From Escherichia phage RB49: a stretch of DNA of 64,000 bases. The position numbers were made by a program, and so were the translations under genes. The DNA lies in the sequence record NC_005066.1; one strand, written 5' to 3'. Under the pieces are notes generated by a model. That model worked only from the letters and a program-made list of their open reading frames with translations, did not search any database and was not told the DNA's origin. Shown here one piece after another: positions 1 to 64,000 of the stretch. Numbering within the stretch: position 1 is the stretch's first letter; each line of letters begins with the position of its first letter.

Positions 1-846
1 ATTCGTTTCTATAGCGATTGTGCATCGGTAGAATACTTTGAAGATAAAAACACCGAAATTTCGTCTACCTCTATGCAGTTTGACAAGTGGCAAGTTAATG
101 TAGGTTCTCGTAAACTGAAAACCTCGTTCACGACCGAATTGATGCAGGATCTTGAGGCAAGCCAAATCAACTCTGAAAACTCTGTAATTGATCTTCTGGC
201 TACTGTTGCTTCCGAAGAGATCAACAAAGATATTATTCAGAAGTTGATCACTGTATCATCTCGCTATAAAATTAAAGGGATCACCCCTGATGGCGTACTT
301 TCTCTCGTTAGCGTTCAGGATGCACCAACACAAGCGCGTGAACTTTACCGCTATGCTTGCGAAATGAGCAATCAAATGTTGCGGACTTCCTCCTTTGCTG
401 GTACATACGTTTTGGCGTCTTCTCGCGTGGTTGGCCTCCTGCAATCTTCCGGTTGGATGGAAGAAACCGACAATGCTCTAAGCGAAGGTCGTCTACGTTG
501 CGGTCTGGAAGTGTACGCAGACACGACAACACCTTTCGATTATATGCTCGTTGGTTGTAAGCACATGATCGGTGATATGGAGAGTGTAGGTTCTCTGTTC
601 TACTCCCCATATACAGAAGCAGACGGCGCTGGCGCGTATAAGAGCGTAATTGACCCTAATAGCTTCCAGCATCATGTAGCTATTATGAATCGTTATTCAC
701 TCTCTGTCAACCCATACACATCAAAAGTTGATCAGGAAGAACACCAGGTCATCAAGGGTGACGATTGGGGTAAAATGGCTGGACGTTCAGAAATGTCCTA
801 CATTTTAGGAATCGAACTGCCACCGCTTGAGATTGACAACGCTTAA
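1..846 (+). CDS. 24: Capsid protein of the gp23/gp24 family, C-terminal part (5' end lies outside the window); position upstream of hoc suggests gp24 head vertex protein
   Basis: Frame is open from base 1 with no stop before the listed Met at 73; sits immediately upstream of the hoc/inh block as gene 24 does in T4. Confidence 0.55.
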   Translation: MRFYSDCASVEYFEDKNTEISSTSMQFDKWQVNVGSRKLKTSFTTELMQDLEASQINSENSVIDLLATVASEEINKDIIQKLITVSSRYKIKGITPDGVLSLVSVQDAPTQARELYRYACEMSNQMLRTSSFAGTYVLASSRVVGLLQSSGWMEETDNALSEGRLRCGLEVYADTTTPFDYMLVGCKHMIGDMESVGSLFYSPYTEADGAGAYKSVIDPNSFQHHVAIMNRYSLSVNPYTSKVDQEEHQVIKGDDWGKMAGRSEMSYILGIELPPLEIDNA

Positions 847-1434
847 CTAAATATCTAACCAAGACAAGTCAGATCCGCCCAAGATTTTTTCGACGGCGGA
901 TCTATTTTCTTGATGATATAAGTTAAAACATGGTATCCCATGTCTACGGGCAACATAAACAGCAATTCGAGTTCCTCCCGAAACAATCCCATTAACTTCT
1001 TTCGCCCAAAATATCACACAATCTACAGGGTCATCAAGTGTCTCACCTAAAACTTGAGCAACATTTCTGGAAAACAGATTTTGCATGTATAACGGTATCG
1101 AACGAGGATTATCATAAACGTGTTCTAATTCATCCATCGCCAGATTTTTTTGTTCTAAGGTTTGCCATGCAATCACATCATGACCGTTATGCTTGTGGTC
1201 ATAAAACTTCCAATTTGGAATGAAAATTTTTCTATAATCTGGATCGTAATACTTCATGAAAGCATTGTCCATACCATAAGCCCCTCCAGAATGCGCTACA
1301 ACGCGATTTTCTGACAATACCCTCCCAATGGTACTAGCCATTATCAAAATGTCGCTAGGCGCTTTTCTAGAGCCTATTAAAGCACATCTACGAAGTGGTT
1401 TTACTCCAAATAGATCTTGTAACTGGTCAAACAT
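847..1434 (-). CDS. SLOG/DprA-like Rossmann-fold protein
   Basis: 195 aa; motifs LIGSRKAP ... VVAHSGGAYGMD ... GGTRIAVYVARRHG resemble the DprA/Smf-SLOG nucleotide-binding fold; GGAGG RBS upstream. Confidence 0.45.
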   Translation of the reverse strand: MFDQLQDLFGVKPLRRCALIGSRKAPSDILIMASTIGRVLSENRVVAHSGGAYGMDNAFMKYYDPDYRKIFIPNWKFYDHKHNGHDVIAWQTLEQKNLAMDELEHVYDNPRSIPLYMQNLFSRNVAQVLGETLDDPVDCVIFWAKEVNGIVSGGTRIAVYVARRHGIPCFNLYHQENRSAVEKILGGSDLSWLDI

Positions 1435-1812
1435 AATATTTCCTCCATAGAAAGCAATATCATACTACAAGTTAATAACAAATACAAGTATCCGCGTAGC
1501 GGAAGCGAGCACAGCGAGCAATAAAACACTTCTAGTAATTGATTAATAAATGTTCGAAACAAATTTTTATTATTCTATAAGATAAGTCTTCGTTTTGATC
1601 ATAATTTAATCATACATGTAAAAACTACACAAAAGGATATCGCTTCGCGAACTCCTACGGAGTATAACATTTGTGTTACAATATGTAGTGATTAATAATT
1701 AACCAAAGATACATTTTCTATGTTCTAAAGATCTTTCTTCGTTTTGATCATAATTTAATCAAACAGTATTAATATTGTGCACATGTAAACTAAAATTATG
1801 TTAATAACAGAT

Positions 1813-1839
1813 ACAAAAAAGCCGTCCCGAAGGACGGCT
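1813..1839 (-). terminator. Rho-independent terminator
   Basis: Hairpin gccgtcc-cgaa-ggacggc followed by a T-run on the minus strand, directly after the stop of the 1848..2285 gene. Confidence 0.6.
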
Positions 1840-1847
1840 AATGTTAA

Positions 1848-2285
1848 TTATTTGTTGATAACGATCTGATTTCGGCGAATGGTAACATTACTCTTAGAGA
1901 TGATCAGATCATCCGGCACTACGTTAGTTTTGTATGGTTGGAAGCGAACAAGCATCTGATTGCGTTTAGACCCTTCCTTAATCTTGATTTCCATCTGGAT
2001 ATTGTTTCCTACGTGAGCAACCGCAATTTCACCTTTATTCTCATAGACCCACTTGCTGGTAACGTCTCCAGCAAAAGCCTTAATAACTTGCAATGCTTCG
2101 TCGTATGCGGTAGAGCTGTGAACTTTCAAAAGGCCAGCCGTAGCAAGACGGGAGCAGGTGATCGCCGGAGATTGCCAAACATCAACATTAATTTGCTCAA
2201 TCAGAGTAACACCGCCATGATCAACTGCTTTGAATGCTTCAAACATTGCCTTTTTCATTGCTACGTGGTTTTTACGGAATTTCAT
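1848..2285 (-). CDS. Hypothetical protein
   Basis: 145 aa ORF, terminator immediately downstream. Confidence 0.5.
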   Translation of the reverse strand: MKFRKNHVAMKKAMFEAFKAVDHGGVTLIEQINVDVWQSPAITCSRLATAGLLKVHSSTAYDEALQVIKAFAGDVTSKWVYENKGEIAVAHVGNNIQMEIKIKEGSKRNQMLVRFQPYKTNVVPDDLIISKSNVTIRRNQIVINK

Positions 2286-2331
2286 AATTAGTCACCTCTA
2301 TTGATTAGTTATTCAGAATATCAATTACAAA

Positions 2332-2715
2332 TCAGGACATTGCCCGTTTGAATGCGTCCATTATAACAGTGTTATTTGGCTTGTCAACACGTTTTTGAAC
2401 TTTATTTTTAAATTTTTTGTTGATGTGGTGTTTACGATAAACAACCTTTTCACGGTTGGCGTAAGCCTCTCGTGCGTCTTTTACCATCAACCATGCCTTA
2501 GCCGCATCTTGTCCGCTGATCCCGCCAATCTTCTTAGCAATATCAACAAAATTAAGACCGTGGTCTTCGCGTAGCATGTAAACCATTAACGCTGTTTTCT
2601 TGTCCATCACTTCGCCCCATTGACGATTAACAGGATAGTGATCAGCACCGGAAACTGGATCATGATAGTGCCAATAAACCGGATAAATGCATTTTCTGAC
2701 TTCCACACATGACAT
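2332..2715 (-). CDS. Hypothetical protein, possible HTH DNA-binding
   Basis: 127 aa ORF; segment LNFVDIAKKIGGISGQDAAKAW resembles a helix-turn-helix. Confidence 0.4.
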   Translation of the reverse strand: MSCVEVRKCIYPVYWHYHDPVSGADHYPVNRQWGEVMDKKTALMVYMLREDHGLNFVDIAKKIGGISGQDAAKAWLMVKDAREAYANREKVVYRKHHINKKFKNKVQKRVDKPNNTVIMDAFKRAMS

Positions 2716-2964
2716 GCGACTAGCTGATAGACCATTGTTGAAACCAGAACTAGGATATAAACCGAAAGCGGTGTAACTTCGATTAGTCGGGAAATCTCAT
2801 TCATACTTCACCTCATACATTCATAAACACAACAACGAATAATACAGTAACAGTTATCAACGCCATTTTCAACCCCATATTCATAATATTTTCTTCGCCT
2901 CACGATGGACAGTAGCATGTCGATTCGTGCCATTATAGTCATCTAAATCGCTCTGTCAAGAACA

Positions 2965-2996
2965 AAAAAACAAAAAAGCCACCCCGAAGGATGGCT
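2965..2996 (-). terminator. Rho-independent terminator after hoc
   Basis: Imperfect hairpin agccacccc-gaagg-atggct with a flanking A/T run, 12 bp below the hoc stop. Confidence 0.45.
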
Positions 2997-3007
2997 GATA
3001 GATTTCA

Positions 3008-4222
3008 TTAAGCAGGATGCGTTTCACGAATGCGTAGAACTCGCTCTAACGTCTCTCGGTCCAGTTTATGTAACTCTTTAGACTGATACATGAAACCATT
3101 GCGAGATTCCATGCATGTGCAATCACTATATTTTTCTTCCGCTGCTGCGATCGTCTCCAGATCTTTGGCGTACTTGCTGGTTGAATAAACTTCTCGATCA
3201 CGCCACTCTAACCCAGCCTCATTGAATTTAACAATCTCGTCAAATACCCACCATCCAATGTAGATAAATGAAGTTTTGCGCCACGGGATCGGGTGTACGT
3301 AACGAAACATTTTAACAACTTCCATTGAACATTTTCGGCTTGTACTTGCTGCAACTTCTACTGTTTCATCTTCGATCTGTTGATATAGTTTAGCAACACA
3401 CCAGAATTTGGCTGTGTCATCGTAAGTAGCACTCTCTTTGAACAGATGACCGTCTGGAGTGATAGAAAATCCTTCCAGTGCTTCGCCGACCTCACTACCG
3501 ATCAGAGTCGGTGACAGTTGCCCTTCGCGCTGCAAATACCAGTTATATTTGATCGTCAAATTAGGCATACCGCTAGAATCGCCTACAATGTCCTCTGACA
3601 CAACATAATTAAGTGAGATCTCATTACCTAGTGCCACGGTCTTTGATTCCACCACATCCTGATCTACGTTCATTGTTGCCAGCATGATTTTAGTCGATGC
3701 GCTAGCGGCTGAATCTTCCGACTCTCCCCACACTTTTACAGTATACACGCCGTTTTTATCTGCTGTAAATTCTTGGATCGTAATATCCTGTGTTGTGTCT
3801 ATAACGTCTTCGCCCTTACTCCAACTATAATGTAGTTCATAGTTGTCTGCTGGAGTCTTCCCACCAGAAAATTTTACTGTTGCATGTAATTCTACGTCTG
3901 TTTGTGATGATACGTAGAAATGCTGCGGTTCGGTGATATTTACGATTAACTCAGCTTCTTCCATGAGGAAAACTTCAGATTCTACTGATGTCATCGTATC
4001 GGTATCTTGTACCGTGACTTTATAGCTACCCGCATTTTCACTTGTTGCGTCTGCTACAGTTAGCGTAGCTGTGTTATTTTCATGTGGTTGGTCGTCTTTT
4101 GTCCATGTATATGTCAAATTGCTGGGTAATGGTTCGTCACCCGCTACAGTCGCTGTTAAGGTGAAACCATCTCCAGCAAGAAAACATCTTTTGTTAGATT
4201 GTATTGATACTGTGAAAGCCAT
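3008..4222 (-). CDS. hoc: Hoc, highly immunogenic outer capsid protein with Ig-like domains
   Basis: 404 aa; C-terminal YVHPIPW...GWWVFDEIVK...ESRNG matches the T4 Hoc capsid-binding region as recalled; tandem Ig-like repeats at the N-terminus. Confidence 0.8.
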   Translation of the reverse strand: MAFTVSIQSNKRCFLAGDGFTLTATVAGDEPLPSNLTYTWTKDDQPHENNTATLTVADATSENAGSYKVTVQDTDTMTSVESEVFLMEEAELIVNITEPQHFYVSSQTDVELHATVKFSGGKTPADNYELHYSWSKGEDVIDTTQDITIQEFTADKNGVYTVKVWGESEDSAASASTKIMLATMNVDQDVVESKTVALGNEISLNYVVSEDIVGDSSGMPNLTIKYNWYLQREGQLSPTLIGSEVGEALEGFSITPDGHLFKESATYDDTAKFWCVAKLYQQIEDETVEVAASTSRKCSMEVVKMFRYVHPIPWRKTSFIYIGWWVFDEIVKFNEAGLEWRDREVYSTSKYAKDLETIAAAEEKYSDCTCMESRNGFMYQSKELHKLDRETLERVLRIRETHPA

Positions 4223-4391
4223 ATAAAGCCACTCCCATCGAAAATCCGAATTTAATTAATTGAAATAGTTGATTGTCATCAACCAGATAACCATTGCGAG
4301 ATTCCAATACATGAGTATTAGAATAGTGATGCAACGAGGCCGAAATAGTATCGATCTCGTCTGGGTATTTGTTCTGTTTGATGTAATACAT
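4194..4391 (-). CDS. Small ORF with a Hoc-like ESRNGY motif
   Basis: 65 aa; contains ESRNGYLVDD resembling the Hoc C-terminus; overlaps the hoc start by 29 nt; weak RBS. Confidence 0.25.
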   Translation of the reverse strand: MYYIKQNKYPDEIDTISASLHHYSNTHVLESRNGYLVDDNQLFQLIKFGFSMGVALYGFHSINTI

Positions 4392-4486
4392 TGATTTTGT
4401 TAGACATGTAGTATCCTCTTTTTAATTGCATAACGGAACTACAATTAAAATTATAACAAATATTTCACAACTTTTATCACCCAAAA

Positions 4487-5215
4487 TTACTTGAGTGTGT
4501 GGAATTGGCTATGTTTAGTCTCTCGCACCTTGACAGACCCATCGCGTTTGATATAATAGATCAGTGACTTGAGGGTGTCGTGTACATACGCGTGCGGGAA
4601 ACGCTCTGGATACTTCTTCCAATCTGGAGTATTAACGATCCAGTCGAAAATCCACCACGGGCAGGAGTAGTAACCACGACCGCCACCGATCAAGCAAATG
4701 GTCGGACGGAAGCCAGTAAGATCGCAAAATGAATCAGTGTCATGTGCTGGGGAACGATGTTCTGCTTCGTCAGAGAAAATGTTGGCTACCGGAGATTCCA
4801 CTTTAACTTCCGGTACATCTACAACTTCAATTGTAACTGGTACTGTGTGTGGTTTGGCTTCTTCTACAACTTCAATTGTAATTGGTTCTTCTTTTTGTTC
4901 TGGTTCTTTCATTGCTTCAACCAGAGACGGATCAACTTCGTCGAATACCACTTTATCATCTACGGTGTCTGCTGCCAGAATAAGATCGTTAATACTGGTT
5001 CCTTCTGCCGGAGTTTCTTCTTCCATTTCGGAAGCCAGTTTAGTTAATTCGGTTTCTACGAACTCGATCATGTTCTCTAGTGATAAAGTCTTTTTGACCT
5101 TAATATCAAATTGTTTTGCGTAGTCAGCTAATTCTGTTTTAGCTGTTTTCTGTGCTTCTTTGTCGTCGGACGCCGCAATAGCGCGGAGTTCTTCGAAATA
5201 TTCTTTATCAAACAT
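4487..5215 (-). CDS. inh: Inh-like capsid-associated protein (prohead protease inhibitor homologue, tentative)
   Basis: 242 aa, located between hoc and uvsW as inh is in T4; acidic repetitive N-terminus and a C-terminal PWWIFDWIV motif similar to Hoc WWVFDEIV. Confidence 0.45.
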   Translation of the reverse strand: MFDKEYFEELRAIAASDDKEAQKTAKTELADYAKQFDIKVKKTLSLENMIEFVETELTKLASEMEEETPAEGTSINDLILAADTVDDKVVFDEVDPSLVEAMKEPEQKEEPITIEVVEEAKPHTVPVTIEVVDVPEVKVESPVANIFSDEAEHRSPAHDTDSFCDLTGFRPTICLIGGGRGYYSCPWWIFDWIVNTPDWKKYPERFPHAYVHDTLKSLIYYIKRDGSVKVRETKHSQFHTLK

Positions 5216-5241
5216 GTTATTCTCCTGAATGGGGGTGTTTG

Positions 5242-5249
5242 TATAAATA
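5242..5249 (+). promoter_or_regulatory. T4-type late promoter box TATAAATA
   Basis: Exact TATAAATA about 22 bp upstream of the uvsW start. Confidence 0.5.
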
Positions 5250-5270
5250 TTTGTATACTGTATTTATTGA

Positions 5271-6788
5271 GTGAGGCTATTCGCTATGCAAGATATTAAA
5301 ATTCACTTTCTGAACTACTCCCATGTTCAAATTGAATGTAGCGATTCAATTTTATTAGAAATGCGAGATTATTTTAGTTTTGAAGTCGAGGGAGCGCGGT
5401 TTCAAAAAAGATTTAAGTATGGTGGATGGGATGGGCGTATTCGTCTTTTAGATTACAACGGAAAGCTGCCAATCGGCCTAACTAAAACCGTGGGAATCTT
5501 CGCTAAAAATATGGGCTATAGCGTATGGGTAGATCCTCGCTTATTCGAAAAAGAACAAGTTACAGAAGAAGAAATTACAAAATGGTGTAATGACTTAGAA
5601 TTATATTCCGGTGCTAACAGGATCACCCCGCACTGGTATCAATCAAAGGCTGTCTTTGAAGGTATTCATCATAAACGCCGTATGTTAGTTTTGCCTACGT
5701 CCGCTGGTAAATCTGCGATTGCTTGTATGTTGTCTCGTTGGTACTTAGAGAACTACGAAGGGAAAGTGCTGATCATCGTTCCTACCACGTCGCTAGTGCT
5801 GCAAATGCGTGATGATTTTGTTGATTATCGCCAGTTTCCGTATGAAGCAATTCATACTATCATGAGCGGTACTAGTAAACACGTAGGTGATCGCCTGATC
5901 GTTGTTAGTACGTGGCAATCAGCATGTAAACAGCCGAGTGAATGGTTCCAGCAATTTGGGATGGTTATTGTTGATGAATGTCACAAGGCCACTGCTAAAA
6001 ACCTGCTAAACATCGTTACTGATATGGATCATTGCCAGTTTAAGATCGGTATGACTGGTTCCCCTCGTGACGGGAAAGCTAACATGATGCAGTATGTCGG
6101 TCTTTTCGGTGATATTTCTAAGATCGTGAGTATTGACCGCCTGATGGAAGAAGGTCAAGTGACGAAACTGAAAATCAACTGTCTTTTCCTTCGTTATACC
6201 GATGAGGAATGTAGCGCGGTTAAGGGTAGAGAATATGCGGAAGAGATCAAGTATATTACGTCTAACCCACGACGTAATAAGTTTGCTTGTAATTTGGCGC
6301 TAAAACTCGCTAAGAAGGGCGAAAACGTATTCCTGATGTTCCGCAATACTAAGCACGGAAAACTTATGTATGATGCGTTACAGAAGGTACACGACAAGGT
6401 TTATTATATTGACGGTGGAGTTAAGACAGAAGAACGTGATGAATTTAAGAAATTAGCGGAAGGGGAAACAGGGATCATTTGCGTTGCATCCTATGGTGTG
6501 TTCTCTACTGGTGTTTCAATTAAGAACTTGCACCATGTTATTTTCGGTCATCCAGTGAAGGAATCAACTATCGTTCGTCAGAGTATCGGTCGTGCATTGC
6601 GTAAACATGGTTCTAAGGATATTGCAACGGTCTGGGATCTTATAGATCATCTGGCGGTGAAGACAAAGAGCAAGAATGCTAAGAAACAGTTTAGCCACCT
6701 TAATTATGCTCTTAAACATGCCCTTGAAAGAATAAAAATTTACAACACCGATCGATTCGAATATGTCACGAAAACCATCGAGATTTAA
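5271..6788 (+). CDS. uvsW: UvsW DNA helicase (SF2, RNA-DNA and branched-DNA helicase)
   Basis: 505 aa; strongly resembles T4 UvsW as recalled (HWYQ, LPTSAGKS Walker A, VDECH DEAD-like box, VASYGVFSTG). Confidence 0.9.
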   Translation: MRLFAMQDIKIHFLNYSHVQIECSDSILLEMRDYFSFEVEGARFQKRFKYGGWDGRIRLLDYNGKLPIGLTKTVGIFAKNMGYSVWVDPRLFEKEQVTEEEITKWCNDLELYSGANRITPHWYQSKAVFEGIHHKRRMLVLPTSAGKSAIACMLSRWYLENYEGKVLIIVPTTSLVLQMRDDFVDYRQFPYEAIHTIMSGTSKHVGDRLIVVSTWQSACKQPSEWFQQFGMVIVDECHKATAKNLLNIVTDMDHCQFKIGMTGSPRDGKANMMQYVGLFGDISKIVSIDRLMEEGQVTKLKINCLFLRYTDEECSAVKGREYAEEIKYITSNPRRNKFACNLALKLAKKGENVFLMFRNTKHGKLMYDALQKVHDKVYYIDGGVKTEERDEFKKLAEGETGIICVASYGVFSTGVSIKNLHHVIFGHPVKESTIVRQSIGRALRKHGSKDIATVWDLIDHLAVKTKSKNAKKQFSHLNYALKHALERIKIYNTDRFEYVTKTIEI

Positions 6789-6793
6789 TAAAT

Positions 6794-6817
6794 AGGGGCT
6801 TTAATGCCCCTTTATTC
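6794..6817 (+). terminator. Rho-independent terminator or attenuator after uvsW
   Basis: Hairpin aggggc-tttaat-gcccct followed by tttatt. Confidence 0.5.
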
Positions 6818-6831
6818 TACGGAGATTAAAA

Positions 6832-7068
6832 ATGATTAGCTTTAAACGTTTTTTGGTTGAGGCCGCTATTGACGGTTTCATGAGTAAGATTTATTCTTGT
6901 AATACTATCGAGGGATTAAATGAACTTGAGGCATATTATGAGAAGCGCAAGAAAGAAACAGAATTGAAACCTGCTGATGATATTTCGATCCGTGATGCCA
7001 TCGCTGGACGCCGTAAGCAATTGGAAGCGGACAACGAGCCAGAAGAGGAGCCGGAAGAGGATTTTTAA
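6832..7068 (+). CDS. uvsW.1: UvsW.1-like small acidic protein
   Basis: 78 aa ORF directly downstream of uvsW with an AGGAG-like RBS; same position and size as T4 uvsW.1. Confidence 0.6.
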   Translation: MISFKRFLVEAAIDGFMSKIYSCNTIEGLNELEAYYEKRKKETELKPADDISIRDAIAGRRKQLEADNEPEEEPEEDF

Positions 7069-7072
7069 GATA

Positions 7073-7097
7073 TAAAAAAGCCCCATCATTGATGGGG
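7073..7097 (-). terminator. Rho-independent terminator (bidirectional position)
   Basis: Hairpin gccccatc-attg-atggggc with an A-run on plus / T-run on minus, between the convergent uvsW.1 and uvsY-region genes. Confidence 0.6.
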
Positions 7098-7131
7098 CAA
7101 AATAAACCAATTAAAATCGGTTATCAACAAA

Positions 7132-7308
7132 TTACATTAACAGCATTGTTTGCTCTACGAGTTGTTCTTGTTCTTCGCCGTTCGCATCTTCACTAATCGA
7201 ACGTTCTGTTACTAGCTGTAAGCAGTAGCCAGTATGAACAACGCCGTTTTCTGTCTGGACGGATAACGCATCCTCGACAGGTTGTTTACAACAAATACAG
7301 ATTTTCAT
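7132..7308 (-). CDS. Small Cys-rich protein, uvsY.-2-like by position
   Basis: 58 aa ORF (MKICICCKQP...) not in the ORF track because it is under 60 aa; hand-translated, sits between uvsW.1 and uvsY. Confidence 0.4.
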   Translation of the reverse strand: MKICICCKQPVEDALSVQTENGVVHTGYCLQLVTERSISEDANGEEQEQLVEQTMLLM

Positions 7309-7329
7309 AAAAATTCCTCCTGCATGTAT

Positions 7330-7737
7330 TTAGCGACCAGATTCCAGCATACGCAATTCTATAGCATTCTTGATCGCAAAGCCACGAGATTTAACGATAT
7401 CAAGTGCGCGACCAGCAAAATCCATTACCATCTGGTAATATGCAATTTTCGTATCAAGCGGTAAGATCTCGTCGTCTGCTGCCATGACAACTTTCAATTC
7501 TGATTTCTCATATTCAGCACGACACCAGTCATCACTACGGTTAGTGTAAAAGTCAAGACGATTTTTCATAGCCTTTTTCTTTTTAGCCTCAAGAGCAATC
7601 GTCTCTCTTTTCGCCTCGCTGTAAATCCTTAACCACTTTGAGTATACTACCGGATTATTCAGCGCCTCCCATTGCAACTTAGTCGCATCGATCTTCATGT
7701 CAGCTTCTAATTGTTCTTTCAAATCGTTTAGGTCCAT
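7330..7737 (-). CDS. uvsY: UvsY recombination mediator protein
   Basis: 135 aa; matches T4 UvsY as recalled (TKLQWEALNN, KSRGFAIKN). Confidence 0.85.
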   Translation of the reverse strand: MDLNDLKEQLEADMKIDATKLQWEALNNPVVYSKWLRIYSEAKRETIALEAKKKKAMKNRLDFYTNRSDDWCRAEYEKSELKVVMAADDEILPLDTKIAYYQMVMDFAGRALDIVKSRGFAIKNAIELRMLESGR

Positions 7738-7784
7738 AATATCCCCTTATTCACACTAAGACCTATATCATATCACACACAAAA

Positions 7785-8183
7785 TCACTTTGCAAGTCTT
7801 ATGCGTAGTTGTTCAAGATCATCTGGGTTGTCTATTACTGAAAAGTAGATTGATACTATGATTGAGTTATCGTCGTACTGCGGAGTTACTTCTACTGTCA
7901 GGTTTCGGACCCGTGGTTCATAGTTTCGGATCGCCTCATTGATGTTTTTTGATAAGGTATCCACCGTCAGTGGGTTCATGTTCTCAAACAAAGATTTATT
8001 GAGATCGCATCCAAACAGTGGATCAAATGGACGAGATCCCTTGCGAGTAGTCACGATCAGTAGAATAGAATCCTTAACCGCTTTAATCCCTATGTTCTTT
8101 TTAACGTCGTTATTCCACGATCTGGATATATTGAGATCCAAATCAGTATACATCTGATTAATAGTTGCCATGTTATACCTCAA
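7785..8183 (-). CDS. 25: gp25 baseplate wedge protein (lysozyme-like fold)
   Basis: 132 aa; TTRKGSRPFDP-FGCDL ... RNYEPR ... SVIDNPDD matches T4 gp25 as recalled. Confidence 0.85.
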   Translation of the reverse strand: MRYNMATINQMYTDLDLNISRSWNNDVKKNIGIKAVKDSILLIVTTRKGSRPFDPLFGCDLNKSLFENMNPLTVDTLSKNINEAIRNYEPRVRNLTVEVTPQYDDNSIIVSIYFSVIDNPDDLEQLRIRLAK

Positions 8184-8809
8184 AGAATTTTAAGGAAACT
8201 GGATAGACCTGATAATGAATATACACCAGATTCCCCGCATTCGCACTTGATCGGTACTGCCAGCGTGATTTGATTTCTTGTTAGCTCGTCGATCACTTCT
8301 TCCACTTTATCCGTGGTAAGCATATCCAGCACGCGGTCAAAGTCCTGTGCGTTCAGGTCGTCTATATTGAATTGCTGATCGCCGATCACGATATATTCGA
8401 TACATGCAATTACCATCTGCATAATATCAACATCTTCTGTAAACTTAGGTTGACGAAACTTGATTTTTACTTGTCCTAAGTCCAGAATATACGGTTCAAC
8501 TTCTGGTATCTGTGTGCGTGAAACATCAAGAGAGTATACTTTCTCTTTATTGCATACACCACACACCCAAGTAGCATCAAATTTCATCTTATTGAGGCTG
8601 TGACACCATAAGAGAAGAAAAATATATTCTGCTTCGCATTTCTCTAGCTCTAATGCATTGATCCCCGTACATTCATGTATGATCTCTATAACAACCTCTG
8701 ACAGCTTGCCAGTCTCTTTTGCTGCTACCAGTTTTTGAAATTCGCCGAAGGTGAAAGCACGGGCGTGTATCAACTTTTCGCCTAATTGGATCTTGAAAAA
8801 GTATTGCAT
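8180..8809 (-). CDS. 26: gp26 baseplate hub subunit
   Basis: 209 aa ORF in the syntenic position between gp25 and gp51, divergent from gp51; T4 gp26 is about the same size. Confidence 0.6.
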   Translation of the reverse strand: MQYFFKIQLGEKLIHARAFTFGEFQKLVAAKETGKLSEVVIEIIHECTGINALELEKCEAEYIFLLLWCHSLNKMKFDATWVCGVCNKEKVYSLDVSRTQIPEVEPYILDLGQVKIKFRQPKFTEDVDIMQMVIACIEYIVIGDQQFNIDDLNAQDFDRVLDMLTTDKVEEVIDELTRNQITLAVPIKCECGESGVYSLSGLSSFLKIL

Positions 8810-8851
8810 AATAAAACACCCTTTATAAACACATAGAATTATTTAGTATTT

Positions 8852-8859
8852 TATAAATA
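8852..8859 (+). promoter_or_regulatory. T4-type late promoter box TATAAATA
   Basis: Exact TATAAATA about 21 bp upstream of the gene 51 start, in the divergent 26/51 intergenic region. Confidence 0.5.
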
Positions 8860-8879
8860 CCCGAAAGGGGGATTATACC

Positions 8880-9650
8880 ATGAATATTATCCGAATAAAA
8901 CTACCGGAAGGTGTGCAGAGATTTAAACCGTTCACGGTAAAAGATTATAGAGATTTCCTTCTGGTGTCAACTGAAATTAAGATGAATCCAGAAGAAGAAC
9001 AAACGATTCTTGATGAGCTATTAGAAGAAATATATCCAGACGTAGACCCGGCATTTCGTGAATATATTTTCCTGAATGTCTTTACTAGTTCAATTGGTAA
9101 AACTAAGATACCGCTTTGTTTTACTTGCCCGACTTGCAACAAAGAAAGAAAAATGTTGCTTAACTTACAGGTTGAAGCACTAAAACCAATCGTTCTAGAG
9201 GCCGCAGGGCTTAAAATAACTTTCCGGTATGTTAAACCATCAACCGACTATGCAAAAACGTTTCTGGATGCGATAGAGCGTGTATCTGATGGTATTAATG
9301 ATTATCTATGGACTGAATTACCGGAAGAAGTTAGAGAACAGGTTATAGATTCAATCTCATTTGCTGAATTTGAAGAAGTTGTTAAGCAGATGCACACAAT
9401 CAAGATCGAACAAAAGATATCTTGTTGTGAAAGTCATGACCTGAAATACATAGGTCTTCTTCCATTGTTCAAATTGTTGTTGAATCCAGATGAGTTATTC
9501 ATCTTTTATCGAATAAACCATCTATTGGCAAAATCAAATTATTCTATCAGTGATCTTATGGATATGTTACCGATTGAGAGAAACATTGCACTGACACTGG
9601 TCGAGAAAGACGTAAAAGAGGCAAATAATGCAAAGAACGGGGTTTCCTAA
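8880..9650 (+). CDS. 51: gp51 baseplate hub assembly catalyst
   Basis: 256 aa; position and size as T4 gp51; CxxC pairs. Confidence 0.6.
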   Translation: MNIIRIKLPEGVQRFKPFTVKDYRDFLLVSTEIKMNPEEEQTILDELLEEIYPDVDPAFREYIFLNVFTSSIGKTKIPLCFTCPTCNKERKMLLNLQVEALKPIVLEAAGLKITFRYVKPSTDYAKTFLDAIERVSDGINDYLWTELPEEVREQVIDSISFAEFEEVVKQMHTIKIEQKISCCESHDLKYIGLLPLFKLLLNPDELFIFYRINHLLAKSNYSISDLMDMLPIERNIALTLVEKDVKEANNAKNGVS

Positions 9651-10737
9651 TGTCTCAATAAAACTTTATCAGGATTATGAGGCATTTCTAAATCATCGCT
9701 TTATAGAGTTGGGTGCTACCTTTGTTACAATGACTCTGCGTGATTCGATTCGTGGGGTGAACGAAGGATTGTTGCAATTCTATGATAATAAGGTGATGCA
9801 TACAAAATTAAACGGGAGAGAGATCATTCAGATTTCGCTATCCACTGCTAATACAGATGAAGTGTTTAACCGAATCTATGGGATCTCTCATAGTAATGTA
9901 ACAATTGACCAAAAATCCGACAATATTTTAACATTCCAGTTAAAGAGCTATCACGAAACATTAAACCTTAAATTTTCTCGCTCATTGACAAATAACGCGG
10001 TTAATAACGTAACTAGCATGATTGATGCCATCTATAAGGAAGTTCCTTTATGGAAACCTACTATAAAGGGTGATAACGTTGTTATTCCTCGTTGTCCGTG
10101 GGTTAGTACCATAAATGACTATATGGATTTTGTGAGGGCATACGGGCAAAGCGTAGAAACAGAGTCTTTCGTGTATTGCTGGGAAGATTTTGATGGTATA
10201 ACGATCGCTGGACACGATACAATATTAAAAAATGAGCCAATACCAGCTATAATCTGTGAGCCTAGACTCATGGGGCAGTTTATTGATATGTCGCCTAATC
10301 TGATGGTTTTTAATTTCGAGTGGCAGACTAAGAGTAATGCTAAAGTTAAAAATTCATTTAGCAATGTGACATACACAACTATTGATTTTGTTACTAAGCA
10401 GTATAATAAAATTGTTGTTGGTAATGGGGATAATATTGCACACTTTGCTCATGGTGGCGCTTATGGTAATTTAACTTATAAGAATGCGTTTTTGGAAGGT
10501 TCTAAACTTGCCACAATAGAACAATATGATTCATATGCTACCGCCGTGTGTCACGGTAATTTTTCGTTGCGCCCCGGTATGGTTATTCGATTCTTTGATG
10601 AGAAACAACAAGCACGCAATGATTTTATTGTTGACGAAGTTGTGCATGAAATTAGCCGAGAGCAATCATTAACTCACCTGTATATGATCGGTAACAGCGA
10701 AGAATTACAGGAAGTCAAATTTGAAGGTAAGATATAA
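9628..10737 (+). CDS. 27: gp27 baseplate hub subunit
   Basis: 369 aa; position and size in the 51-27-28-29-48-54 block. Confidence 0.65.
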   Translation: MQRTGFPNVSIKLYQDYEAFLNHRFIELGATFVTMTLRDSIRGVNEGLLQFYDNKVMHTKLNGREIIQISLSTANTDEVFNRIYGISHSNVTIDQKSDNILTFQLKSYHETLNLKFSRSLTNNAVNNVTSMIDAIYKEVPLWKPTIKGDNVVIPRCPWVSTINDYMDFVRAYGQSVETESFVYCWEDFDGITIAGHDTILKNEPIPAIICEPRLMGQFIDMSPNLMVFNFEWQTKSNAKVKNSFSNVTYTTIDFVTKQYNKIVVGNGDNIAHFAHGGAYGNLTYKNAFLEGSKLATIEQYDSYATAVCHGNFSLRPGMVIRFFDEKQQARNDFIVDEVVHEISREQSLTHLYMIGNSEELQEVKFEGKI

Positions 10738-11255
10738 TGACAGAAACTAAACCTATGTTAAAATTTGTTGTTCCTGTAAAAAAATTAGAGATAAACGGGA
10801 AACATATTAAGATCCCAAAAATGGGGATTAAGCAACATCGATTATTAAAAGATGTTCGTAGCTGTGATGAAACATTAAAGATTCTTCTTGATTCAATCTG
10901 TCCTGGGTTAAACGCTGCCGAGTCTGAATTGGTTATGCTTAACCTTTGTGCGTTTAATGGTAAGTGTCTGGAAGAAAAAGATGGTCTTAAGCTGTCTGAT
11001 GTGTATATTTGTACAGAGACCGAATTTACTTTAAATGGTAAAGTCTTTAAATTTAAAAATCCAATGTATACTTCTGACCCCATTATCGATGACGCTGATT
11101 TCTTGAGTCATCATTATCACGATCCTAGCGTAGACTTCCATGATTTCCCAGCTTTTATTATGGATTGGGCTACAGGATTAAGAAAAACTATTGCACTGGA
11201 TACACCGGAAGGTACTATCTATGGTGGAATTAACATATTGGATCGCCTATCATGA
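10737..11255 (+). CDS. 28: gp28 baseplate hub distal subunit
   Basis: 172 aa; position and size. Confidence 0.6.
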   Translation: MTETKPMLKFVVPVKKLEINGKHIKIPKMGIKQHRLLKDVRSCDETLKILLDSICPGLNAAESELVMLNLCAFNGKCLEEKDGLKLSDVYICTETEFTLNGKVFKFKNPMYTSDPIIDDADFLSHHYHDPSVDFHDFPAFIMDWATGLRKTIALDTPEGTIYGGINILDRLS

Positions 11256-12985
11256 ATGACGCATTAACATCATTTCGCGGGATGCGCAAGGAAGCGGAAG
11301 AAAACCCGATTGATAAACTTAACAAATTAGATAAACTTGATTCTATTGATAATTTGCAAGCCGCTACCGAATTGGTGGCAGAGACAGTAGAACAAAAATC
11401 TAATGAAGTTGTTGGTGCGGTAGAGGATAACACCGCAGCCAATGAATTGACGGCCGAGAATACCCAATCTACCGCTGGCAATACCCAAAAAACTTATGAA
11501 GAATTGCAAAAACTCAATAATTTCTCTTCTCAGATGAATGAGAAATTACGTGGTTTTGGTGTTATGATGGAACGTAGATTTGGTGTTGTCAGTAAAATGG
11601 CTAGCGGTATTGGTGCGATTGAAGAAGCACTGAAAAAACCGGAACAACCGCAAACAATGCCATCACCTCAGCCATTTTTGCCTACTGTACCGGAACAGCC
11701 TAATAATGACAACTATCAAGGTCTTCCAAAGAAAAAACCGGATGTTGATGACCGAAAGAAAAAGAACGCCACAGATAAGCGTAATGCTGATTCTATGGAA
11801 AATCTTCTTAAAGTTGTTCGTGGAGGATTTAAAGAAACCATAGGTATCTCTAATAAGGTCTTAGGGATGTTATTTAAGATCACTTTGACCGCTATGGCAG
11901 AAGCCGCAAAATGGGGTGCTATTTTGATGGGTATTGTTTTTGTCATTGATACCCTGATGGTTCATTTCAGATATTGGAGTGATTTATTCGAAACAAAATT
12001 CAAGGAATTTATGGATAAGGCCGGAGGATGGGCTGGTCCTATTAGCGATATTTTAACTACTGTTCGTCAGGTTCGAGATTATTGGTCTAAAGGAGAATAT
12101 AAAGAATTAATTAAATCTCTGGTTATGGGTATTGGTGATGCGTTCTATAAAACCTTTATCCAACTTGATCGAATTATCACTACTGGTATTGCTAAAATTC
12201 TTCGCATGATCCCTGGTATGGGTGATTATGCCGATAATTTAGAATACGGTGCTTTAAAGTCTGCTGTTGCTAAAGGCTATAAGCCAAATGAAAGAGAACT
12301 CGAATTAATGGATAAGGTCGAGTCTGAACACGAAGAAGACAAATATGGAGAGCGCACAGGATGGACAGGAAAAGCCCGTGATATTGGCGAGGCCATAGGC
12401 GAATCTATTAAAGATAAATTTAATGAAGGTCTTGTTAGTCTGGGCTGGAGAGATCAAAAGGATGTTGACGCAGAGAAACGACAAGAAGAATTAAAACGCG
12501 GGGAATACAAGTCTGTTTCTGCTGAACAACGATCTGCTAGTCGTAAACTTAAAATTAAAAGCGAGGGAGCGATCAATAATATTAATGAAGTTATGGAGAA
12601 TTTGAGCGGTGACTATGACAAAGAAAGAATGGAAGAGTTGAAAAAGGATATTGATGTTTACCGTGAACAAGTTCAAGATCCTACATTAGTTGAAAGTGAT
12701 CGTTCTCAGTTAGAGCGTCTTATTGAAAAATTTGATGAGATGTATGCTGATAAAACTAATGGTGTGGTTCCAACTAACCCTGTTCCTGCAACTGAAACGG
12801 AAACAGCAAAACAAGCGGAACGTACTGAACAAATGCAGAAACAAGCTGCAATCCAGCAACAAACGACAAATCAGACCTCAAACGTAAATAATACACAAAT
12901 TGTAACAAACAATAGAACTATTAAACAGGGTGCACCAACAACTAGAATTGATGCCCCTGGTACAATTAATATGGGGAACTTTTAA
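11252..12985 (+). CDS. 29: gp29 baseplate hub / tail tape-measure protein
   Basis: 577 aa; position and size; coiled-coil-rich. Confidence 0.65.
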   Translation: MNDALTSFRGMRKEAEENPIDKLNKLDKLDSIDNLQAATELVAETVEQKSNEVVGAVEDNTAANELTAENTQSTAGNTQKTYEELQKLNNFSSQMNEKLRGFGVMMERRFGVVSKMASGIGAIEEALKKPEQPQTMPSPQPFLPTVPEQPNNDNYQGLPKKKPDVDDRKKKNATDKRNADSMENLLKVVRGGFKETIGISNKVLGMLFKITLTAMAEAAKWGAILMGIVFVIDTLMVHFRYWSDLFETKFKEFMDKAGGWAGPISDILTTVRQVRDYWSKGEYKELIKSLVMGIGDAFYKTFIQLDRIITTGIAKILRMIPGMGDYADNLEYGALKSAVAKGYKPNERELELMDKVESEHEEDKYGERTGWTGKARDIGEAIGESIKDKFNEGLVSLGWRDQKDVDAEKRQEELKRGEYKSVSAEQRSASRKLKIKSEGAINNINEVMENLSGDYDKERMEELKKDIDVYREQVQDPTLVESDRSQLERLIEKFDEMYADKTNGVVPTNPVPATETETAKQAERTEQMQKQAAIQQQTTNQTSNVNNTQIVTNNRTIKQGAPTTRIDAPGTINMGNF

Positions 12986-14043
12986 TGAAAATTAGTGTTA
13001 TCAATGATGCCGTTGATAGCTTTAAAGCGGGGGTTAAAACCTCCGCTGGTTTTACCTCAAAAAATAAAGGGAAAACATTAACCGCTCAATTCCCCGCTGA
13101 ACGTGCTAGCGGTAATGATGCTAGCGGTTATTATATCAACGACTTATATAATAATGGTCTGTTATTCACTGCATACGATTATACATCTCGTACTACCGGA
13201 TCGTTGCGTGATTTCAGGAAAAAGAAAAATGTTGCTAGCGGTTTTGGTGGTAGCGTTAATATCGCTGGTTTTGATTTAAATTTGGGTGGGAGAAATGCTG
13301 CATTTGACCGAGAGGCAATTGCTAATATTCTTCTTCCTCGTAGTCAATCTGACGTTGACGCTGCCAGCCATAAGTTTAATGATGTTGGTGAATCTGTTAT
13401 TTCTCGCGGCGGTGGTACTTTAGGCGGTGCTCTTTCTAATATGGCATCTACTGCCGTTTTTGGTGGTATCGAAAGTATTACTGGTGGATACCTTGCCGAT
13501 CACGGTGAACAGATTTATAATACTGCGCGAAGCATGTATGCGGGTGCTGACGCACGAACGAAAAACTACGTATGGCATCTAACCCCACGTAGTATTGAAG
13601 ACCTTCGCAATATTCTGATCATATACGAAACGTTTTTAGAATTGTCTTATGGTTCTAGTGGTATTTCCAGCACCGCAAAAGAATTAAAAGCGGAAGTTGA
13701 TGCGTGGTATAAAAATACACTATTGAGAAAATCCACTCCAGAGGAAGCGAAGAGAAATGATACTCTGTTTGAAGGGATCACCGATTTTCTATCAAACGTA
13801 ATTACTGTATCTAACCCGACAATATGGATGATCTCTAACTTCGGCAAGCGTACATCGTTTGAAGGGCGTAGCGATGCATTTGGTCCCGCTCAGATCTCAA
13901 GTGTACGTCTGGACAAGTCGCCTGATGGTAAGTTTAATGGCCTTGCTATTTCTCCTAACTTGCCGAGTACCTTTGTTCTGGAAGTAACATTTAGAGAGAT
14001 CTTGACACTTTCCCGTGGTACTATATTTGGGAGTGCGGCATAA
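12985..14043 (+). CDS. 48: gp48 baseplate tail-tube cap
   Basis: 352 aa; position and size. Confidence 0.65.
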   Translation: MKISVINDAVDSFKAGVKTSAGFTSKNKGKTLTAQFPAERASGNDASGYYINDLYNNGLLFTAYDYTSRTTGSLRDFRKKKNVASGFGGSVNIAGFDLNLGGRNAAFDREAIANILLPRSQSDVDAASHKFNDVGESVISRGGGTLGGALSNMASTAVFGGIESITGGYLADHGEQIYNTARSMYAGADARTKNYVWHLTPRSIEDLRNILIIYETFLELSYGSSGISSTAKELKAEVDAWYKNTLLRKSTPEEAKRNDTLFEGITDFLSNVITVSNPTIWMISNFGKRTSFEGRSDAFGPAQISSVRLDKSPDGKFNGLAISPNLPSTFVLEVTFREILTLSRGTIFGSAA

Positions 14044-14975
14044 TGTTTGATTTAAATGACTTTAACGAACAAGCCGCTAACCTTGACTTTCAGCGATCGA
14101 ACTTATTCAGTGTGGCATTTGCCACCACTCCAAGTAATAAGACACAAGCGATCCTAGAAAGTATGGGTGGTGCGGTATATGATATTATACCAAATGCATT
14201 AAATGACTATTTCGGGATTACTCGTGGTGATTATACTGACGCATTAACAAATCTTGCTGTACAGGGTGTTAGGCGTGCTGTTGATTCATCTGGTGTCAAA
14301 AAGTATCTTTTAGGTGCAATGTCATCCCGCGTAGTTCAATCTCTTCTGGGGCAATTTGATGTTGGTACGTATGCGCTTGACTGGTTCAATATGGCATATA
14401 AGACAAGCGGTCTTCTGGTGTATGCTGTTAAGGTTCCAGAAAACAGATTGAATTATGAAATGGACCGTAACCACAATGCGCCAAACATTCGAATTACCGG
14501 ACGTGATTTTGATCCGCTTGTATTGAGCTTTAGAATGGACTCTAGCGCATCAAACTATAGAGCAATGCAGGATTGGGTTAACTCAGTAGAAGACCCCGTT
14601 ACAGGGCTTCGTGCGCTTCCTGTTGACGTTGAAGCAGATATTCAGGTCAACTTACATAACCGAATGGGAGTTCCTCACACGATCATGATGTTTAATGGTT
14701 GTGTTCCTGTTGGTGTGAGTGCACCGGAATTAAACTATGAAAACAACAACGAAATCACAACATTCGATGTTACTTTTGCGTATAGGACTATGCAAACTGG
14801 TGCTGTAGGAGAGCAAGCCGCGCGAGAATGGATTGAGGATAAGGCAATAAACGCAATAACAAACACTTTCGGTAATAATTTACTTGATAGTGGGTTATCT
14901 GCTGCTGGTAATGCTTTATCGCGTCTAAATGGCGTTGGTGGGCGTGTGGTGAATACTGTTACTAACTGGTTCTGA
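14043..14975 (+). CDS. 54: gp54 baseplate tail-tube initiator
   Basis: 310 aa; position and size; ATGA start/stop overlap with gp48. Confidence 0.65.
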   Translation: MFDLNDFNEQAANLDFQRSNLFSVAFATTPSNKTQAILESMGGAVYDIIPNALNDYFGITRGDYTDALTNLAVQGVRRAVDSSGVKKYLLGAMSSRVVQSLLGQFDVGTYALDWFNMAYKTSGLLVYAVKVPENRLNYEMDRNHNAPNIRITGRDFDPLVLSFRMDSSASNYRAMQDWVNSVEDPVTGLRALPVDVEADIQVNLHNRMGVPHTIMMFNGCVPVGVSAPELNYENNNEITTFDVTFAYRTMQTGAVGEQAAREWIEDKAINAITNTFGNNLLDSGLSAAGNALSRLNGVGGRVVNTVTNWF

Positions 14976-14981
14976 TAAGCG

Positions 14982-15014
14982 AAAGGCGGGGATAATCCCC
15001 GCCTTTTTATTTTG
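14982..15014. terminator. Bidirectional rho-independent terminator
   Basis: Hairpin aaaggcgggga-taa-tccccgccttt flanked by A- and T-runs between convergent genes 54 and the lipoprotein gene. Confidence 0.65.
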
Positions 15015-15492
15015 CTAAATCATTGCAATATTTTAGTGCCTTAGTTTGAAATTCTGCGCTGTTAAGTTCTTCATAACGGTCATAATCACCGTTTAATGCT
15101 GCCTTTCTTGCTTCTTGCTCTATCTGCATGTCAGACATGATAATACAGCGATCCCGCGCTTTCATCTTCTCAAGTTGTATAGACTCTTCTTTCTGCTTGC
15201 GCAATTCTTCTTGACGCTTCTTTTCTTCTTGTGCTTTCTCTTCCCGCGCTTCTTTGATTGCATCCTTGAACATCTGCGTTTGTGGTGCTAAACCAACTTT
15301 AACTCGATCTACGTCTCGACGTTCCATTTTAGAAATAAAGCATGATTCGATCTGATCATCACTTGCATATGCTGCTTTACATTCACGAAGCAAGAAAACC
15401 GGATCTGATTTAGCATTCATCATAGCTTCCATGTTGGCACAACCAGTAAGCATGAATACAGCCGCAAGACCAATCAGTTTAATCATTTTCAT
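15007..15492 (-). CDS. Putative lipoprotein with a charged coiled-coil region
   Basis: 161 aa; N-terminal signal with lipobox LTGC; start overlaps the stop of the upstream ADP-ribosyltransferase gene. Confidence 0.55.
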   Translation of the reverse strand: MKMIKLIGLAAVFMLTGCANMEAMMNAKSDPVFLLRECKAAYASDDQIESCFISKMERRDVDRVKVGLAPQTQMFKDAIKEAREEKAQEEKKRQEELRKQKEESIQLEKMKARDRCIIMSDMQIEQEARKAALNGDYDRYEELNSAEFQTKALKYCNDLAK

Positions 15493-16313
15493 TTAGTCAC
15501 CTCACCGAAAATTGTAAATTGTCTACGATTCTCATCGCCGAAAGATTCTACTACGTCGTTTACCTTGACGCAAGTCCCGCGCGGTAAAATTACTTCACAT
15601 TCGCAAGGGTTCCATGCAATGGACCCAACAACAAAACCTTTATGATCTTTTACGTCAATTACCCATGATACATTACAAGAATGTTGCATCTTTCCGGTCA
15701 TTGATTCATATCGATTCTCACAATAAAGGCTAGTGCTGTTTGATAGCCATCCTCCAAAGATGATCGGTGTCATGCTGGTTGACACAAAGTTTTTAAAGGT
15801 AAATTCCTTATCTTCAATAATACGCTCTATTGTCTGAATGTCAAGATGTTGACCGCGATAAAGAGTACCGTTTAACTTTTCGGTTTTATCCATGACGCAA
15901 TCCATCAAATCAACAATCTCTGATATCTCATCGGTCATGTCTTCTTCCCCTAAGAGAGCACCATTTACCCATTCGTATTGCTCAGACACATAATCACAGA
16001 TTGCATTATATTCTGCTGGTGTTATGTTGTTATGTTTGTAATGTTTGAATACATTATCTCCAAAGTCTTCGGAGTGTACTTCATACATCACATTAATGAT
16101 TTTCTTGACAAATCCATAATCTTGTGTCTCACGCTCAAGGAAGCGGATAACCTTCACATAATCATCAAAGTTAATCTGATCGCTGATCATCTCAGTGATC
16201 ATGTAACCATTAATCCCCTCAATGTCATATGTTTCAATATAATTGTCCATACGTTCCATCATTGATTCGCGTGATTCTTCCGAAAGACGAAAATCCTGTA
16301 ATTTCTTGAACAT
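15489..16313 (-). CDS. ADP-ribosyltransferase, Alt/Mod-like R-S-E class, short paralogue
   Basis: 274 aa; LYRG...FVSTS...ECEVILPRG motifs, parallel to the C-terminus of the adjacent Alt. Confidence 0.7.
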   Translation of the reverse strand: MFKKLQDFRLSEESRESMMERMDNYIETYDIEGINGYMITEMISDQINFDDYVKVIRFLERETQDYGFVKKIINVMYEVHSEDFGDNVFKHYKHNNITPAEYNAICDYVSEQYEWVNGALLGEEDMTDEISEIVDLMDCVMDKTEKLNGTLYRGQHLDIQTIERIIEDKEFTFKNFVSTSMTPIIFGGWLSNSTSLYCENRYESMTGKMQHSCNVSWVIDVKDHKGFVVGSIAWNPCECEVILPRGTCVKVNDVVESFGDENRRQFTIFGEVTK

Positions 16314-16336
16314 TTTAAACCTCCCATATAACAGAA

Positions 16337-16367
16337 AACGGGGCTAGTATAAAACTAGTCCCCGTTT
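16337..16367 (-). terminator. Rho-independent terminator between alt and the downstream ART gene
   Basis: Hairpin aaacggggctagt-ataaa-actagtccccgttt. Confidence 0.5.
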
Positions 16368-16390
16368 GAGTCAACCATTATTTCTTAAAA

Positions 16391-18442
16391 TTACATTTTA
16401 AATTTATCTGGCATTGCGTCTACAGATACCAGATCAGCGATAAGCTGACGTAGAGTTGCCTTATCTGCTTTCTTACGTTCGGTTTTAGCTTCGCTAATGA
16501 AGCTGGAGAAAGACAGGTCAGAAGCAGGTTTAACAACACCTTCACGGATGAATGCATCACCGTCCGCGATCATCTCGCCAGATTCTTGTAATGCTGCCAG
16601 TTCATTTTTGTTCATAATATGTGCCTCAATGTAATAAGTTTCTTGTGAATCCGTCGATGCCGTAGCACGAGTTACCGTATCAAAGGATAACACAACACCG
16701 CGAGGAAGTAAAATCTCGCATTCTTTGTAAGCAAATGCTTTGTTACCTACTGGCAAGACAGGGATGTTTTCCGCGCCAGCAATGGAGAAAGCAACATTGG
16801 CGCCACCTTCACCGCGAGAGCCAGCCATAGAATCAACACCAGCAACGGCACTAGCCACGTTTGCATTCCAGCCGCCAAAAATGTTAGGTGCAAGGGAAGT
16901 GCTCACATAGTTTTTAAAGTAAAACGCTTTTTGCTTACGTGCAGTTTCCCACATTTGCGACCGGAAGTCCATACCACGATACAGAATAGTACCCGGATCA
17001 AGTTTAACGCCATAGTTGGAGAAGGCATTATCCAGTGCATCGCACATCTTGACCAATTCTTCTGGATCTGATATGCCTTCAAACTCTTCCAGCTTGCGGT
17101 CGGTTAGGAAGTTGTTCATATTGATGTATGCTGCATCGGCATATTCGCTCAACACAAAACCTTCCGCGCCTGGCAGATCAAGATCAATATCTGCCATCAT
17201 TTCACCCATGTTGCTAGCAATTGCTTCAAACATACCGGAAGCAACATTACGTAGGGCATCGGTTTTAATCTGGGTGATATGACTACGCAGCATTTCAGCT
17301 TTTACATCTGCTGGCATAGACTGGTCTACTCGATCCATTGCCAGGGCGGTGATCTTGTTTTCGAATACTTCCTCGCTCATGATTTCTTTTAAGCGTTTGA
17401 CCGAGGCTGCGATAACTTCCGCAGACAACGGATCATATTGATCCTGAACTTTTACCAGTTCGCTTACTGCGTATTTTGCATCGGCTTCGCTTTCAAAAAT
17501 AGTACGCATGAAACCATAGCGAGTGATAATATCACTTGTCCAGTCATTCAGAGAACGGGCGGTTGAACGTTCTAAGGCTTGACGGTCAATCAGAGTATTA
17601 AACTGTTTCTTAGGTTCGGCTTCGGTGATATCTTCTTCCGGTTTAAGATTAATTTTTTCTGGATGATTCACATAGTCGCTGTTATAGGTCGCTTGAGTTT
17701 TCAGCATTTCTTCTTTAGTCAAACGAGATTTAGCCGCTACGCGTTGTTCTGCTTCCGCGTTTCGTTCTTCTTCTGACACAAGACTAGCCGCATACGCTTC
17801 ATCTTTAGTCAGAGATTCACCAGTAGCCTTAGATACCCAGCGATCACCTAAATCACTTTCTACTTTAGTGAACAAGGATTCATCAAGTTTAATCCCTTTA
17901 ATCTTATCAATCGCCATCCCGCGACGCTTGACAACAACTAAAGCGATCTTTTTGCTGGTCATTACTTCCTGCTGGAATACTTCAAACTTCGGTGTACGAC
18001 GCACCAAACGCTCTATAACGCGCTTAACCAGTTCGGTCTTACCTTTCATGCGGGATACGTTAAAACGGAACATAACAGCGTCTAATTGCGATTTACGGGC
18101 TGTTTCCATAACCACATCAAAAGCACTTGCCATGACTGCAATCGGGTTATCGCCTAGACCATTTTTAAGCTGTACAATACGACCGCTTTTGTTCATTTCG
18201 CACAGTACAACATGTGCGGTCTTGTCACCCATACGAATGATTTTAGGTGTTTTGTTGGTGAAGTTACAAAGACGGACAATCACATCTTTATCGCGTGTCT
18301 GTACTGCAAAAAGCTGTTTAGGATTCTGCTTAGGCTTTAAGCACTGTACCGGAGCAATACTGCCAAAGTTTTCTTCCTCTTCCGTCAACAGCCATTTCTC
18401 GAAAGATTCAATCATTAGATCGTCGATTTCTAAGTTAAACAT
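16391..18442 (-). CDS. alt: Alt ADP-ribosyltransferase (packaged, modifies host RNA polymerase)
   Basis: 683 aa (T4 Alt is about the same); C-terminal ART motifs LYRG, YVSTS, ECEILLPRG. Confidence 0.8.
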   Translation of the reverse strand: MFNLEIDDLMIESFEKWLLTEEEENFGSIAPVQCLKPKQNPKQLFAVQTRDKDVIVRLCNFTNKTPKIIRMGDKTAHVVLCEMNKSGRIVQLKNGLGDNPIAVMASAFDVVMETARKSQLDAVMFRFNVSRMKGKTELVKRVIERLVRRTPKFEVFQQEVMTSKKIALVVVKRRGMAIDKIKGIKLDESLFTKVESDLGDRWVSKATGESLTKDEAYAASLVSEEERNAEAEQRVAAKSRLTKEEMLKTQATYNSDYVNHPEKINLKPEEDITEAEPKKQFNTLIDRQALERSTARSLNDWTSDIITRYGFMRTIFESEADAKYAVSELVKVQDQYDPLSAEVIAASVKRLKEIMSEEVFENKITALAMDRVDQSMPADVKAEMLRSHITQIKTDALRNVASGMFEAIASNMGEMMADIDLDLPGAEGFVLSEYADAAYINMNNFLTDRKLEEFEGISDPEELVKMCDALDNAFSNYGVKLDPGTILYRGMDFRSQMWETARKQKAFYFKNYVSTSLAPNIFGGWNANVASAVAGVDSMAGSRGEGGANVAFSIAGAENIPVLPVGNKAFAYKECEILLPRGVVLSFDTVTRATASTDSQETYYIEAHIMNKNELAALQESGEMIADGDAFIREGVVKPASDLSFSSFISEAKTERKKADKATLRQLIADLVSVDAMPDKFKM

Positions 18443-18485
18443 TTTATATCCTCTAGTTGATAACCTATAAACCTATATTTATGAA

Positions 18486-18507
18486 AAGGGGGCTTAACGC
18501 CCCCTTT
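18486..18507 (-). terminator. Rho-independent terminator
   Basis: Hairpin gggggc-ttaa-cgccccc with a T-run on the minus strand after the 18509..18721 gene. Confidence 0.55.
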
Positions 18508-18508
18508 A

Positions 18509-18721
18509 TTATAATGCACCATCGAGCAATTGCTCTAAGGTGTATCCTGAATAGTCTTTTTCAATCAGGGTATATTTTCCTACTCGTTTAATCCAGCCAC
18601 GCATTTCAACGTATTCTGCGTAGTTGATGGTGCGAGTTGTTCCATCTTCTAGCAAAGCAGTACCGATTTCGTTAATGCGGTCATAAGTTACGTCGGTAAT
18701 GATGATTTCGATGTTAGCCAT
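18509..18721 (-). CDS. Hypothetical small early protein
   Basis: 70 aa ORF preceded by a promoter cassette and GGAG RBS. Confidence 0.55.
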   Translation of the reverse strand: MANIEIIITDVTYDRINEIGTALLEDGTTRTINYAEYVEMRGWIKRVGKYTLIEKDYSGYTLEQLLDGAL

Positions 18722-18786
18722 TTGATACTCCTTAGTAGTTCGTTTCGGTATGGGTGTATTATGATATACACCCTCTGTTATGTCAA
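18722..18786 (-). promoter_or_regulatory. Early promoter cassette (sigma70-like -35 TTGACA / -10 cATAAT plus conserved leader)
   Basis: Minus strand reads TTGACA-17 bp-CATAAT-ACACCCATACCGAAACGAA-GGAG-ATG; the same architecture recurs more than 20 times in the window. Confidence 0.6.
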
Positions 18787-18792
18787 CAACTT

Positions 18793-18972
18793 TTAGAACA
18801 TTTTTGAAATTAATTCTGCTTTGATTTCGCAGAGAACATCTAAAGATTTCTCGTCACCTGCTTTTGCGGCTTCTGTTTGCATTTTTGAAATGGCTTCAAT
18901 GTCAGTGCAATTATAAGCCGCTTGAACTTTAGCGATTGCGATGATTGCCGATTCGATGGTTAAGTGTTTCAT
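18793..18972 (-). CDS. Hypothetical small early protein
   Basis: 59 aa ORF (MKHLTIESAI...), hand-translated; promoter cassette and RBS upstream. Confidence 0.45.
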   Translation of the reverse strand: MKHLTIESAIIAIAKVQAAYNCTDIEAISKMQTEAAKAGDEKSLDVLCEIKAELISKMF

Positions 18973-19033
18973 GTTTGATTCTCCTTTCGTTTCGGTATGG
19001 GTGCATTATAGGGGATCGGTGACCCCCTGTCAA
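18973..19033 (-). promoter_or_regulatory. Early promoter cassette with palindromic spacer
   Basis: TTGACA, spacer containing GGGGTCACCGATCCCC, TATAAT-like box, conserved leader. Confidence 0.6.
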
Positions 19034-19040
19034 CAACTTT

Positions 19041-19595
19041 TTAGTTATTTTTTAATTGTTCATCTTGCAATAATGCAATCACATGCTGGCGATGTTCTTC
19101 CGATTGAGACACACCGAAAAAGTTTGTTTTGTAGAAATACTCTAATCGGTCTTCTCGTGTGCTCTCTTCCATCATGATCGCGGGTAGTCCGAGATTTCGG
19201 AAACGTCGCTTTTCTGCTGGCGTAAAATCACTGTAATACAACATAGAATCATCATTACAAGCAATGCTAAACTCATCCTTCATAAAGGAGAATATTGCGT
19301 TTAAACGCTGTTTACCGTCCACGATTTCGATCTCATAGCGAGAGCCATCATCAATCTTAGCCATTGCGATAGCACCAACCGGAAAATCATTAATCAGGTT
19401 TTCGATAAACATACGTTTGTTTTCGGTGTCCCATACTAAAGGACGCTGATAATCTGGGTTCATGTTGATATAGCCATCTTCTAACCATGCTTCATAAACA
19501 GAGATAACAAAGTTTTTAGTATTGGTATAGTAACGGCGTTTAGGCGTTAAACGGTTCATGTTATAGTCTCCTGAATGGATCATCACGTAAATCAA
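19041..19595 (-). CDS. DUF262 / ParB-like nuclease-NTPase domain protein
   Basis: 184 aa; DYQRPLVWD and VDGKQRL motifs match the DUF262 signatures (IPxFQRxYxW, DGQQR) known from GmrSD-type proteins. Confidence 0.6.
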   Translation of the reverse strand: MIYVMIHSGDYNMNRLTPKRRYYTNTKNFVISVYEAWLEDGYINMNPDYQRPLVWDTENKRMFIENLINDFPVGAIAMAKIDDGSRYEIEIVDGKQRLNAIFSFMKDEFSIACNDDSMLYYSDFTPAEKRRFRNLGLPAIMMEESTREDRLEYFYKTNFFGVSQSEEHRQHVIALLQDEQLKNN

Positions 19596-19890
19596 TATCT
19601 TTTAAGAACTCATCCCATGAATGGCGGATATTGTTCTTAATTCTCCAGATAAGAGCAGGGATTGAACGCTCTCCCATCTGGAAGTATGGATCATATGATC
19701 CGTATGCCCAATATGCTACTACAATTCCACAATCAGCGCAATAGTATTCTATTTCACTTGCTGGCGACCAAAGTCCATCAATATGATCGGTGATCTTGCT
19801 TTCGATGTTATGGCTATGACAATCAGGGCAACGGATGCAATGACCTTGTTTATCGTAATTTGACGTTAGCGAATACTTAAACAATCTCAT
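19561..19890 (-). CDS. Zinc-ribbon protein
   Basis: 109 aa; CIRCPDCHSH ... YCADCG cysteine pairs; overlaps both neighbours (operon). Confidence 0.5.
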   Translation of the reverse strand: MRLFKYSLTSNYDKQGHCIRCPDCHSHNIESKITDHIDGLWSPASEIEYYCADCGIVVAYWAYGSYDPYFQMGERSIPALIWRIKNNIRHSWDEFLKDIDLRDDPFRRL

Positions 19891-20606
19891 TATAGATCCT
19901 TATTTGCTTCAAATACTGCCTTTGCGAATCCTCGCGGGGTAAGTGACCTGATAGTCTTTGTTTTCGTTCCTTTCCCGCCTAGCTTAGAATGCTGTTTACT
20001 GTACCCTTTATTAATCTGCAAAGGTTTCTTTTCTGGCATTATAAAGCCTTGTCCGGTCCATAAGCAAGTCTTTTTCGGGTACATATCACGGGCGGCAATA
20101 TACTCAGGAAAAGTAGGATGTTTATCATCTTCCGGCAAATAACCGCCATATTCCCACGGATGGAACATATAATCAGGCTTACGCCACATGCTAGAGATAA
20201 CGCTTACAGGATTCTCTATCATGTAGGGAACTCCTATCCATTCACCCAAATAAGCGGTTATTTTAGCTGCCCTTACATCATGAACTTGAATCAATGGTCC
20301 TTGTTCTAGTTTCTTTCGTTCAAAGTGCGCAGCGCCACTAACAGCTAAATTGGTGCACGGTGGGAATGCAAAGATAATATCCGGTTTCCCCCATTCAAGG
20401 TCCATTGCTCTTTCCAGCCAGTTCAAATCAATCCAGGTGTTTACATAGGTAATGTTTGGATGTTCAAATCTGGTATTATATTTTTTGTATGTACCGTGGT
20501 CGCCATCGTCAGCATTAAAGCAGATCACCTTATGACCCGCTTTAGCCCATTCTAACCCCATTATCCCCGACCCGTCAAAGTTGCAGAATATTAATTTTTG
20601 TTTCAT
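19890..20606 (-). CDS. Compact C5-cytosine methyltransferase-like protein
   Basis: 238 aa; motif I-like FDGSGIMG, motif IV-like FPPCTNLAVSGA (Pro-Cys catalytic dipeptide), motif VI-like MIENPV at canonical spacings; only about 100 aa remain where a target-recognition domain would sit. Confidence 0.45.
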   Translation of the reverse strand: MKQKLIFCNFDGSGIMGLEWAKAGHKVICFNADDGDHGTYKKYNTRFEHPNITYVNTWIDLNWLERAMDLEWGKPDIIFAFPPCTNLAVSGAAHFERKKLEQGPLIQVHDVRAAKITAYLGEWIGVPYMIENPVSVISSMWRKPDYMFHPWEYGGYLPEDDKHPTFPEYIAARDMYPKKTCLWTGQGFIMPEKKPLQINKGYSKQHSKLGGKGTKTKTIRSLTPRGFAKAVFEANKDL

Positions 20607-20848
20607 ATACGCCCCTTTAATCCAACACAGATTTTAGAAGGTTCTTTGCCGTGCCACATTAAGTAAAGTCCGTTAATGCGGCCTTGTTTTGTATATGATT
20701 CTTTTCTGATCTTCTTATAGTGTCGTGTTTCCTCTACCGATTGTTTAGAATACCAATCATAAAGGAAGAGGAACAAAGGCCAACCATTAGCAACCTTAAT
20801 GCAGTTATTCAAAAATTCCTTATTTCGTTTAATTAATTTTCTTTTCAC
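20603..20848 (-). CDS. Hypothetical protein
   Basis: 81 aa ORF, overlaps neighbours by 4 nt on each side. Confidence 0.45.
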   Translation of the reverse strand: MKRKLIKRNKEFLNNCIKVANGWPLFLFLYDWYSKQSVEETRHYKKIRKESYTKQGRINGLYLMWHGKEPSKICVGLKGRI

Positions 20849-21096
20849 GCTGCCCCCATTGGTTTGATAGTAACAGAATCTAAAAGACCTTTGTTAGCCA
20901 GTTCGCGGCAAGTTTTCAGATCCGCAACTTCCCAGCCAGCCGCAATCAGGTTATCAATGAGGCTGTTAGCAACTTCTTCGCTCATGAAAGAGCACTGTTT
21001 GCCGATGGTGTAGCGTACACGCTGTAATTTCAGTTTACGGAAGCCTTTAACGTTCAGGTCTTTAGCGATTTTCTTTGCGGTTTCGATGTTAGCCAT
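20845..21096 (-). CDS. Hypothetical protein, first gene of the operon
   Basis: 83 aa ORF with promoter cassette and GGAGAATC RBS upstream. Confidence 0.5.
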   Translation of the reverse strand: MANIETAKKIAKDLNVKGFRKLKLQRVRYTIGKQCSFMSEEVANSLIDNLIAAGWEVADLKTCRELANKGLLDSVTIKPMGAA

Positions 21097-21165
21097 TGTT
21101 TGATTCTCCTAAGTGGTATCTCGTCTTGATGGTTGTATTGTAGGGGAGTTATCCTCCCCTGTCAA
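21097..21165 (-). promoter_or_regulatory. Early promoter cassette with palindromic spacer
   Basis: TTGACA then GGGGAGGATAACTCCCC palindrome; heads the 21096 down to 19041 operon. Confidence 0.55.
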
Positions 21166-21179
21166 CACTTTTTATAAAA

Positions 21180-21347
21180 TTATTTGTTAATTTCTGGTGC
21201 GTTGCTAGGATAGTAACCTTCTTTAACTCCGAGGTATTTCGCAACCATCCCTACAATCTTCTGTGCTACTACAATGTCAAATTTCAGATAATCTTCGCCG
21301 TGGGTTTCAACGATATATGCTTCACATGCTGCTTTAGTCTCGAACAT
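21180..21347 (-). CDS. Hypothetical small protein, duplicate of 25506..25673
   Basis: 55 aa (MFETKAACEAYIVETHGEDYLKFDIVVAQKIVGMVAKYLGVKEGYYPSNAPEINK), near-identical in DNA and protein to the ORF at 25506..25673. Confidence 0.55.
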   Translation of the reverse strand: MFETKAACEAYIVETHGEDYLKFDIVVAQKIVGMVAKYLGVKEGYYPSNAPEINK

Positions 21348-21350
21348 TTT

Positions 21351-21409
21351 GATTCTCCTATTTCGTTTCGGTATGTGTGTATTATAGGGGATCTCCCGAT
21401 CCCCGTCAA
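21351..21409 (-). promoter_or_regulatory. Early promoter cassette with palindromic spacer
   Basis: TTGACg-GGGATCGGGAGATCCCC-TATAAT-conserved leader. Confidence 0.6.
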
Positions 21410-21422
21410 CAACTTTTTTAGA

Positions 21423-21899
21423 TTATTTGCACCACACTGTAATTTTCTTATCATGTTGGTAGTGAATCCATCGAATATCATCTTTATCAATCATGACAGT
21501 AACATACCCATTTACTAGTGATTTGTCAAAACGGTTATGTAACAGTGCAATATATTGAAAGAATGGTTCTTTTGTATTTGAATATATTCCCTTACCATCA
21601 AACGTCATGACATTTTTGTGAACTTTAAATTCATTACGAAGAACAGCCGTCATTGTCCCGTCTTCATTAGTTTTGAGTTTTAATTCGGATTCTTTGTAAA
21701 AATATGCGTCACGGGCTTTACTTTCTTCCCCGTCTTGTACTCTTACTTCACTAGCATAATCACACTGATAGGTCTTATCTACATTTTCGATCTTTTCTTG
21801 TGTCATATCAAAAAGCGGTGCGACCTTTTTCTTGGCCGCGTGTGCTACGTTGGTCATGGACAGTGCTGCAACAACCGCAATAGCAATAATCTTCTTCAT
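21423..21899 (-). CDS. Secreted/periplasmic hypothetical protein
   Basis: 158 aa; N-terminal signal peptide MKKIIAIAVVAALSMTNVAHA. Confidence 0.55.
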   Translation of the reverse strand: MKKIIAIAVVAALSMTNVAHAAKKKVAPLFDMTQEKIENVDKTYQCDYASEVRVQDGEESKARDAYFYKESELKLKTNEDGTMTAVLRNEFKVHKNVMTFDGKGIYSNTKEPFFQYIALLHNRFDKSLVNGYVTVMIDKDDIRWIHYQHDKKITVWCK

Positions 21900-21962
21900 A
21901 GTATTCTCCTTTTGTTTTGTGTTGGGAGTATCTTAGCGACACTCCCGTTATTTTTCAAATCT
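21900..21962 (-). promoter_or_regulatory. Early promoter cassette, GGGAGT/ACTCCC-palindrome class
   Basis: TTGAAA-17 bp-TAAGAT with inverted repeat GGGAGTgtcgcTAAGATACTCCC spanning the -10. Confidence 0.45.
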
Positions 21963-21964
21963 TT

Positions 21965-22246
21965 TTATTCGTGATTAGTTTCGATGTTGTGCATTTTGCA
22001 CCAGTTCAACCAATCGCCCAGATCTTGATAGTTGATGCTTTTATCTGCTGCCATCGTTTTTGTCTTGATACCCATATGTGCGTTATGAGTAAGCATTTTT
22101 ACAGTGAACTCAATTTTATCACCTTTAGCTTTAACATCAACCAGTTTGGTCCACTGGCTACCAGCGCCGCGAATGTTCATACCAACGATGTTTCCGATGT
22201 ATGCTTCTTTGTTTTTCAGGATTTCGGTTGCTTTGATGAATTTCAT
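21965..22246 (-). CDS. Hypothetical protein
   Basis: 93 aa ORF with promoter cassette and RBS. Confidence 0.5.
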   Translation of the reverse strand: MKFIKATEILKNKEAYIGNIVGMNIRGAGSQWTKLVDVKAKGDKIEFTVKMLTHNAHMGIKTKTMAADKSINYQDLGDWLNWCKMHNIETNHE

Positions 22247-22308
22247 TTTTGATTCTCCAGTTCGTTTCGGTATGGGTGTATTATGCTATGTTCTTACTTT
22301 GGTGTCAA
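22247..22308 (-). promoter_or_regulatory. Early promoter cassette
   Basis: TTGACA ... CATAAT ... conserved ACACCCATACCGAAACGAA leader. Confidence 0.6.
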
Positions 22309-22315
22309 CAACTTT

Positions 22316-22585
22316 TTAGATATTTTCAGAAATAAATTTTAAAACTTGACGTAAATGTTTCTCATCTTTGATAGTCGCCGGAAGTTCTTCTTTTACTTCC
22401 TGTGCAAGATAGATATTTCCGTTCCAAGTGAAAGATCCGTCTTCGTTTACGCGATAGCTGAACATCCACTCGCAATCATTTTCGATTTCATATACACACA
22501 GAAGGGTGTAATCGTTAAAGCTAGTGATTTCAAGGTCGAAGCCGTGACGTTTTGCAAAGTTGGTAGTGGTTTTAGTCAGTGCCAT
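22316..22585 (-). CDS. Hypothetical protein
   Basis: 89 aa ORF with promoter cassette and RBS. Confidence 0.5.
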   Translation of the reverse strand: MALTKTTTNFAKRHGFDLEITSFNDYTLLCVYEIENDCEWMFSYRVNEDGSFTWNGNIYLAQEVKEELPATIKDEKHLRQVLKFISENI

Positions 22586-22654
22586 TGTTTGATTCTCCTA
22601 AGTGGTATCTCGTCTTGATGGGTGTATTATGCTATAGTCGTGATCTGGTGTCAA
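22586..22654 (-). promoter_or_regulatory. Early promoter cassette
   Basis: TTGACA ... CATAAT ... conserved leader; preceded on the minus strand by a terminator hairpin. Confidence 0.6.
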
Positions 22655-22684
22655 CAACTTTTTTAAATTTTTGGAAATAAAAAA

Positions 22685-22702
22685 GCCGACACTAAGGTCG
22701 GC
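22685..22702 (-). terminator. Stem-loop terminator (stem-loop half of the cassette)
   Basis: gccgac-actaag-gtcggc followed by a T-run on the minus strand; the same hairpin recurs at 23189..23206. Confidence 0.55.
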
Positions 22703-22707
22703 ACATT

Positions 22708-23019
22708 TTAAAAATTCTTGCTATATATGCAAGCCTCATAATCTAGAGGATGACCGCCAATCCTACCAGGCTTAATATTCCAACCGCATCGATATTTTCT
22801 GACCATGCTAACCGTTTCGGTTCTTAGAGCATTTCTTTGCAAATCATACCCCCTAAATTCTTGTCTATAAGGACAGTCCGCTTTGCAAGTTGGCGGTTCT
22901 ACGTCATTTAGCGGGTCGGAAGCAGTTGGCTTTATTATCAATTCTTTGTTTGCAATAATCATAAGCACATCCCATTGAAGACAATTTAACATCTTCGCAA
23001 TAAGTGTTGAATCCGTCAA
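22708..23019 (-). CDS. Hypothetical protein (start uncertain; overlaps 22904..23095 in another frame)
   Basis: 103 aa ORF; the upstream half overlaps the better-supported 22904..23095 gene, so the true start may be internal or non-ATG. Confidence 0.3.
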   Translation of the reverse strand: MTDSTLIAKMLNCLQWDVLMIIANKELIIKPTASDPLNDVEPPTCKADCPYRQEFRGYDLQRNALRTETVSMVRKYRCGWNIKPGRIGGHPLDYEACIYSKNF

Positions 23020-23095
23020 ATACGATCACTTCGTATTTGACTCCATCAGCGATAGCTTTTACTTTATACCATCCATGCTTGTATAAAATCTTCAT
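22904..23095 (-). CDS. Hypothetical small protein
   Basis: 63 aa with GAGGAAA RBS and promoter cassette upstream. Confidence 0.5.
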   Translation of the reverse strand: MKILYKHGWYKVKAIADGVKYEVIVFDGFNTYCEDVKLSSMGCAYDYCKQRIDNKANCFRPAK

Positions 23096-23157
23096 CTTTA
23101 TTTCCTCAATCTCGTTTCGATGGGTGTATTATGCTATAGGCTAGACCAGGTTGTCAA
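23096..23157 (-). promoter_or_regulatory. Early promoter cassette
   Basis: TTGACA-17/18 bp-CATAAT-ACACCCATCGAAACGA. Confidence 0.6.
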
Positions 23158-23188
23158 CAACTTTTTTAATTTTTTGGGAAATAAAAAA

Positions 23189-23206
23189 GCCGACGCTAAG
23201 GTCGGC
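23189..23206 (-). terminator. Stem-loop terminator
   Basis: gccgac-gctaag-gtcggc with T-run on the minus strand, after the 23215..23523 gene. Confidence 0.55.
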
Positions 23207-23214
23207 TAATAAAA

Positions 23215-23523
23215 TCATTTGGACAAATAATCATTCTGTGCAATCCGGTCGGCGTATGCTGGTGTTATGTCAATCGCCAGCACTTTAACGCGTGCTTTCT
23301 TGCGACCTGGGTTTTCTCGTAACCAGTGCTCATGACCGTGAACATTTTTATACTTTGATGCTTCTTCAAATGTACGGATCGGACCTGGGTAATCAGCGTA
23401 AAGGATCTCTAGGTCTTCGGTGATGTAAAAATATACATCGTAATTACTGTTCTCTAGTTTAAGCAGAGAGTTGCGAAATTGTGGTAAATTCTCGCGGGTA
23501 AATTCAACTACAAGATTTTTCAT
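23215..23523 (-). CDS. HxHW-family small protein, paralogue A
   Basis: 102 aa; shares YxYITEDL...HGHEHW...VKVLAIDI pattern with five other ORFs in this region. Confidence 0.55.
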   Translation of the reverse strand: MKNLVVEFTRENLPQFRNSLLKLENSNYDVYFYITEDLEILYADYPGPIRTFEEASKYKNVHGHEHWLRENPGRKKARVKVLAIDITPAYADRIAQNDYLSK

Positions 23524-23548
23524 AGTGATATCCTCATTCAGATAGATT

Positions 23549-23569
23549 AAAAGGGGCTTAACGCCCCCC
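23549..23569 (-). terminator. Rho-independent terminator
   Basis: Hairpin ggggc-ttaa-cgcccc with flanking T-run on the minus strand. Confidence 0.5.
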
Positions 23570-23574
23570 GTATA

Positions 23575-23862
23575 TTAAAACAGTCCTTCCTGTACACCGT
23601 AGTAGAGTTCGTCACTGATAATTTCATTAATGCGACGGTGTGCATATTCCTGATTTGCGAAGTTATCAGCAAGTTCTACTTTAGTTTCGCCGTCATGAGT
23701 CCATTTAGTGATAACTTTACCATCTGCAAATTTGAAGTTGAACTCTTTAGCTACTGCATCGCGTACCAGACGTGCGAACTTGTTGTTACGGATGGCATTA
23801 TCGGTTTCGTGTGCAGCGTGAGCGAATTTGTTAACTTTCAGAGTGATAGTAATGTATGCCAT
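23575..23862 (-). CDS. Hypothetical protein, paralogue of 26891..27220
   Basis: 95 aa; VRDAVAKEFNFKF resembles VRKALAKEFNTKI in the 26891..27220 product. Confidence 0.5.
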   Translation of the reverse strand: MAYITITLKVNKFAHAAHETDNAIRNNKFARLVRDAVAKEFNFKFADGKVITKWTHDGETKVELADNFANQEYAHRRINEIISDELYYGVQEGLF

Positions 23863-23937
23863 AATTTGATTCTCCTAGTTAGAAAGTGTATCTCGTTTCG
23901 ATGGGGATATTATGCTATATCCCCGATCCGGTGTCAA
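23863..23937 (-). promoter_or_regulatory. Early promoter cassette
   Basis: TTGACA ... GGGGATAT-AGCATAAT ... conserved leader. Confidence 0.55.
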
Positions 23938-23943
23938 CACTTT

Positions 23944-24237
23944 TTATAAAATAATTTTTTGATATTTTTCTATGATGTTTGTGTAGGTCACGTCAACCGC
24001 TAGCACCGTTGCTTCGAATCCACCGTTTAGCCAATGGCTATGATCATGATCGTGAAAGAAACCTAGACCAGTACGAAGACCTTCTTTATATTCTGCGCGT
24101 ACATTCAGTTTGTCGTCGATAAACAGATAAAACCATGAATTTTTACTAGGATTGATGATACAACCTTTCAGATTAGGAAGAATATCACGACTAAGAATAA
24201 ACTTATCACCTACTTTGAACATAATATTAGTCCTCAC
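23944..24237 (-). CDS. HxHW-family small protein, paralogue B
   Basis: 97 aa; FYLFIDDKL ... HDHSHW ... TVLAVDV. Confidence 0.55.
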   Translation of the reverse strand: MRTNIMFKVGDKFILSRDILPNLKGCIINPSKNSWFYLFIDDKLNVRAEYKEGLRTGLGFFHDHDHSHWLNGGFEATVLAVDVTYTNIIEKYQKIIL

Positions 24238-24628
24238 TTATAAGGTCAAACCAATTGTTTTTCGCATAATGCTTAATGCGTGCTTGATCTGCTTCCGCTG
24301 GTGATAGATTCCATGCAACCACTACAACTTCTGACGCATCGTCATCCGTTTCTGATACCCAATGATTGTGATTCATACAGTTATTTGCTATCGAGTGAGC
24401 AAATGATTTCATCACTGGAGACGTATAATCATAGTAACGGATTTTCAGATTTTCATCAACGTACAAGTAGATCGTATACGGCTTATATTCAGTAACCAGT
24501 AACAGACAGTTACGCAATTCTGGGAAAATCTTTTTAGTTAATTTCATTTTATAATCCTCGGTCTCGGCTATAGTACACGGTACGCCATACAATTTCATGT
24601 TTCGTGTCGCTCCAGCACACGATCTCAT
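24227..24628 (-). CDS. HxHW-family small protein, paralogue C (start probably internal Met)
   Basis: 133 aa ORF; LYVDENLKIRYYDY ... HNHW ... VVVVAW. Confidence 0.5.
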   Translation of the reverse strand: MRSCAGATRNMKLYGVPCTIAETEDYKMKLTKKIFPELRNCLLLVTEYKPYTIYLYVDENLKIRYYDYTSPVMKSFAHSIANNCMNHNHWVSETDDDASEVVVVAWNLSPAEADQARIKHYAKNNWFDLISED

Positions 24629-24788
24629 TTACTCTTAAATCTTTGTTATCAACAAAAGATGAACATTGTGACGCTTCTTTCATCATTTTATCTGCTGTTT
24701 TCTCATCAAATACAGCACAGATTTCTTTATACACTCGATAATCTTTGAATTGACTCTGAATACCCATAATTAACACCATTCCAACCAA
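24549..24788 (-). CDS. Hypothetical protein, paralogue of 24727..24990
   Basis: 79 aa ORF; SQFKDYRVYKEICAVFDEKTADKMMKEASQCSSF parallels the neighbouring gene. Confidence 0.45.
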   Translation of the reverse strand: MVGMVLIMGIQSQFKDYRVYKEICAVFDEKTADKMMKEASQCSSFVDNKDLRVNEIVCWSDTKHEIVWRTVYYSRDRGL

Positions 24789-24990
24789 TTGTTTTTGAGA
24801 AAACGTTTATCCACTGTTGAGTGTAGCATGTTTCTTTCCATGATACAATACGAGTGGAATAATGGTTTTTGTTTCCAGAAAAGGACGGGCATTTTGATGC
24901 ATCTTCCATCATCTTTTCGGCGAACTCTGGTGCGTATACTCGCAGGATCTGTTGATATGCTTTGTATTCTTTAAATTTGCTCATAATCAT
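24727..24990 (-). CDS. Hypothetical protein, paralogue of 24549..24788
   Basis: 87 aa ORF; SKFKEYKAYQQILRVYAPEFAEKMMEDASKCPSF. Confidence 0.45.
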   Translation of the reverse strand: MIMSKFKEYKAYQQILRVYAPEFAEKMMEDASKCPSFSGNKNHYSTRIVSWKETCYTQQWINVFSKTIGWNGVNYGYSESIQRLSSV

Positions 24991-25249
24991 TCACTACCTT
25001 ATCAGCTTCTTTTGTTGTTTTTACATCAACTGCGATAACTCGTAAAGGTTCGTCATGGTTCCACCAGTGGTCATGAATATCAGCTTGTGATTTATCACCA
25101 AAGGAATCACGAATATCATTTTTACATTTATAGCTAATGTGACCTTCATAGTCAACATAAAGGTAATTATCGAAAATCGGCGTTTTTAAGATCATACCGA
25201 AAAATCTTTCTTTGTGTGTCTTATCCAGCGTTGCAGTAATTCGCATCAT
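24971..25249 (-). CDS. HxHW-family small protein, paralogue D
   Basis: 92 aa; YLYVDYEGH ... HDHWW ... RVIAVDV. Confidence 0.55.
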   Translation of the reverse strand: MMRITATLDKTHKERFFGMILKTPIFDNYLYVDYEGHISYKCKNDIRDSFGDKSQADIHDHWWNHDEPLRVIAVDVKTTKEADKVVNDYEQI

Positions 25250-25261
25250 AATATATTCCTC

Positions 25262-25441
25262 TTAGAAAGGGATGGTCATTTCTTGAGCTTGTACATTCTC
25301 GTTAGGATTAAACTTCATCCAGCCGATATTGTCTACCAGCATATGCACATTTTTATCATATCCTACGTGAGTAGTCAACACTAAATGTGCTTTACCTTCA
25401 ATGATGAGTTCCATGTACTTCTGAACTTCGATAGCTTTCAT
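25262..25441 (-). CDS. Hypothetical small protein, first gene of a six-gene operon
   Basis: 59 aa ORF (MKAIEVQKYM...), hand-translated; promoter cassette and GGAGAATC RBS upstream. Confidence 0.4.
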   Translation of the reverse strand: MKAIEVQKYMELIIEGKAHLVLTTHVGYDKNVHMLVDNIGWMKFNPNENVQAQEMTIPF

Positions 25442-25443
25442 TT

Positions 25444-25502
25444 TGATTCTCCGTTTGTTGTCTTGATGGGAGTATCTTACTACTCCATTTAATCATTGTC
25501 AA
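25444..25502 (-). promoter_or_regulatory. Early promoter cassette, GGGAGTA/TACTCCC-palindrome class
   Basis: TTGACA-17 bp-TAAGAT with inverted repeat GGAGTAGTAAGATACTCCC. Confidence 0.5.
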
Positions 25503-25505
25503 CTA

Positions 25506-25673
25506 TTATTTGTTAATTTCTGGTGCGTTGCTCGGATAGTAACCTTCTTTAACACCTAGATATTTTGCAACCATTCCGGTGATCTTCTGTGCTACTACGA
25601 TATCGAATTTCAGGTAGTCTTCACCGTGGTTTGCTACAATGTATGCTTCGCATTCTGCTTTAGTCTGGAACAT
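25506..25673 (-). CDS. Hypothetical small protein, duplicate of 21180..21347
   Basis: 55 aa from the internal Met of the listed 25506..25709 ORF (the 5' extension covers the promoter). Confidence 0.55.
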   Translation of the reverse strand: MFQTKAECEAYIVANHGEDYLKFDIVVAQKITGMVAKYLGVKEGYYPSNAPEINK

Positions 25674-25736
25674 TTTTGATTCTCCTATATCTCGTTGGTA
25701 TGTGTGCATTATAGGGGATCACCGATCCCCTGTCAA
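25674..25736 (-). promoter_or_regulatory. Early promoter cassette with palindromic spacer
   Basis: TTGACA-GGGGATCGGTGATCCCC-TATAAT-conserved leader. Confidence 0.6.
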
Positions 25737-25741
25737 CAACT

Positions 25742-26092
25742 TTATAATGCTTTATATGCGTATTTCATAAATTTGTCTGCCACTTCATTGGCATGTTCAG
25801 ATTCTACGCCTGATTCGAGAACAATAGCTAGGTCGGTTTCGTCATTCCCGCCGTACCAATGATTTGATGTTCGATTTTTTTCAATTGGAAATTGGTCACT
25901 TTTATCTGTGCGACAAAATACATCTAAATGCTCGTCGATGTAAAAGATCCAATCTTCATAAAGAATAACGGTATTAGCAAGATTTTTATTGCCTTCAACG
26001 AAAGGTTCCGCGACAAATAGCTTAGTTTGTTCCATAGTAATTTCCTCAAAATTATACAGTTTCGTAAACTTCCCAATGTTCAGCGCCAACAC
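25742..26092 (-). CDS. HxHW-family small protein, paralogue E (likely starts at internal Met near 26035)
   Basis: 116 aa ORF; FYIDEHLDVF ... SNHWYGG ... LAIVLESG. Confidence 0.5.
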   Translation of the reverse strand: MLALNIGKFTKLYNFEEITMEQTKLFVAEPFVEGNKNLANTVILYEDWIFYIDEHLDVFCRTDKSDQFPIEKNRTSNHWYGGNDETDLAIVLESGVESEHANEVADKFMKYAYKAL

Positions 26093-26243
26093 GCTTAACG
26101 AAAAGGTTTTCTTTGATGTTATTCATAAACGTCTGGATGGATTTAATGCGGTTTGAAGGTTTCCATTCTTCGTTGGCATTGCGTCGATACATCATAACAT
26201 TACCAGTTCGCTTATATTCAGCAACCATTTTAAGACCACACAT
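26052..26243 (-). CDS. Hypothetical small protein
   Basis: 63 aa ORF; possible promoter (TTGACA at 26316..26321) upstream. Confidence 0.4.
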   Translation of the reverse strand: MCGLKMVAEYKRTGNVMMYRRNANEEWKPSNRIKSIQTFMNNIKENLFVKRVGAEHWEVYETV

Positions 26244-26300
26244 AATATTATCCTCAATTTGTGGGAGAGTATTACCCCTCCCAATGATTGTTATGTTATA

Positions 26301-26621
26301 TCACACAAAATGGCGTGTCAATGCTTCTTTTGCGGTTCCGCTAAGACTTTCAATCTCGCCTGGCATAACATCAACCGCCAGAACTTCTACAACATCCTCG
26401 GACCCTAACCAGTGAGTATGGCCTTTGTAGAACTTGATAACCAGACCACCTTCCTCGTCCCATTTAACGCTATCGCTAGCCCACCACACATCACCGTCGA
26501 TAAAGTTGATGTAAAGCACACTACGCCACATTGAATTAATTACTTTCAATACTGCGCCTTTCATCTCTTCCACGGTATGGTCTTCCATTTTGAAGACCTC
26601 ACCTACCTGAACTTTTGCCAT
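26301..26621 (-). CDS. HxHW-family small protein, paralogue F
   Basis: 106 aa; YINFIDGDVW ... GHTHW ... VEVLAVDV. Confidence 0.55.
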   Translation of the reverse strand: MAKVQVGEVFKMEDHTVEEMKGAVLKVINSMWRSVLYINFIDGDVWWASDSVKWDEEGGLVIKFYKGHTHWLGSEDVVEVLAVDVMPGEIESLSGTAKEALTRHFV

Positions 26622-26638
26622 TTAGTCACCTCTCTTTA

Positions 26639-26818
26639 TTACATAACAATCACGCCAGCCGTTGAAAGTTGATGTTTCAACTGAGCATTTTCTGCTACCG
26701 TCAAATCAATGATTTCTTGTGACGCTGCAATCATATAGCCATTGGTGATATTGTTTTGCATCAGTTCAATGGTTTCTTCGTTGTAGCGGATTTTAGCGAT
26801 GATTTCGTTGAAGTTCAT
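26639..26818 (-). CDS. Hypothetical small protein
   Basis: 59 aa from the internal Met (MNFNEIIAKI...) of the listed ORF; the 5' extension overlaps the promoter cassette. Confidence 0.5.
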   Translation of the reverse strand: MNFNEIIAKIRYNEETIELMQNNITNGYMIAASQEIIDLTVAENAQLKHQLSTAGVIVM

Positions 26819-26881
26819 AATTGATTCTCCTAGTTCGTTTCGGTATGTGTGTAGTATAGGGGATCGGTGATCCCCTGTCAA
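26819..26881 (-). promoter_or_regulatory. Early promoter cassette with palindromic spacer
   Basis: TTGACA-GGGGATCACCGATCCCC-TATACT-ACACACATACCGAAACGAA. Confidence 0.6.
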
Positions 26882-26890
26882 CAACTTTTT

Positions 26891-27220
26891 TTAAAGTTTT
26901 TCCATGATAACGGTCATAATTACATCTTCTGCGCGAGCTGTCAGATTATCAGCGTCAGCATGTGGGCGGTTGGTTGTTACAGAGATAACACCGTTGCGCA
27001 CTGGTTTGATATTGATATCAAGATGATCCGCGAAACGTTCGTGATCCGCGAAACGTTCGCCAGTTACAGAATGAATTTTGGTGTTAAATTCTTTTGCCAG
27101 TGCCTTGCGAACTTCACGAATCAGGATAGCGTTTTTCAGTTGGTTCTCCGCGCTCATGGTCTTCTGGGTGTTCATGGTTCCGTCGAAGTCAATCATTGGC
27201 AGCGTTACGATGTATTTCAT
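26891..27220 (-). CDS. Hypothetical protein, paralogue of 23575..23862, containing an in-frame 18-bp tandem duplication
   Basis: 109 aa; ERFADH-ERFADH encoded by a tandem 18-mer at 27025..27060. Confidence 0.5.
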   Translation of the reverse strand: MKYIVTLPMIDFDGTMNTQKTMSAENQLKNAILIREVRKALAKEFNTKIHSVTGERFADHERFADHLDINIKPVRNGVISVTTNRPHADADNLTARAEDVIMTVIMEKL

Positions 27221-27294
27221 TTTTGATTCTCCGTTTAAGAAAGTGTGTTTCGTTTTGATGTGTGTAGTATAGGGGATACGTGATCCCCTGTCAA
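27221..27294 (-). promoter_or_regulatory. Early promoter cassette
   Basis: TTGACA-GGGGATCACGTATCCCC-TATACT-leader. Confidence 0.55.
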
Positions 27295-27307
27295 CAACTT
27301 TTTTGAA

Positions 27308-27652
27308 TTATTTTTTCATGAGCTTAATGGCTTCTTCCATAGCCAGCACATTTCGATAGTTAGGGTATCGTGTTAGATCGTCATACATTCGCTTAAGGGT
27401 GGAAACTTCCTCAAACTCTGGGTTTTCTAGATACAGTTGAACAAATTGTTTCTCTACCATCTCTGCTTTTAGCTTGTCTGCTTGTTCCTGTTCATATGAT
27501 TTAGTTGGACCCAACACCAACAAAATGATAAAGGTGATCAACGGGCTAATGATCAACGATAGGAGAACATAACCGATAACGCTACGGTTTAAACGGCTTG
27601 CGTACATGCCTACTAGGAAAACAAAAAGGATATAGATAAACAGAAAGAACAT
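27308..27652 (-). CDS. Small membrane protein
   Basis: 114 aa; two hydrophobic helices at the N-terminus. Confidence 0.5.
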   Translation of the reverse strand: MFFLFIYILFVFLVGMYASRLNRSVIGYVLLSLIISPLITFIILLVLGPTKSYEQEQADKLKAEMVEKQFVQLYLENPEFEEVSTLKRMYDDLTRYPNYRNVLAMEEAIKLMKK

Positions 27653-27659
27653 ATAATGG

Positions 27660-28133
27660 TTACTCCTTATTTTCTCGCTCGTACTTTTCGAAATAAAATT
27701 CTACTGGCTGGTCATGAATTGACAGCAAGCCAAAGCGTTTAGCCGCTCGCAATCCCATATTGCGCTGAATGTACTTCTGGAAGTTCTCGCGTATACACTT
27801 ACGCCAGTATTCTAAGCCCATACAGCTTTTATAAAGATTGCATTGCACACACGCCGGATTCATGTTATCAAGTATATCATGTTCCGGTTTATGCATTCCT
27901 ACAACCTTATACTTCCACGATCCATCATCATTACGGGCAATTCGTCCATTTTCATCATAGACTACCTTTGAGCGTCGCAATACTGGTTTGATGTGGTCTG
28001 CGTGCCAGCGATCCCCTAGTTCCTCGCCACAATAGGCACAACGTCCACCATATTTCATTTTCAGGATCTGGCGTTGCTCTTTCTTTGACAATTTTTTAGG
28101 TTTAGGGGCTTTCGCCCCTTCATTATCACACAT
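27660..28133 (-). CDS. HNH endonuclease (free-standing, homing-endonuclease-like)
   Basis: 157 aa; CAYCGEEL ... HADHIKP ... CVQCN HNH zinc-finger motif; start overlaps the DNA ligase stop. Confidence 0.7.
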   Translation of the reverse strand: MCDNEGAKAPKPKKLSKKEQRQILKMKYGGRCAYCGEELGDRWHADHIKPVLRRSKVVYDENGRIARNDDGSWKYKVVGMHKPEHDILDNMNPACVQCNLYKSCMGLEYWRKCIRENFQKYIQRNMGLRAAKRFGLLSIHDQPVEFYFEKYERENKE

Positions 28134-29628
28134 CGAATACCTCTTTTACTGTATTTGCAGTGGTCTTGTCGTAGCGAATACGTTTGATGATTGGGAGAAA
28201 TAAAGAGAACTCCGGTTCATCTTCTTTACGTGATTTGCTGCGGATATACCCGTTGCATGTCATCTCAATGACTTTTCCAATCAGGTTATGACGGTCAGTC
28301 CATAACATTTCTCGGTCGAGTTCATTTCGACGATCGAACGGAATTACACGTTCAGTACCATCATCACCTTTTTCGGTTGTAGTGTCGGTTAATCCCGATC
28401 CGGTGTTAGTCATCATTCGTCCGCACGCACTACGGACAGTAAAACCGCCTACCTTATTGGGGTCTTTACTATGCGGATATACATCAACAATTTCCGCGTC
28501 GAAGTCAATCACTTCTTTAAATTTAACCTGATCTTTACTACGGCGATCTTCAAATACACCATGTAAATTTTTAAGGATAATACCTTCTAAGCCCATGTTT
28601 ACATAGCGATGATATACTTCGCGAGCTTCATCTATATTGTTAACTACAGTGTTTTCGATTATCTGAACACGAGGATCGTTAAGTTCTTCAACAATCTGTT
28701 TTAGTTCTTCGAATCGATCTTTATATTGCTTCGTTGCTTTCTCATTTCCGTAATACACATCACGGTCGATAACATCCCAGACAGTATAAACAATACATTG
28801 GGCTTCTTCTTTTGGAATAGTTCCTTTAAGTGATTTGTTGAGGATACCATTTCCAGTCTGACGGTCTGCAACAACGGATTCTTTCACTGCTTCCGCTACT
28901 GGCGTTAATGGCATTTCCTCTTCTTCAAATATCCATGACAGAGTACCATCATAAACGCTCTCAACGAAGTTCTGCGCTGGTGTTTGCGAAAGGGTAGGCA
29001 TATATACCAATTCGCCATCTAGAACAATTCCACGGCCTCGTAGACGCTCTAAAACCGCAAACAAATCATCAAGCCCTTGATAGGTATTACCTGAGCGGGT
29101 ATAGATTGCTAATGTTTCCCCGTCAATATCAGCCATACCACGAGCGCCATCGCTTTTAAGTTGTGCATACGCCGGATATTTGATATTGGCAATGGTCTTA
29201 TCAGAACATGACGATGCAAGGTGGCACGGCTGCTGGGGGATCAGTTTCTTCCATACCTTGTTTGCAGTGGTAGCGGAACAACCGCATTCCAGGTCACGAT
29301 TCAGGACCATCATTGCAACTTTAGCATCATCTTCTGACAAGCAAGTCAGAGTATCGGTAACTAGCTGTAATGCTGCATTACCAGTTACTTGACGTGTTGC
29401 AAGTTTATTTTTAAAGACCTGCAATGCACCGGATAAAGACAATACAGACGAATAGCGAGACGGTTTATCGTATTTCTTTACGCCAAACGTAACCTGTTTG
29501 CAATATGCCAGATAAAAGCATTCTTTCAGCGTTTCATTGCTCGCGGATTCTTTCAGAATCTTTTCTTTCAGCGATGTTTTGTCTGTTGCTGCAAGCTGAT
29601 TAATGATATTAAGAATTGACATTTTCAC
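28126..29628 (-). CDS. 30: ATP-dependent DNA ligase
   Basis: 500 aa; adenylation motif LKSDGAR (KxDGxR) and ligase motifs; T4 gp30 is a similar size. Confidence 0.8.
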   Translation of the reverse strand: MKMSILNIINQLAATDKTSLKEKILKESASNETLKECFYLAYCKQVTFGVKKYDKPSRYSSVLSLSGALQVFKNKLATRQVTGNAALQLVTDTLTCLSEDDAKVAMMVLNRDLECGCSATTANKVWKKLIPQQPCHLASSCSDKTIANIKYPAYAQLKSDGARGMADIDGETLAIYTRSGNTYQGLDDLFAVLERLRGRGIVLDGELVYMPTLSQTPAQNFVESVYDGTLSWIFEEEEMPLTPVAEAVKESVVADRQTGNGILNKSLKGTIPKEEAQCIVYTVWDVIDRDVYYGNEKATKQYKDRFEELKQIVEELNDPRVQIIENTVVNNIDEAREVYHRYVNMGLEGIILKNLHGVFEDRRSKDQVKFKEVIDFDAEIVDVYPHSKDPNKVGGFTVRSACGRMMTNTGSGLTDTTTEKGDDGTERVIPFDRRNELDREMLWTDRHNLIGKVIEMTCNGYIRSKSRKEDEPEFSLFLPIIKRIRYDKTTANTVKEVFDV

Positions 29629-30088
29629 CTCGTTTTGTTAAACGTTCACGAATATCATTGAGGATACTACAAAATTCCGATTCAGTCAATATAGTCTTTA
29701 ACGGATCAGTTCCACCTATGCTATGACGTAATTTCTTATTTCCGGTCGCGAGTAATGCTTTACAAAATTCTGGGTTATTCCGTGCCATCGTAACAAATGC
29801 CAGATGTACCAGTCTGTAATAATGCTCACTCATTCGATGAATCGGGCGACCCTGAAAATATAACATGTGATTCTCAATCTTTTCAGTTCTTCCGGTTCTT
29901 TTTGCTTTGCCGCCGTGCATCAAAAAGATTTCTCTTTGTCTCTGAGGGTTCTTAAATCTTAGCCCCTGTAAAAATCCTTCTGTGCTGTTAATATCGCAAC
30001 CAAATAGACGGAATGGTCTTTTATTGAAATTACTCAATTCACCCGATGGATAAGGTCCACCCGCATAGATATCAATTTCAGAAGTCAT
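29609..30088 (-). CDS. NADAR (YbiA-like) domain protein
   Basis: 159 aa; pattern IYAGGPYPSGELSNF ... STEGFLQGLRF ... GKAKRTGR ... ALLATGNKKL resembles the NADAR/DUF1768 family. Confidence 0.5.
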   Translation of the reverse strand: MTSEIDIYAGGPYPSGELSNFNKRPFRLFGCDINSTEGFLQGLRFKNPQRQREIFLMHGGKAKRTGRTEKIENHMLYFQGRPIHRMSEHYYRLVHLAFVTMARNNPEFCKALLATGNKKLRHSIGGTDPLKTILTESEFCSILNDIRERLTKRGENVNS

Positions 30089-30294
30089 TGAAACTAATCT
30101 CGCTAATCAGAGAGAACGGATCATAATCGTCATTAGGAATATCGATAGTAATCGAATGAGGATTTACCCATACACCAAACTGGTCTTCTTCGGTGAATAC
30201 TTCGGTATGGATTTCGTGGATGTTTACATTCATAGTTTTCATAATAAAATTCCTTAATAATCAATAACTTACAAAATCATATAGCCAAAATATA

Positions 30295-30312
30295 GGCGGG
30301 ATTATTTCCCGC
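30295..30312 (-). terminator. Rho-independent terminator after gene 31
   Basis: Hairpin ggcggga-ttattt-cccgcc with a T-rich tail on the minus strand. Confidence 0.5.
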
Positions 30313-30324
30313 CGTTTAAAATAA

Positions 30325-30648
30325 TTAACCGTAAACTACCACAATATTCTGTTTGTGCGTTACAGTCCATTTCAGGTCGATCTCTTCTTCCTTCTTAACG
30401 CCGTTAATAACGTCTGGATGAGGAACTTTATTCATCTTGCCATGTGGCAGTAAAACAGTTTTACCCAGCAATTCTTTATCTACCGTCTCGCCAATATCAA
30501 TAATCTTACCTACCAGCGGAATCTCACCCATAGTGCGCTTTTGCTCAATAATGATCCCCATAGAGCTTTTTACTTCGGTCCCTGCGCTTTCTGCTTTAGC
30601 TTCGATAATTACATAATCACCAAGTGCTTTAGGAGTTTTAACGGTCAT
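30325..30648 (-). CDS. 31: gp31 co-chaperonin (GroES analogue for capsid folding)
   Basis: 107 aa; GDYVIIEA and NKVPHP resemble T4 gp31 as recalled; syntenic position. Confidence 0.7.
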   Translation of the reverse strand: MTVKTPKALGDYVIIEAKAESAGTEVKSSMGIIIEQKRTMGEIPLVGKIIDIGETVDKELLGKTVLLPHGKMNKVPHPDVINGVKKEEEIDLKWTVTHKQNIVVVYG

Positions 30649-30689
30649 AATTTTATTACCTCTTCAAATCAATACAGTTTAATGATGAA

Positions 30690-31010
30690 TTATTTATAAA
30701 TTTCGACGATCTGCGCTGGAGTCAGCCCATCTACATTAATCAGACTATCAAGCCCAAAACTACGGAAACCTTCAACTGCAATTTCATATACTGGCAAAGA
30801 TGTTTCTGATTCTTTACGCGGTTTTTCAACATTCGGAACTAACCACTTTTCGTATGTTTCAAACGGCATCAGTGCCGGATCTCGCGTGGCGATCATCTCG
30901 CGGACAGTACCATCTTTCTTAGTAAACTGCAAAGAGTGAGTACCGACCGAGAACATTTTCTTTAGTGCTTCACGAAGTGCGATATTATCAATTTGTTCAG
31001 TCATTATCAA
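30690..31010 (-). CDS. Hypothetical protein
   Basis: 106 aa ORF. Confidence 0.45.
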   Translation of the reverse strand: MIMTEQIDNIALREALKKMFSVGTHSLQFTKKDGTVREMIATRDPALMPFETYEKWLVPNVEKPRKESETSLPVYEIAVEGFRSFGLDSLINVDGLTPAQIVEIYK

Positions 31011-31503
31011 TACCCTTCAAATCAGTCAATAATGCTTTTGGAATACGCGTAACCGTAATGTCGGCTTTATCCAAAATATCAGCCCAATCACGCCCACCGT
31101 TTCGGTCGTATGTATCGCAATAGTATAGATGTTTAATACCACTGTTTGCAATTGCTTTAGCGCAATCTGGACACGGTGAAGCAGTACACCACATACTAGC
31201 GCCTTCAATCGATACACCATTACGGGCAGCAAACAAAATAGCATTTAATTCAGCGTGGATCTCGTTTTTCTGTGACCATGCACTATGTTCTGGTCGTTTT
31301 TCTGGGATCATTTTACCGTCATCATCCAGCCAACCGCTTTTATGTGCATGACAGCTACAATTTACTTGCCCTGCTGGAGTGCCGTTAAATCCAGTAGAAA
31401 TGATTCGCCCGTCTTTTTCGATCAGTGCGCCTACCTTCCACGAAACACATTTAGAGTTCTTTGCGATCAGATAGGCGATCTGCATGTAAGTTTGTGACAA
31501 CAT
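30997..31503 (-). CDS. cd: dCMP deaminase
   Basis: 168 aa; zinc-binding HAELNAI and PCPDC motifs of the cytidine/dCMP deaminase family. Confidence 0.8.
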   Translation of the reverse strand: MLSQTYMQIAYLIAKNSKCVSWKVGALIEKDGRIISTGFNGTPAGQVNCSCHAHKSGWLDDDGKMIPEKRPEHSAWSQKNEIHAELNAILFAARNGVSIEGASMWCTASPCPDCAKAIANSGIKHLYYCDTYDRNGGRDWADILDKADITVTRIPKALLTDLKGIDND

Positions 31504-31524
31504 AATATAATCCTCACATAGTAA

Positions 31525-31728
31525 TTAACCGTATACGCGAAAGTATTCTACTGATCCGTCGCTATACTGTTTTACATTGAATGTATTCACACCATGATTA
31601 TTTCTCATGATGACATATACACTGCGACGTTCATCGCTAAACGGCATAACTGGCGCTGGTTCAATATCAACACTAAAACCACGTTTAGCAAGTGCTTCGC
31701 CTAATTGCTTGAGTTTATCGGTAAACAT
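31525..31728 (-). CDS. Hypothetical small protein
   Basis: 67 aa ORF. Confidence 0.4.
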   Translation of the reverse strand: MFTDKLKQLGEALAKRGFSVDIEPAPVMPFSDERRSVYVIMRNNHGVNTFNVKQYSDGSVEYFRVYG

Positions 31729-32627
31729 TAAAATTCTCCGTAGTTAACCTGAAAACATTCTACACCAATTGAGCGGTACATGTCAACCACTTGATCACGG
31801 TCATCTACCGCCAAAACAACATGATAACGCGGTGCAATTTCAGAGAAGAAGATCTCTTTCTTCACTTCATGATCAGGACGACGATCATTAGTTTCACGTT
31901 GAAAGTGATCACTAGGTTCAATACCCTGTTCACGCAACCATTGCAGAGTATCTTCTTCGCAAACATCCTCACGCCCTGAGCATGTGATGATACGATAGCC
32001 ATTATCACGATACAGTTTAAGCATTTCGACCACTTGCGGACGAGGTTTATCTTCTTTGACCTTTGTCCAGTCAAACGGATGACGACCGCCCTTATCCGCT
32101 AATGTTCCATCAATATCAAAGATCACTGCCTTTGGCAGCATAGTATTCGGTTTGTATACTTCTTGACCCATATATTCCTGCATCAGATAAAATTGGTTAC
32201 GCAAATGAGAAAGTGGAATTGCTTTCTCGCCGCGATAGAAATTACGTTTCTTTAGTGTCTCAAACGGTTCATTGAACACTTGTTCAGTATACACCGCGTT
32301 AAATTCTTTTGCAAGTTCTTTGTAGAATACACGATGTTTTTCTTTCAGATTAGTATCAGAGATAATGATACTTAATCCGCGTGATAGAGTCTCACGAGCA
32401 ATCATTCTCTGAATAGACTCTACCAGCTTTTCTTTTTCCTTAGTATACTTGTATTTCAAATGTGAGTCAACACCAAACAACATAAGACGAAGATCATCGC
32501 GATTCACATTACGATAATTACTAAACCGTTTACATGTTTCCATCGCCCATGTAGTTTTACCGGACCCAGAACAACCAACGGTTAAAATCACTTCACATTT
32601 CGGCATTATTTCTCCTTCGGTTTGCAC
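31728..32627 (-). CDS. pseT: Polynucleotide kinase / 3'-phosphatase
   Basis: 299 aa; P-loop GCSGSGKT and HAD-type phosphatase motif VIFDIDGTLAD, as in T4 Pnk. Confidence 0.85.
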   Translation of the reverse strand: MQTEGEIMPKCEVILTVGCSGSGKTTWAMETCKRFSNYRNVNRDDLRLMLFGVDSHLKYKYTKEKEKLVESIQRMIARETLSRGLSIIISDTNLKEKHRVFYKELAKEFNAVYTEQVFNEPFETLKKRNFYRGEKAIPLSHLRNQFYLMQEYMGQEVYKPNTMLPKAVIFDIDGTLADKGGRHPFDWTKVKEDKPRPQVVEMLKLYRDNGYRIITCSGREDVCEEDTLQWLREQGIEPSDHFQRETNDRRPDHEVKKEIFFSEIAPRYHVVLAVDDRDQVVDMYRSIGVECFQVNYGEF

Positions 32628-33058
32628 CGTTCCTCATTAAGTTCTTTTCGATAATAACACATGATCAACTTACTTTCAAGTGTATATCTCTTAATATCCG
32701 CAAGCCAGACTCTGAATTTTTGGGAGTCCTCCCACGACATAGAAACTCTAGGTTTACCGTCTATTGTATCCACTTTCAGGTTAATGTCAACTTTTTCTAT
32801 TGGTGCTGGTAGTGGAGGATGTAATTTCGGTTCCTGTGAATAATGGTCCATTGTACACGAAGAAAGAGCAAATACAATAGGCACAGCGAAGACATGGATT
32901 ATGGCGGTCTGAAAATTCTTATGTGCTTTCTTAAACATCCAGTGTATCACGAAAATTGAAAACACCATCAGGATAATAATGCTTGCACCTATCCCCAGAT
33001 AATCAACCAGATTAAAATTGCTTATCTGCTCTTGTGTAGGCAATATTTCTATGCTCAT
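32606..33058 (-). CDS. Putative outer-membrane spanin (Rz1-like lipoprotein; true start may be the internal Met)
   Basis: Signal-like MFKKAHKNFQTAIIHVFAVPIVFALSSC with lipobox LSSC, then Pro-rich PPLPAP; follows the putative i-spanin in the pseT.3/pseT.2 position. Confidence 0.45.
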   Translation of the reverse strand: MSIEILPTQEQISNFNLVDYLGIGASIIILMVFSIFVIHWMFKKAHKNFQTAIIHVFAVPIVFALSSCTMDHYSQEPKLHPPLPAPIEKVDINLKVDTIDGKPRVSMSWEDSQKFRVWLADIKRYTLESKLIMCYYRKELNEERCKPKEK

Positions 33059-33429
33059 TTAGTAGCCTCCTTTAATTCTTCGGTAAACTCCTTAAATGAA
33101 TCATTAAGCTGTTTCTCTACCAACTTGGGTTTTTGTGCTACTACATAGCCTCGTGTAGCGTCTTTCATTGCTTTGTTTTGTTCTTCTGCAAACTTAGTTC
33201 TTATTCCGTACATCTCCTTTTGTAGCGAGTCTACAATCTTCATCTTATCATCTGTCTTTTTCTTATACTCTGTAAATTCCTGATTCAGTCGATCTACCTC
33301 CTTTTTATTTTCCCACCACATATTGCCACCCACCCCCAGCAATACAGATATGATAACAATGTATATCAGCTTTGACATATTACCCCCAACGACAAAAGGC
33401 GGGGAACTAGCCCCGCTTATTATTACCAA
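33055..33429 (-). CDS. Putative inner-membrane spanin (Rz-like: N-terminal TM plus coiled coil)
   Basis: 124 aa; TM helix LIYIVIISVLLGVGG then charged coiled-coil periplasmic domain. Confidence 0.45.
   Translation of the reverse strand: MVIISGASSPPFVVGGNMSKLIYIVIISVLLGVGGNMWWENKKEVDRLNQEFTEYKKKTDDKMKIVDSLQKEMYGIRTKFAEEQNKAMKDATRGYVVAQKPKLVEKQLNDSFKEFTEELKEATK
33398..33416 (-). terminator. Stem-loop (attenuator/terminator candidate)
   Basis: ggcgggg-aactag-ccccgc hairpin at the rnlA/spanin junction. Confidence 0.35.
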
Positions 33430-34592
33430 TCAATCTTATCAGCCGGAATAAGTTTCTTATAATTCCGTAGATAGTAAGTTTTCATTGAATCCATAATACG
33501 GTCATAATCAAGACCATCAAATGCAATCATCAGACACATGAAAATATATGCGTGTGCATCACCGTGTTTACGTGATTCGATAGTCGCATTTGATGCATAT
33601 GTCTTTCTGTCTTCTCCCGCGTGTGCGTTATAAAATTCTGTTGCTGTCGTGAAGGCATTGCGAAGAATAGACCTGAATGCTTCCTCGAATAGCTCGATTC
33701 GTTCCAGTGCTTCCGGTTCGCCTTCATATGCAGCACGCAAATCATCGGTTTCGCTTTCTACGACATAGTAGATCAGGTTATTAGGAAACATCGATGTGTT
33801 TTTAATGTTATGCACACCAATATACCATTCACTCTTCACCTTGAACATTTGACCGTCTTTAGTGCGTGCAACAATTCCTTCGATACCTTCTGCGATCCGA
33901 ACTTCATCAAGAATATTGCTAAAACGCGCTGAATCAACCTGTAACGCATTTACCAGATGAGGACGTAGGATTGCGTCAGCAAATAGCATTTGATGCGGTA
34001 CGTACTCTCCTGTGACGTTATGGCGTACATTCAGAAGTGTTAGCGACGGTTCAGAATATTCTACAACAATTCGGTTGCTGGGTGCTGTATATTCAAAGTT
34101 GAAAGTATAATCAGACCCAATATCAGCAATCTTAGCGCGTAGATCCGCATACTTCTCTGAATACAGAAGACCGTTTGCTCTCTCTGCCTGGCTTGAGTAC
34201 AAGGCCGCTTTAGACTTCAACTGAACATAGCCATTATCAATGTATGTGCTTACTAGACTACCGTCCATTTTGTCCATGACCATTTCCACATCTTCCGGCT
34301 TAAAGCGAGCGCGATCATTCTCACCCAAATTAAAAAACTTCTCCATAGGACGAGATGCAATGCGGACCGGACGACCTTTATCGTCAATTTCAAACATGAT
34401 CCCGCGACACTCTAACGCATCTGGTTTATTCCACATTTCCGGTTTGCTCAAGTACAGATAGCTAAAAATGCGCATACGGGTTTGCATCGCCGTAATTTCA
34501 TCTTTGTAATAGAACGTATCAGATCCGTCACATAGTGCCATCAGATTTTTGAACAATGCTAAAACTTTTTTGTTGTTTTCTTTTGTTGACAT
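33423..34592 (-). CDS. rnlA: RNA ligase 1
   Basis: 389 aa; RIFSY ... PDALECRGIMFE ... VRIASRPMEKFFNL and the KMDGSLVSTY adenylation-lysine motif match T4 Rnl1 as recalled. Confidence 0.85.
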   Translation of the reverse strand: MSTKENNKKVLALFKNLMALCDGSDTFYYKDEITAMQTRMRIFSYLYLSKPEMWNKPDALECRGIMFEIDDKGRPVRIASRPMEKFFNLGENDRARFKPEDVEMVMDKMDGSLVSTYIDNGYVQLKSKAALYSSQAERANGLLYSEKYADLRAKIADIGSDYTFNFEYTAPSNRIVVEYSEPSLTLLNVRHNVTGEYVPHQMLFADAILRPHLVNALQVDSARFSNILDEVRIAEGIEGIVARTKDGQMFKVKSEWYIGVHNIKNTSMFPNNLIYYVVESETDDLRAAYEGEPEALERIELFEEAFRSILRNAFTTATEFYNAHAGEDRKTYASNATIESRKHGDAHAYIFMCLMIAFDGLDYDRIMDSMKTYYLRNYKKLIPADKIDW

Positions 34593-34989
34593 AATTTGTG
34601 TTCCATTCTGGTTTAAATTTGGTGATCAAAACAGGTTCTTCGATATCGGCAGTGCTTATAATATCCTTACCCGTTGGATTCTCGATGTACAACTCAAAGC
34701 ACTGTCGGTAATAGAATGTTACTGTCTTACCTTCCTCTAGCGCCTTATGAATATTCTTACTCTTGCGAGTATCCGCTGTTGGTGTTTGTCTGTTAATGCT
34801 AGTCCGGTAATAATTGATCCGCTTTCTGAGATTGACAGTCTGACCAATATATACCAGTTCATCATCAACAACAATAGCGTAAAGAACATTTAAACGGTTC
34901 TTCTGAGGCGGTAGAATCACATCACCATCTTTACACTCTAAACATGAATATTTAACGAATCCATAGTTTTCTATTAGCTCATTAATCAT
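34528..34989 (-). CDS. denA: Endonuclease II (GIY-YIG)
   Basis: 153 aa; NVLYAIVVDDELVYIGQTVNLRKRINYYRT GIY-YIG motif, close to T4 DenA as recalled. Confidence 0.8.
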   Translation of the reverse strand: MINELIENYGFVKYSCLECKDGDVILPPQKNRLNVLYAIVVDDELVYIGQTVNLRKRINYYRTSINRQTPTADTRKSKNIHKALEEGKTVTFYYRQCFELYIENPTGKDIISTADIEEPVLITKFKPEWNTNYVNKRKQQKSFSIVQKSDGTM

Positions 34990-35014
34990 TATCCTTTCCT
35001 CACGTCACAACAAA

Positions 35015-35033
35015 GGCGGGATTTCTCCCGCCC
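35015..35033 (-). terminator. Rho-independent terminator
   Basis: ggcggga-tttc-tcccgcc hairpin downstream of the 35040..35438 gene. Confidence 0.5.
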
Positions 35034-35039
35034 ACCTTA

Positions 35040-35438
35040 TTAACTTTCCAGAATATCGCGAGCTTCGTTACGCTCCTTGATGATTTTCAGGACAAATTCC
35101 AGTTTTTCTTTGTTCAGCGTTCCATTTTCCATTGCTTCTTTGACGGTAAACACTCCGCCACCTTGCCCGTATACAGTGACAGTGATTTCACCTAACATCG
35201 TGGTATGAAAACCGCCAATTTTCGGTGATTCGAAAGAAACAATTACCTCGCGGACAGTATTACCGTCGTTGATTTCTGAGAGGGTAATGTCGTTTTTGTA
35301 GGCGGTTGCTTTAACCATACGGATCAGCATAGTCTGATCTGGGGAGATGGTCATTTTGTCCATTGCATGTTGCAATGCAGCGTAACCGAAAACTTTAACG
35401 AAGTCCAGAACGTCTTTGCGAGTTTGAAATTTAATCAT
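35040..35438 (-). CDS. Hypothetical protein
   Basis: 132 aa ORF with promoter cassette upstream. Confidence 0.5.
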   Translation of the reverse strand: MIKFQTRKDVLDFVKVFGYAALQHAMDKMTISPDQTMLIRMVKATAYKNDITLSEINDGNTVREVIVSFESPKIGGFHTTMLGEITVTVYGQGGGVFTVKEAMENGTLNKEKLEFVLKIIKERNEARDILES

Positions 35439-35500
35439 CTTGATACTCCTTAGTTGTTTTGGTATGGGAGTATCTTACTACTCCCGTGATATGCTGTCAA
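35439..35500 (-). promoter_or_regulatory. Early promoter cassette, GGGAGTA/TACTCCC class
   Basis: TTGACA-17 bp-TAAGAT with GGGAGTAGTAAGATACTCCC inverted repeat. Confidence 0.5.
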
Positions 35501-35508
35501 CTGCTTTT

Positions 35509-35658
35509 TTATGCAACCGCAAACATCAACATTTGAACATTCTTGGCTGTCTGGCTTTCAAAGTTCTGACATTCTTTGATAATGTCCTCTACTTTCTCGC
35601 CGGAGATCTCCGCGTAAGTTTCGATTGCCATTTTCAGTACCGCGTCAAAGTTGTTCAT
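35509..35658 (-). CDS. Hypothetical small protein
   Basis: 49 aa (MNNFDAVLKMAIETYAEISG...), hand-translated; cassette and GGAGAATC RBS upstream. Confidence 0.4.
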   Translation of the reverse strand: MNNFDAVLKMAIETYAEISGEKVEDIIKECQNFESQTAKNVQMLMFAVA

Positions 35659-35662
35659 TTGA

Positions 35663-35725
35663 TTCTCCTTAAAGTGTATTTCGTTTCGATGGGGGTATAT
35701 TACTACCCCCGTTTCATGCTGTCAA
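35663..35725 (-). promoter_or_regulatory. Early promoter cassette
   Basis: TTGACA-17 bp-TAATAT-ACCCCCATCGAAACGAAA. Confidence 0.55.
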
Positions 35726-35944
35726 CTACTTTTTAATGACAAGTTCGAATTTTGCTACCTTGCGTCCTCGTTTATTGAAAGCAACCCACGGACGGTTTTC
35801 AATGTAGAACAATTCTTCACCAATAATGAATACTGGCTGATTGTAAAGGCGACCCATCAGGTCACGCTGGCGAATGGTAGTAGATTCGTATACTTCGCCT
35901 ACTACAAAGTGTTTGCTGATAGAGTCGGTGCAAGTAAATTTCAT
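35726..35944 (-). CDS. Hypothetical small protein
   Basis: 72 aa ORF. Confidence 0.5.
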   Translation of the reverse strand: MKFTCTDSISKHFVVGEVYESTTIRQRDLMGRLYNQPVFIIGEELFYIENRPWVAFNKRGRKVAKFELVIKK

Positions 35945-36006
35945 TTTGATTCTCCTTTGTTTCGTTTCGATGGGAGTATCTTACTACCCCCGTTATTCAG
36001 TGTCAA
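35945..36006 (-). promoter_or_regulatory. Early promoter cassette, GGGAGTA class
   Basis: TTGACA-17 bp-TAAGAT-ACTCCCATCGAAACGAAAC. Confidence 0.5.
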
Positions 36007-36013
36007 CTACTTT

Positions 36014-36232
36014 TTACTTGTTGTATTCATTCCACCATTGGGTGAGCTTATCAATTATTTTTGTGTTTCTATCCAACTTCTCCCACCGTTTTCTAGGGTT
36101 TATCAACCGGAATAGGTAAGGTGTACTTGTTAAGTGGACTCGGTCAATGTAGTGATTGATGTACTGCTTTTCAATTCTAAGTTTCATCTTTTTACGATGA
36201 AAATATGCAATGACTTGTTCTTCTGTTTCCAT
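36014..36232 (-). CDS. Hypothetical small protein
   Basis: 72 aa ORF. Confidence 0.5.
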   Translation of the reverse strand: METEEQVIAYFHRKKMKLRIEKQYINHYIDRVHLTSTPYLFRLINPRKRWEKLDRNTKIIDKLTQWWNEYNK

Positions 36233-36285
36233 ATGTTCCTCCGTTTCGATGTGCGTATTATGCTATGGCAAGATCAGATTGTCAA
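36233..36285 (-). promoter_or_regulatory. Early promoter cassette
   Basis: TTGACA-17 bp-CATAAT-ACGCACATCGAAACGGAGG. Confidence 0.55.
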
Positions 36286-36300
36286 CACCCAATAACAAAA

Positions 36301-36322
36301 AAGTCGCCACTATGGGCGACTT
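36301..36322 (-). terminator. Stem-loop terminator immediately upstream of the promoter cassette
   Basis: aagtcgcc-actatg-ggcgactt followed by TTTTTT on the minus strand, then TTGACA. Confidence 0.55.
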
Positions 36323-36332
36323 TGAACAAACA

Positions 36333-36809
36333 TTAATCATGACCGTGATTTGCAATATCCGCTCGCGTCTTATCTTTGTGATTTCCTACGTCAAAGACAC
36401 GATAACCATTTTCACGCAAAACTTTAATCACTTCTGGGTTATCCTCAAAGACTCCGACAACTTCATCTTTATCAAAGGATTTAATTACCTCTAATTTGAT
36501 GTGATAGTCTTTACGGGAATCGGTACGGCCTCTCATAAAGATTTTATCAAAACACACCCCGTTAGAAATTAACCAATCAATTGTTTCCATGTAAGCATGT
36601 GAACTTCGTCCGGTGAGGATGTAAATCAAATGCCCGTTGTCGGAAAGAGCATTAATAACACGAATTACATCGTAAATGGGGGAATCTCCCCCACATGCCT
36701 TGTTATATTCGATCCATGACTCAACTTTATCAAGATTTTCGGTTGGCATCTTTGCTAGTCGATGTGTTGGATCTGTGATCGTAAAATCTAAATCGACAAA
36801 ATATATCAT
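36333..36809 (-). CDS. HAD-superfamily phosphatase-like protein (possible deoxynucleotidase)
   Basis: 158 aa; N-terminal FVDLDFTIT (DxDxT) motif; overlaps the nrdB stop. Confidence 0.5.
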   Translation of the reverse strand: MIYFVDLDFTITDPTHRLAKMPTENLDKVESWIEYNKACGGDSPIYDVIRVINALSDNGHLIYILTGRSSHAYMETIDWLISNGVCFDKIFMRGRTDSRKDYHIKLEVIKSFDKDEVVGVFEDNPEVIKVLRENGYRVFDVGNHKDKTRADIANHGHD

Positions 36810-37966
36810 AGATATTTCCCGAATCGGTTGTAGTCTTCGTCTGTTAAATCGGTATTAACCTGAGATACCAGATACATAATCTCTACTTCCTGCGCTGCAT
36901 TCTGTACTTCGTCAGAGTTCAACCATTTACGCATCCACGGTAACGGATGACGACGAACACTAAACGGGCTTTTCAGTCCGGCAGCGCGCATACGGGAATC
37001 TGCCAGGTATTCTACATAGGTTTTCAGAATTTCCGGTGACAGGTTAGGAATTGCCCCCATTGCGAATAAGTGGTCTACCCATTCTTTTTCTTGCTCGACA
37101 ACATCCAGAAAGATTTTCGTTGCTTCGCCTTCAAGTTCTTCCGCAATCTGTTTCCACTCATCACCATCAACCCCCGTTTGCCATTGACGAATAATGTATT
37201 GTGTGCCTTTTAAGTGAAGTTGTTCATCACGCGCAATAAATTTCATGATCTTCGCGTTACCTTCCAGTAAACCACGTTCGGCAAAGCTGAAAGTACATGC
37301 AAAGGACACATAAAAACGGATTGCTTCCAGTGCATTTACGCAGTGTGCACACAGATAAATCGAAGCCATCAGATCTCGTTTTGTGTCTTCAAAAAATCTT
37401 CGCGCATCATCTAATGCTGTCTGGTCGTCTCGTTCTTCCCAATAGCGGAGATCTTCTTTTGCATTCTCATACTTACGAATCCAATAAAGAACATCATCAT
37501 AATATTTCCCGATAGATTCCGCTCGCTTCATGATAGCAGGGTTATCGATGATCTGGTCGAACTCACTAGCCGGATCAATGAAACAGTTACGCATAATGTG
37601 TGTATAGCTTCGGCTATGAATCGTTTCGCTGAATGTCCATGTTTGCAACCATGTATCGAGAGTTGGATCAGATACAATTGGACCAAATGCTGCGGACGGT
37701 GCGCGACCTTGAATAGAATCAAGTAATGTCTGATACTTCAAGTTTTCAGTAAAGAAACGCTTTTCAACGTCACCCATATTAAGATATTGAATACGGTCGG
37801 TTGCAAGTGAAATTTCTTCTGGACGCCAGAAAAATGACAATTGCTTTTCGATCAGTTCTTCAAATACTTGATGACGCTGAATATCATAGCGAGCGATACC
37901 CAACCCACTACCCAGAAACATTGGTTCGTTCATAATATCAACATGTTCGCGGTTAAATACGCTCAT
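36806..37966 (-). CDS. nrdB: Ribonucleotide reductase small (beta) subunit; no intron
   Basis: 386 aa; diiron-tyrosyl radical family features; continuous ORF. Confidence 0.85.
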   Translation of the reverse strand: MSVFNREHVDIMNEPMFLGSGLGIARYDIQRHQVFEELIEKQLSFFWRPEEISLATDRIQYLNMGDVEKRFFTENLKYQTLLDSIQGRAPSAAFGPIVSDPTLDTWLQTWTFSETIHSRSYTHIMRNCFIDPASEFDQIIDNPAIMKRAESIGKYYDDVLYWIRKYENAKEDLRYWEERDDQTALDDARRFFEDTKRDLMASIYLCAHCVNALEAIRFYVSFACTFSFAERGLLEGNAKIMKFIARDEQLHLKGTQYIIRQWQTGVDGDEWKQIAEELEGEATKIFLDVVEQEKEWVDHLFAMGAIPNLSPEILKTYVEYLADSRMRAAGLKSPFSVRRHPLPWMRKWLNSDEVQNAAQEVEIMYLVSQVNTDLTDEDYNRFGKYL

Positions 37967-37981
37967 TAATTCACCTCACTA

Positions 37982-38149
37982 TCACTTTTTAACACAAAAG
38001 AACTTAGTATTTCTGTTTATTTCGCTATCCTGCTGCAATTCCTGCACAGCTTCAAAACAATTTTGATATGATGAAAACTCTACGCTGGTAACAGTTCCTT
38101 TATTATATACGCCGACGCTAACGGAAAGCAATAACCATAATGTAGCCAT
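37982..38149 (-). CDS. Small protein with hydrophobic N-terminus, paralogue 1
   Basis: 55 aa (MATLWLLLSVSVGVYNKG...), hand-translated; TAATG overlap with the upstream paralogue. Confidence 0.4.
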   Translation of the reverse strand: MATLWLLLSVSVGVYNKGTVTSVEFSSYQNCFEAVQELQQDSEINRNTKFFCVKK

Positions 38150-38322
38150 TAGTTCACCTTTTGTTTTTCAACGCAATATAGATTCATAAAGCGTTTATTG
38201 TCTTCGCGGATAATCTCGCGAGCTTTAACGCAATCCTGCTTTGTTGCAAACTCAATGCTTGACATATTTCCGTAATTATACATTGAATTGCTTATTGCAA
38301 TCAATAACCATACAGTAGCCAT
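38149..38322 (-). CDS. Small protein with hydrophobic N-terminus, paralogue 2
   Basis: 57 aa (MATVWLLIAISNSMYNYG...), hand-translated; tandem duplicate of the preceding gene. Confidence 0.4.
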   Translation of the reverse strand: MATVWLLIAISNSMYNYGNMSSIEFATKQDCVKAREIIREDNKRFMNLYCVEKQKVN

Positions 38323-38489
38323 TATCCGACAACCTCAAAACATTTATCATCAGGAAGAATCGCCCATTCTACACCGTATTCATCCTCGACGTAGTAGCAA
38401 GTCCCATCATGTCGAGCATCATATTCATCACCAACAACAAAGCTATCAGCTAGTTCAAAATCTACAGCAACACATTTTAATTTGGTCAT
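38322..38489 (-). CDS. Hypothetical small protein
   Basis: 55 aa from the internal Met (MTKLKCVAVDFE...) of the listed 76 aa ORF; promoter cassette upstream. Confidence 0.45.
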   Translation of the reverse strand: MTKLKCVAVDFELADSFVVGDEYDARHDGTCYYVEDEYGVEWAILPDDKCFEVVG

Positions 38490-38549
38490 AATAAAATCCT
38501 CACTTGTTTTTGATGGTTGTATTATAGCGGGGATTTCTCCCCGCGTCAA
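38490..38549 (-). promoter_or_regulatory. Early promoter cassette with palindromic spacer
   Basis: TTGACg-CGGGGAGAAATCCCCGC-TATAAT. Confidence 0.6.
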
Positions 38550-38557
38550 CACTTATT

Positions 38558-40801
38558 TTACAGCTTGCAAGATGAGCACTCGCTAGCGTCTTCCGTACCA
38601 TCAGCACCATCACGCACGTTAGCGTAATACAGGGTTTTCAGACCGTAATATTGAGCAAACAGCATATCATCTAACACATCAGCAATATCGACTTTACCAG
38701 TCTTATAAGTGCTTGGATCGTATGATGTATTGGAACTAATCGCCTGATCCACAAACTTCTGCATGATCGCTGCCAGTGTCAGATAAGGCTTGTTACCTTT
38801 CTTGATCAGTGTCCAAAGCAGGTCAATAACATCAGCATTATTCTCTACGTTCGGAATAACCTGATTAAATTGCCCTTCTTTCGATCCTTTAACCGATACA
38901 ATCCCGCGAGGCGGTTCAATACCATTTGTGCTGTTAGACACCTGAGAGGACGACTCACAAGGCATCAGCGCCGACAGTGTACTGTTACGAATGCCATATT
39001 TTTTCAGGTCTTTGCGCAGTTCTTCCCAATCCATCTCATACACCGGATCAACCAGTTCATCTACTGTCTTTTTGTACCAGTCGATAGGCAGTTCACCGCG
39101 TCCATAACGTGTTTCGTGCATCAGTTCGCAAGCACCCTTCTCTTTAGCCAGTTGCACACTAGCCTTAATCAGAGCATATTGCAAGCGTTCAAACGTTTTA
39201 TGCGTAAACTCGTTAGCGTCTTCATATGTGAAGAAATTATCCGCTAGATATGACGCAAAGTTAGTCACACCAACACCCAGAGAGCGACGTTTTTTGGCTG
39301 TTAGAGCTTGTTCTACAGGATAATCCTGATAATCTAACAGGTTGTCCAGTGCACGCACCATAACCATAGCAATGCGTTCTACTTCTTCCATATTTTCGAT
39401 ATCGAAATTACCTAAAACATATGCTGCCAAAGTACATAGGCTAATTTCTGAATCATCACGACCCATCGGTTTAGTAGGCAGTGCAATTTCACAACACAGG
39501 TTAGATTGTTTAATCGGTGCTACATTACGAATAAACGCCCCGTGATTGTTCATGTTGTCTGTGAACGTTGGGTAGATTCGACCAGTGTTAAAACGTTCAA
39601 TTGCCACCGCTAAAAACAGGTCTTCGGCTTTAACACGAGTTTTACGAACACTCGGATCTTTTTCCAGTTTTTCGTAAAGCTGGCGGAAACCTTCCTCATC
39701 TCGGAAGTATAGATCCCACAACAAGCCACCCGCAACATCTGGACTAAACAGAGTAATGTAATCCCGTTTAAGGAATCGCTCTACCATCAGGTTATTAATC
39801 TGTACGCCGTAATCAAGATGACGAATGCGGTTATCTTCCACCCCCTTATTGTTCTTTAACACAATCAGACTTTCAAACTCTAAATGCCACATTGGGTAAT
39901 AGAGAGTCGCCGCCCCGCCACGAATACCGCCTTGTGAGCATGACTTAACGGCAGTCTGAAAATGTTTCCAGAATGGGATAACGCCAGTATGACGAACTTC
40001 ACCATGCCCGATCTTAGATCCTTCCGCGCGAATCATACCAGCGTTGATACCGATGCCAGCACGCTTGCTAATATACTTGATGATTGCATTTGCTGTTTCG
40101 TTGATGCCCTGCAATGAGTCATCACTTTCAATCACCACGCACGAACTAAATTGTCGTGTTGGAGTACGCACACCCGCCATAATCGGAGTAGGCAGAGAGA
40201 TTTGCTTATTCGCAACAGCATTATAAAAATCAATCACATGTTCAAGTCTATTTTCTGTCTCTTCTTGATGTAAGCACATACCGATCAGCATATACGCAAA
40301 TTGCGGTGTTTCGATGATTTTCTTAGTGCTGCGATCCTGAACAAGATATTTCTCTTTTAACTGCATCGCACCAGCATAGGTCATTTTAAAATCAAGTTTA
40401 TGGTCGATGAATTTCTCCAGATATTCCACTTCTTCACGGGAATACTTTTGCAGAATTTCGCGATCATATTTTCCGGTTGCAATATTACGCTCAATATGGC
40501 TGTAAAAATCAATCGGTTGGAATTGACCGTATACTGATTTGCGAAGCGCGAACATTGCAAGGTTACTTGCTACATATTGATAATCGGGCGTTTCTACCGT
40601 GATGTTATCTGCGGCGACCTTAATCAATACTTTCTGGATATCATTGGTAGACATACCTTCTGTCAGAAGTGGTTCAACCATATCAAACAATTCATATGGA
40701 TCAACGTTATGACCTTCGGCTGCCGCTTCCAGAATTTTCATTACTTTTTCTTTTTCAAACGGAACAGTCAGACCGGAAGACTTAACAACATTTTTAATCA
40801 T
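38558..40801 (-). CDS. nrdA: Ribonucleotide reductase large (alpha) subunit
   Basis: 747 aa; ATP-cone N-terminus and class I RNR catalytic region; C-terminal CSSCKL-like tail. Confidence 0.85.
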   Translation of the reverse strand: MIKNVVKSSGLTVPFEKEKVMKILEAAAEGHNVDPYELFDMVEPLLTEGMSTNDIQKVLIKVAADNITVETPDYQYVASNLAMFALRKSVYGQFQPIDFYSHIERNIATGKYDREILQKYSREEVEYLEKFIDHKLDFKMTYAGAMQLKEKYLVQDRSTKKIIETPQFAYMLIGMCLHQEETENRLEHVIDFYNAVANKQISLPTPIMAGVRTPTRQFSSCVVIESDDSLQGINETANAIIKYISKRAGIGINAGMIRAEGSKIGHGEVRHTGVIPFWKHFQTAVKSCSQGGIRGGAATLYYPMWHLEFESLIVLKNNKGVEDNRIRHLDYGVQINNLMVERFLKRDYITLFSPDVAGGLLWDLYFRDEEGFRQLYEKLEKDPSVRKTRVKAEDLFLAVAIERFNTGRIYPTFTDNMNNHGAFIRNVAPIKQSNLCCEIALPTKPMGRDDSEISLCTLAAYVLGNFDIENMEEVERIAMVMVRALDNLLDYQDYPVEQALTAKKRRSLGVGVTNFASYLADNFFTYEDANEFTHKTFERLQYALIKASVQLAKEKGACELMHETRYGRGELPIDWYKKTVDELVDPVYEMDWEELRKDLKKYGIRNSTLSALMPCESSSQVSNSTNGIEPPRGIVSVKGSKEGQFNQVIPNVENNADVIDLLWTLIKKGNKPYLTLAAIMQKFVDQAISSNTSYDPSTYKTGKVDIADVLDDMLFAQYYGLKTLYYANVRDGADGTEDASECSSCKL

Positions 40802-40847
40802 ATTACCTCACTTCATATTTTAGCAGGAACAAGTTTATCCTCCATAT

Positions 40848-40865
40848 TGGGGGCTTTCGCCCCCT
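40848..40865 (-). terminator. Rho-independent terminator downstream of td
   Basis: gggggc-tttc-gccccc hairpin with flanking T-run. Confidence 0.5.
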
Positions 40866-40869
40866 TTGT

Positions 40870-42102
40870 TTATACTGCCATTTGAGCGGTGATTGCTGGA
40901 TGGCTTTGATAGTTGTGAATTTTAAAATCTTTCGGAGTCTTTGTCAATACCTCATCTAAAGATTTAAATTCCGGCAACTCAATTGTTGGTTTATCAAACG
41001 GAACACGGCTTAACTGTTCCATAACTTGATCAAAATGGTTTTTGTAAATGTGAGTATCTCCACCAGAGAAAATCAGTTCTCCTACCTCAAGATCACACAT
41101 TTTCGCTATGATGTGAGTTAACAGCGCATAGCTGGCGACGTTAAAGGGCAAGCCCAAAAAGCTGTCTACGCTTCGCTGAAACCACATACAAGACAGTTTA
41201 CCTTCATTGACGTAGAATTGTACGAACGGATGACATACACCCAACACAGCATTATGTGTTCCTTGTACGTTCCATGAGTCAATAATGATCCGGCGATCCG
41301 TTGGATTGTTTTTAATTTGTTCAATCACGTTTTGTAACTGGTCTTCCCAAATCTTCGGGCGATAGACATATTCTTCATCGTCTTTAGTGCTCGATGTGTC
41401 TACGTCCATACTAGCAAAGATCGTGGTATCTGGTGCTAAAATATCCCCACCCAGATAATCACTATCAAGCAGATAACCGAAATAACCATCATCTACCCAT
41501 TCCTGGAATCCCCACAAGCAATATGCATCATTAACAAAATTAGATTGAGTCTTCCAGTGGTCTGCTACTAAGAATAGATTATACTCAGAATCAAACTCTT
41601 CATAACGCATACCACGCCAGATAGCACATAAACGGTCTTCTGTTTCATTGGTTGGCGTAAAGTCTTCTACCCACGGGTGTTTAAATGTATGTGTATATTT
41701 GCTCTTAACGCGCTTAATTTTGATTTCACCGTGTGGATGAATCGGTTTGCGTCGCCATGCCATACCATACATATTACCGACATTATAACCATTGAATCGC
41801 AAAGGATTCTTTTCTTTCATATCAAGACAGTTGCCGCGCCAAATATCAAAGGCTTCCTCGTCAAACTTACCGCGTGTAATTTCCTGTAAGCGACGGCGGT
41901 CAAGTGATCCCTCCATAAACCATAGCAACTCGCCAATTACAGAGGCTGTAGCCATCTTTTTAGTGGTCAGTAAGGGGAAACCCTTGCTTAAATCAATTCG
42001 CATCTCTGCGCCGAATTTAGAGAGCGTACCTACCCCCGTGCGGTCTTCACGAGGCCAACCATTATCAAGAACATCACGCAATAGTTTCAAATATTCTTTC
42101 AT
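40870..42102 (-). CDS. td: Thymidylate synthase with a ~130 aa internal insertion
   Basis: 410 aa; ThyA motifs DRTGVGT, YGMAWRR, DRRIIIDSWN, CHPFVQFYV, LGLPFNVASYALL; extra segment between the YGxxWR motif and the DxRRII motif. Confidence 0.8.
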   Translation of the reverse strand: MKEYLKLLRDVLDNGWPREDRTGVGTLSKFGAEMRIDLSKGFPLLTTKKMATASVIGELLWFMEGSLDRRRLQEITRGKFDEEAFDIWRGNCLDMKEKNPLRFNGYNVGNMYGMAWRRKPIHPHGEIKIKRVKSKYTHTFKHPWVEDFTPTNETEDRLCAIWRGMRYEEFDSEYNLFLVADHWKTQSNFVNDAYCLWGFQEWVDDGYFGYLLDSDYLGGDILAPDTTIFASMDVDTSSTKDDEEYVYRPKIWEDQLQNVIEQIKNNPTDRRIIIDSWNVQGTHNAVLGVCHPFVQFYVNEGKLSCMWFQRSVDSFLGLPFNVASYALLTHIIAKMCDLEVGELIFSGGDTHIYKNHFDQVMEQLSRVPFDKPTIELPEFKSLDEVLTKTPKDFKIHNYQSHPAITAQMAV

Positions 42103-42370
42103 CCCACATCACCTTTTTCTTGTTGATTGCTTTCTTACGCAGTTTTGCTACTGTCTCGTCAATATCGATAAAGACAACGCCACGGTCGAATACAGTAGCA
42201 GGTCTTGAAATGTCGCTATTTTCCTGTACTGGAAGCCATGATGCGCTCGCTTCATCATAGAGATATTGTAAACCATAATAATCTACGGCTACTGCGTAGT
42301 TTTCACTGGTAGCCGTCCATAATTGAATAATACCGACTTTCATTATTGTTCCCGTCCGCAATGTAAGCAC
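42074..42370 (-). CDS. Hypothetical protein (start possibly internal Met)
   Basis: 98 aa ORF between td and frd. Confidence 0.4.
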   Translation of the reverse strand: MLTLRTGTIMKVGIIQLWTATSENYAVAVDYYGLQYLYDEASASWLPVQENSDISRPATVFDRGVVFIDIDETVAKLRKKAINKKKVMWDERIFETIA

Positions 42371-42436
42371 CGACTACCAGCAAACATCAAAGATTCACCA
42401 CAATGTTTGCACTCATAATCTGTAAGAATTTTCATG

Positions 42437-43006
42437 TTACGCCTTCTTACGTTCTAAGATTTGTTCGCTGATCAGGTAATCATCAAGGAAGTAATTATGT
42501 TCTTCTTTTGTTGCAAAGTCAAAATATAATTCCTGAATCATTTCCTTAGAAATACCAACATCATATTCAAATGGATCGTTGATTCCTGAACGTTGAACAT
42601 ACGTTAACACAATACGGTCCGCAAAGTCAACTGCTTTTTCAATCAGGGAAGGTCCACCAATAACACTTACCAAACCTTGCGTTTTCTCCAGGACTTTTAA
42701 CAGATCCTTTAATTCAATTCCAGTATACACATTAGGCTGGTCGCCGTTTTTGGCTTTCGGTGTCGGCTTGCTGGCATCGGTACTAATAACCACATTAAGA
42801 CGACCTTCCAGTGCTTTAGGCAGACTTTCAAAGGTATTACGTCCCATTACAACCGCCGCAAGTTCAACATCTCCCATAGTGCGCATTTTAAAGTTTTCCA
42901 TGTCCTTTTTGATTGGACGACCCCACGGTAAACCGCCTTTAAAACCAAAAGCCCAATTTTCATCTGACATTTTAGTGTCACCAATCGCAAATACACATTG
43001 AATCAT
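42437..43006 (-). CDS. frd: Dihydrofolate reductase
   Basis: 189 aa; N-terminal IGDTKMSDENWAFGFKGGLPW DHFR signature; position adjacent to td. Confidence 0.8.
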   Translation of the reverse strand: MIQCVFAIGDTKMSDENWAFGFKGGLPWGRPIKKDMENFKMRTMGDVELAAVVMGRNTFESLPKALEGRLNVVISTDASKPTPKAKNGDQPNVYTGIELKDLLKVLEKTQGLVSVIGGPSLIEKAVDFADRIVLTYVQRSGINDPFEYDVGISKEMIQELYFDFATKEEHNYFLDDYLISEQILERKKA

Positions 43007-43021
43007 AATATAAATCTCCCA

Positions 43022-43351
43022 TCAAATCAGTTTGAAATAGTTTTCGTTTACATTTTCTTCTGTGATTGCGGTCTTAAATTCTTGACCGTTATCCGGTGTG
43101 ATGAAATAACGGTCAGAATAATCACGAAAACGTTTTAAGTGAGATACCCCAACATTAACACCATTTTCCCAGAAACGAAAGGTAATCATTTTTGGTTCAT
43201 ATCGATAGTCGCTGGTTAACACAGTACCATCACCGCGACGGGCTTCATAAACCGTAATACATTCACGATTAGCGGCTTTTAGGCATTCTTCAATAGTGCC
43301 ACATGAGATAATACTTACTTTTTCATCTACGATTTGTTCTACAGTCCACAT
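43022..43351 (-). CDS. Hypothetical protein
   Basis: 109 aa ORF with promoter cassette upstream. Confidence 0.5.
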   Translation of the reverse strand: MWTVEQIVDEKVSIISCGTIEECLKAANRECITVYEARRGDGTVLTSDYRYEPKMITFRFWENGVNVGVSHLKRFRDYSDRYFITPDNGQEFKTAITEENVNENYFKLI

Positions 43352-43410
43352 AATATAGTCCTCACTTTGATTCGATGTTTGTATTATACACTGTTGCGTT
43401 ACGCTGTCAA
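43352..43410 (-). promoter_or_regulatory. Early promoter cassette
   Basis: TTGACA-16 bp-TATAAT on the minus strand. Confidence 0.5.
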
Positions 43411-44856
43411 CTCTTTTTCAAAAGATTTTACGATATACATGATAGTGCTCAATTCAGACGGCGCTACTGTCTCTGTCCAACCATCCGGCATATCTTCTTT
43501 CGAGATATAGGAAGTTTTACCTTTCATCGCTTCCTTGATCTTGTTCTCTAAGTCTAAGATCTTTTGACCGTCTTGTAAAGTCAGTTCATAAAAGATCTCG
43601 TGGTCGAATTTAGAAACGTTAGATTGCTGTTTCATTCTTTCTTGTGTTGTTTTATTTGTTATACCAAATTTAATTCCCACCAAGAAAGAATCTTTAATTA
43701 TTTTCTGTATATACAATACGCCTTTTTTGGATGGTCTAAATCCATAATGTGCACAATTCGGACATCCTTTACCAGATAAAAAATTTTGTGCGGATGTTGT
43801 ATATTCTCCACAATTAGAACACAACAATTTTAGATTTTTTACTTTTCCTCCTTTATAACCAGAATCAAAGCATACAAATGTTATATTATCACGGTCTTTA
43901 GATTCTTTAATAATATCGAGCATGGCTTCTTCTTCGGTTTTTAATCCAACCCCAGCACATTTAGCACACCCGTTTCTTCCATTTTTAATAGAATTTAATG
44001 ATGTTGTATACTCACCGTGTCGGTGACAACTAACTACCAAATTTTTTGTGTTTATATTTTTATAGCCATCAATAAAACCAACAACAGTTAAACCGAGTTG
44101 ATCTGCACACTCTTTTGCAAAATTAATAGCGTCTTCTTCTGAAAATGTTCTCTTAGACACTGCTTTATTTTTACTACATATAGGACAGCCACGACCCAAC
44201 CTACAGAAATTGTAATAACTGGTTTTAAATTCACCATGAATAAAACATTCAACAATTAAATTTCTCTCATTGTTTTTTACATACCCACCTTCAAATCCGA
44301 CAACTACACAATTTCCTAGTATATTTGCACGTTCGACCGCTTCTAGTGTAACAATGTTTATGTCATATTTTGGTGTTCCTTTGCATTTAGGACAACCACG
44401 CCCTTGCATATATTTGTTATGCGAAGTTTTATATTCTCCATGATGTTTACAGTTCACTATAAGATTTCTGTATGCGCTTGTTTTATATCCACCGTCGAAT
44501 CCTATAATATCTTCGGTTTCTCTTTTCTGAGACTCCATCAAAACATCGGCAAGTGCTTTATTAGTTGAGTTTCTTCTGATTTCAGCAACTCTATTGGTTG
44601 CACATTTTTTACAGCCATAGTTTTTTTCGTAATTTCCGATATTTGACGTGAAGATGTTTTTACATTTGCATAATATACATGCTTTTGTTTTAACAGAATT
44701 CCATTCACCAATAAAGCCAAGATATATATGTTTTTTGGATAATGATATTTTAATAAATCTTTTCTCATATTCCATAGGAGAAATAGCACTAGATGTTTTT
44801 CCAGTCCATTGAATGTCTTTAGCATATCTAAGAATTGTCATTGATTTAATTTTCAT
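43399..44856 (-). CDS. Multi-zinc-ribbon repeat protein with C-terminal T5orf172/GIY-YIG-like domain (putative homing-endonuclease-like)
   Basis: 485 aa; five repeats of about 40 aa of form GF.GGYK...NL.V.C..HGEY.TS.......G.GCP.C, then GVLYIQKI...FLVGIKFGITNKTTQERMKQ. Confidence 0.5.
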   Translation of the reverse strand: MKIKSMTILRYAKDIQWTGKTSSAISPMEYEKRFIKISLSKKHIYLGFIGEWNSVKTKACILCKCKNIFTSNIGNYEKNYGCKKCATNRVAEIRRNSTNKALADVLMESQKRETEDIIGFDGGYKTSAYRNLIVNCKHHGEYKTSHNKYMQGRGCPKCKGTPKYDINIVTLEAVERANILGNCVVVGFEGGYVKNNERNLIVECFIHGEFKTSYYNFCRLGRGCPICSKNKAVSKRTFSEEDAINFAKECADQLGLTVVGFIDGYKNINTKNLVVSCHRHGEYTTSLNSIKNGRNGCAKCAGVGLKTEEEAMLDIIKESKDRDNITFVCFDSGYKGGKVKNLKLLCSNCGEYTTSAQNFLSGKGCPNCAHYGFRPSKKGVLYIQKIIKDSFLVGIKFGITNKTTQERMKQQSNVSKFDHEIFYELTLQDGQKILDLENKIKEAMKGKTSYISKEDMPDGWTETVAPSELSTIMYIVKSFEKELTA

Positions 44857-44913
44857 ATTTTATCCTCCGTTGTTTCGATGTTTGTATTATACATTACCAC
44901 ATAGTCATGTCAA
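44857..44913 (-). promoter_or_regulatory. Early promoter cassette
   Basis: TTGACA ... TATAAT-like box upstream of the zinc-ribbon repeat gene. Confidence 0.45.
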
Positions 44914-44945
44914 CACCTTTTTCATAAATTTTTAGGCAATAAAAA

Positions 44946-44965
44946 AGCCTCCCCGAAGGGAGGCT
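44946..44965 (-). terminator. Rho-independent terminator after gene 32
   Basis: agcctccc-cgaa-gggaggct followed by TTTTTT on the minus strand. Confidence 0.65.
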
Positions 44966-44975
44966 GTAAAATTCA

Positions 44976-45950
44976 TTACATCGCTAACAGAGAGTCCAGG
45001 TCATCCAGATCAGAAGCGGAGGAAGTACCGCCACCCAGATCCAGTGATGCCATCAGGTCATCAGCAGAAGAATCTGCCGCCGTGCTAGCTGCGTTAATAC
45101 CAACTACAGTGCTAGCTGCGGCAATACCAGAATCGAATGCATTTAAAGCAGCGTCAAAATCGTCAAGCTGGCTGTTAATCGCTGCCGCAGCACTGGAAGC
45201 CGCAGCACCAGCTACCATAGAAACGCCCATAGTTTTCTTAAATTTGGTTTCCAGTTCATCGAACGGTTTAAACTGGCTAGGCGCTACAATCTCACTCAGA
45301 TCAACCATGTTTTCCATCAGATATTTCTGATATGCTTCGTCTTCAATTTTCGGAAGCTGTGATTGCTGCATGAAACGAGAATCATCATAGTTCTGGTGTT
45401 TATCAACCTTCTTAGCTTTCAGGAGGAAGTTAGCACCGGAGAACACACAAGTTACATCTACCGGAACTTCGCCCATGTCGGTATTCACGTTCACCATTGC
45501 AACGATCTTATCATAAATTTTCTGACCGAAGCGGAATTTGAATACCTTACCTTCATTTTCTGGTGCTTGAGGATCTTTCAGTACCAGAATATTTGCGTAG
45601 TAAGAGGCTTTACGCTTAATCAGTTGCCATTCTGTTTTATCGGTATTGTACAGATCTTTTTCGTTAATATATTTGCACACAGGGCAAGAATCAAAATCAC
45701 CGTGGGTGCTGGAGCAGTTTTCCCAATACCATTTACCATTAACTTTGAAGGAATGGTTTACCAGTTTCACAATCGGCAGACCGTCTTCTGTCTTAGACGG
45801 CAGGAAGCGAATCAGGGCTTCACCGTTACCTGCTGCATCAGTCTTAATCTTCCACTCTTTCGGATCTTCTTTGGAGAAACCGTTGCCACCTTTCAGTGCG
45901 GCCAGTTGAGCTTGCAGTTTGGAAGAATCTTGGCGTTTAAACATATTCAC
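44976..45950 (-). CDS. 32: gp32 single-stranded DNA-binding protein
   Basis: 324 aa; ALIRFLPSK ... KWYWEN ... [12 protein letters not shown] matches T4 gp32 as recalled; acidic Ala/Ser-rich C-terminal tail. Confidence 0.85.
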
Positions 45951-46004
45951 TATTCCTTCTTTTGATTAATTTACTAGACTATTATACAGATTTAAATTTA
46001 CTTG

Positions 46005-46685
46005 TCAACTATTTGTTTCGACTTTTAATTGAGATATTTCTTTACACTCTTTAACTACTTTAACAAATAATGCTCTTGCTTTTGCGGCGTCAATAACAAG
46101 TAGTTTCTTATACGCCTTCATTTTAACACTATAAGTTTGCCAAATCAAGTCTTTGGCTACCTTGTCGTGTTCGTCGATTATATTTAGAAAGCTATCTAAC
46201 AACATAAACGACTCAAACGATATAATCCGATTTTGCAGTAGTTTAAAGATACCGCTAGTTTCGGTTGCGGGATTGTATGTAATTAGCTCTTTAAGAGTAA
46301 CCCCGCGTTTCTCGGAGAAGTATACCAGACTTTTAATGTCATCGTCAAATCGTGTTGCCGCATCAGTGATTTTACCGATGTACTCCATGTAAAACCCGTA
46401 TGCGTCAACATCGGTGATTTCACCTACCCATGCATCGGTATTAGCTACCAGATTGCTTAGGAATAGGAAGTATAATTCTCTTAGATTGTACTTTTCCGCT
46501 AATTTTGCGAAATAATACTTATCTCTGCGTTTATTGAATGCGGCATCAGACAACCGCATCCTCCAATTGTATTTTACGCAATCATAACGCCCGTTCATAT
46601 GAGCTTTCATCATGCAATATAACATATACACAGATTTAGCATTAATTCGCATATCTGGATCTGGAGGAAGACGGTTTCTGATCAT
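46005..46685 (-). CDS. 59: gp59 helicase loader
   Basis: 226 aa; KSVYMLYCMMKAHMNGRYD ... KYNWRMRLSDAAFNKRRDKYYF close to T4 gp59 as recalled. Confidence 0.85.
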   Translation of the reverse strand: MIRNRLPPDPDMRINAKSVYMLYCMMKAHMNGRYDCVKYNWRMRLSDAAFNKRRDKYYFAKLAEKYNLRELYFLFLSNLVANTDAWVGEITDVDAYGFYMEYIGKITDAATRFDDDIKSLVYFSEKRGVTLKELITYNPATETSGIFKLLQNRIISFESFMLLDSFLNIIDEHDKVAKDLIWQTYSVKMKAYKKLLVIDAAKARALFVKVVKECKEISQLKVETNS

Positions 46686-46694
46686 ACATACCCC

Positions 46695-46964
46695 TTAAAT
46701 ATCGAGAGTGTTGGTCGGTTCGTCGATCACTCCCTTCCTGAGCGTTCTATTTACTATACATTCTTGTGTGATCTTGTCAATAATGGACACCGGAATATAC
46801 TTCTGATAGTGACCATATTCTATAGAGTTTTCCTCTACAAACTGAGTGGTCGCTTCAAGATAAGTCAATCCCTCTTCAACAACCAGTTTTTCGATTGCAA
46901 GACCGTTTGCTGTTTTGTTCGCGGCTTTTACCGCATGTTCATTAAGCATTGAACACCCGATCAT
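46695..46964 (-). CDS. 33: gp33 late transcription accessory protein
   Basis: 89 aa; C-terminal IDEPTNTLD-like motif and position between 59 and dsbA. Confidence 0.6.
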   Translation of the reverse strand: MIGCSMLNEHAVKAANKTANGLAIEKLVVEEGLTYLEATTQFVEENSIEYGHYQKYIPVSIIDKITQECIVNRTLRKGVIDEPTNTLDI

Positions 46965-47217
46965 AGAGTTCTACCGCTTCATCGCGTTCTGCTTCGAAGG
47001 TTTCGCGCTGTTGCTGGTGATACAGTTTAAACAGAATGCCCCACATTTTACCATCTACGCCTAATTCTTCTTTAGCACGCTGTTTGATCTCTTTGATCTT
47101 ATCGCCATATGCTTCTTGAATGGTTTTCTGATCGCTGGCTTCTTTAATCAGTTGTGCCAGGGTATTTCCGTGCACTGCTTCGTCAAATACTACTTTTTCT
47201 TTTTTCTGTTCAGTCAT
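46942..47217 (-). CDS. dsbA: DsbA double-stranded DNA-binding protein
   Basis: 91 aa; KEIKQRAKEELGVDGK ... QRETFEAE resembles T4 DsbA as recalled. Confidence 0.7.
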   Translation of the reverse strand: MTEQKKEKVVFDEAVHGNTLAQLIKEASDQKTIQEAYGDKIKEIKQRAKEELGVDGKMWGILFKLYHQQQRETFEAERDEAVELYDRVFNA

Positions 47218-47221
47218 AATA

Positions 47222-47818
47222 TTAACCCTCTTTAGTCATTAATTGAAAACCACGTTCAGCTTTTGAGATTTCGCTAGGACTTAAATCGTCACCCACATAT
47301 TCTAGCATCATTTCTCGGATAATGTCAAGTGCTTTTTCATCACCTGATTTTAACTCGAACTCAAGTTCATAGTGAGCATCTCCCATTACTTCGCCGACTT
47401 TGCAATAATAGAAAGTGTCTTTGCACATTTCCACTATAGCACCCTCAAGGTCAATTGTCAATGACTTGCGGTATGTCATTACTTGAAGTAAAGGAACGAT
47501 AAGGTCGGAGTTTACGCCTAGACTATCAACATAATGATAGAAATCATCCATTGTTGAAAAAGTAATTTCTTCTCGGTTGAAGAGTCCAGATTCACTATCA
47601 CCTATTTTGACCATGATCAATGATCTATTAACGTCAAGTCGAGCATAAATTCCTTTTCGACGCAGTGCATGATCTTCGGTATCATAATAAAATTCGTGTT
47701 TTAGAGTGTTAGCACGATCTACTAGATTGTACCCGTCATACATTGCTACCCACAAATCACAGATTGTTTCGACGCCAATTTGTGAGTGTGCATAGTATTT
47801 TAATTCAAGTTCTTTCAT
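47222..47818 (-). CDS. CYTH-domain (triphosphate tunnel metalloenzyme) protein
   Basis: 198 aa; N-terminal ELELKY (ExExK), EFYYDTEDHALRRKG, TYRK and C-terminal ELEFELK match CYTH signature positions. Confidence 0.6.
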   Translation of the reverse strand: MKELELKYYAHSQIGVETICDLWVAMYDGYNLVDRANTLKHEFYYDTEDHALRRKGIYARLDVNRSLIMVKIGDSESGLFNREEITFSTMDDFYHYVDSLGVNSDLIVPLLQVMTYRKSLTIDLEGAIVEMCKDTFYYCKVGEVMGDAHYELEFELKSGDEKALDIIREMMLEYVGDDLSPSEISKAERGFQLMTKEG

Positions 47819-47828
47819 ATGTCAACCC

Positions 47829-48776
47829 TTAGAACTCACCAATTTTCTGCAACATTTTAACTAACGCATTTGTTACAAAATAGTTATAAATTTTACCGCG
47901 TGGTGCTGGTTTAGATTTTTCCCATGACTCCAGAATCTGATTCTGAATATCATCTGGGATGTAATCGAAATCAATAAGTTCGCGGTTTTCGTCAAATCGT
48001 CGTGCTTCTTCCTCTGTCATCAAAGACTTTGGGTCTTCGGCATCGAAAATTTGCTCTAACCATTTGGTTGCAACTGGTTTAGCTCGTTCCCCTTCCAGTC
48101 GAGAGATAATGAAATCACTACGACACTTGACAGAAGCCACACCGTCTTTTGCGTCACCCTTAACACATTTTACCATAAGGTCTTTGTAAGGGCTACCATA
48201 TTTGCATTTCTTCCATGCTTTCTGTACTGGCGCCCACTGTTTCACGTTTTTGTATTTGTGCAACTGTGTGTAGTCTCCATCACCGGAGTTGATCAGCACC
48301 TGGCGACCTTCTACAGAAAACTTTTTAGTTAACACAGCGATTATATCATCCGCTTCAACTTTGTCAACCTTAATAACGTGATAGGGCATATTCTCTTTAA
48401 ACTCTTCGGTGATCTTATTGATCGCAGCAAAGATCATCTCCCAATCACGCGGATCTGCGTCTCGCTTTTCCTTACGGTTGCGTTTATAGTAAGGTGCGAT
48501 ATCACGTCGCCAGTAACCTTTGCTTGAATCAAAAGCAAGTACCGTAATAGGGTATTGCTCTTTGAATTTTGTCATATTATAACGCATGGTGTCAAGAATA
48601 AGATGACGGATCATGCCTTCATTAATAGGATCTTCCGGTTTAAAGGTATGCGAGATAGTAGCAATCATAAGCTGCGACATATCAATCAAATGCACACCTT
48701 CCGGCAGTTTATCTTCTGGATCATCAAAGAAATCATTAAGTGTAGCGGTAGTTTTTGTAAACGGGTTATACGTCAT
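47829..48776 (-). CDS. rnh: RNase H / 5'-3' flap exonuclease (FEN family)
   Basis: 315 aa; acidic metal-binding clusters (VEADDIIAVL, INSGDGDYTQL) typical of T4 RNase H. Confidence 0.8.
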   Translation of the reverse strand: MTYNPFTKTTATLNDFFDDPEDKLPEGVHLIDMSQLMIATISHTFKPEDPINEGMIRHLILDTMRYNMTKFKEQYPITVLAFDSSKGYWRRDIAPYYKRNRKEKRDADPRDWEMIFAAINKITEEFKENMPYHVIKVDKVEADDIIAVLTKKFSVEGRQVLINSGDGDYTQLHKYKNVKQWAPVQKAWKKCKYGSPYKDLMVKCVKGDAKDGVASVKCRSDFIISRLEGERAKPVATKWLEQIFDAEDPKSLMTEEEARRFDENRELIDFDYIPDDIQNQILESWEKSKPAPRGKIYNYFVTNALVKMLQKIGEF

Positions 48777-48778
48777 AA

Positions 48779-48964
48779 TTAAGTTCTCTCCACTCTCACA
48801 ACAACATATTCGCCAAACGAGTTAGATACTTCACGATCATACCCATATTTCTCCATAACTCGCAGAATTGCATTGTTTAATTCGGCGCGGAAATAATTGT
48901 AATCCTTATCAGGGATTCTGTCAACTACCCATTTTGCACCTTCTGACAAATCAACTTTAACCAT
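48779..48964 (-). CDS. Hypothetical small protein
   Basis: 61 aa ORF upstream of rnh. Confidence 0.4.
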   Translation of the reverse strand: MVKVDLSEGAKWVVDRIPDKDYNYFRAELNNAILRVMEKYGYDREVSNSFGEYVVVRVERT

Positions 48965-49002
48965 AATATATCATCCTCTTTTGTTTCTATCAAGCCTTAT
49001 TT

Positions 49003-49010
49003 TATAAATA
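49003..49010 (+). promoter_or_regulatory. T4-type late promoter box TATAAATA
   Basis: Exact TATAAATA about 29 bp upstream of the gene 34 start. Confidence 0.55.
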
Positions 49011-49038
49011 TGAACATACTATAAAAGGAGACCCAATA

Positions 49039-52000
49039 ATGGCAGATTTTTCTCAACATTTCAAGGCCACATTTGGCTTTGACGCTGGTAATGAAAAGGT
49101 CGTCAATGTAGCATTGGCTGATAAGAATGTCAACACCGATGCGGTCAACGTTGAATTTTTCAATTACCATAATGGCATTACTCAGTATGACACAACTCGC
49201 GGTTATGATCAATACGGAACTACAATTTATCAAAACCGTCCATATTATGCAAAAGAAGATATCACAAAGCCAGCAGGTGATTTTGACCCGACTAAATGGC
49301 AAGCACTGCGCACGGACCCACGTTGGGATTATATTGCAGCAACTTCCGGTGATACTCCTTTAAAGTCTGGTGATTATATCGCAGCAGATGGTCAATTTGC
49401 AAACTTGACTTTCTCTATGCCAACTAAACCAGCAGAGGGAGACACTATAACAGTAAAAGATATCGGTGGCAAGTGTGGTGTTAACGAATTATCGTTCTTG
49501 AGTTCAGGACATGAGTTTTACCATAACGGTAATGTGTATAACCGAAAATGGTATTGCACTACCCCGTATGCAATGAACTATTTCATCTTTGTTCGGAATC
49601 GTTGGCATGTTTATCAGACGGGAACAGAGCCGCGCGGTGTGTACGCACAGCCAGCGATTGATGCTATTCAAATGCAGAATGGTGATCAGGTATTTCGTCG
49701 TAGTTCGTTGGGTAATATTACCTTAGTGCTTCCTAAGTTTGCCAACAATGGCGACATGATCCAGACTACAGACCTTGACGGATTAACCGCAACCAACCAC
49801 GTTACGGTTAAAGTTCATGAGCACGCAGAAGAACAATCAATTGGCACGTCCGGTCTAAAAGAGATTATCGGTAAGCGTAGCGGTCATGGTGTATTCATCT
49901 TTGACAAACCGGAAAACTTATGGCGTTTGTGGGATGGTGATCAGTCTGTTCGTCTTAAACCGATCATCGATGACACTCGCTTGCAACCTAATAGCTATGT
50001 TGCTGTATTTGGTGATCGTGATGTTACTCTGACTCTACCGACCAATGTTGAGCCGGGTGATCGTATTCAAGTTTCTATGCAGTATATGCACGGAAACCAG
50101 AATTGCCGTATTATCACCGCCACAGAGGATACAAAAATCCTTATGTCGAAAAACATGGTTCAGTTTCCGAAGCGTAGCGAGTACCCATTCAACGGGACCG
50201 ACACATGGAAGGAAGTGTCTGAATTGTCGTTCAATGCGGCTAGTGATTATGTACCTTATCTGGAGTTCTCTTATTCAGAAGGTGATGATGGTAAGAAACA
50301 TTGGCTGGTAGCACACTCTCATCCGATCGTCGAACGAGTAGACCCTACTCGTAAAGATCGTGTTGGTGTAATTGCACTGGCTACCCAGACTGAAACGAAT
50401 AAAAACCATGAAGAGAATCCTAGCGACGAAGTTGCGGTAACACCAAAAATGCTGGCTAATAAAACCGCCAACGAAACTCGACGCGGTATTGCTCGCATTG
50501 CGACTCAAGCGGAAACGCATCAAGATACTGGTTCCAACTTCCTGGATGATGTTATCGTTACGCCTAAAAAGTTAAATGATTGTGTTGCTACCGAAGCCCG
50601 TCGTGGCGTGATGGAAATTGCAACCCAGCACGAAACCAATGAAGGTTTAGACGATACCCGCGCTATTACACCTAAGAAATTAGAAGAACGTCGCGCTTCC
50701 GAAGATCTCGCTGGTATTGCTGAAATTGTTCAGGCTGGCGGTAGTGCTGCCGCTCGACGTGGCGAAGCTGGTACAGGGATCTATAACATCAACGACCATG
50801 TTAAAATTGTTACGCCACAAAACATCAACGAAGTCAAGGCGACCGAAACTTCCCGTGGTGTTGGCTATCTGGCAACTGACGCGGAAGTGCAAGGGGCTAC
50901 AGAATCAACCCCGCAAGATGCTTTACTAATCACGACTCGCACGCTAACGAAACGTACTGCTACCGAATCGCGCACTGGTATCGCTGAAATTGCAACTCAG
51001 GAAGAAACAAACTTAGGTCAAAGTGATAACCATATCATCACGCCTAAAAAGCTGCATACTCGCCGCGCAACGGAAACTTTACACGGTTTAGCAGAAATTG
51101 CAACTCAGCCGGAATTTGACGCAGGTCTTGACGATGCTCGCATTTCTACCCCATTGAAGATTAAAACCTTCTTTGAGAATGCACAGCGTTTGAAAGTAGA
51201 TCCGACTCAGGGGCTTAACCTTACTGGTGATTTGTGGCAAGGTATCATGATCAGCGGTCTGGATGCAACCGAAGACACAAAGGGTGTCGCTAAAGTTGCT
51301 ACTACTCAGCTTACGGATGCTGGTCAAGATGATACTACAATCATCACGCCTAAAAAGCTGCAAGGCAAAAAAGCCACCGAAGGTAAAGAAGGTATTATCC
51401 GCGTTGGTACTCAAGCCGAAACCGTGGCTGGTACACTGGCTAATGTAGCAATTTCTCCGAAGAACTTCAAATATGTTGTTCAGACAGAGGATACATGGAA
51501 AGCAACCGAAGCGCGTCGTGGATTCTTGAAAGTTGCTACTCAGGAAAACTGTTTTGTTGGTGATAATCTGCAAGGTTCTACTCAAGAACTAGGAAACTAC
51601 CAGCATGACGGAATTGCTGTTACTCCGAAAGGATTAAACTACGCACTTGCTAATTTCTTACCTAAGATGGCAACCGCTCAGAATAGTTTGAAATTGGGTA
51701 ACGTAGAGGCCGCTAAATGGGCGCGTAGAGACATTGACCAGACCATAGAGAGCAATTACACGTTTAATAAAAACGTTAACGTGAAGGGCGATTTAGAGTG
51801 CTTAAAATCTGGTTCCTTTGAAACTCTGTCTGTGACTAAGAACTCAACCGATGATCCGAGTAATGGTCATCTGGTGTTGGGTGAGCGTGGAGTTGACGGT
51901 CACACCGGAATTACTCTGCATGGCACAACCGCATCGGAAGGCATGAAAAACTCGTGGTCTATTATCGTTGGTGGTACTGGAACAGCGCAAGTTGTTGATA

Positions 52001-52779
52001 GTGATGCTATCGCTTTCGGTAAAATCAATGATGGTGGAGTCGTCGAGCATTACGCCTTTGCTATGAAACACAATGGCGACGCGACAGCATATAGAGACTT
52101 TATTGCAGGTCGCAACCTGTATGCGAAACAAGGCGGTTTATACATTGTTGACCAGTCTAATCCGGCAATGACTCGTTCCCCAGATGGTATGCTGAATATC
52201 GGTCACGGTGGAAGTGTTAACATCAAGGCAGGTCATCAAACGTTAACTACAGAGATCGCCGGACAGAAATATCAGATCGTACACGCAGGAAACGCTGACG
52301 AAGTTCTTAACCGTCAGTTTGTTAAGAATGCTGGCGATACAATGGTCGGTAAGCTGACTATGGATAATGCGCCTATTGTTTCTGTTAAGCATGAAGCTAG
52401 CGCGGCAACCGCTCCAGCAATCGGTAACATCGGTTTCTGGAATATGCGAGTTACTACCCAGAACATCAAAGAAACTTATCCAGAGAAGAAAAACGGTACT
52501 CTGATGCAATGGGGTACTGACGCGGACGGGCTTACCCAGCTTTGGTCCCCTGATGGTACTCATAAACATTATATCCGTTCCGGTACTGGTGGTCAATGGA
52601 CCGCATGGGGTGAAATTTACACCAAACAGAACAAACCTACCGCCCAGGAAATCGGGGCAGTGGTTGCAGAAGGTGGTTTAATGAACTCTATGACGGTTCG
52701 TGATTGGATCAAAGTTGGTAATGTTAAAATCATCGCCAATAATCTGACTCGTACCGTAGACTTTATCTGGGAAGACTAA
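49039..52779 (+). CDS. 34: gp34 long tail fibre proximal subunit
   Basis: 1246 aa; position ahead of 35-36-37; internal repeats GIAEIATQ.ET...D..ITPKKL. Confidence 0.8.
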   Translation: MADFSQHFKATFGFDAGNEKVVNVALADKNVNTDAVNVEFFNYHNGITQYDTTRGYDQYGTTIYQNRPYYAKEDITKPAGDFDPTKWQALRTDPRWDYIAATSGDTPLKSGDYIAADGQFANLTFSMPTKPAEGDTITVKDIGGKCGVNELSFLSSGHEFYHNGNVYNRKWYCTTPYAMNYFIFVRNRWHVYQTGTEPRGVYAQPAIDAIQMQNGDQVFRRSSLGNITLVLPKFANNGDMIQTTDLDGLTATNHVTVKVHEHAEEQSIGTSGLKEIIGKRSGHGVFIFDKPENLWRLWDGDQSVRLKPIIDDTRLQPNSYVAVFGDRDVTLTLPTNVEPGDRIQVSMQYMHGNQNCRIITATEDTKILMSKNMVQFPKRSEYPFNGTDTWKEVSELSFNAASDYVPYLEFSYSEGDDGKKHWLVAHSHPIVERVDPTRKDRVGVIALATQTETNKNHEENPSDEVAVTPKMLANKTANETRRGIARIATQAETHQDTGSNFLDDVIVTPKKLNDCVATEARRGVMEIATQHETNEGLDDTRAITPKKLEERRASEDLAGIAEIVQAGGSAAARRGEAGTGIYNINDHVKIVTPQNINEVKATETSRGVGYLATDAEVQGATESTPQDALLITTRTLTKRTATESRTGIAEIATQEETNLGQSDNHIITPKKLHTRRATETLHGLAEIATQPEFDAGLDDARISTPLKIKTFFENAQRLKVDPTQGLNLTGDLWQGIMISGLDATEDTKGVAKVATTQLTDAGQDDTTIITPKKLQGKKATEGKEGIIRVGTQAETVAGTLANVAISPKNFKYVVQTEDTWKATEARRGFLKVATQENCFVGDNLQGSTQELGNYQHDGIAVTPKGLNYALANFLPKMATAQNSLKLGNVEAAKWARRDIDQTIESNYTFNKNVNVKGDLECLKSGSFETLSVTKNSTDDPSNGHLVLGERGVDGHTGITLHGTTASEGMKNSWSIIVGGTGTAQVVDSDAIAFGKINDGGVVEHYAFAMKHNGDATAYRDFIAGRNLYAKQGGLYIVDQSNPAMTRSPDGMLNIGHGGSVNIKAGHQTLTTEIAGQKYQIVHAGNADEVLNRQFVKNAGDTMVGKLTMDNAPIVSVKHEASAATAPAIGNIGFWNMRVTTQNIKETYPEKKNGTLMQWGTDADGLTQLWSPDGTHKHYIRSGTGGQWTAWGEIYTKQNKPTAQEIGAVVAEGGLMNSMTVRDWIKVGNVKIIANNLTRTVDFIWED

Positions 52780-52784
52780 TTAAA

Positions 52785-52800
52785 GGGGGCGAAAGCCCCC
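52785..52800 (+). terminator. Stem-loop between genes 34 and 35 (attenuator candidate)
   Basis: gggggc-gaaa-gccccc hairpin; no clear T-run. Confidence 0.3.
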
Positions 52801-52812
52801 TATGGGGTTATT

Positions 52813-53952
52813 ATGACACAAGATATAGAATTACGCAACACTGGAATTAGGTTTGCGCATTTCGACGAAGACTCTGCGACATTTACCAGCATTTCAGAAA
52901 ATAACTCTGTGATGTATAAGCTGGAAGTGCGCGGATCTAATGCGGATTCTACCAAACCAGCAAGAATTCGATTTAATGGAGTGGAGATCGTTGGCACTGG
53001 CTATGAAAATGGCCTAAATTTTAAAGTTCTTACTCCAACTGGACAACTACACGAAGAAAAGGTATTCTATGGTCGCGGTGCTGTTTTGGCAATGCGTGAT
53101 TATCTTTCTTTGCTGAAAGGTGATTATATCATTGCGATGGCAACTCATGGAGAATTGTTTGCAGATCCGATAAGTGATGTTGTATTTTCTAAGATGGGAT
53201 CTGTATCATTCCCGAATCACATTTTGTTACAGCAAATGCCTCGTGTATCATATGCAGCAATTTATTCTACTAAAATGGGTAAAATTGTGTGCGAAGGGAT
53301 GCAAGCAACTCACGGGGAAGGACAAGATTCATCTATACAAATTGAGAAAGTCTATGATACTATAGATGATCTTGCTATAACAGGAACACCACAACGATTT
53401 TTAGATTATCCGGTTGAGTATGTTAGCGAAGATGCCGAACATTTCGAGCTAATACAATGGCCTCATGATGAGATCAGCGCACCACTTGAATATTTTAACA
53501 TAAAGGCAGGTGACAAACTATCATTATCATTTGAATTGTTCCGTGATAGTGCCGCAGCCGCAGCCAACGTAACAGCGCGTTTCTATCACAACTATTTTAC
53601 TGATGGACAATACAAAACTGGCGTTCGATACAATGCCAGCAAAAAAGATCAATGGGAAAAGTTTGAAGCCGTCTATACCGTGCCGGAAGGTGTCGATAGT
53701 GTAGTAACTGGTTGTATCAGATATCCAACCAACTCAAATGAAGGTATTGTTAAAATTAGAAACATACTAATAACGCCGATCAGTGGAGTCGTCAAAACTA
53801 CTGGTCCTACTTCATTTGGTGTTAATGGTGTTAGAACAACTCATATTCAGGATAACGGTGATTTTACTAACCCTGTAATGAGTCTTCTTAAACTTCCTAG
53901 AGATAATAAACACATCACATCCAACAACTTTAAAGAGTTCGATGTTGATTAA
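52813..53952 (+). CDS. 35: gp35 long tail fibre hinge
   Basis: 379 aa; position and size. Confidence 0.65.
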   Translation: MTQDIELRNTGIRFAHFDEDSATFTSISENNSVMYKLEVRGSNADSTKPARIRFNGVEIVGTGYENGLNFKVLTPTGQLHEEKVFYGRGAVLAMRDYLSLLKGDYIIAMATHGELFADPISDVVFSKMGSVSFPNHILLQQMPRVSYAAIYSTKMGKIVCEGMQATHGEGQDSSIQIEKVYDTIDDLAITGTPQRFLDYPVEYVSEDAEHFELIQWPHDEISAPLEYFNIKAGDKLSLSFELFRDSAAAAANVTARFYHNYFTDGQYKTGVRYNASKKDQWEKFEAVYTVPEGVDSVVTGCIRYPTNSNEGIVKIRNILITPISGVVKTTGPTSFGVNGVRTTHIQDNGDFTNPVMSLLKLPRDNKHITSNNFKEFDVD

Positions 53953-54114
53953 CATTTTTAACAAGCCGATCCATGTGGTCGGCTTTATTTTTTATACAGT
54001 TGGTTAAAATGTAACCAAAACGAAGAAAGATCTTTAGAATAATAGAAAATTTGTTTCGGTTAAAAATTAGTCAGTGCCTACGGCACGTCGCGAAGCGATA
54101 TTTTGTTAACATTC

Positions 54115-54122
54115 TATAAATA
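54115..54122 (+). promoter_or_regulatory. T4-type late promoter box TATAAATA
   Basis: Exact TATAAATA about 34 bp upstream of the gene 36 start. Confidence 0.55.
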
Positions 54123-54155
54123 CTCGGAACTATAACTAATTTTTGAGGTTACTTT

Positions 54156-55646
54156 ATGGCAGATTTGAAACATGGATCTACTGTAGGCGGATCTCCCATT
54201 TGGACGCAAGGAAACTTGACGATCCAGCCAGCGGGGGATCAGCTTTTCTACAAAGGTCATAAAATCTATACCGCTTTTGATAGACCTTCGGCTACCGATT
54301 TTGATGCTGTTAGTGCATCCGAAGGTGGAACATTTCAAAAGCAAGTTCATTTCGAGGAAGGTTTAAGCGTAGGTAGCGCATCGGCTGGAGAAACCAAAAA
54401 GAATGGTATCTTTAAAGGCCAGAGTGATGCTGCTAATTTTGACGGCGTAAGCTGGGGTTTGCATTCATGGAAGTCAATCGGCTTTGTTAATGCCCGTGAT
54501 GGCGTTATTATGGCTTATATTGACACCACAACGGGCGAATTTAAGTCTAAAGGGACTATCGAAGGGACAACCATTAAAGATACAGGTCAACGCGTCTATA
54601 GCCCTGTTAATAAACCAACGAATAATGATTTAGATTTGGTGTCTCGTCGCGGTGATACCCTAACAGGAACATATAATTTAAACACTGTCACAGTTAAACT
54701 ATCGGTTGATTCGAAATTAATTGCAAGGGAACGTGATTTAATTAATTTTGATGCGACTAAGATCTATTATGGTAACGTTCTTGATACGTTGGTATTCCGA
54801 AGTAAAGATGAGCCTACCATTTTTGTTAATGGCAAAGAAGGTCGTTTTTATCACACCAACAATAAACCGACTAAAGCCGATGTTGGACTAGGCAATGTCA
54901 CCAATGATGCACAGGTTAAACGTGCTGGTGATATTATGGAAGGTAACTTGCAAGCGCCTAGAATGTTGGCGACAAACGATCCTGCTGGTCCTAATGAATT
55001 GGTTCGTTTGAGCTACTTTGAGAGAAAATCAATGGTAGCAAATCCAACCATCATTGGAAACGTTGATTGGAACACTCTTATTAATCGCGGTATCTATCGT
55101 GTGGAAAATGCTGGGTCGGGCACTAATAAACCGTCTGATAGCTATTATAATGGCGTTTTGATGGTATATCGCCCAGAAGATGCGGTCGGTACTCGTCGAA
55201 TTGTTCAGGTGTATTATCCTGAATCTATTGACCATCCGATGTGCTGGCGTTCGTGTTCTAATGAATCATGGACTGCATGGAACTATGTAGATCACCGTAA
55301 ATTAGCCGATATTCGCTATGTTAACGTAACTGGCGATACCATGACAGGACCGTTAACTGTTCCGGCTGCAAACGGTGTTAGAACAGCTAAAACTAACTAT
55401 AACGGGGATAACTGTTATGCGGCGTTAAGCGGTGCTGATGGTACTGCTATGATTCACCGCATTAGTGATATTAAAGGGACCGAAAAGCTGGGGATCACCC
55501 ACGACTCAAAGGTCGTGTTTTTCCGTTCTAGAAACAATACTCAAACCGTGGACCGCTATCAGCTTTATCATGAAGGTAATAAACCTACTCCGGCTGATGT
55601 TGGAGCGGTTCCACTTAATGCGGTGATTGATTTTGGTACTTTCTAA
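54156..55646 (+). CDS. 36: gp36 long tail fibre distal connector (enlarged)
   Basis: 496 aa; N-terminus MADLKHGSTVGGSPIWTQGNL matches the T4 gp36 N-terminus as recalled; longer than T4 gp36. Confidence 0.7.
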   Translation: MADLKHGSTVGGSPIWTQGNLTIQPAGDQLFYKGHKIYTAFDRPSATDFDAVSASEGGTFQKQVHFEEGLSVGSASAGETKKNGIFKGQSDAANFDGVSWGLHSWKSIGFVNARDGVIMAYIDTTTGEFKSKGTIEGTTIKDTGQRVYSPVNKPTNNDLDLVSRRGDTLTGTYNLNTVTVKLSVDSKLIARERDLINFDATKIYYGNVLDTLVFRSKDEPTIFVNGKEGRFYHTNNKPTKADVGLGNVTNDAQVKRAGDIMEGNLQAPRMLATNDPAGPNELVRLSYFERKSMVANPTIIGNVDWNTLINRGIYRVENAGSGTNKPSDSYYNGVLMVYRPEDAVGTRRIVQVYYPESIDHPMCWRSCSNESWTAWNYVDHRKLADIRYVNVTGDTMTGPLTVPAANGVRTAKTNYNGDNCYAALSGADGTAMIHRISDIKGTEKLGITHDSKVVFFRSRNNTQTVDRYQLYHEGNKPTPADVGAVPLNAVIDFGTF

Positions 55647-55651
55647 TTTTA

Positions 55652-55674
55652 GCGGGGATTATCTCCCCGCTTTT
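55652..55674 (+). terminator. Rho-independent terminator after gene 36
   Basis: gcggggat-tat-ctccccgc followed by TTTT. Confidence 0.55.
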
Positions 55675-55716
55675 CTAAATAATATTATTCTAATAACCGT
55701 TTAAGGATTTTATAAA

Positions 55717-58656
55717 ATGGCAGATTTAAGCAGAATCCAATTTAAACGCACTAGCACTAAAGGTCGTCGACCTGATGCTGGTACGATGAATCCGGGGGAA
55801 TTGGCAATCAACCTTGCGGATCAATATCTTCTTACTAAAAATGATTTCGGTGCTATTATCAATTTAAGTTGTCCTCCGGTTTATGACCGCGATGTTACAA
55901 TGGCAGGTAAGGTTAAAGGTAATAATTATATCTTAAGTAAAACCGCTAACTATCTGGAAGATCAGACAGCGCGAGATCTTAATTACTTTGGTGCTTTCCG
56001 TACCAATGGTCTTGATGGTCTTCTCGAACTCACGCTAAACGTTCCTCATTCTTCTGGTGTTCAGCATGGTCGAGGATTTACTTTCCAGTATGGACATACT
56101 GGATCACGAGTAGAAACCTATGGCTATAATAGAGAAGGTCAAAAAGCATTTAGTTATAAAATGTATCACGAAGGCGATAAACCTACACCATCGGAATTGA
56201 ACGTTTACAGCAAACAAGAAATTGACCGTATGTTTGTTAAGAACGTTAAAATGGTTGTTCCTTCTGGTGGTGCAACCCGTGGTTATTTTAAAATTGCATC
56301 CGCAATGATCCCGCAGAGTGGTCGGATGGTGTTTCTGCGAATCTATGATGGTAATGGATATAATGTAAACTCATATGATCAAGTTGATTTTCTTGAAATT
56401 GTTATTCGTAGTGGTAATAATAACCCTAAAGGTGTTAGTATTGCTGCTTATCGTCGAAATGCTCTGAACGTTCATCAAGTATTTGCGGTTAATACTTCCG
56501 GTGATAACTACGATATCTACGTTAACTACGGTCGTTACACCGATAACGTTATTGTCGAATACGGTAAAACTAATGATGTTACTCTGACAGTACATGATGT
56601 TCCTGAATTAACTCTCGTTAAACCTTCTGTTGGTGTTACCGATGCTCGTGTTATTACAATGTTCAACACCGAAAACAAAGCCGGAACGTTGATGTTTGAT
56701 AATAACCCGCAAGGGACTTACGATATTATCAGTTTGAGTAATGCTGCTGATAATAATAGAAATTATCTGCGTAAATTCCGAAGCAAAGCTAGTGAAATGG
56801 TTTGGCATGAAACCGTTCAGGGTGCTGTATATCGTCTTGCTACTGGTGCTACAGATTCTACAGAAGTTATTAGAATTGATTCTAATAGTGCAATACCGGG
56901 TAATTATAAAGGATATGTAATTACTGGTAAAATGGAATTGCACGGTAGTGGTAATGCGATGACTTTACATCGACAGACTGGTCAAGCTGCATATATGGCG
57001 TGGTGGGATCGTCGTGATGGTAAAAACCAACGTAGTGGTTATATCGGTCATGCGGATGGTACTAGTGATGGTTTTGTGTGGCGTAATGATGTTGGTGCTA
57101 ACTCATTTGATTTGGAAGGTAGTGGACAAGTAAATTTGACTACAGGAAAAACAAAAATTGTATATACCAATGGTCAATATTATTCCGCTAACGCCGATGC
57201 ATACCGTATGATCTTTGGTAATTACGGTGCATTCTGGCGTAATGACGGCACTAAAGTTTATCTTCTGTCTACTGCTGAAAATGATAAGTATGGTGGATGG
57301 AATGCCTATCGTCCATTCATTTATGATTTAACTTCCGGTAACGTTCAATTAGGCGGTGATGGTAACGAAGAAGCATTAACGTTAGAACGTGCTTCTCGTG
57401 CCGCTCGCTTTAGTAATGACGTTTACATTAAGAAAGGGCATTTGACTTTCGACGCTGGGCGATTAAATTCCCGCGATTACTTCCGGTTTAACCATTGGGG
57501 TGATAGTAATAATGCTCGTGATAACATCTTACAGCTTGACGATAGCAAGGGTGCTCATTTTACCACTGAACGTACTTTAGCAACTGGTGCAATTAAAACT
57601 AAATTCTTCGGTGATTTGGAATCTGCTGGTCAAATTAAATGGGGTAAAGGGACCGCCACATCTACGTTTACTCTACGTGTATGGGGTAACGATAGTCGTA
57701 AACAAATATTTGAATGCGGCGATGAAAGCGGGTGGCATTGGTATACCCAACGAGCGGGGGGTCCTGGTACAAATGAGATTATATTCAATGTTAACGGGAA
57801 ATTTCAATCTCGGGATTTTGAGACTTCCGGTAATATTAAGATAACTGGTCCAGACATTGAGTTTCGTCGCACTGGTAATAAGCACATCTGGTTTAGAGAT
57901 CCGAACGGTTTAGAATTAGGTTTGATGTACTGCGATGATGCTGGTGCTATTCGCTTCCGTGGTCAGAAACAAGCCCAGACGTGGAAACTTGCGGATAAGA
58001 TGATTCATCTTGAGGCGGGGACTGTCGGCGGATCTGATAAAGGTTTGATTCGTGGTAGTGTTGCTGGTGGTAGCTGGGCTAGCTGGCGTGATCGTTCTGC
58101 CGGAATCCTCGTAGACTGTCCTCAATCAACCGATTCCGCTCATAACATCTGGAAAGCGACTCATTGGGGAAAATATCATATTGCGGCAATGGGTGTACAC
58201 GTTCCTGGCGGCACTATAGGTAATGCTATAGCACGCCTAAACGTTAATGACGCAAACTTTGAATTTAGCGCCTCCGGTGACATGTCGGCAGGACGTAACG
58301 GTAGCTTTAACGATGTGTATATTCGTTCTGATGCTCGACTTAAAATCAATAAGGAAGAGTATAAAGAGAATGCCACCGATAAAGTTAATCGCTTGACTGT
58401 ATACACCTATGATAAGGTTAAATCTTTAACCGACCGTACTGTCATTGCCCACGAAGTTGGTATTATTGCACAGGATCTTGAGAAAGAATTGCCGGAAGCA
58501 GTAACAACTTCTAAGGTTGGCGATCCTGATAAGCCAGAAGAAATCTTAACAATTTCTAACTCTGCTGTCAACGCTCTTTTAATTAAGGCGTTCCAGGAAA
58601 TGAGCGAAGAACTTAAAGCCGTTAAAGCTGAACTAGAGGAACTTAAAAAGAATTAA
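55717..58656 (+). CDS. 37: gp37 long tail fibre distal subunit with C-terminal intramolecular chaperone (peptidase S74-like) domain
   Basis: 979 aa; N-terminus IQFKRTSTKGRRPDAGTMNPGELAINL parallels T4 gp37; C-terminal YIRSDARLKINKEEY ... coiled-coil tail matches the SDxRLK auto-cleaving chaperone motif. Confidence 0.75.
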   Translation: MADLSRIQFKRTSTKGRRPDAGTMNPGELAINLADQYLLTKNDFGAIINLSCPPVYDRDVTMAGKVKGNNYILSKTANYLEDQTARDLNYFGAFRTNGLDGLLELTLNVPHSSGVQHGRGFTFQYGHTGSRVETYGYNREGQKAFSYKMYHEGDKPTPSELNVYSKQEIDRMFVKNVKMVVPSGGATRGYFKIASAMIPQSGRMVFLRIYDGNGYNVNSYDQVDFLEIVIRSGNNNPKGVSIAAYRRNALNVHQVFAVNTSGDNYDIYVNYGRYTDNVIVEYGKTNDVTLTVHDVPELTLVKPSVGVTDARVITMFNTENKAGTLMFDNNPQGTYDIISLSNAADNNRNYLRKFRSKASEMVWHETVQGAVYRLATGATDSTEVIRIDSNSAIPGNYKGYVITGKMELHGSGNAMTLHRQTGQAAYMAWWDRRDGKNQRSGYIGHADGTSDGFVWRNDVGANSFDLEGSGQVNLTTGKTKIVYTNGQYYSANADAYRMIFGNYGAFWRNDGTKVYLLSTAENDKYGGWNAYRPFIYDLTSGNVQLGGDGNEEALTLERASRAARFSNDVYIKKGHLTFDAGRLNSRDYFRFNHWGDSNNARDNILQLDDSKGAHFTTERTLATGAIKTKFFGDLESAGQIKWGKGTATSTFTLRVWGNDSRKQIFECGDESGWHWYTQRAGGPGTNEIIFNVNGKFQSRDFETSGNIKITGPDIEFRRTGNKHIWFRDPNGLELGLMYCDDAGAIRFRGQKQAQTWKLADKMIHLEAGTVGGSDKGLIRGSVAGGSWASWRDRSAGILVDCPQSTDSAHNIWKATHWGKYHIAAMGVHVPGGTIGNAIARLNVNDANFEFSASGDMSAGRNGSFNDVYIRSDARLKINKEEYKENATDKVNRLTVYTYDKVKSLTDRTVIAHEVGIIAQDLEKELPEAVTTSKVGDPDKPEEILTISNSAVNALLIKAFQEMSEELKAVKAELEELKKN

Positions 58657-58698
58657 GGAAAATTCCCAGGGAAGGGAAACTACTAAGGAGAAACGGCT

Positions 58699-58938
58699 GT
58701 GGTCTATAATATCATCATTGGTGCTTTGTCTAATTTCGGAATGAAATTATTGTCAAAGTTAATTAGTGAAAAGATGCTCACTAAAATTTTCTTCTATTGC
58801 GCTCGTCGTCTTGCGGCTTATACCAATACGCCAATTGATGATCGTTTTGTGGAAGAACTTTATAAGGAGTTTAATAAAGATCAGTCAGAAGATAGTAACG
58901 AGCAAGATAAACCTAGTGATAGTCAACTACCTAAATAA
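58699..58938 (+). CDS. Small membrane protein in the gp38 position (GTG start)
   Basis: 79 aa; strong AAGGAG RBS 8 nt upstream of the GTG; hydrophobic N-terminus; sits between gene 37 and holin t. Confidence 0.45.
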   Translation: MVYNIIIGALSNFGMKLLSKLISEKMLTKIFFYCARRLAAYTNTPIDDRFVEELYKEFNKDQSEDSNEQDKPSDSQLPK

Positions 58939-58971
58939 GAGTACACTGTCATAGTTATCTTAGGGCATTAT

Positions 58972-59628
58972 ATGCAAGTTTCTGAAAAAGGGAAAGACTT
59001 TGCTATCTCAAATGTCCTGCGCGCTATTTTCACAACTAAAAGCACGGAGTTGCTCGTACTTCGTGTTTTTGCTGCCGTCGTGTTGTCCATATTAGCATTT
59101 GTCGTTTATAGTAAAAACGAGTTATTTGCGCTTTATAAAGAGACTCGTTATGAGACTTATGCTCACATTCTCCAGGTAGAGAAAGACCGCAATTTTGATA
59201 ATGCAGCACAGGAGCAGTTACAGATAGTTCATGTGTCGGCTGATGCCGATTTTTCTGCTGTTTTTAGTTTTCGTCCGAAAAACCTAAACTATTTTGTTGA
59301 TTTGGTGGCATATGAAGGAAAGCTACCGCACACAATCGATGAAAAAAATTTAGGCGGATTCCCTATCAATAAAACGAGTGAAGAATATCGTAGGCATCTT
59401 TTAGGTAAATCCTATTTTACCGATAAAGATTTCCAGTATATTCCATCAAGAGAAAAGAAATTAGAGAATATCGATATAGGTTTCATGTATTCTTGTCCTA
59501 TATTCAATCTCGATAATGTCTATTCTGGTAGTATCGCCATTTCATGGAAGAATAAACCGGATATTGACATTGAGAATTTAGATACTCTTTGCAATCAATC
59601 TGCCAGAATCCTCGGAAGGATTAGATAA
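58972..59628 (+). CDS. t: Holin T
   Basis: 218 aa; QLQIVHVSADADFSAVFSFRPKNLNYFVDLVAYEGKLP ... MYSCPIFNLDNVY ... ARILGR matches T4 holin as recalled. Confidence 0.85.
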   Translation: MQVSEKGKDFAISNVLRAIFTTKSTELLVLRVFAAVVLSILAFVVYSKNELFALYKETRYETYAHILQVEKDRNFDNAAQEQLQIVHVSADADFSAVFSFRPKNLNYFVDLVAYEGKLPHTIDEKNLGGFPINKTSEEYRRHLLGKSYFTDKDFQYIPSREKKLENIDIGFMYSCPIFNLDNVYSGSIAISWKNKPDIDIENLDTLCNQSARILGRIR

Positions 59629-59633
59629 CTTAA

Positions 59634-59657
59634 AGGGGAAGCCTTTCGGCCTCCCCT
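59634..59657. terminator. Bidirectional rho-independent terminator
   Basis: aggggaagcc-tttc-ggcctcccct followed by TCTTTTTATT; between the convergent t and 59663..59911 genes. Confidence 0.6.
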
Positions 59658-59662
59658 TCTTT

Positions 59663-59911
59663 TTATTGGCGCATAGAAGCCCCTGAATCGCATTTTGACG
59701 CTGTATGATGAAAACAGGTAGCGTACCAGTCATCGGCTTGTTTGTCTTCGTCAGAAAACGCGTAATTTCGTTGTATGCCGTTTTCTACTTTGACAAGTGC
59801 AATAGCTGTTTCTGGAAGATCAATCAATCGGACAAAATCACCATCTTCCCACTCTACACGAGCAATATCATAGCCCATCTCAAAGTATACAATCGCTTGT
59901 TCTAATTTCAT
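59663..59911 (-). CDS. Hypothetical protein
   Basis: 82 aa ORF. Confidence 0.45.
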   Translation of the reverse strand: MKLEQAIVYFEMGYDIARVEWEDGDFVRLIDLPETAIALVKVENGIQRNYAFSDEDKQADDWYATCFHHTASKCDSGASMRQ

Positions 59912-60237
59912 TCTGGAAACTTCCCGTAAACATTCTCTGCCAGCTTACGTGCATCTTTTACAATATCTTTCATATAATGACTATAATTTTTAGCTAGATC
60001 AATGATGCAATCAACAAAGAAGTAATAGCGTCGCAGTGCTACCAGCTCAACATCTTCAAGATGACCATTTTCTCCAATCGCTGAAATATGTTTAAATTCC
60101 TTTCGGATCGCGTCCATCGCTACATTAACTTCTTTTATAATATCTTTCGTATTATATGCACCTCGACTAATCAAAATTTTGGTTAGGTCTTCTGCTTTTT
60201 CATGAAAGTTGTCAATTTCAAACTCGATCATAATCAC
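59908..60237 (-). CDS. Hypothetical protein, paralogue of 60346..60678
   Basis: 109 aa; C-terminal ENVYGKF parallels ENIFGKF in the next gene. Confidence 0.45.
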   Translation of the reverse strand: MIMIEFEIDNFHEKAEDLTKILISRGAYNTKDIIKEVNVAMDAIRKEFKHISAIGENGHLEDVELVALRRYYFFVDCIIDLAKNYSHYMKDIVKDARKLAENVYGKFPE

Positions 60238-60345
60238 CTCTCATAGTTTCACGCTGTTGTGTCAACATTTTTTCGTGGTTTACTAATTCTATACATTGTA
60301 ATAGCATAACCAGTGAAATTTTCAATGATTCATCATCTTTCATAA

Positions 60346-60678
60346 TCAAAATTTACCGAAAATATTCTCTGTCATAATTCTTGCTTCGTCGATTATTTTC
60401 GTCATGTTCATGGTGTAGTTATGACCATTTAGTGCCTTAATAACAACGAGCAAGGAATCTAAAAACACTCGATACCGGGTATATTCTACGCTATTTGTGA
60501 ATACCGATGTTTTCTCTACTTTATCGATCAGATAGCCTAAAGCCGATAGCGCCTCGTTTACTTCCCTTGTTACTTTATCGGCGCTAAACAACACCGGATA
60601 AAGACGCGGTGTGATTAACCGCGCTGCCTCTTTCAATTCGGTCGCTTTCCATGATTCATATTTGTCATAGTTAAACAT
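60346..60678 (-). CDS. Hypothetical protein, paralogue of 59908..60237
   Basis: 110 aa ORF. Confidence 0.45.
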   Translation of the reverse strand: MFNYDKYESWKATELKEAARLITPRLYPVLFSADKVTREVNEALSALGYLIDKVEKTSVFTNSVEYTRYRVFLDSLLVVIKALNGHNYTMNMTKIIDEARIMTENIFGKF

Positions 60679-60690
60679 TGTATAGTCCCC

Positions 60691-61023
60691 TTACAGATGA
60701 AAACCTGTTACGATCACCGCATCGATCATACCGCTAGGAATAAACGGTTCACCCTCTTTTATTTCAACTTTGAATTGATGCCATTTCGCTAATACTTCTT
60801 CCGGTACACCCAGCGATTCGGCGTCTGCTTTAGTTTCATCCATAATCCAACTAGGCTGCATGAGAGCATAGTTTACATAGTCCATTTCTGGGGTCATGTC
60901 ATCAATGTTAATATATTTGCAGTTGACGCGTTTCAGAATTTCAAATTCTTTATTGTCAACCTGTACCATGTATAATTCAGTAGTTTCTGGAATCAGTTCC
61001 CACACAATCAGTACATTTTTCAT
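60691..61023 (-). CDS. Hypothetical protein
   Basis: 110 aa ORF. Confidence 0.45.
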   Translation of the reverse strand: MKNVLIVWELIPETTELYMVQVDNKEFEILKRVNCKYINIDDMTPEMDYVNYALMQPSWIMDETKADAESLGVPEEVLAKWHQFKVEIKEGEPFIPSGMIDAVIVTGFHL

Positions 61024-61031
61024 AGTTCACC

Positions 61032-61400
61032 TCACTTAACAAAGATTTTCTTTAATGCTTTCAGGATCGTTGCTTCCGGCGCTTCTTCCGGTGGAGGAAG
61101 CAATTCTACCACTTCCTCTTCCAACTCGATATAGTCTACCAGATATTCTACATAGAATGCAAGTGCTTCCATGAAATTAGATGCTACATCCGATTCACCA
61201 CAAGCGCCTACATGCATTGTATAAACATCACTGCGATCAAGTTTGTGGATGCTTCCCAGATAGTTTCGGTTATACCAGACTTCCCACACTTTCAACTTTC
61301 CGGTTTTTGTTGATGTTTTATAATCGGTTTCGTAATGATGCAATTGACGTTGCAGATCATTGATAATAACACATTTTTCGTAATTGTTTTGAATTTCCAT
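61032..61400 (-). CDS. Hypothetical protein
   Basis: 122 aa ORF. Confidence 0.45.
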   Translation of the reverse strand: MEIQNNYEKCVIINDLQRQLHHYETDYKTSTKTGKLKVWEVWYNRNYLGSIHKLDRSDVYTMHVGACGESDVASNFMEALAFYVEYLVDYIELEEEVVELLPPPEEAPEATILKALKKIFVK

Positions 61401-61410
61401 GATGCAATCC

Positions 61411-61602
61411 TCACTTATCGTTCAGAAGTTCTAAAACTTTCTGTCGTACTTTGTCAATATTAGTTGATTCAAAAACTGTACGGTATCCCCAGCTTTGACC
61501 GTATGATCGCGAGCAATCCCCATATCCCCATTGTTCAATCTGATAGTATTCAAGGAATGGGTGCTGCCGAACTATGATACCATCGCGATTAAAAATTACC
61601 AT
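61411..61602 (-). CDS. Hypothetical small protein
   Basis: 63 aa ORF. Confidence 0.4.
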   Translation of the reverse strand: MVIFNRDGIIVRQHPFLEYYQIEQWGYGDCSRSYGQSWGYRTVFESTNIDKVRQKVLELLNDK

Positions 61603-61625
61603 AATATAATCCTCACGTCAACAAC

Positions 61626-61913
61626 TTATTTTCGGTTGTGGTCACGATATGTTTTAAAATATCCCTCGTACCACGGTAAAATATCTGGATTTTTACCACT
61701 ATACAGACCTTTAACCATCATGTCAATAAGGCCATCTGGTGTTTGATAGTTTCCAGCTTTTATAAGCTCTCTGATTAAAATCTCTCTGTATATGTCTTTC
61801 GGATCTTCGTAATCAACTTGTATTGTGGTTGTGGTCTCATTCAATTTGGTTTCTGGAGTATCTCGCATCGCATCCCACCAATCTTTTGTGATCTTCATGT
61901 TATTGAATTGCAT
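61626..61913 (-). CDS. Hypothetical protein
   Basis: 95 aa ORF. Confidence 0.45.
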   Translation of the reverse strand: MQFNNMKITKDWWDAMRDTPETKLNETTTTIQVDYEDPKDIYREILIRELIKAGNYQTPDGLIDMMVKGLYSGKNPDILPWYEGYFKTYRDHNRK

Positions 61914-61924
61914 AATTTAACCTC

Positions 61925-62683
61925 TTACTTGCAAACGTATTGATCTACATCAATTGCGCCACCGAATGTAGGATGACGTTTTTCGAATCGAATAGTTCCG
62001 TCGTTTGGTTCGAAAACGGAGTATTCATATAGATCTTTCTTGCCAACATTCTTATAAAACCCGCCTTTAGTCATAACGGTTTCTTGTACGTTTGCTTTGT
62101 GTACGTTGTATTCATCAATGTATACAAAATCAACCATCTTCCCATTTTTAATGGTTACTTTAAGATCTCCTGGTTGGTTTCCATATTTTGCATACAGTGG
62201 AGCTTCTTTAATTTTGGTGGAAATTCCATCTTTCATACTCCACTCATAACGAACGGTGCATTGATAGGTAAAAGTTTCGACCTTCGGTTCTTCCACCACT
62301 TTTTCTTCCTGTTTCGGTTGTTCTTCTTCAACCTTCGCAGAAGTCTCTGAATCGCTTTCTGACGCGGTTTCTTCTTTAGGTAATACATTCATCAAGTTTT
62401 GGATTTGAGCGTTGTATACAGCCTCCAGTGGCTGAATCTGCCCGATATTGATCATTGTATCACGAACAGTTTTATTCCAGTTGCGTTGCTCTTGTTTAAG
62501 CGACGGGTCAATCTTAACAGCCTTAACATATACTTCATGAAGTTTAGAATCAAGTGCGGAGATAGACTCATTAGCACAAATAAACTTCTCTGATTTGGTA
62601 GTAGCTTTAGCGCAATCAAAGGACGCAGCGTTAGCACCGAAAGCAGTAGCAGAAAGAACGATAGCAGCGATAATGTTTTTCAT
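61925..62683 (-). CDS. Secreted LprI-like (DUF1311) protein with Cys-containing C-terminal beta domain
   Basis: 252 aa; signal peptide MKNIIAAIVLSATAFGANA; FDCAKATTKSEKFICANESISALDSKLHEVY ... QRNWNKTVRD matches the DUF1311 pattern. Confidence 0.5.
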   Translation of the reverse strand: MKNIIAAIVLSATAFGANAASFDCAKATTKSEKFICANESISALDSKLHEVYVKAVKIDPSLKQEQRNWNKTVRDTMINIGQIQPLEAVYNAQIQNLMNVLPKEETASESDSETSAKVEEEQPKQEEKVVEEPKVETFTYQCTVRYEWSMKDGISTKIKEAPLYAKYGNQPGDLKVTIKNGKMVDFVYIDEYNVHKANVQETVMTKGGFYKNVGKKDLYEYSVFEPNDGTIRFEKRHPTFGGAIDVDQYVCK

Positions 62684-62746
62684 AATATATTCCTCATTGT
62701 TTTGTCTTGATGGGAGTATCTTACTACTCCCTTAATCCGGTGTCAA
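62684..62746 (-). promoter_or_regulatory. Early promoter cassette, GGGAGTA class
   Basis: TTGACA-17 bp-TAAGAT with GGGAGTAGTAAGATACTCCC inverted repeat. Confidence 0.5.
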
Positions 62747-62753
62747 CTACTTT

Positions 62754-62909
62754 TTAAATTTCTTCTACAGTAAAGTCTTCAATGTTGTTGTGCTCGGCGA
62801 ACGTTGCCAGACCAGCATTCCATGCATCATCCTCAGAGAAGAATACACCGTAACGTTCATATCCTTTAGCGCCTTCAAATTTAACCATTAATTTGTGAGT
62901 ATGTTTCAT
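62754..62909 (-). CDS. Hypothetical small protein
   Basis: 51 aa from the internal Met (MKHTHKLMVKFEG...) of the listed ORF; GGAGAATC RBS. Confidence 0.45.
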   Translation of the reverse strand: MKHTHKLMVKFEGAKGYERYGVFFSEDDAWNAGLATFAEHNNIEDFTVEEI

Positions 62910-62969
62910 TTTGATTCTCCTTCGTTGTCTTGATGAGTTTAGTATAGGGGATCGCCGATCCCCTGTCAA
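62910..62969 (-). promoter_or_regulatory. Early promoter cassette with palindromic spacer
   Basis: TTGACA-GGGGATCGGCGATCCCC-TATACT. Confidence 0.6.
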
Positions 62970-62979
62970 CAACTATTTT

Positions 62980-63192
62980 TTAATTTTTACCCGCTCGTGC
63001 ATTAATACGCATTTTCTGCATAGCCATGATCTGGTTTACTGCTTCTTCTTTACGTTCTTGCGTGATAACGTGACCAGATTCCGCAAACTCTCCCGCAACT
63101 TCTTCTACGATCTCGCGAACTTGAGAACGTCCAAAGATGCGGTTTCCTTCGTAGCTCATAAATTCAGTCACTACTTGCTCGATAGATTTCAT
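62980..63192 (-). CDS. Hypothetical small protein
   Basis: 70 aa from the internal Met (MKSIEQVVTEF...) of the listed ORF. Confidence 0.45.
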   Translation of the reverse strand: MKSIEQVVTEFMSYEGNRIFGRSQVREIVEEVAGEFAESGHVITQERKEEAVNQIMAMQKMRINARAGKN

Positions 63193-63253
63193 GTGATTCT
63201 CCTTCTTTCGTTTGGTATGGGAGTATAATACTACTCCCATTTCTTTACGTCAA
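63193..63253 (-). promoter_or_regulatory. Early promoter cassette, GGGAGTA class
   Basis: TTGACg ... GGGAGTAGTATTATACTCCC ... leader. Confidence 0.5.
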
Positions 63254-63256
63254 CAA

Positions 63257-63487
63257 CTATTTTAAATTATTTTCGACCTTCACCCATTCCGCGTATTCTT
63301 GCGCGGCTACTTTCGGATTTAGTCCGTCTTCGTACATTGCATCAAGTAATTCTTTGTCGGTGGGCTTATACCCTAGATAAGCCTCCACCTGATTTTTCCA
63401 AATTTTATACCAGTTCATATTATCACCAGTCAAGAGCGCGTGTCTCTGCGTCTTCCCATGCTTGATCCATAACAGCCTTGAAAACAT
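63257..63487 (-). CDS. Hypothetical small protein (start may be the internal Met at 63418)
   Basis: 76 aa ORF; upstream part overlaps the 63423..63695 gene. Confidence 0.4.
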   Translation of the reverse strand: MFSRLLWIKHGKTQRHALLTGDNMNWYKIWKNQVEAYLGYKPTDKELLDAMYEDGLNPKVAAQEYAEWVKVENNLK

Positions 63488-63695
63488 ATTCTAAAGTATC
63501 ATCTTTAGAGAATCCGAAGACCTTAGACGGAATATCTTCAATTGCTACTCCCGCAACTTCTGCATTACGCGCTTGGCAATAATGCAACTCTAAGTTATCG
63601 AGATAGCGACCGCCTAATTTCTCCATATCATCCCAGCATTTCCAGTAGCCTACTTTATCTGCAATTGCTAACACTTTGCTGTTTTTGTTGCTCAT
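63423..63695 (-). CDS. Hypothetical protein
   Basis: 90 aa from the internal Met (MSNKNSKVLAIADKV...) with GGAGAATC RBS and promoter cassette upstream. Confidence 0.5.
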   Translation of the reverse strand: MSNKNSKVLAIADKVGYWKCWDDMEKLGGRYLDNLELHYCQARNAEVAGVAIEDIPSKVFGFSKDDTLEYVFKAVMDQAWEDAETRALDW

Positions 63696-63755
63696 CTTTG
63701 ATTCTCCTTTTGTCTGGTATGGGTGTATTATGTAGTGTTGGATTCTGTAAGTCAA
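63696..63755 (-). promoter_or_regulatory. Early promoter cassette
   Basis: TTGACt ... CATAAT ... ACACCCATACCAGACAAAAGGAG leader. Confidence 0.5.
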
Positions 63756-63793
63756 CAACTTTTTAAAATAAAAAGCCGACCACAAGGATCGGC

Positions 63794-63814
63794 TTAATAA
63801 TCAGTTACTTACTA
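63794..63814 (-). terminator. Stem-loop terminator upstream of the promoter cassette
   Basis: gccgacc-acaag-gatcggc imperfect hairpin with T-run on the minus strand, just below the stop of the partial gene. Confidence 0.45.
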
Positions 63815-63824
63815 AATTTCTTTT

Positions 63825-64000
63825 TGGCTTCGTCTACCGCATGAGATGCCAGTACCGCAGCCGCATGTGCACTTTTATCTGTGTTGCAGAGAACGCCCAG
63901 ATAAACATCACGCCAAAGTTTAATCATCTCGTAGATCATATCAATATCATTTTCTTGTTTGTTGGCGATGCTATTCGTCGTTATCTGGTAAGGTAACGGC
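63825..64000 (-). CDS. Hypothetical protein, 3' part only (start outside window)
   Basis: Open minus-strand frame from the window edge to a TAA at 63825..63827, hand-translated (...IKLWRDVYLGVLCNTDKSAHAAAVLASHAVDEAKKKFSK). Confidence 0.4.

Follow-up and report, generated by a model that had tools for sequence, protein, structure and literature searches.

What does a gene-free, AT-rich region of 413 bp do between two genes of Escherichia phage RB49, and what is the 26-bp sequence that it contains twice? The region lies at 1435-1847 of the 64,000-nt stretch of record NC_005066.1 that was analysed here (the window), and a preliminary description of it, made from the letters of the DNA, suggested that it could hold a small RNA, a regulatory element or repeated protein-binding sites. 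The first 3 kb of the window matched 57 GenBank phages over their full length at 90-99% identity (54 of the 57 at 95-99%), all of which belong to Krischvirus, the RB49/Phi1/GEC-3S group of T4-type coliphages; in Phi1, the start of the window is position 97331. The head-vertex gene 24 precedes both of the genes that border the region, and the features of the locus are as follows.

847-1434, minus strand: DprA-like gene (PHROG 768), one border of the repeat region
1471-1487, minus strand: 17-nt direct repeat, copy 2 (TTGTATTTGTTATTAAC), overlapping the -35 hexamer of a weak promoter-like site
1800-1816, minus strand: 17-nt direct repeat, copy 1 (sense strand TTGTATCTGTTATTAAC), directly 3' of the terminator
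1820-1839, minus strand: intrinsic terminator of the 145-aa gene, AGCCGTCC-TTCG-GGACGGCT followed by TTTTTT (8 pairs, 6 of them G-C, loop of 4)
1848-2285, minus strand: 145-aa gene, function not known, the other border of the repeat region

The direct repeat stands largely as first described, with TCTTCGTTTTGATCATAATTTAATCA found exactly at 1587-1612, the second copy falling at 1736-1761 rather than at 1737-1762 and the distance between the two, given as about 150 bp, measuring 149 bp. When up to three mismatches were allowed, the 26-mer matched twice in the window, where 100 shuffles gave an expectation of 0.00, and the identity continues beyond it, at 89% over 38 nt and at 78% over about 78 nt (1540-1616 vs 1689-1765). 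The short hairpin noted alongside it (ccgc-gta-gcgg) is also present, as TCCGC-GTA-GCGGA at 1491-1503, and it is correct that 1435-1847 holds no ORF of at least 60 aa. The longest ORF near the region has 53 aa and a TTG start (1401-1562, minus strand), the start being inside one hairpin arm of the element described below; some GenBank records annotate this ORF, or an extended DprA-like gene after a 1-nt indel. The small ORFs differ among the copies of the element and are not conserved, and a coding role was rejected.

Some features of the locus had been missed, namely the terminator at 1820-1839, the 17-nt direct repeat, the palindromic nature of the repeat units and their further copies elsewhere in the genome. 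The terminator, which is also annotated in GenBank records, forms the upstream boundary of the region that concerns us. The two copies of the 17-nt repeat are 94% identical and together bracket a pair of elements, B and A, in an arrangement that looks like an insertion scar between the terminator and the DprA-like gene. Ahead of the DprA-like gene, and as the only such site downstream of copy A, there is a weak promoter-like site read from the sequence (TTGTAT, 17 nt, TATGAT, 1487-1459), which at 8/12 falls below the scan threshold. A perfect sigma-70 promoter, similar in appearance to those of the PeSL cassettes considered below, lies nearby at 2387-2360.

On the gene-sense (minus) strand, the 26-mer forms the 5' arm, and the best-conserved arm, of a 74-nt AT-rich imperfect palindrome that can fold into a hairpin. 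What had been treated as a local repeat is in fact a family, with four copies per Krischvirus genome at three loci (B-A, C and D) and a relative in an E. coli prophage. A covariance model of the 74-nt unit (R1) recovered exactly A, B, C and D from a whole Krischvirus genome at 70-85 bits, with the next match at 18 bits. The whole cassette is about 110-135 nt long and comprises the 74-nt AT-rich hairpin, then a single GC-rich mini-hairpin or a pair of them, each with a loop of 3 nt, and lastly a T-rich tail. The 74-nt units have 19-25% GC. In the long hairpin, positions 2-8 pair with 68-74 as a 7-bp outer stem and 13-27 with 49-63 as an inner stem of about 15 bp; a 4x4 internal loop separates the two stems, and some 21 nt make up the apical region. 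The copies and their immediate surroundings are listed here.

1491-1503, minus strand: terminal mini-hairpin of copy A, sense TCCGC-TAC-GCGGA followed by TACTTGTATTTGTTATT, flagged as terminator-like
1540-1613, minus strand: copy A palindrome, 74 nt, its 5' arm including the 26-mer at 1587-1612 (R1 70.2 bits, E 2.4e-11)
1627-1676, minus strand: GC module of copy B, a 7-bp closing stem ACACAAA/TTTGTGT around two mini-hairpins, from sequence and fold
1689-1762, minus strand: copy B palindrome, 74 nt, its 5' arm including the 26-mer at 1736-1761 (R1 77.9 bits, E 5.7e-13)
53963-53985: terminator of tail-fibre gene 35, ahead of copy C
54000-54073, plus strand: copy C palindrome, 74 nt, 3' of the gene 35 terminator and 5' of the gene 36 late promoter (R1 85 bits, E 1.7e-14)
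54074-54112, plus strand: GC module of copy C, GTGCC-TAC-GGCAC (54074-54086), GTCGC-GAA-GCGAT (54087-54099) and ATTTTGTTAA, terminator-like
54115-54122, plus strand: late promoter, exact TATAAATA, within 15 nt 3' of copy C (gene 36 start at 54156)
Phi1 62513-62585, minus strand: copy D, upstream of gene 3 and beyond the window

The two mini-hairpins of copy B are CTCC-GTA-GGAG (1652-1662) and TCGC-GAA-GCGA (1640-1650), which are followed on the sense strand by TATCCTTTTGTGTAGTTTTT, and the GC module of this copy has the stretch TCGCGAAGCGATAT in common with copy C. Across the copies the stem sequences of the mini-hairpins differ completely, and the stem with its 3-nt loop is kept. One of them, GTGCC-GTA-GGCAC, resembles the stem of a type I-F CRISPR repeat; mimicry of such a repeat was rejected given that the stem sequence varies from copy to copy. 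The last mini-hairpin and T-rich tail of A, C and D pass a simple terminator scan on the sense strand, with stems of only five pairs and interrupted tails. Copy D lies between the divergent ORF130 start and gene 3, and is followed by a near-match, TAATAAATA, to the late promoter. It is also the only copy with a plausible antisense promoter (TTGGTT-17-TATATT, read from the sequence), which faces ORF130.

The position of the copies with respect to the neighbouring genes follows a clear pattern. Copy B begins 57 nt from the terminator of the 145-aa gene and copy C 14 nt from that of gene 35, and each of the four copies has the orientation of the gene downstream, which for A and B (minus) is the DprA-like gene, for C (plus) gene 36 and for D (minus) gene 3. 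The functional strand of A and B should therefore be the minus strand, that is, the complement of the sequence given in the preliminary description.

Support for the long hairpin comes from the way in which its arms vary. Across 15 distinct sequences, 83.3% of the cells are paired on the sense strand vs 76.4% on the antisense strand, while controls in which the partners were slid gave at most 53% of cells paired. Compensatory change is limited, with only some four independent lineages behind it (A, B, C/D and the prophage type), and is seen at pair 14-62, which occurs as C-G, A-U, G-C and G-U, and at pair 16-60, which occurs as U-G, C-G and U-A. Among the orthologues of copy B, U-G at the latter pair has become U-A in one lineage and C-G in another, and C-A is never seen. 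The orthologue variation of C and D is mostly within the internal loop. Substitutions that break a pair are also found among orthologues, with A in place of T16 in copy A and C in place of T5 in copy B. By our own count from the per-pair tables, about seven independent G-U events favour the sense strand and three the antisense strand.

Folding calculations point to a thermodynamically weak structure. The long hairpin is the minimum-energy fold on the sense strand for four of the five types, copies A and B included, and in copy A it corresponds to an inverted repeat (I1) with 31-nt arms that are 71% complementary. With energies between -10 and -12 kcal/mol and z-scores between -1.1 and -2.0 it is weak, and the antisense strand does about as well. 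A rival fold of two local hairpins scored lower, with its second helix paired in only 68% of cells. In shape alone, the 7-bp stem, internal loop and stem of about 15 bp are compatible with an RNase III site, in which cleavage falls within a duplex of about 20 bp. GATC (Dam) sites occur in A, B, C and D and not in the prophage version.

Comparison with related phages, which the preliminary description had proposed as a check, shows the A/B region to be 95-99.5% identical in all 57 Krischvirus genomes, with the repeat cores as its least variable parts. In 11 genomes, variable columns amount to 1.4% in core A (1/74) and 6.8% in core B, compared with 7-14% in the coding flanks and 35% in the spacer at 1763-1819. 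Every one of the 57 genomes in GenBank carries the elements, in about four places each and 226 in total; the four sites are the same throughout, with neither empty sites nor new insertions among the 57. In the genomes G2248 and PHB13, copy B has changes toward the sequence of copy C. No other phage and no plasmid in GenBank has the element, and pattern scans of IMG/VR, metagenome contigs and one genome per bacterial species returned only Krischvirus and an E. coli prophage, plus two chance matches. Since the repeats are conserved in relatives, a regulatory or structured element is supported, as the preliminary description had allowed. Its third option, repeated protein-binding sites, is unlikely because the differences between copies in the arms keep complementarity and not sequence.

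The prophage was found through the scan of IMG/VR, in which the core occurs in about 25 contigs of some 35 kb that represent a chromosomal prophage of E. coli. It is present with the element in 58 of 5,426 complete E. coli genomes, where it adjoins hicAB, and matches in E. coli genomes occur only at these prophage copies. The prophage is uncharacterised, no sequenced phage having a portal protein more than 36% identical to its own. It carries a single copy of the element, 75-81% identical to the phage versions, within a 1.3-kb gene-free region that also contains about seven TAGTGTAGGTTT iterons, other repeated boxes, AT-rich stretches, more GC mini-hairpins and a strong sigma-70 promoter. About 45 nt upstream of the element, and on the same strand, there is a promoter-like site whose -10 is extended (plus strand, 7629-7656; 9/12, TG present), and no U-tail follows the mini-hairpins. 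The prophage flanks are unrelated to those of the phage, and the homology between the two starts and stops at the terminal inverted repeats of the palindrome, TTGATTAA and TTAATCAA. In one prophage variant (L053) the apical loop has been deleted between two ATCTTT repeats and the stem is kept.

Phage and prophage also have a second stretch of DNA in common. Window positions 62303-62689 (387 bp) are 96% identical at the nucleotide level to an LprI-family gene of the prophage, and Krischvirus and the prophage group have clearly exchanged DNA recently. In the parts of the prophage examined, the proteins in common with the phage are limited to the LprI-family protein, a tail-fibre similarity and an HNH endonuclease, with no shared DNA-binding protein among them. 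Within the element, one run of 24 nt is the same in all phage and prophage versions. The 5' arm CAAAACGAAGA and the loop ATCTT are invariant and the 3' arm varies, which points to recognition of sequence and not of shape alone; it is probable, on this pattern of conservation, that something reads the sequence as well as the shape.

Searches for known RNA families and control signals were largely negative. Against Rfam 15, positions 1300-2000 gave only weak, terminator-based matches (best 25.4 bits vs a threshold of 95), the three prophage loci gave nothing at gathering thresholds, and a scan for tRNA and tmRNA genes found none. On the sense strand there is no sigma-70-like promoter of at least 9/12 and no TATAAATA upstream of A, B, C or D, and no conserved promoter was seen on either strand by eye or by scan. 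Sites for the host factors IHF, DnaA, ArcA and Tus/Ter, and 13-mers of the oriC kind, were also considered, and were rejected with matches that were at most partial, single-copy and unconserved.

The element is real and conserved, and its function is something that we infer. The reading that we favour is that of a transcribed intergenic hairpin cassette which acts on the formation or processing of RNA 3' ends and has been spread by recombination, and we would give it roughly a one-in-three chance (0.35) of being right. It is favoured because the copies are co-oriented with the gene downstream, have terminator-like ends on the sense strand, show an excess of G-U events favouring that strand and sit in gaps between a terminator and a promoter. 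Since strong terminators precede copies B and C, sense transcription of these two would depend on read-through. Transcription of the upstream unit that reads through would, in such a scheme, reach the cassettes, and the resulting RNA could act between transcription units as a second module, rich in hairpins, for 3'-end formation, insulation and processing. The long AU-rich duplex with its internal loop would be the kind of substrate cut by a double-strand-specific RNase such as RNase III, and the terminal mini-hairpin and U-tail could stop or stabilise the transcript. Recombination may then have spread the cassettes between loci and between phages, as has been proposed for PeSL cassettes. What the sequences show is the anatomy of the cassettes, their copy number, co-orientation and conservation, the limited compensatory change and the sharing with a prophage; transcription, action at the level of RNA and any processing or termination activity are the parts that we infer.

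Several other readings need to be weighed against this one. One places the function in the DNA itself, the palindrome and mini-hairpins being extruded as hairpins or a cruciform, or melted, in the service of replication or recombination, for example in origin unwinding or priming or as a recombination hot spot. The surroundings of the prophage element, a gene-free region with about seven iterons, repeated boxes and AT-rich stretches, look like those of an origin or control region, and as this copy lacks a U-tail and lies beside iterons it fits a DNA-level role better than an RNA role. The mini-hairpins include GCGAAGC, which is known to form exceptionally stable DNA mini-hairpins (PMC13037366); both strands also fold about equally well. 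In T4 there are several origins that have no common motif, most of them among late genes and often close to points where the transcribed strand changes (PMC3016281), and here A/B lie 0.6 kb from a convergent strand switch and D at a divergent one. The agreement with the T4 origin positions is, however, loose and involves only three loci, and the characterised origins oriF and oriG require a promoter that reads into the unwinding element (PMC3016281), whereas none reads into the copies here; an R-loop origin of the T4 type was rejected on this ground, AT-rich DNA notwithstanding. Moreover, the cassette is polar, with the GC module always on the same side and always co-oriented with the gene, which a pure DNA palindrome would not need, and the Krischvirus copies have neither an initiator nor iterons. 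On balance we regard a purely DNA-level role as unlikely, and we take the same view of a selfish or near-neutral repeat, MITE-like or REP-like or copied by short homology, that would sit in harmless gaps between terminators and promoters and be kept alike by gene conversion. Much about the family would suit such a repeat: the multiple copies are confined to intergenic gaps, the same 74-bp unit is found in an unrelated prophage with unrelated flanks, the homology is bounded by terminal inverted repeats, the 17-nt direct repeat brackets B-A as after an insertion, phage and prophage have recently exchanged DNA (387 bp at 96%), and the drift of copy B in G2248 and PHB13 toward copy C suggests gene conversion. 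Yet single copies have no consistent target-site duplication and no transposase is associated with them, and the four copies occupy the same loci in all 57 genomes, none of which shows an empty site or a new insertion, observations on which we rejected a MITE-like element despite its TTGATTAA/TTAATCAA termini. The family is also tiny and host-restricted, and cores that are more conserved than the adjacent coding sequence are hard to account for in the absence of selection unless gene conversion is very active.

If each cassette were instead an independent small-RNA gene, its product would be a trans-acting RNA of about 110-130 nt ending at the mini-hairpin and U-tail, with CAAAACGAAGA...AUCUU as its seed or as a protein site. 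In favour of this, the cassettes are discrete units whose 3' ends look like terminators on the sense strand, 24 nt are invariant in phage and prophage versions, and the prophage has its extended -10 site about 45 nt upstream on the same strand. Against this, the Krischvirus copies have no conserved promoter upstream (none of at least 9/12 for sigma-70, no TATAAATA) and their upstream flanks cannot be aligned, half of the would-be seed sits in a stem, no complementary or similar stretch of target length occurs in the window, the matches in E. coli are only those at the prophage copies, and no Rfam family is matched; we therefore consider a small-RNA gene improbable. A further and more novel idea, as doubtful as this, is that the element is a portable, host-adapted hairpin module, swapped between a virulent T4-type phage and an E. 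coli prophage, which might either mark the initiation or priming of replication or be a structured RNA that engages a host factor through CAAAACGAAGA...AUCUU; were it to mark replication, it would be the first sequence-defined origin element of RB49-like phages. Least probable of all, and very unlikely in our view, are operator-like sites for a DNA-binding protein, or the promoter-terminator cassettes termed PeSLs. The arms do have dyad symmetry (TTGATTAA...TTAATCAA), PeSLs are the known repeated intergenic cassettes of these very phages, RB49 and Phi1 (PMC2839356), and the perfect PeSL-like promoter at 2387-2360 is close by. Operator half-sites should nevertheless be fixed, and here they differ among copies while staying complementary; phage and prophage share few proteins in the parts examined, and the cassette has neither the promoter of a PeSL nor its stem-loop of a G-run and a C-run.

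Comparison with known systems helps to place the cassette among repeated elements of phages and bacteria. The RNase III signals of T7 (the intergenic R sites) and lambda are sense-strand intergenic hairpins of about two helical turns with an internal loop, present in several related copies. The elements described here are alike in being hairpins between cistrons with an internal loop and several copies per genome, and differ from the T7 sites, which are inside polycistronic transcripts, in that they come after terminators and are thermodynamically weak. REP/BIME, ERIC and MITEs of the Correia/NEMIS type are likewise imperfect palindromes of about 70-150 bp that occur in multiple copies in transcribed intergenic gaps and can affect the 3' ends and stability of mRNAs. 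They number tens to hundreds of copies, however, with transposases known or suspected (RAYT, IS) and, in MITEs, target-site duplications, while the phage has four fixed copies, with neither a transposase nor a duplication flanking individual copies. With oriF and oriG of T4 (PMC3016281) the elements share AT-rich, easily melted intergenic DNA in late-gene regions and a small number of sites per genome; the T4 origins depend on a promoter directed into the unwinding element and share no sequence motif, whereas here there is a conserved palindrome and no promoter.

PeSLs (promoter-early stem-loops) are defined by a near-perfect TTGACA-N17-TATAAT promoter and a GN-loop-CN stem-loop, in which a G-run pairs with a C-run (Arbiol et al. 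2010, PMC2839356; Comeau et al. 2014, PMC4122927). They too are short, repeated intergenic stem-loop cassettes between transcription units of the same phages, thought to spread and shuffle by recombination. We rejected identity with PeSLs, given that no near-consensus sigma-70 promoter (at least 9/12) lies on the sense strand in or next to A-D and that the stems are AT-rich or of mixed GC with no G-run or C-run. PeSLs also number about 50 per genome and gather in hyperplastic regions near ORFans, whereas here there are four copies of a 74-nt AT-rich palindrome with no such promoter, and two of the three loci adjoin the conserved late structural genes 3 and 36. The element makes up a second class of repeated intergenic cassette, one that lacks a promoter, in RB49-like phages, and it is undescribed as far as the searched literature shows; our search found no publications on Krischvirus transcriptomes or small RNAs.

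Phages of the RB49 type are widely used as therapy candidates and are a reference group for the evolution of T4-type genomes. PeSLs are the only repeated intergenic cassettes that have been described in them, and the new class is fixed at three loci, two of which are beside essential late genes. That the element is shared with a prophage resident in E. coli, which has also donated a 96%-identical gene fragment, shows that virulent and temperate coliphages swap non-coding modules as well as genes. If the cassette does control transcript ends, RNA processing or the initiation of replication, it would supply a missing part of the regulatory map in a group that has no T4 middle-mode system.

The 145-aa gene (1848-2285, - strand) is preceded by a perfect match to a sigma-70 promoter, which has TTGACA and TATAAT separated by 16 nt, with a TG upstream:

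2360-2387 (window), - strand: perfect sigma-70 promoter

This promoter fits the PeSL (promoter-early stem-loop) class of cassettes known from RB49 and Phi1. At the other end of the region, G2248 and UPWr_E1 have a 1-nt indel (window 1438-1439) a short way ahead of the start codon of the DprA-like gene. Because of it, some GenBank records carry an N-terminally extended version of this gene; other records annotate a 53-aa ORF within the cassette region (window 1401-1562). Both the extension and the small ORF are probably annotation artefacts.

The prophage that carries a single-copy version of the hairpin element is an uncharacterised E. coli prophage of ~35 kb that adjoins hicAB; its portal protein shares no more than 36% identity with its counterpart in any sequenced phage. 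It contains the following region:

L007 7588-8837, equivalent to L035 8977-10250: prophage gene-free region, 1.3 kb (E. coli O55:H7 DEC5A, NZ_CP038394)

Iterons of the sequence TAGTGTAGGTTT occur about seven times in this region, which also has recurring AAAGTGATTGGTAT boxes (in one prophage variant a perfect 38-bp palindrome), many GC mini-hairpins and a promoter of the form TTGACA-17-TATACT. It probably functions as an origin or a control region.

The same prophage also carries an LprI-family (lysozyme-inhibitor-like) gene, as annotated, and a 387-bp stretch of the phage (window 62303-62689, - strand; Phi1 ORF262) shares 96% nucleotide identity with its 5' part. This indicates that a virulent T4-type phage and a prophage have recently exchanged a gene fragment. 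Some 0.8 kb from the prophage-derived fragment, an intergenic gap yields a weak match to the hairpin covariance model (window 63478-63540, + strand; 18.4 bits, E 2.2), which is most likely noise.

An endonuclease beside copy D, the hairpin element upstream of gene 3, has a counterpart in the prophage group:

L003 (Phi1 ORF130.1) 12925-13956: CapR-domain HNH endonuclease, adjacent to copy D
L059 ~14074-14301: homologue of this endonuclease in one prophage variant, ~47% identity

In the Krischvirus contig IMGVR_UViG_3300045988_033703 (L012), gene 3 does not come after copy D; a TTGACA-17-TAGATT promoter stands there instead, along with other sequence, and so the locus adjoining the cassette is a point of rearrangement. 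The HNH homologue lies ~4.8 kb from the hairpin element of its prophage, and is a further sign of traffic between Krischvirus and the prophage group.

Follow-up and report, generated by a model that had tools for sequence, protein, structure and literature searches.

The alt region of the RB49-like phages raises the question of what a second, shorter ADP-ribosyltransferase gene is doing beside alt, and whether the lipoprotein gene that overlaps its end belongs with it functionally. We analysed a window of 64,000 nucleotides from NC_005066.1, a Krischvirus (RB49-like, T4-type coliphage) sequence that matches 57 phage records at 98-99% identity. On its minus strand lie, in this order, alt (683 aa, ORF 18442..16391), ART2 (274 aa, 16313..15489) and the lipoprotein gene lpp (161 aa, 15492..15007), with coordinates and motifs as a sequence-only reading had given them. 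The trio is kept in five more distant lineages, where ART2 identity falls to ~33% (~33-49% in search alignments, 25-45% in global alignments). Both small ORFs are conserved in the 57 Krischvirus records, at dN/dS values of 0.02-0.12 for ART2 and 0.10-0.12 for the lipoprotein (within-type comparisons), and because of this conservation across records and lineages and the low dN/dS we take them to be real genes rather than chance ORFs. Overall, the locus is the Krischvirus alt region, apparently organised as two transcription units that differ in timing.

The first unit is alt itself (16391..18442, minus strand; Phi1 gene alt, phi1p184), annotated as such in many records. Its product carries the motifs ILYRG, VSTSL and KECEILLPRG, matches the PHROG 802 'Alt-like' profile over its full length (E 7e-180) and Pfam ADPrib_exo_Tox with 37.7 bits (cut-off 23.4), and aligns to T4 Alt with 27% identity over 695 columns (E 1e-60); with genes 54, 48 and 29 beside it as in T4, it is the orthologue of T4 Alt, the packaged and injected RNA polymerase ADP-ribosyltransferase. 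Just before alt, an intrinsic terminator hairpin (18484..18506, minus strand; GGGGGC-GTTAA-GCCCCC followed by TTTT) ends the upstream early ORF, and a terminator hairpin occurs at the corresponding position in lineages L012, L013, L014 and L006 and in T4. It is followed by the late-promoter-like element CATAAATA (18476..18483, minus strand), which lies 41 nt ahead of the ATG of alt, matches seven of eight late-promoter bases and occupies the position of TATAAATA in T4 and AATAAATA in L006. The window has perfect TATAAATA sites of its own, which precede the ATGs at 49039 and 54156 by 36 and 41 nt; we take these ATGs to open the tail-fibre genes 34 and 36. Since its position and spacing are those of the T4 element and of these perfect sites, we read CATAAATA as a putative late promoter. 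Alt would thus be produced late, a timing taken from promoter consensus only, and then, as T4 Alt does, travel in the phage head and be injected into the next host.

ART2 (15489..16313, minus strand; RB49ORF183c / phi1p183; PF03496, PHROG 15144) is a stand-alone Alt-core ADP-ribosyltransferase. The proposed paralogy is supported: ART2 scores 59.3 bits against Pfam PF03496 (ADPrib_exo_Tox; 4.3e-16, cut-off 23.4), and it aligns with its own Alt by BLASTP at 3.9e-16. The R-S-ExE residues are intact in both proteins and invariant in both ART2 orthologues and Alt, appearing in ART2 as LYRG (R153), STS (178-180) and ECEVILPRG (E238/E240); Y108, N117, L120, D138, R153, S178, E238, E240 and R245 are invariant, and the protein is at least 97% identical across the 57 records. 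An AF2 model (pLDDT 89, pTM 0.87) has a C3/VIP2-type fold, with 137 PDB matches in Foldseek at E<=1e-3 (best E 5.6e-12), led by Vis, C3, Certhrax, CDTa, iota and VIP2. Because all catalytic residues (R153, S178-T-S, E238-x-E240) and this fold are kept, ART2 is most likely an active arginine-specific mono-ADP-ribosyltransferase.

The N-terminal part of ART2, first thought to be a distinct targeting region, instead belongs to a truncated Alt and is, by profile comparison, homologous to Alt's middle part. Residues 8-268 align to positions 330-602 of the PHROG 802 profile, several Alt proteins align to ART2 from its residues 18-49 onward, and ART2 corresponds to Alt residues ~310-600, lacking the N-terminal ~310 and C-terminal ~80; against T4 Alt it represents the catalytic half, with 31% identity over 181 residues (E 3.6e-23) and the same R-S-ExE residues. 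T4 Alt outscores the neighbouring Alt as a match to ART2 (87.8 versus 66.6 bits), and the duplication is therefore not recent: the suggested paralogy stands, a recent origin does not, and ART2 is, on its sequence, an old copy of Alt that has been truncated. T4 (alt.-1/alt.-2) and the Aeromonas 44RR-like phages with their tandem alts also carry alt duplications at this site, in the interval from alt to gene 54; T4 alt.-1/alt.-2 are two small ORFs comprising only the N-terminal ~120 residues, without the ART domain, and Riv-10 has two full-length alt copies, whereas Krischvirus kept the catalytic half only. Nolan et al. named RB49ORF183c an alt paralogue in 2006, listing it alongside T4 alt.-1/alt.-2 and the Aeromonas 44RR-like tandem alts (PMC1524935), and the ART duplication is thus already known from that literature and from GenBank and PHROGs annotation. 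The enzymes are also not limited to the two first counted, as this genus has a third, ModB-like ART, phi1p014, elsewhere in the genome at the T4-syntenic position (T4 ModB match 9e-10). Like ART2, T4 ModA and ModB are small stand-alone R-S-E ARTs acting early in the infected cell, and modB/modA share a 4-nt overlap as ART2/lpp do, but they show no significant sequence similarity to ART2 (E >= 3.6), which comes from Alt. Both phages have three ARTs, but Krischvirus has a single ModB-like gene, and its third enzyme arose by Alt duplication rather than by Mod duplication.

Between alt and ART2 lies a PeSL-type cassette (16314..16390, minus strand) with a strong sigma70-type promoter, a hairpin, a T-run and the Shine-Dalgarno sequence GGGAGG. 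The promoter, TTGACT (16374-16369) and TATACT (16351-16346) separated by 17 nt, matches 10 of 12 consensus bases and is overlapped by the hairpin CGGGGACTAG/CTAGCCCCG (16364-16339), which the T-run follows. The features published for RB49/phi1 PeSL cassettes (Arbiol et al. 2010, PMC2839356) fit this element, which shares their sigma70 consensus, G/C-tract stem-loop on the -10 and Shine-Dalgarno sequence with ATG. It is kept in L006, L009 and L012-L015 (four further lineages), its stem varying in a compensatory way (GGGGACTAG/CTAGCCCC versus GGGGATCAG/CTGTCCCC). The paralogues differ most clearly in their predicted timing and delivery, alt having a late-promoter-like element and ART2, unlike T4 Alt, an early sigma70 promoter. 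The second unit would be an early bicistronic operon that starts at the PeSL cassette, covers ART2 and lpp, and ends at a bidirectional intrinsic terminator (14981..15007; 12-bp stem, 7 GC pairs) common to lpp and the convergent gp54 gene (plus strand, 14043-14975).

The last gene of this unit, lpp (15007..15492, minus strand; ORF182 / phi1p182; PHROG 16112), starts with MKMIKLIGLAAVFMLTGC and encodes a predicted outer-membrane lipoprotein of 161 aa. As first noted, the ART2 stop overlaps its start: in the junction gtgactaaATGAaaatg the two genes share the four nucleotides ATGA, and GAGG lies 8 nt upstream. Across lineages the two genes overlap by 4, 1 or 8 nt, with a 1-nt gap in L017. Such a long-kept pairing has no account if the two products are functionally unrelated. 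The W115 annotation, whose authors used LipoP, calls the product a 'putative lipoprotein', and the invariant lipobox LTGC at Cys18 is followed at +2 by A, V, T or S, with Asp in none of 49 family members, pointing to export, lipidation at Cys18 and sorting to the outer membrane. Four cysteines in the mature part, present in 47 of 49 members, probably form two disulfides (C38-C51 and C116-C156). The AF2 model (pLDDT 88) is all-helical with a 62-residue helix, the middle of which is predicted to be a charged E/K/R spacer in an elongated protein. We found no homologue or fold match beyond the RB49-like phage clade, to whose lineages the lipoprotein is confined among the loci examined, and detected neither sequence nor fold similarity to any other protein, Llp, Cor and Sp included.

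By sequence comparison lpp is the most variable gene in otherwise near-identical genomes, with a fixed scaffold and at least 7-9 ancient allele classes. Between the window and PHB13, a hypervariable cassette corresponding to the mature region (15033..15445, minus strand) shows DNA identities of 0.32-0.48 against 0.90-1.00 in the flanks, with sharp boundaries: identity is 0.91-0.99 over 15542-15446 and 0.34-0.36 directly downstream. Its left anchor is the conserved segment encoding the signal peptide and lipobox (residues 1-18; 15439..15492, minus strand), where MKMIKLIGLA..GC is invariant across Krischvirus alleles, and its right anchor is the bidirectional terminator. Mature regions are 25-30% identical where ART2 is 99.6% identical, and lpp is the most diverged full-length syntenic ORF among the 511 compared genome-wide with PHB13. 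In the same genomes dS reaches 0.93-0.97 in lpp versus 0.21-0.35 in alt and ART2, with an lpp omega of about 0.1, indicating that the alleles are old, under purifying selection and exchanged by recombination; compared with the window allele, that of the distant lineage L006 is more similar (41.7%) than the PHB13 type found in sister genomes (36.5%). Surface classes would thus be swapped by recombination between the signal-peptide and terminator anchors, whereas in the PeSL shuffling described by Arbiol et al. (2010, PMC2839356) entire ORFans move from one PeSL to another. The alleles show no covariation with the gp38 adhesin, the gp37 tip, gp29/gp48/gp54 or a secreted LprI-like protein: AV108, PTE-Eco09 and Whisky, with divergent lpp, have Phi1-type gp38 (96-98%), and PHB13, E26, JK32 and 011D4 have the 82-84% type.

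Our best guess is that the lipoprotein is an early periplasmic factor in superinfection exclusion or inter-phage competition, which would act in the periplasm as an exclusion or related envelope block. T4 Sp, a small helical periplasmic protein, and Imm are likewise early envelope products that shield the infected cell from later phages, but neither is a lipoprotein; to our knowledge, no cassette polymorphism has been reported in either. No homologue of either was found by tblastn in about 161 of 164 kb, or is detectable in the genus, and in hhalign lpp matches T4 Sp over the signal peptide only (probability 8.8%). The absence of recognisable Imm/Sp homologues leaves the exclusion niche open in the genus; a secreted LprI-family ('lysozyme inhibitor') protein encoded in the same genome could equally be the Sp analogue instead of lpp.

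Three other roles deserve consideration. An accessory of lysis timing or envelope disruption (antiholin-like, a lysis-inhibition sensor or a spanin helper), its long helix bridging the outer membrane and the wall or inner membrane, is unlikely. Lysis inhibition of the T4 type runs via periplasmic protein contacts, the predicted outer-membrane anchoring, periplasmic location and 62-residue helix suit such a role, and the best, albeit non-significant, PDB TM-score of the lpp model falls on QseG, a helical outer-membrane lipoprotein; yet the upstream promoter is of the early sigma70 type and not late, and the ancient allele polymorphism has no obvious reason here. Moreover, i- and o-spanins of the T4 family (PMC6139136; PHB13 annotation) are already present in the genus, as is rI, and since these canonical functions are encoded elsewhere, lpp should not be needed for lysis.

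Masking of the phage's own receptor, which would stop superinfection and shield progeny from debris, is quite unlikely. T5 Llp, a small early lipoprotein stabilised by disulfide, and Cor (phi80/N15), small lipoproteins of virulent or temperate phages, act in this way at the outer membrane, and lpp resembles them in its early transcription, small size, disulfides and predicted outer-membrane sorting (+2 never Asp). It is nonetheless about twice their size with a long helix, a weak match of one relative to PHROG 1119 (Cor; E 0.006) is limited to residues 1-25, the signal peptide, and the gene is not linked to the adhesin gene, ~67 kb away, nor do its alleles covary with gp38 type or gp37 tip. 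We consider just as doubtful a lipoprotein that counters a host envelope function (an envelope stress sensor, a protease of the periplasm, attack by colicins or contact-dependent systems, or decoy vesicles) rather than other phages, in which case its alleles would track host diversity. Early expression, predicted periplasmic exposure, polymorphism unrelated to any phage gene tested and the variety of E. coli and Shigella hosts that have yielded Krischvirus isolates are consistent with this, but lpp has no likeness to known inhibitors or anti-defence proteins (PADLOC reaches only E 0.0035, 14.9 bits), and the generally conserved periplasmic faces of host envelope proteins fit alleles sharing 25-30% identity poorly.

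For ART2, homology to Alt, the position beside alt, an N-terminal L10-S11-E12 similar to the (L/I)-x-E cleavage motif of the T4 prohead protease, and the absence in L017 of a promoter between alt and ART2 might suggest a second packaged and injected internal protein. This is improbable: the terminal Alt regions are missing, PF26846 is recorded only for proteins of 660-683 aa and not for ART2, the LSE motif varies among orthologues, and in most lineages a sigma70 PeSL cassette with its terminator hairpin divides the genes, which points to an early, intracellular enzyme that is not packaged. Highly improbable is a functional partnership (the lipoprotein as immunity, regulator or export partner, or as a target of ART2, itself or in its maturation). 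In its favour, the pairing and overlap or abutment persist across five lineages in which ART2 identity falls as low as ~33%, and ART toxin genes often immediately precede immunity genes (such pairs occur among the structural matches 6drh and 8za7). Against it, ART2 lacks a signal peptide and depends on NAD+ in the cytoplasm while the lipoprotein is predicted to be exported, start/stop overlaps are common in this genome (1 or 4 nt in 5 of the 13 pairs of same-strand neighbours in the W115 annotation), and the constancy of ART2 beside so divergent a partner shows no co-evolution and makes allele-specific contact unlikely. The two products probably do not interact, their link being limited to a common promoter and tightly packed translation.

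We give a probability of about 0.55 to this explanation of the locus as a whole, with a late alt unit, an early ART2-lpp operon and an exclusion lipoprotein. ART2 would act in the infected cell within the first minutes, beside the ModB-like enzyme, and the novelty lies not in the ART duplication but in the lipoprotein.

The 3.7-kb region that carries the three genes is matched over its full length, at 98-99% identity, by 57 phage genomes, and the records inspected among these all belong to the genus Krischvirus (RB49, Phi1, JSE, GEC-3S and relatives). Genes 29, 48 and 54, which encode the baseplate hub in T4-type phages, lie on the plus strand and converge on alt on the minus strand, an arrangement identical to that of T4. 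The alt gene (18442..16391, minus strand, 683 aa) is followed by ART2 (16313..15489, minus strand), which encodes a 274-aa Alt-like ADP-ribosyltransferase, and by lpp (15492..15007, minus strand), a 161-aa predicted lipoprotein gene with the start MKMIKLIGLAAVFMLTGC, whose ATG is preceded by GAGG and overlaps the ART2 TGA in an ATGA. The equivalents in Phi1 are alt (phi1p184), ORF183 and ORF182, and the record of the Krischvirus W115, whose authors used LipoP, labels the three genes ADP-ribosyltransferase, ADP-ribosyltransferase and putative lipoprotein. The sequence-only reading had described two ADP-ribosyltransferase (ART) paralogues in tandem with a co-translated lipoprotein; its genes, coordinates and motifs are all present, with LYRG, STS and ECE(V/I)LLPRG found in both Alt and ART2.

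The paralogy is borne out by profile and sequence comparison, as both proteins exceed the Pfam ADPrib_exo_Tox threshold (PF03496: 59.3 bits for ART2 and 37.7 bits for Alt at a cut-off of 23.4), ART2 matches Alt at 3.9e-16, and the PHROGs family to which ART2 belongs is 15144, 'ADP-ribosyltransferase'. Nine columns are invariant between ART2 orthologues and Alt proteins (Y108, N117, L120, D138, R153, S178, E238, E240 and R245), including the catalytic arginine (R153), the serine of the STS motif (S178) and a Glu-x-Glu (E238, E240), the latter being the signature of arginine-specific enzymes in the R-S-E clade. The AlphaFold (AF2) model of ART2 (pLDDT 89, pTM 0.87) is matched in Foldseek by 137 PDB chains at E<=1e-3, best by Vis (5.6e-12) and C3bot2 (3.3e-11), followed by Certhrax, CDTa, iota Ia, C2-I and VIP2. 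Profile, residues and predicted C3/VIP2-like fold together place ART2 as a putative mono-ADP-ribosyltransferase of the R-S-E clade. The ART2 sequence itself returned 0 matches in the PDB, and thus that search found no solved structure of Alt or a close relative.

The interpretation attached to the two paralogues proved right only in part. The N-terminal region of ART2 had been read as different from that of Alt and as a sign of divergent targeting, but ART2 residues 8-268 align to positions 330-602 of 674 in the Alt profile PHROG 802, and many Alt proteins of 600-700 aa, retrieved when 1.84 billion representative proteins were searched, start aligning at about ART2 residues 18-49, which identifies the region as a diverged copy of the middle of Alt and not a foreign domain. 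Missing from ART2 are the first ~310 Alt residues, the part that carries PF26846 (Tevenvirinae_ADPRT) in the long proteins, and the last ~80; the records give PF26846 only to the 660-683-aa neighbours, and full-length Alt architecture is found in the 683-aa gene and not in ART2. A candidate prohead-protease or capsid-targeting motif in ART2 (L10-S11-E12) was dropped, as the orthologues do not conserve it.

Duplication of alt is known and will not surprise specialists, RB49ORF183c, 44RRORF188c and T4 alt.-1/alt.-2 having been given as paralogous alt duplications by Nolan et al. 2006 (PMC1524935). The slot between alt and gene 54 is a recurrent site of such duplications among T4-type phages, and their forms differ: in T4 it holds a pair of small ORFs that descend from the ~120 N-terminal residues of Alt, whereas Krischvirus keeps the catalytic half, and Aeromonas phage Riv-10, unlike Krischvirus, has two full-length alt genes. 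The tandem paralogues of Riv-10 (1122-4999 of its sequence; 639 and 642 aa) adjoin gene 54 without a lipoprotein gene and are an independent form of duplication at the alt locus. Against T4 Alt, ART2 reaches 87.8 bits, more than the 66.6 bits that it reaches against the Alt beside it, which indicates that the duplication is old. Identity is at least 97% in 57 of 57 Krischvirus records and 100% in 34 of them, with dN/dS of 0.02-0.12, and by these sequence measures ART2 is a maintained gene rather than a decaying copy.

As a query ART2 cannot find Mod homologues, and by BLASTP it shows no homology to ModA or ModB (E >= 3.6). Phi1 (phi1p014) and the Krischvirus PHB13 nonetheless carry a 167-aa ModB-like gene (9e-10 against ModB, 2e-5 against ModA) in the T4-syntenic position between srd and gene 56, which rules out ART2 as a stand-in for absent Mod enzymes. 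Krischvirus therefore has three ARTs, namely Alt, one Mod and an Alt-derived core, whereas T4 has Alt and two Mods. The ART part of the locus is thus a tidy, annotated example of T4-type phages repeatedly duplicating alt. It suggests that an injected effector may become an early intracellular one by mere deletion of regions present in packaged Alt and absent from ART2, and it enlarges the group of phage ARTs without an assigned target.

Timing was predicted for alt, ART2 and lpp from consensus matches only; a literature search for an RB49 transcriptome listed no RB49 dataset among its results. Upstream of alt a terminator hairpin is followed by CATAAATA, a consensus match 41 nt before the ATG; at the equivalent place T4 carries a terminator plus TATAAATA, a perfect late promoter, and L006, a distant metagenomic lineage with the same gene trio, carries AATAAATA. 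In the window, perfect copies of TATAAATA precede the ATG at 49039 by 36 nt and that at 54156 by 41 nt; we take the two ORFs to be the tail-fibre genes 34 and 36. We infer that alt is a late gene, which fits a protein packaged and injected as in T4. The 77-nt spacer upstream of ART2 contains TTGACT-17 nt-TATACT with an overlapping G/C-tract hairpin, then GGGAGG and the ATG, and the features of a PeSL (promoter-early stem-loop) cassette are found there (aataatggTTGACTcaaacGGGGactagttttaTACTagCCCCgttttctgttatatGGGAGGtttaaaATG), defined as a sigma70 promoter with an AT-rich upstream region, a G/C-tract stem-loop between -35 and -10 or overlapping -10, a Shine-Dalgarno sequence and an ATG. PeSL cassettes of RB49 and phi1 have been found experimentally to be strong early promoters and terminators (PMC2839356). 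The cassette is kept, with compensatory changes in the stems, in three of the distant lineages (L006, L009 and L015), and in the fourth, L017, there is no room for a promoter between alt and ART2. Together with a strong bidirectional terminator at the end of lpp (14981-15007), these elements suggest that ART2 and lpp form an early operon that ends at this terminator.

Start/stop overlaps are found in 5 of 13 neighbouring gene pairs here and in modB/modA of T4, and being routine they mean that the coupling of ART2 and lpp by itself says little. The simplest reading is that both genes share the sole early promoter of a narrow stretch with a late gene on one side and a convergent late operon on the other. 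The conserved signal-peptide codons of lpp, which overlap the 3' end of ART2, would then act as the left homology arm in cassette exchange. A functional link between ART2 and the lipoprotein found no positive support.

The N-terminus of the lpp product consists of a basic n-region (MKMIK), a hydrophobic h-region (LIGLAAVFM) and a lipobox (LTGC), the last defined as [LIM]-x-[GAS]-C among the ~20 N-terminal residues. Of 49 full-length family members, 43 share LTGC and the others have LNGC, INGC, MTGC or LFGC. At +2 every member has A, V, T or S and never Asp, which by the E. coli +2 rule predicts sorting to the outer membrane. The protein is thus a predicted lipoprotein, a likely substrate of SPase II and probably destined for the outer membrane. 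Exactly four further cysteines are present in 47 of the 49 members, and the columns invariant in the most diverse set are M1, G17, C18, C38, C51, D60, G67, C116, G135 and C156; the cysteine positions suggest disulfides C38-C51 and C116-C156. The AlphaFold model (pLDDT 88) is all-helical: a helical hairpin (31-41, 45-65) is followed by a helix of 62 residues (72-133) and a pair of short helices at the C-terminus. Residues 83-103 are ~70% Glu, Lys or Arg with hydrophobic positions nearly absent, and this stretch reads as a charged single-helix spacer and not as the coiled coil that had been proposed. A C-terminal lysine for murein attachment, as in Braun lipoprotein, was rejected: the last residue is Lys in 45 of the 49 members and Asn in four.

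The lipoprotein gene is present in every genome of the clade, and the Alt-ART2-lipoprotein trio, converging on gene 54, recurs in metagenomic lineages whose ART2 proteins are 49%, 46%, 46% and 33% identical in search alignments (P0047, P0048, P0049 and P0051) and 25-45% globally. ART2 and lpp meet at TAATG in L006 and at ATGA in L015, overlap by 8 nt in L009 and are 1 nt apart in L017, and proteins downstream of distant ART2s match PHROG 16112, the family of the lipoprotein (9e-25, 2e-17). Beyond this the family is confined: profile searches of 5.8 billion proteins returned only ~50 clusters, all on phage-sized or short contigs; IMG/VR yielded two near-identical loci and nothing else; plasmids and 5,426 E. 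coli genomes gave no match; no family in Pfam, NCBIfam or PADLOC was above threshold; and Foldseek against PDB and BFVD recovered the protein's own relatives only. Comparison with T4 Sp by hhalign and the PHROGs search gave nothing beyond matches to the signal peptide, and the sole match bearing on Llp/Cor homology was PHROG 1119 (Cor), at E 0.006, to residues 1-25, the signal peptide, of one relative.

Within Krischvirus the mature lipoprotein is exchanged as a cassette. In genomes whose Alt is 98.8-99.4% and whose ART2 is 99.6% identical to those of the window, the whole lipoprotein is 33-37% identical and its mature region 25-30%, and two such divergent alleles, those of PHB13 and Whisky, are themselves 49% identical. 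A 100-bp sliding comparison of 9.5 kb of DNA gives an identity of 0.90-1.00 outside two places, one being 15033-15445 within lpp, where identity falls to 0.32-0.48 in an interval that starts just past the signal-peptide codons and stops just short of the lpp stop and terminator. The other is an ORFan indel between PeSLs (18740-19038, minus strand), where two near-identical cassettes (aaaagttgTTGACA…cccataccgaaacgaa), with promoters at 19033-19005 and 18786-18758, enclose a 59-aa ORFan (18972..18793); the ORFan is missing from PHB13, a textbook case of PeSL-mediated insertion or deletion. Genome-wide, in a comparison of 511 ORFs of a window-type composite (Phi1 1-98 kb plus the window) with the whole of PHB13, lpp is the most diverged full-length syntenic ORF, at 33%, and no comparable co-replaced partner gene was found, the next real full-length ORFs being 48% and 62-66% identical.

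The mature regions fall into nine classes at 70% identity and seven at 50%, and some alleles are mosaic: those of PHB13 and Whisky agree at 79% over their final ~70 nt and at 30-56% over the remainder, and in P0006 the N-terminal half is Whisky-like and the C-terminal half PHB13-like. Classic positive selection, or rapid evolution in place, does not account for this divergence, since omega within allele types is 0.10-0.12 and dS is raised alongside: in the same pairs of genomes it is 0.93-0.97 for lpp, compared with 0.21-0.35 for alt and ART2. The window's allele is moreover closer to that of the distant lineage L006 (41.7%) than to the PHB13-type allele in sister genomes (36.5%). From these comparisons, lpp alleles appear to be ancient, held under purifying selection and moved between genomes by recombination. 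This cassette polymorphism appears to be undescribed in the literature searched, and offers a moderately interesting, directly testable lead that is more useful than the ART part.

No other locus examined varies with the lpp allele. ART2 is unchanged across alleles (99.6% identical where the mature lipoprotein is 25-30%), which argues against an allele-specific contact between the two proteins, and gp54, gp48 and gp29 do not covary with it, being 97-100% identical between the window and PHB13. The gp37 tip shows no covariation, the window's best matches there, AV108 and PHB13, carrying a divergent lipoprotein, nor does the gp38 adhesin, both types of which occur with both lpp types; lpp lies ~67 kb from gene 38. 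A secreted LprI-like protein has two allele classes of its own, distributed independently of those of lpp.

Some of these loci are variable in their own right. The gene for gp38, at 44989-45765 in Phi1, is ~108 kb from gene 37, as against adjoining it in T2/T6-type phages, and the Krischvirus matches listed fall into two main types, at least 95% and ~82-84% identical to that of Phi1. In Whisky the gp54-gp48-gp29 module (tail-tube initiator, cap and tape measure; 5040-8695, corresponding to ~11250-14975 of the window) is strongly diverged, with gp54 at 87% protein identity and gp29 at 0.30-0.60 DNA identity next to alt and ART2 at 99%, and looks like a swapped baseplate-hub module. The LprI-like protein (61925-62683, minus strand, 252 aa) begins with a Sec signal peptide (…FGANA|A) and has in its N-terminal part an LprI 'lysozyme inhibitor' domain (Pfam, 26 bits at a cut-off of 22); its C-terminal part of ~110 residues is polymorphic, its Krischvirus classes being at least 97% as against 62-67% identical. 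At 21423-21899 (minus strand) lies an ORF of 158 aa that has a classical Sec signal peptide (…TNVAHA|A), lacks a Pfam match and is absent from PHB13, which makes it an accessory secreted protein. Also absent from PHB13 is a 485-aa ORF (43399-44856, minus strand) with five zinc-ribbon-like GCPxC/GCAKC repeats, whose C-terminal segment looks on visual inspection like the GIY-YIG/T5orf172 type; the ORF is probably a homing or other mobile element. A GmrSD_N/DUF262 domain (Pfam 5.8e-20), a restriction-enzyme N-domain that is unusual in a virulent phage, occurs in a 184-aa protein (19041-19595, minus strand) encoded two genes from a 238-aa protein with an FPPC motif (19890-20606, minus strand), annotated in Phi1 (ORF189) as a DNA methyltransferase.

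With regard to function, the lipoprotein is predicted to be early, periplasmic and anchored in the outer membrane, with a surface that exists in many old forms. Old, exchangeable specificities are expected of molecules in conflict with a variable opponent, and tblastn with T4 Imm and Sp found no homologue in ~161 of the 164 kb of the window-type genome; these two observations favor superinfection exclusion or inter-phage competition, which we consider, with modest confidence, the most likely role. The LprI-family secreted protein may equally be an Sp analogue, which weakens the argument from an empty niche. The rivals are a role in lysis control and one directed against the host envelope. A mask of the receptor, fitted to the phage's own adhesin, is disfavored by both the lack of covariation with gp38 or gp37 and the lack of linkage. 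An o-spanin role is disfavored because the T4-family spanins are encoded elsewhere and a membrane protein partner is absent beside lpp: RB49, Phi1 and JSE fall in the T4 PseT.3/PseT.2 spanin families (PMC6139136), and PHB13 is annotated with 'spanin Rz' and 'Rz1' at 104867-105639. An immunity role towards ART2 is likewise disfavored, as the lipoprotein is predicted to be exported, ART2 has no signal peptide and the two do not covary.

The competition reading can be put in a specific form, to which we give slightly better than one chance in five, in which lpp would be an allele-specific determinant of competition among closely related phages. Anchored in the outer membrane, the lipoprotein would act as a helical 'ruler' that sets a variable head at a fixed periplasmic depth, where the head would intercept the tail tip or the DNA-entry step of a superinfecting phage. 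Frequency-dependent selection would retain ancient specificities, and the cassette would be shuffled between conserved signal-peptide and terminator anchors. If this is true, lpp would be a polymorphic exclusion locus of a virulent phage, akin to the immunity-type polymorphism of temperate phages, and one permanently hitched to an early ART operon.

Phage cocktails include RB49-like phages, and lpp is conserved across the clade and constrained in its lipobox and four cysteines, yet it is the most polymorphic gene among near-identical coliphages of the therapeutic type. Should lpp govern the outcome of superinfection or of mixed infection, one would be able to tell from the allele type which Krischvirus phages are suited to combination, and the locus would provide an example of a long-lived cassette polymorphism in a strictly lytic phage.

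Follow-up and report, generated by a model that had tools for sequence, protein, structure and literature searches.

We found that the repeated promoter cassettes in this phage DNA are the published promoter-early stem-loops (PeSLs) of RB49-type (Krischvirus) coliphages, elements that are real and already known. With a probability of roughly 0.88, we read them as composite mobile regulatory modules, each combining a promoter, an insulating hairpin, a leader with its ribosome-binding site, and a recombination patch. Across the window (the whole stretch of DNA analysed, 64,000 nucleotides), the cassette features were confirmed to be far above chance at the coordinates in Table 1. The interpretation in the original prediction, which saw an extra regulatory layer in the palindromes and the leader, was partly supported.

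Number, layout and identity of the cassettes

Allowing at most one mismatch, TTGACA-N17-TANAAT matched 29 times in the window, every time on the minus strand, against 3.5 matches expected from shuffles. Filtering the promoter matches for the family signature and an ORF after the match gave 24 minus-strand cassettes and two variants, at 26321 and 16374, in line with the tally of more than 20 originally predicted and with its exact positions. Thirteen of the 24, together with variant 26321, lie in 18722-27294; the other cassettes are at 35.4-36.3, 38.5, 43.4, 44.9 and 62.7-63.8 kb. Each element is ~70-110 bp long and runs in the order A-tract, TTGACA, 16-18 bp spacer, TATAAT-like box, ACNCNC-CAT, A/C-rich leader, GGAG(AATCAAA) and ATG, with 24-46 nt between the -10 and the ATG. 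The predicted 17 bp spacer holds for 21 of the 24 cassettes, two having 16 bp and one 18 bp, and the ribosome-binding site is the predicted GGAG in 20 of 24, the other four departing from it.

Table 1. Promoter-early stem-loop cassettes of the window, with the hairpin and other features of each.
Feature	Coordinates	Strand	Details
Variant cassette, TTGACT/TATACT	16314..16386	-	Long-loop GGGG...CCCC hairpin; drives ADP-ribosyltransferase ORF; downstream of alt
PeSL cassette	18722..18798	-	GGGTGTAT-N6-ATACACCC hairpin over -10; complete 19-mer leader; drives ORF 18509..18721
PeSL cassette	18973..19045	-	Spacer hairpin GGGGGTC-acc-GATCCCC, one G.U pair; perfect TTGACA/TATAAT
PeSL cassette	21097..21177	-	GGGGAG-gataa-CTCCCC hairpin in spacer
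PeSL cassette	21348..21421	-	GGGGATC-ggga-GATCCCC in spacer; lower junction of window-specific insertion 21428-21964
Weaker PeSL, TTGAAA/TAAGAT	21900..21970	-	GGGAGTGTC-N5-GATACTCCC over -10; drives inserted 158-aa secreted ORF
PeSL cassette	22247..22320	-	No hairpin; complete 19-mer leader
PeSL cassette	22586..22702	-	Canonical terminator GCCGAC-N6-GTCGGC + T-run ahead; no core hairpin
PeSL cassette, 18-bp spacer	23096..23207	-	Canonical terminator AGCCGAC-N6-GTCGGCT + T-run ahead
PeSL cassette	23863..23949	-	GGGGATAT-N6-ATATCCCC hairpin over -10
PeSL cassette	25442..25514	-	GGAGTA-gtaaga-TACTCC hairpin over -10
PeSL cassette	25674..25748	-	GGGGATC-ggt-GATCCCC in spacer; promoter perfect consensus; drives paralogue of ORF 21180..21347
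Variant cassette, TTGACA/TAACAT	26244..26333	-	Hairpin GGGAGGG-N6-CTCTCCC downstream, in leader
PeSL cassette	26819..26893	-	GGGGATC-acc-GATCCCC hairpin in spacer
PeSL cassette 27294, upstream of ORF210 homologue	27221..27306	-	Spacer hairpin GGGGAT-cacgt-ATCCCC, identical to RB49
PeSL cassette	35439..35512	-	GGGAGTA-gtaaga-TACTCCC hairpin over -10
PeSL cassette	35659..35737	-	Hairpin GGGGGTA-gtaata-TACCCCC, compensatory variant
PeSL cassette	35945..36018	-	Hairpin GGGGGTA-gtaaga-TACTCCC, G.U intermediate
PeSL cassette	36233..36323	-	Canonical terminator AAAGTCGCC-N6-GGCGACTTT + T-run ahead
PeSL cassette	38490..38561	-	GCGGGGA-gaaa-TCCCCGC hairpin in spacer
PeSL-like cassette, 16-bp spacer	43352..43422	-	No hairpin
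PeSL-like cassette, 16-bp spacer	44857..44965	-	Canonical terminator AGCCTCCC-ttcg-GGGAGGCT + T-run ahead; ribosome-binding site GGAGGATAAAA
PeSL cassette	62684..62758	-	GGGAGTA-gtaaga-TACTCCC hairpin over -10
PeSL cassette	62910..62981	-	GGGGATC-ggc-GATCCCC hairpin in spacer
PeSL cassette	63193..63265	-	GGGAGTA-gtatta-TACTCCC hairpin over -10
PeSL cassette	63696..63795	-	Canonical terminator AAGCCGATC-N5-GGTCGGCTT + T-run ahead

The window shares 95-97% identity with Krischvirus genomes (RB49/Phi1-like T4-type coliphages), and 18.7-27.3 kb is the alt-to-gene 30 hyperplastic region, syntenic with ORF185-ORF212 of Phi1. PeSLs were defined and tested at this same locus (Arbiol, Comeau, Kutateladze, Adamia, Krisch 2010, Genome Biol Evol 2:140; PMC2839356), and the PeSL ahead of ORF210 in RB49, Phi1 and JSE lines up base for base with cassette 27294, so that the PeSL resemblance first noticed is one of identity. 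PeSLs are described as TTGACA-N17-TATAAT with a Gn-loop-Cn stem-loop, examined by lacZ promoter and terminator tests (Arbiol 2010, PMC2839356; Comeau 2014, PMC4122927), and as bounded at the 3' end by the Shine-Dalgarno sequence and start codon (PMC2839356). The window cassettes are direct orthologues of the RB49/Phi1 PeSLs, with which they share the promoter, AT-rich upstream region, Gn-loop-Cn stem-loop, terminal Shine-Dalgarno and ATG, a position ahead of ORFans within hyperplastic regions, and the tie to indels. Whether transcripts begin downstream of these elements has already been answered in the literature, in favour of the promoters; the RB49 early-promoter consensus has C at -3 to -1, consistent with 5'-end mapping.

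Hairpins and terminators

Spacer palindromes occur in 8 of the 24 cassettes. Four have the predicted form GGGGATC-N3/4-GATCCCC exactly and two are near variants, while the remaining two have other arms (GGGGAG-N5-CTCCCC and GCGGGGA-N4-TCCCCGC). Nine further cassettes carry a hairpin over the -10; the predicted GGGAGTA...TACTCCC class is present here, with a 6 nt loop instead of N5 and alongside other arms, including GGGGATAT/ATATCCCC and GGGTGTAT/ATACACCC. These core hairpins, 17 in all, every one end at or before -1. The terminator hairpin expected ahead of several cassettes was found, with a T-run, upstream of five (63755, 44913, 36285, 23157 and 22654), never together with a core hairpin (Fisher P = 5e-4), and two of the 24 cassettes (22308 and 43410) have no hairpin of any kind. 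The mean folding energy of the promoter cores is -8.8 kcal/mol; shuffles average -3.0, and 26 sigma-70-like matches elsewhere in the window that do not belong to the family average -2.2.

Among 28 distinct stems from 13 sources, 23 are perfect and five have one internal G.U pair (sense strand), with no A.C pair in any; this 5 to 0 asymmetry is a small sample in which all five changes are A-to-G beside a G-run, making mutational bias possible. Compensatory double changes were seen, among them GGGAGTA/TACTCCC to GGGGGTA/TACCCCC and GGGGATAT/ATATCCCC to GGGTGTAT/ATACACCC. None of the 17 core hairpins passed a terminator scan, having just 0-3 U within 8 nt 3' of the stem. The exclusion with terminators, the ends by -1, the compensatory and G.U stems and the indel junctions inside cassettes agree that the hairpin acts on read-through transcripts, not as an operator.

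Indels and exchange of ORFs

Comparing the window with Phi1, RB49, TB34 and GEC-3S, we placed seven of eight indel junctions inside cassettes. Phages differ in what lies between the ORF193 and ORF191 homologues: an empty slot, a 103-aa ORF or a 158-aa ORF. The cassettes could be ordinary early promoters whose likeness is a by-product of duplication and gene conversion, without selected regulatory design. Near-identical cassettes do stand ahead of paralogous ORFs, such as 21180..21347 and 25506..25673 (91% amino-acid identity), and both the junctions and the sufficiency of <50 bp of homology for T4-type recombination (cited in PMC2839356) are in keeping with this account. We consider it unlikely, however, as it does not account for the rule of one hairpin per cassette, for the compensatory changes in stems, for hairpins lying strictly upstream of +1, or for the promoter and terminator activities reported in PMC2839356.

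Leader and ribosome-binding site

The predicted conserved leader, the 19-mer ACACCCATACCGAAACGAA, was found with at most one mismatch in five cassettes only (0.01 expected), the rest carrying length or sequence variants. By type, the leader starts with CATACC... in 9 cassettes, CATC(G/A)A(A/G)AC... in 14 and CAAC in one. That conservation extends past the promoter in this way might suggest an RNA element dedicated to regulation (for example a riboswitch, a translational operator or the target of an sRNA), but such an element is improbable. The 19-mer opens with 6 nt of discriminator, which is not transcribed, and the CAT start site comes next; what is transcribed is unstructured (mean MFE -1.0 kcal/mol), less folded than shuffles (z = +0.6), 51% A and 23% C, and has no Rfam match; and both length and sequence vary between +14 and the ribosome-binding site, as does the distance from -10 to ATG. 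Leader conservation is better explained by promoter escape and start-site preference, a structure-free ribosome-binding region, a RegB/S1 site and shared descent.

The 11-mer GGAGAATCAAA has 13 copies, all of them minus-strand and each at the ribosome-binding site of a cassette. It agrees at 10 of 11 positions with the T4 optimum GGAGAAUAAAA and likewise with GGAGRAYARAA, the RegB/S1 cleavage consensus of T4 early-gene Shine-Dalgarno regions (Durand et al. 2006, PMC1702504; review PMC3014915), mismatching the latter at position 8 (C for A). Phi1 encodes RegB (Pfam REGB_T4, E = 1e-48). Given this match, the unstructured leader and the Phi1 enzyme, GGAGAATCAAA is a plausible candidate RegB/S1 cleavage site. 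The window and T4 are alike in having a single-stranded ribosome-binding 11-mer and RegB in the lineage, but T4 sites strongly prefer A at position 8, and cleavage here is a prediction; conservation of the 11-mer could also stem from shared descent or gene conversion between cassettes.

Palindromes as proposed protein-binding sites

The palindromes had been proposed as a layer added to PeSLs, possibly operators; they are in fact the stem-loop of the PeSL itself (PMC2839356). As operators they would be double-stranded DNA sites at which a repressor or activator, from phage or host, controls early-promoter firing, for instance in early shut-off. A perfect dyad within the promoter core, so placed that a protein bound to it would obstruct RNA polymerase, speaks for this, as does the recurrent GGGG...CCCC core, for which Arbiol et al. 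(PMC2839356) speculated about a specific DNA-binding protein, for recombination. Yet the dyad shifts between spacer, -10, upstream and leader positions; its arms (GGGGATC, GGGGAG, GCGGGGA, GGGAGTA, GGGGATAT and GGGTGTAT) are unrelated; and its absence wherever a canonical terminator stands upstream fits equivalence to a terminator and not to an operator. In a reporter test the orthologous stem-loop, on its own, behaved as a terminator or attenuator (PMC2839356). Because stem position and sequence vary while pairing is kept, and core hairpins exclude canonical terminators, operators are very improbable. It is barely credible that the GATC pairs in GGGGATC-N3/4-GATCCCC make the promoters sensitive to Dam methylation or SeqA: the 24 promoter cores hold 13 GATC sites, and in relatives this hyperplastic region carries an annotated DNA methyltransferase, but of the 17 core hairpins only the 6 of the GGGGATC sub-family, related by descent, contain GATC, other stems lack it, its frequency in the window is ordinary (347 observed, 333 expected under a Markov model), and the putative methyltransferase ORF has no Pfam match and is a cytosine-5 methylase, not Dam, in one relative's annotation.

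Discussion

As a composite module, each cassette would act in four ways. An early sigma-70 promoter close to the consensus, whose A-tract is similar to an UP element (an A/T-rich enhancer upstream of a promoter), would start transcription, most probably from the A in the conserved CCC-CAT; PeSL promoter activity has been demonstrated (PMC2839356). One G-run/C-run hairpin, in the spacer, over the -10 or as a canonical terminator upstream, would terminate or attenuate the read-through transcript, insulating each ORFan unit; core hairpins lie wholly upstream of +1, so only a polymerase that arrives by read-through from the preceding gene transcribes them. The stem-loop orthologous to that of cassette 27294 lowered downstream lacZ about as well as rrnB T1, in an assay of one stem-loop whose readout is also compatible with processing or stability effects (PMC2839356); from this published effect we infer that all hairpin classes behave alike. 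The short unstructured A/C-rich 5' leader and the strong ribosome-binding site GGAGAATCAAA would give efficient early translation, and RegB with ribosomal protein S1 would probably cleave the leader, turning early mRNAs off. Finally, cassette repetition provides homology patches where phage recombination inserts, deletes and swaps ORFans, as the indel junctions here and mini-circles in the literature show. We did not find the hairpin/terminator exclusion, the hairpin end before +1 or the RegB-like 11-mer in the passages of the two PeSL papers on which we draw.

The PeSLs/PmSLs of T4/PST and KVP40/nt-1 and the T-even internal-protein-locus elements are the same kind of promoter-plus-hairpin linker with a modular-shuffling role (PMC4122927). 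These elements differ from the window cassettes in promoter consensus, which is TTTACW... or TTGYVH..., and have stems richer in AT, of the form A3-4G3-loop-C3T3-4 or AGNA-loop-TCNT (Comeau, Arbiol, Krisch 2014, PMC4122927); they are analogues, not homologues. Like Rho-independent terminators, the cassettes have GC-rich hairpins ending upstream transcription, and five have a true one with a T-run, but the 17 core hairpins lack a U-tract and any termination there would be non-canonical or assisted. Integron gene cassettes and lambdoid 'morons' are also small, self-expressed single-gene units at preferred sites whose promoter and terminator move with the gene, a comparison made by the PeSL authors themselves (PMC2839356). 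Unlike integron cassettes, PeSLs are exchanged without integrase or attC/attI, and their exchange appears to occur by general homologous recombination, with the repeated regulatory sequences as partners.

RegB cleavage of the leader, if true, would be the known T4 mechanism and no new layer. The two classes of palindromic spacer match the two stem-loop positions that are most frequent in PeSLs according to Arbiol 2010, between -35 and -10 or overlapping -10 (PMC2839356), and the sole difference of this phage from published PeSL phages is which ORFan slots are filled.

The cassette family

Searching the window for TTGACA-N17-TANAAT with up to one mismatch returned 29 matches where 3.5 were expected, every one of them on the minus strand. 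After filtering for the family signature and a downstream open reading frame (ORF), 24 cassettes and two variants (26321 and 16374, each named by its coordinate) were retained, at the positions where the original prediction had placed more than 20 repeated minus-strand units. They form clusters at 18.7–27.3, 35.4–36.3 and 62.7–63.8 kb. Spacing from the −35 box to the −10 box was 16–18 bp across the 24 cassettes, and 17 bp in 21 of them. In all 24, GGAG or GAGG stands 4–10 nt ahead of the ATG of an ORF 49 aa or longer; the ORFs behind the cassettes are mostly 49–160 aa long, and the records of relatives list them as hypothetical.

Column statistics over the cassettes gave a shared layout with, in this order, an A-tract, AAAAAGTTG, adjoining the −35; the −10 and AC-N-C-N-C-A-T; an A/C-rich stretch that comes in two lengths; and the ribosome-binding site. 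The sequence directly 5′ of TTGACA (consensus aaaaa.tttaAAAAAGttG) is AT-rich, and stop codons of the upstream gene are visible inside it. At the start region, 14 cassettes read CATC, nine CATACC and one CAAC; CAT is a context typical of start sites. The RB49 early-promoter consensus has been reported to carry C at −3 to −1, consistent with 5′-end mapping. A conserved 19-nt leader had also been predicted. Its column-conserved layout stands, but the 19-mer itself, at up to one mismatch, occurs in only five cassettes, and its first six bases (ACACCC) are untranscribed discriminator.

Identity with promoter-early stem-loops

The cassettes are PeSLs, the promoter-early stem-loops of RB49 and Phi1. 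The likeness to PeSLs suggested in the original prediction proved to be identity, the defining promoter, stem-loop, Shine-Dalgarno and orthology features all being present. As described by Arbiol et al. 2010 (PMC2839356), PeSL promoters combine a sigma-70 consensus with an AT-rich upstream region, and the element ends in a Shine-Dalgarno sequence and start codon. Its stable stem-loop, often polyG...polyC, can sit at any of five places relative to the promoter in the RB49/Phi1 type, most commonly in the −35 to −10 interval or across the −10; about 50 PeSLs are reported per genome, mostly in hyperplastic regions upstream of ORFans (PMC2839356). For the RB49/Phi1 type, Comeau et al. 2014 (PMC4122927) give TTGACA-N17-TATAAT and a stem of the form Gn-loop-Cn. 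The PeSL upstream of ORF210 has its orthologue in cassette 27294, which aligns with it base for base and whose stem-loop, GGGGAT-cacgt-ATCCCC, is identical in RB49. Since papers of 2010 and 2014 had already described these features for this phage group and locus, the kind of element is known and is not a new one.

Several PeSLs from the same region have been assayed: PeSL193/192 and PeSL206/205 as promoters, and the PeSL211/210 stem-loop as a terminator (PMC2839356). PeSL206/205 gave approximately 13,000 Miller units from one wild-type clone, and most PeSL206/205 clones gained −35 or −10 mutations (PMC2839356), which together imply very strong promoters. The PeSL211/210 stem-loop cut downstream lacZ expression about as much as rrnB T1 did (PMC2839356). 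Recombination between adjacent PeSLs has been reported to yield ORFan mini-circles, detected by inverse PCR for ORF192 and ORF210 (PMC2839356).

Nucleotides 18700–27300 of the window are 94–97% identical, over 91–96% of their length, to Krischvirus genomes, among them MIZ6, TB34, SAP, W115 and RB49. Across the alt-to-gene 30 region the window is collinear with Phi1 and RB49 at 97–98% identity, and the cassette block at 18.7–27.3 kb corresponds to the small hypothetical ORFs ORF185–ORF212 of annotated Phi1, between alt and gene 30 (DNA ligase). Equivalent intergenic sites in the GEC-3S record carry promoter (−35/−10 signal) and terminator annotations. Our comparison set consisted of GenBank records of Krischvirus, the genus of RB49-like T4-type coliphages; an Alt-protein search of IMG/VR yielded two loci only. 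Scanning IMG/VR with AAGTTGTTGACA-N17-TATAAT for an unbiased spacer sample returned 120 matches, mostly unrelated sigma-70-like sequences, as the pattern was too generic, and the usable Krischvirus sequence amounted to one small fragment.

One hairpin per cassette

Hairpins lie in the spacer in eight cassettes, over the −10 in nine, and upstream, in canonical form with a T-run, in five; two cassettes have none, and one variant has its hairpin in the leader. Both palindrome classes of the original prediction, in the spacer and over the −10, are therefore present, although the loop of the second class is 6 nt rather than 5, and the terminator hairpins predicted ahead of several cassettes are the five upstream ones. 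The two palindromic classes had been taken for an additional regulatory layer, and this part of the prediction fails: they are the defining stem-loop of the PeSL itself. The mean folding energy of promoter cores was −8.8 kcal/mol; shuffles gave −3.0, and sigma-70-like matches outside the family −2.2. Core hairpins (those in the spacer or over the −10) and canonical upstream terminators were mutually exclusive (17 core only, five upstream only, none with both, two with neither; Fisher P = 5e-4), as would be expected if both did the same job.

With +1 taken as the A of CCC-CAT, every core hairpin ends at or before −1. The mRNA that a cassette itself starts thus lacks the core hairpin, which occurs only in read-through RNA arriving from upstream; this position speaks against the palindromes acting on translation or processing for the downstream gene. 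The five upstream hairpins are canonical intrinsic terminators, with T at 7 of 8 positions in four of them and at 6 of 8 in the fifth. A standard terminator scan called none of the 17 core hairpins, which have 0–3 U in the next 8 nt. Core hairpins lacking a U-tract may act by intrinsic termination, by factor-dependent termination, or by an RNA-stability effect on downstream expression.

We compared 28 distinct core stems from 13 sources, demanding at least two Watson-Crick pairs on each side of any mismatch. Perfect pairing was found in 23 and a single internal G.U (sense strand) in five, with no A.C and no other mismatch, and compensatory double changes were seen between the stems of different cassettes. 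The conserved feature is pairing on the transcribed-sense strand and not a fixed sequence, in a small sample whose five G.U pairs are all A-to-G changes beside a G-run. Regarding the cassettes purely as a by-product of duplication is down-weighted, as it leaves both the one-hairpin rule and the compensatory changes without explanation.

Arbiol et al. 2010 (PMC2839356) speculated that a recombination protein recognises GGGG...CCCC, a reading to which we assign a low probability. It can be extended by comparison with integron attC sites, which are folded single-stranded DNA: besides terminating read-through, the strand-asymmetric G-run/C-run hairpins would be folded single-stranded sites for a phage protein catalysing PeSL-to-PeSL excision and insertion of ORFan mini-circles; in a weaker form, they would bind a factor timing early-promoter shut-off. 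Conservation of the GGGG...CCCC core exceeds what pairing by itself demands, and the 5-to-0 excess of G.U over A.C suits an RNA and a same-strand DNA hairpin equally well, but we consider this extension a long shot. A double-stranded DNA operator was rejected on the variable position and sequence of the dyads, their mutual exclusion with terminators and the published terminator effect; where a fixed arm at a fixed position would mark an operator, the arms seen here comprise at least six unrelated sequences, spread over four positions. Dam/GATC control was dismissed, GATC being limited to one stem sub-family and no more than near expectation in the window (347 v 333 expected).

The leader and a candidate RegB/S1 site

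The transcribed leader is 51% A and 23% C. From +1 to ATG+15 its mean minimum free energy was −1.0 kcal/mol, it folded less than shuffles, and 8 of the 24 leaders scored 0.0. Between about +14 and the ribosome-binding site, cassettes differ in both length and sequence, and Rfam 15 covariance models at gathering score found no match in the whole window. The leader had been proposed as part of the additional regulatory layer; being unstructured, variable from about +14 and without an Rfam match in the window, it is unlikely to hold a structured RNA or dedicated RNA operator.

The best-conserved transcribed block is the ribosome-binding 11-mer GGAGAATCAAA, present in 13 copies, only at cassette ribosome-binding sites. 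The S1-stimulated endoribonuclease RegB of T4 is reported to cut early mRNAs at single-stranded GGAGRAYARAA, with the T4 optimum GGAGAAUAAAA (PMC1702504, PMC3014915). The 13 copies depart from this consensus only at position 8, where they have C (10 of 11 matched), and one copy, GGAGGATAAAA, matches at all 11; no match to the consensus occurs elsewhere in the window or on its plus strand. RegB is established at the level of the lineage (Phi1 phi1p094, Pfam REGB_T4, E = 1e-48), the gene lying outside the 64-kb window. Phi1 regB has GGATAATAAAA as its ribosome-binding site, an A-rich sequence in perfect agreement with the RegB/S1 consensus and with U at position 4, in keeping with the autoregulation described for T4-type phages, and the RB49 regB site is reported as cleaved in a review (PMC3014915).

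On these grounds we put the chances at roughly even that PeSL-driven mRNAs would be RegB substrates, early shut-off travelling with the cassette by the mechanism known from T4 RegB/S1. If so, the candidate cut in the cassette site GGAGAAUCAAA would fall between G and A. Shared descent and selection cannot be separated as causes of the conservation of GGAGAATCAAA.

Indels, ORFan slots and neighbouring genes

Comparison with Phi1, RB49, TB34 and GEC-3S revealed four indels, at 18763–18985, 21428–21964, 22703–23108 and 27316–27672, and seven of their eight junctions fall inside cassettes. Three states were seen for the slot flanked by the homologues of ORF193 and ORF191: empty in four phages (Phi1, TB34, GEC-3S and the OZ035808.1 'Krischvirus RB49' assembly), filled by a 103-aa ORF in JSE, and filled by a 158-aa ORF in the window and MIZ6. 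The JSE product is basic, secreted and unrelated to the 158-aa ORF of the window. The MIZ6 counterpart has only 58% protein identity, against approximately 96% DNA identity in the flanks. ORFan192 of Arbiol et al. 2010 (PMC2839356) occupies this slot and was so placed in RB49. OZ035808.1 has the slot arrangement of Phi1, and it also lacks window segment 18763–18985; its difference from the RB49 of the 2010 paper at the ORFan192 slot reflects either a strain difference or cassette loss.

Relatedness among the small ORFs of the hyperplastic region was also observed. Two 55-aa paralogues (21180..21347 and 25506..25673, minus strand), each behind a spacer-class cassette, share 91% identity; a tandem pair (24549..24767 and 24727..24990, minus strand) shares 40%; and five proteins of about 92–106 aa (ORFs 23215, 23944, 24227, 24971 and 26301) form a loose family at 27–34%.

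Coordinates of cassette-associated and neighbouring features (window coordinates, except regB, which is in Phi1 EF437941.1)
Feature	Coordinates	Strand	Remarks
Second ADP-ribosyltransferase ORF	15489..16313	−	Directly downstream of alt; ADPrib_exo_Tox E = 4e-16; driven by variant cassette 16314-16386
Variant cassette	16314-16386	−	GGGG...CCCC hairpin with 16-nt loop, then GTTTTCTGTT
alt	16391..18442		683-aa ORF
GmrSD_N (DUF262) protein	19041..19595	−	E = 6e-20; operon without internal cassettes
Small zinc-ribbon protein	19561..19890	−	Same operon, with 19041..19595 and 19890..20606
238-aa ORF	19890..20606	−	Relatives annotate DNA or cytosine-5 methyltransferase; no match in a Pfam search
158-aa ORF	21423..21899	−	N-terminal signal peptide MKKIIAIAVVAALSMTNVAHA; cassette 21900-21970; fills ORF193/ORF191 slot
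114-aa ORF	27308..27652	−	Apparently membrane-spanning; in window and JSE; absent from Phi1, TB34, GEC-3S and OZ035808
HNH endonuclease ORF	27660..28133	−	Pfam HNH E = 5e-6; abuts ligase gene
DNA ligase (gene 30)	28126..29628		500-aa ORF
485-aa ORF	43399..44856	−	Behind cassette with canonical terminator; CapR-homology, DUF723 and treble-clef zinc-finger (DUF4379) domains
252-aa ORF	61925..62683	−	Behind cassette 62746; LprI (lysozyme inhibitor) domain E = 1e-5
regB of Phi1	7256..7678	−	Ribosome-binding site GGATAATAAAA

Discussion

To the published description of PeSLs the present analysis adds one hairpin per cassette, the exclusion between core hairpins and canonical terminators, the placement of core hairpins upstream of +1, and a near-consensus RegB/S1 ribosome-binding site. 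These sharpen two questions: how a hairpin lacking a U-tract stops transcription, and whether RegB shut-off of early mRNA is built into a mobile cassette. In approximately 80 bp the PeSL brings together promoter, transcription insulator, translation start and recombination linker, a packing by which small accessory genes can be acquired, lost and exchanged in T4-type phages while their neighbours are left undisturbed.
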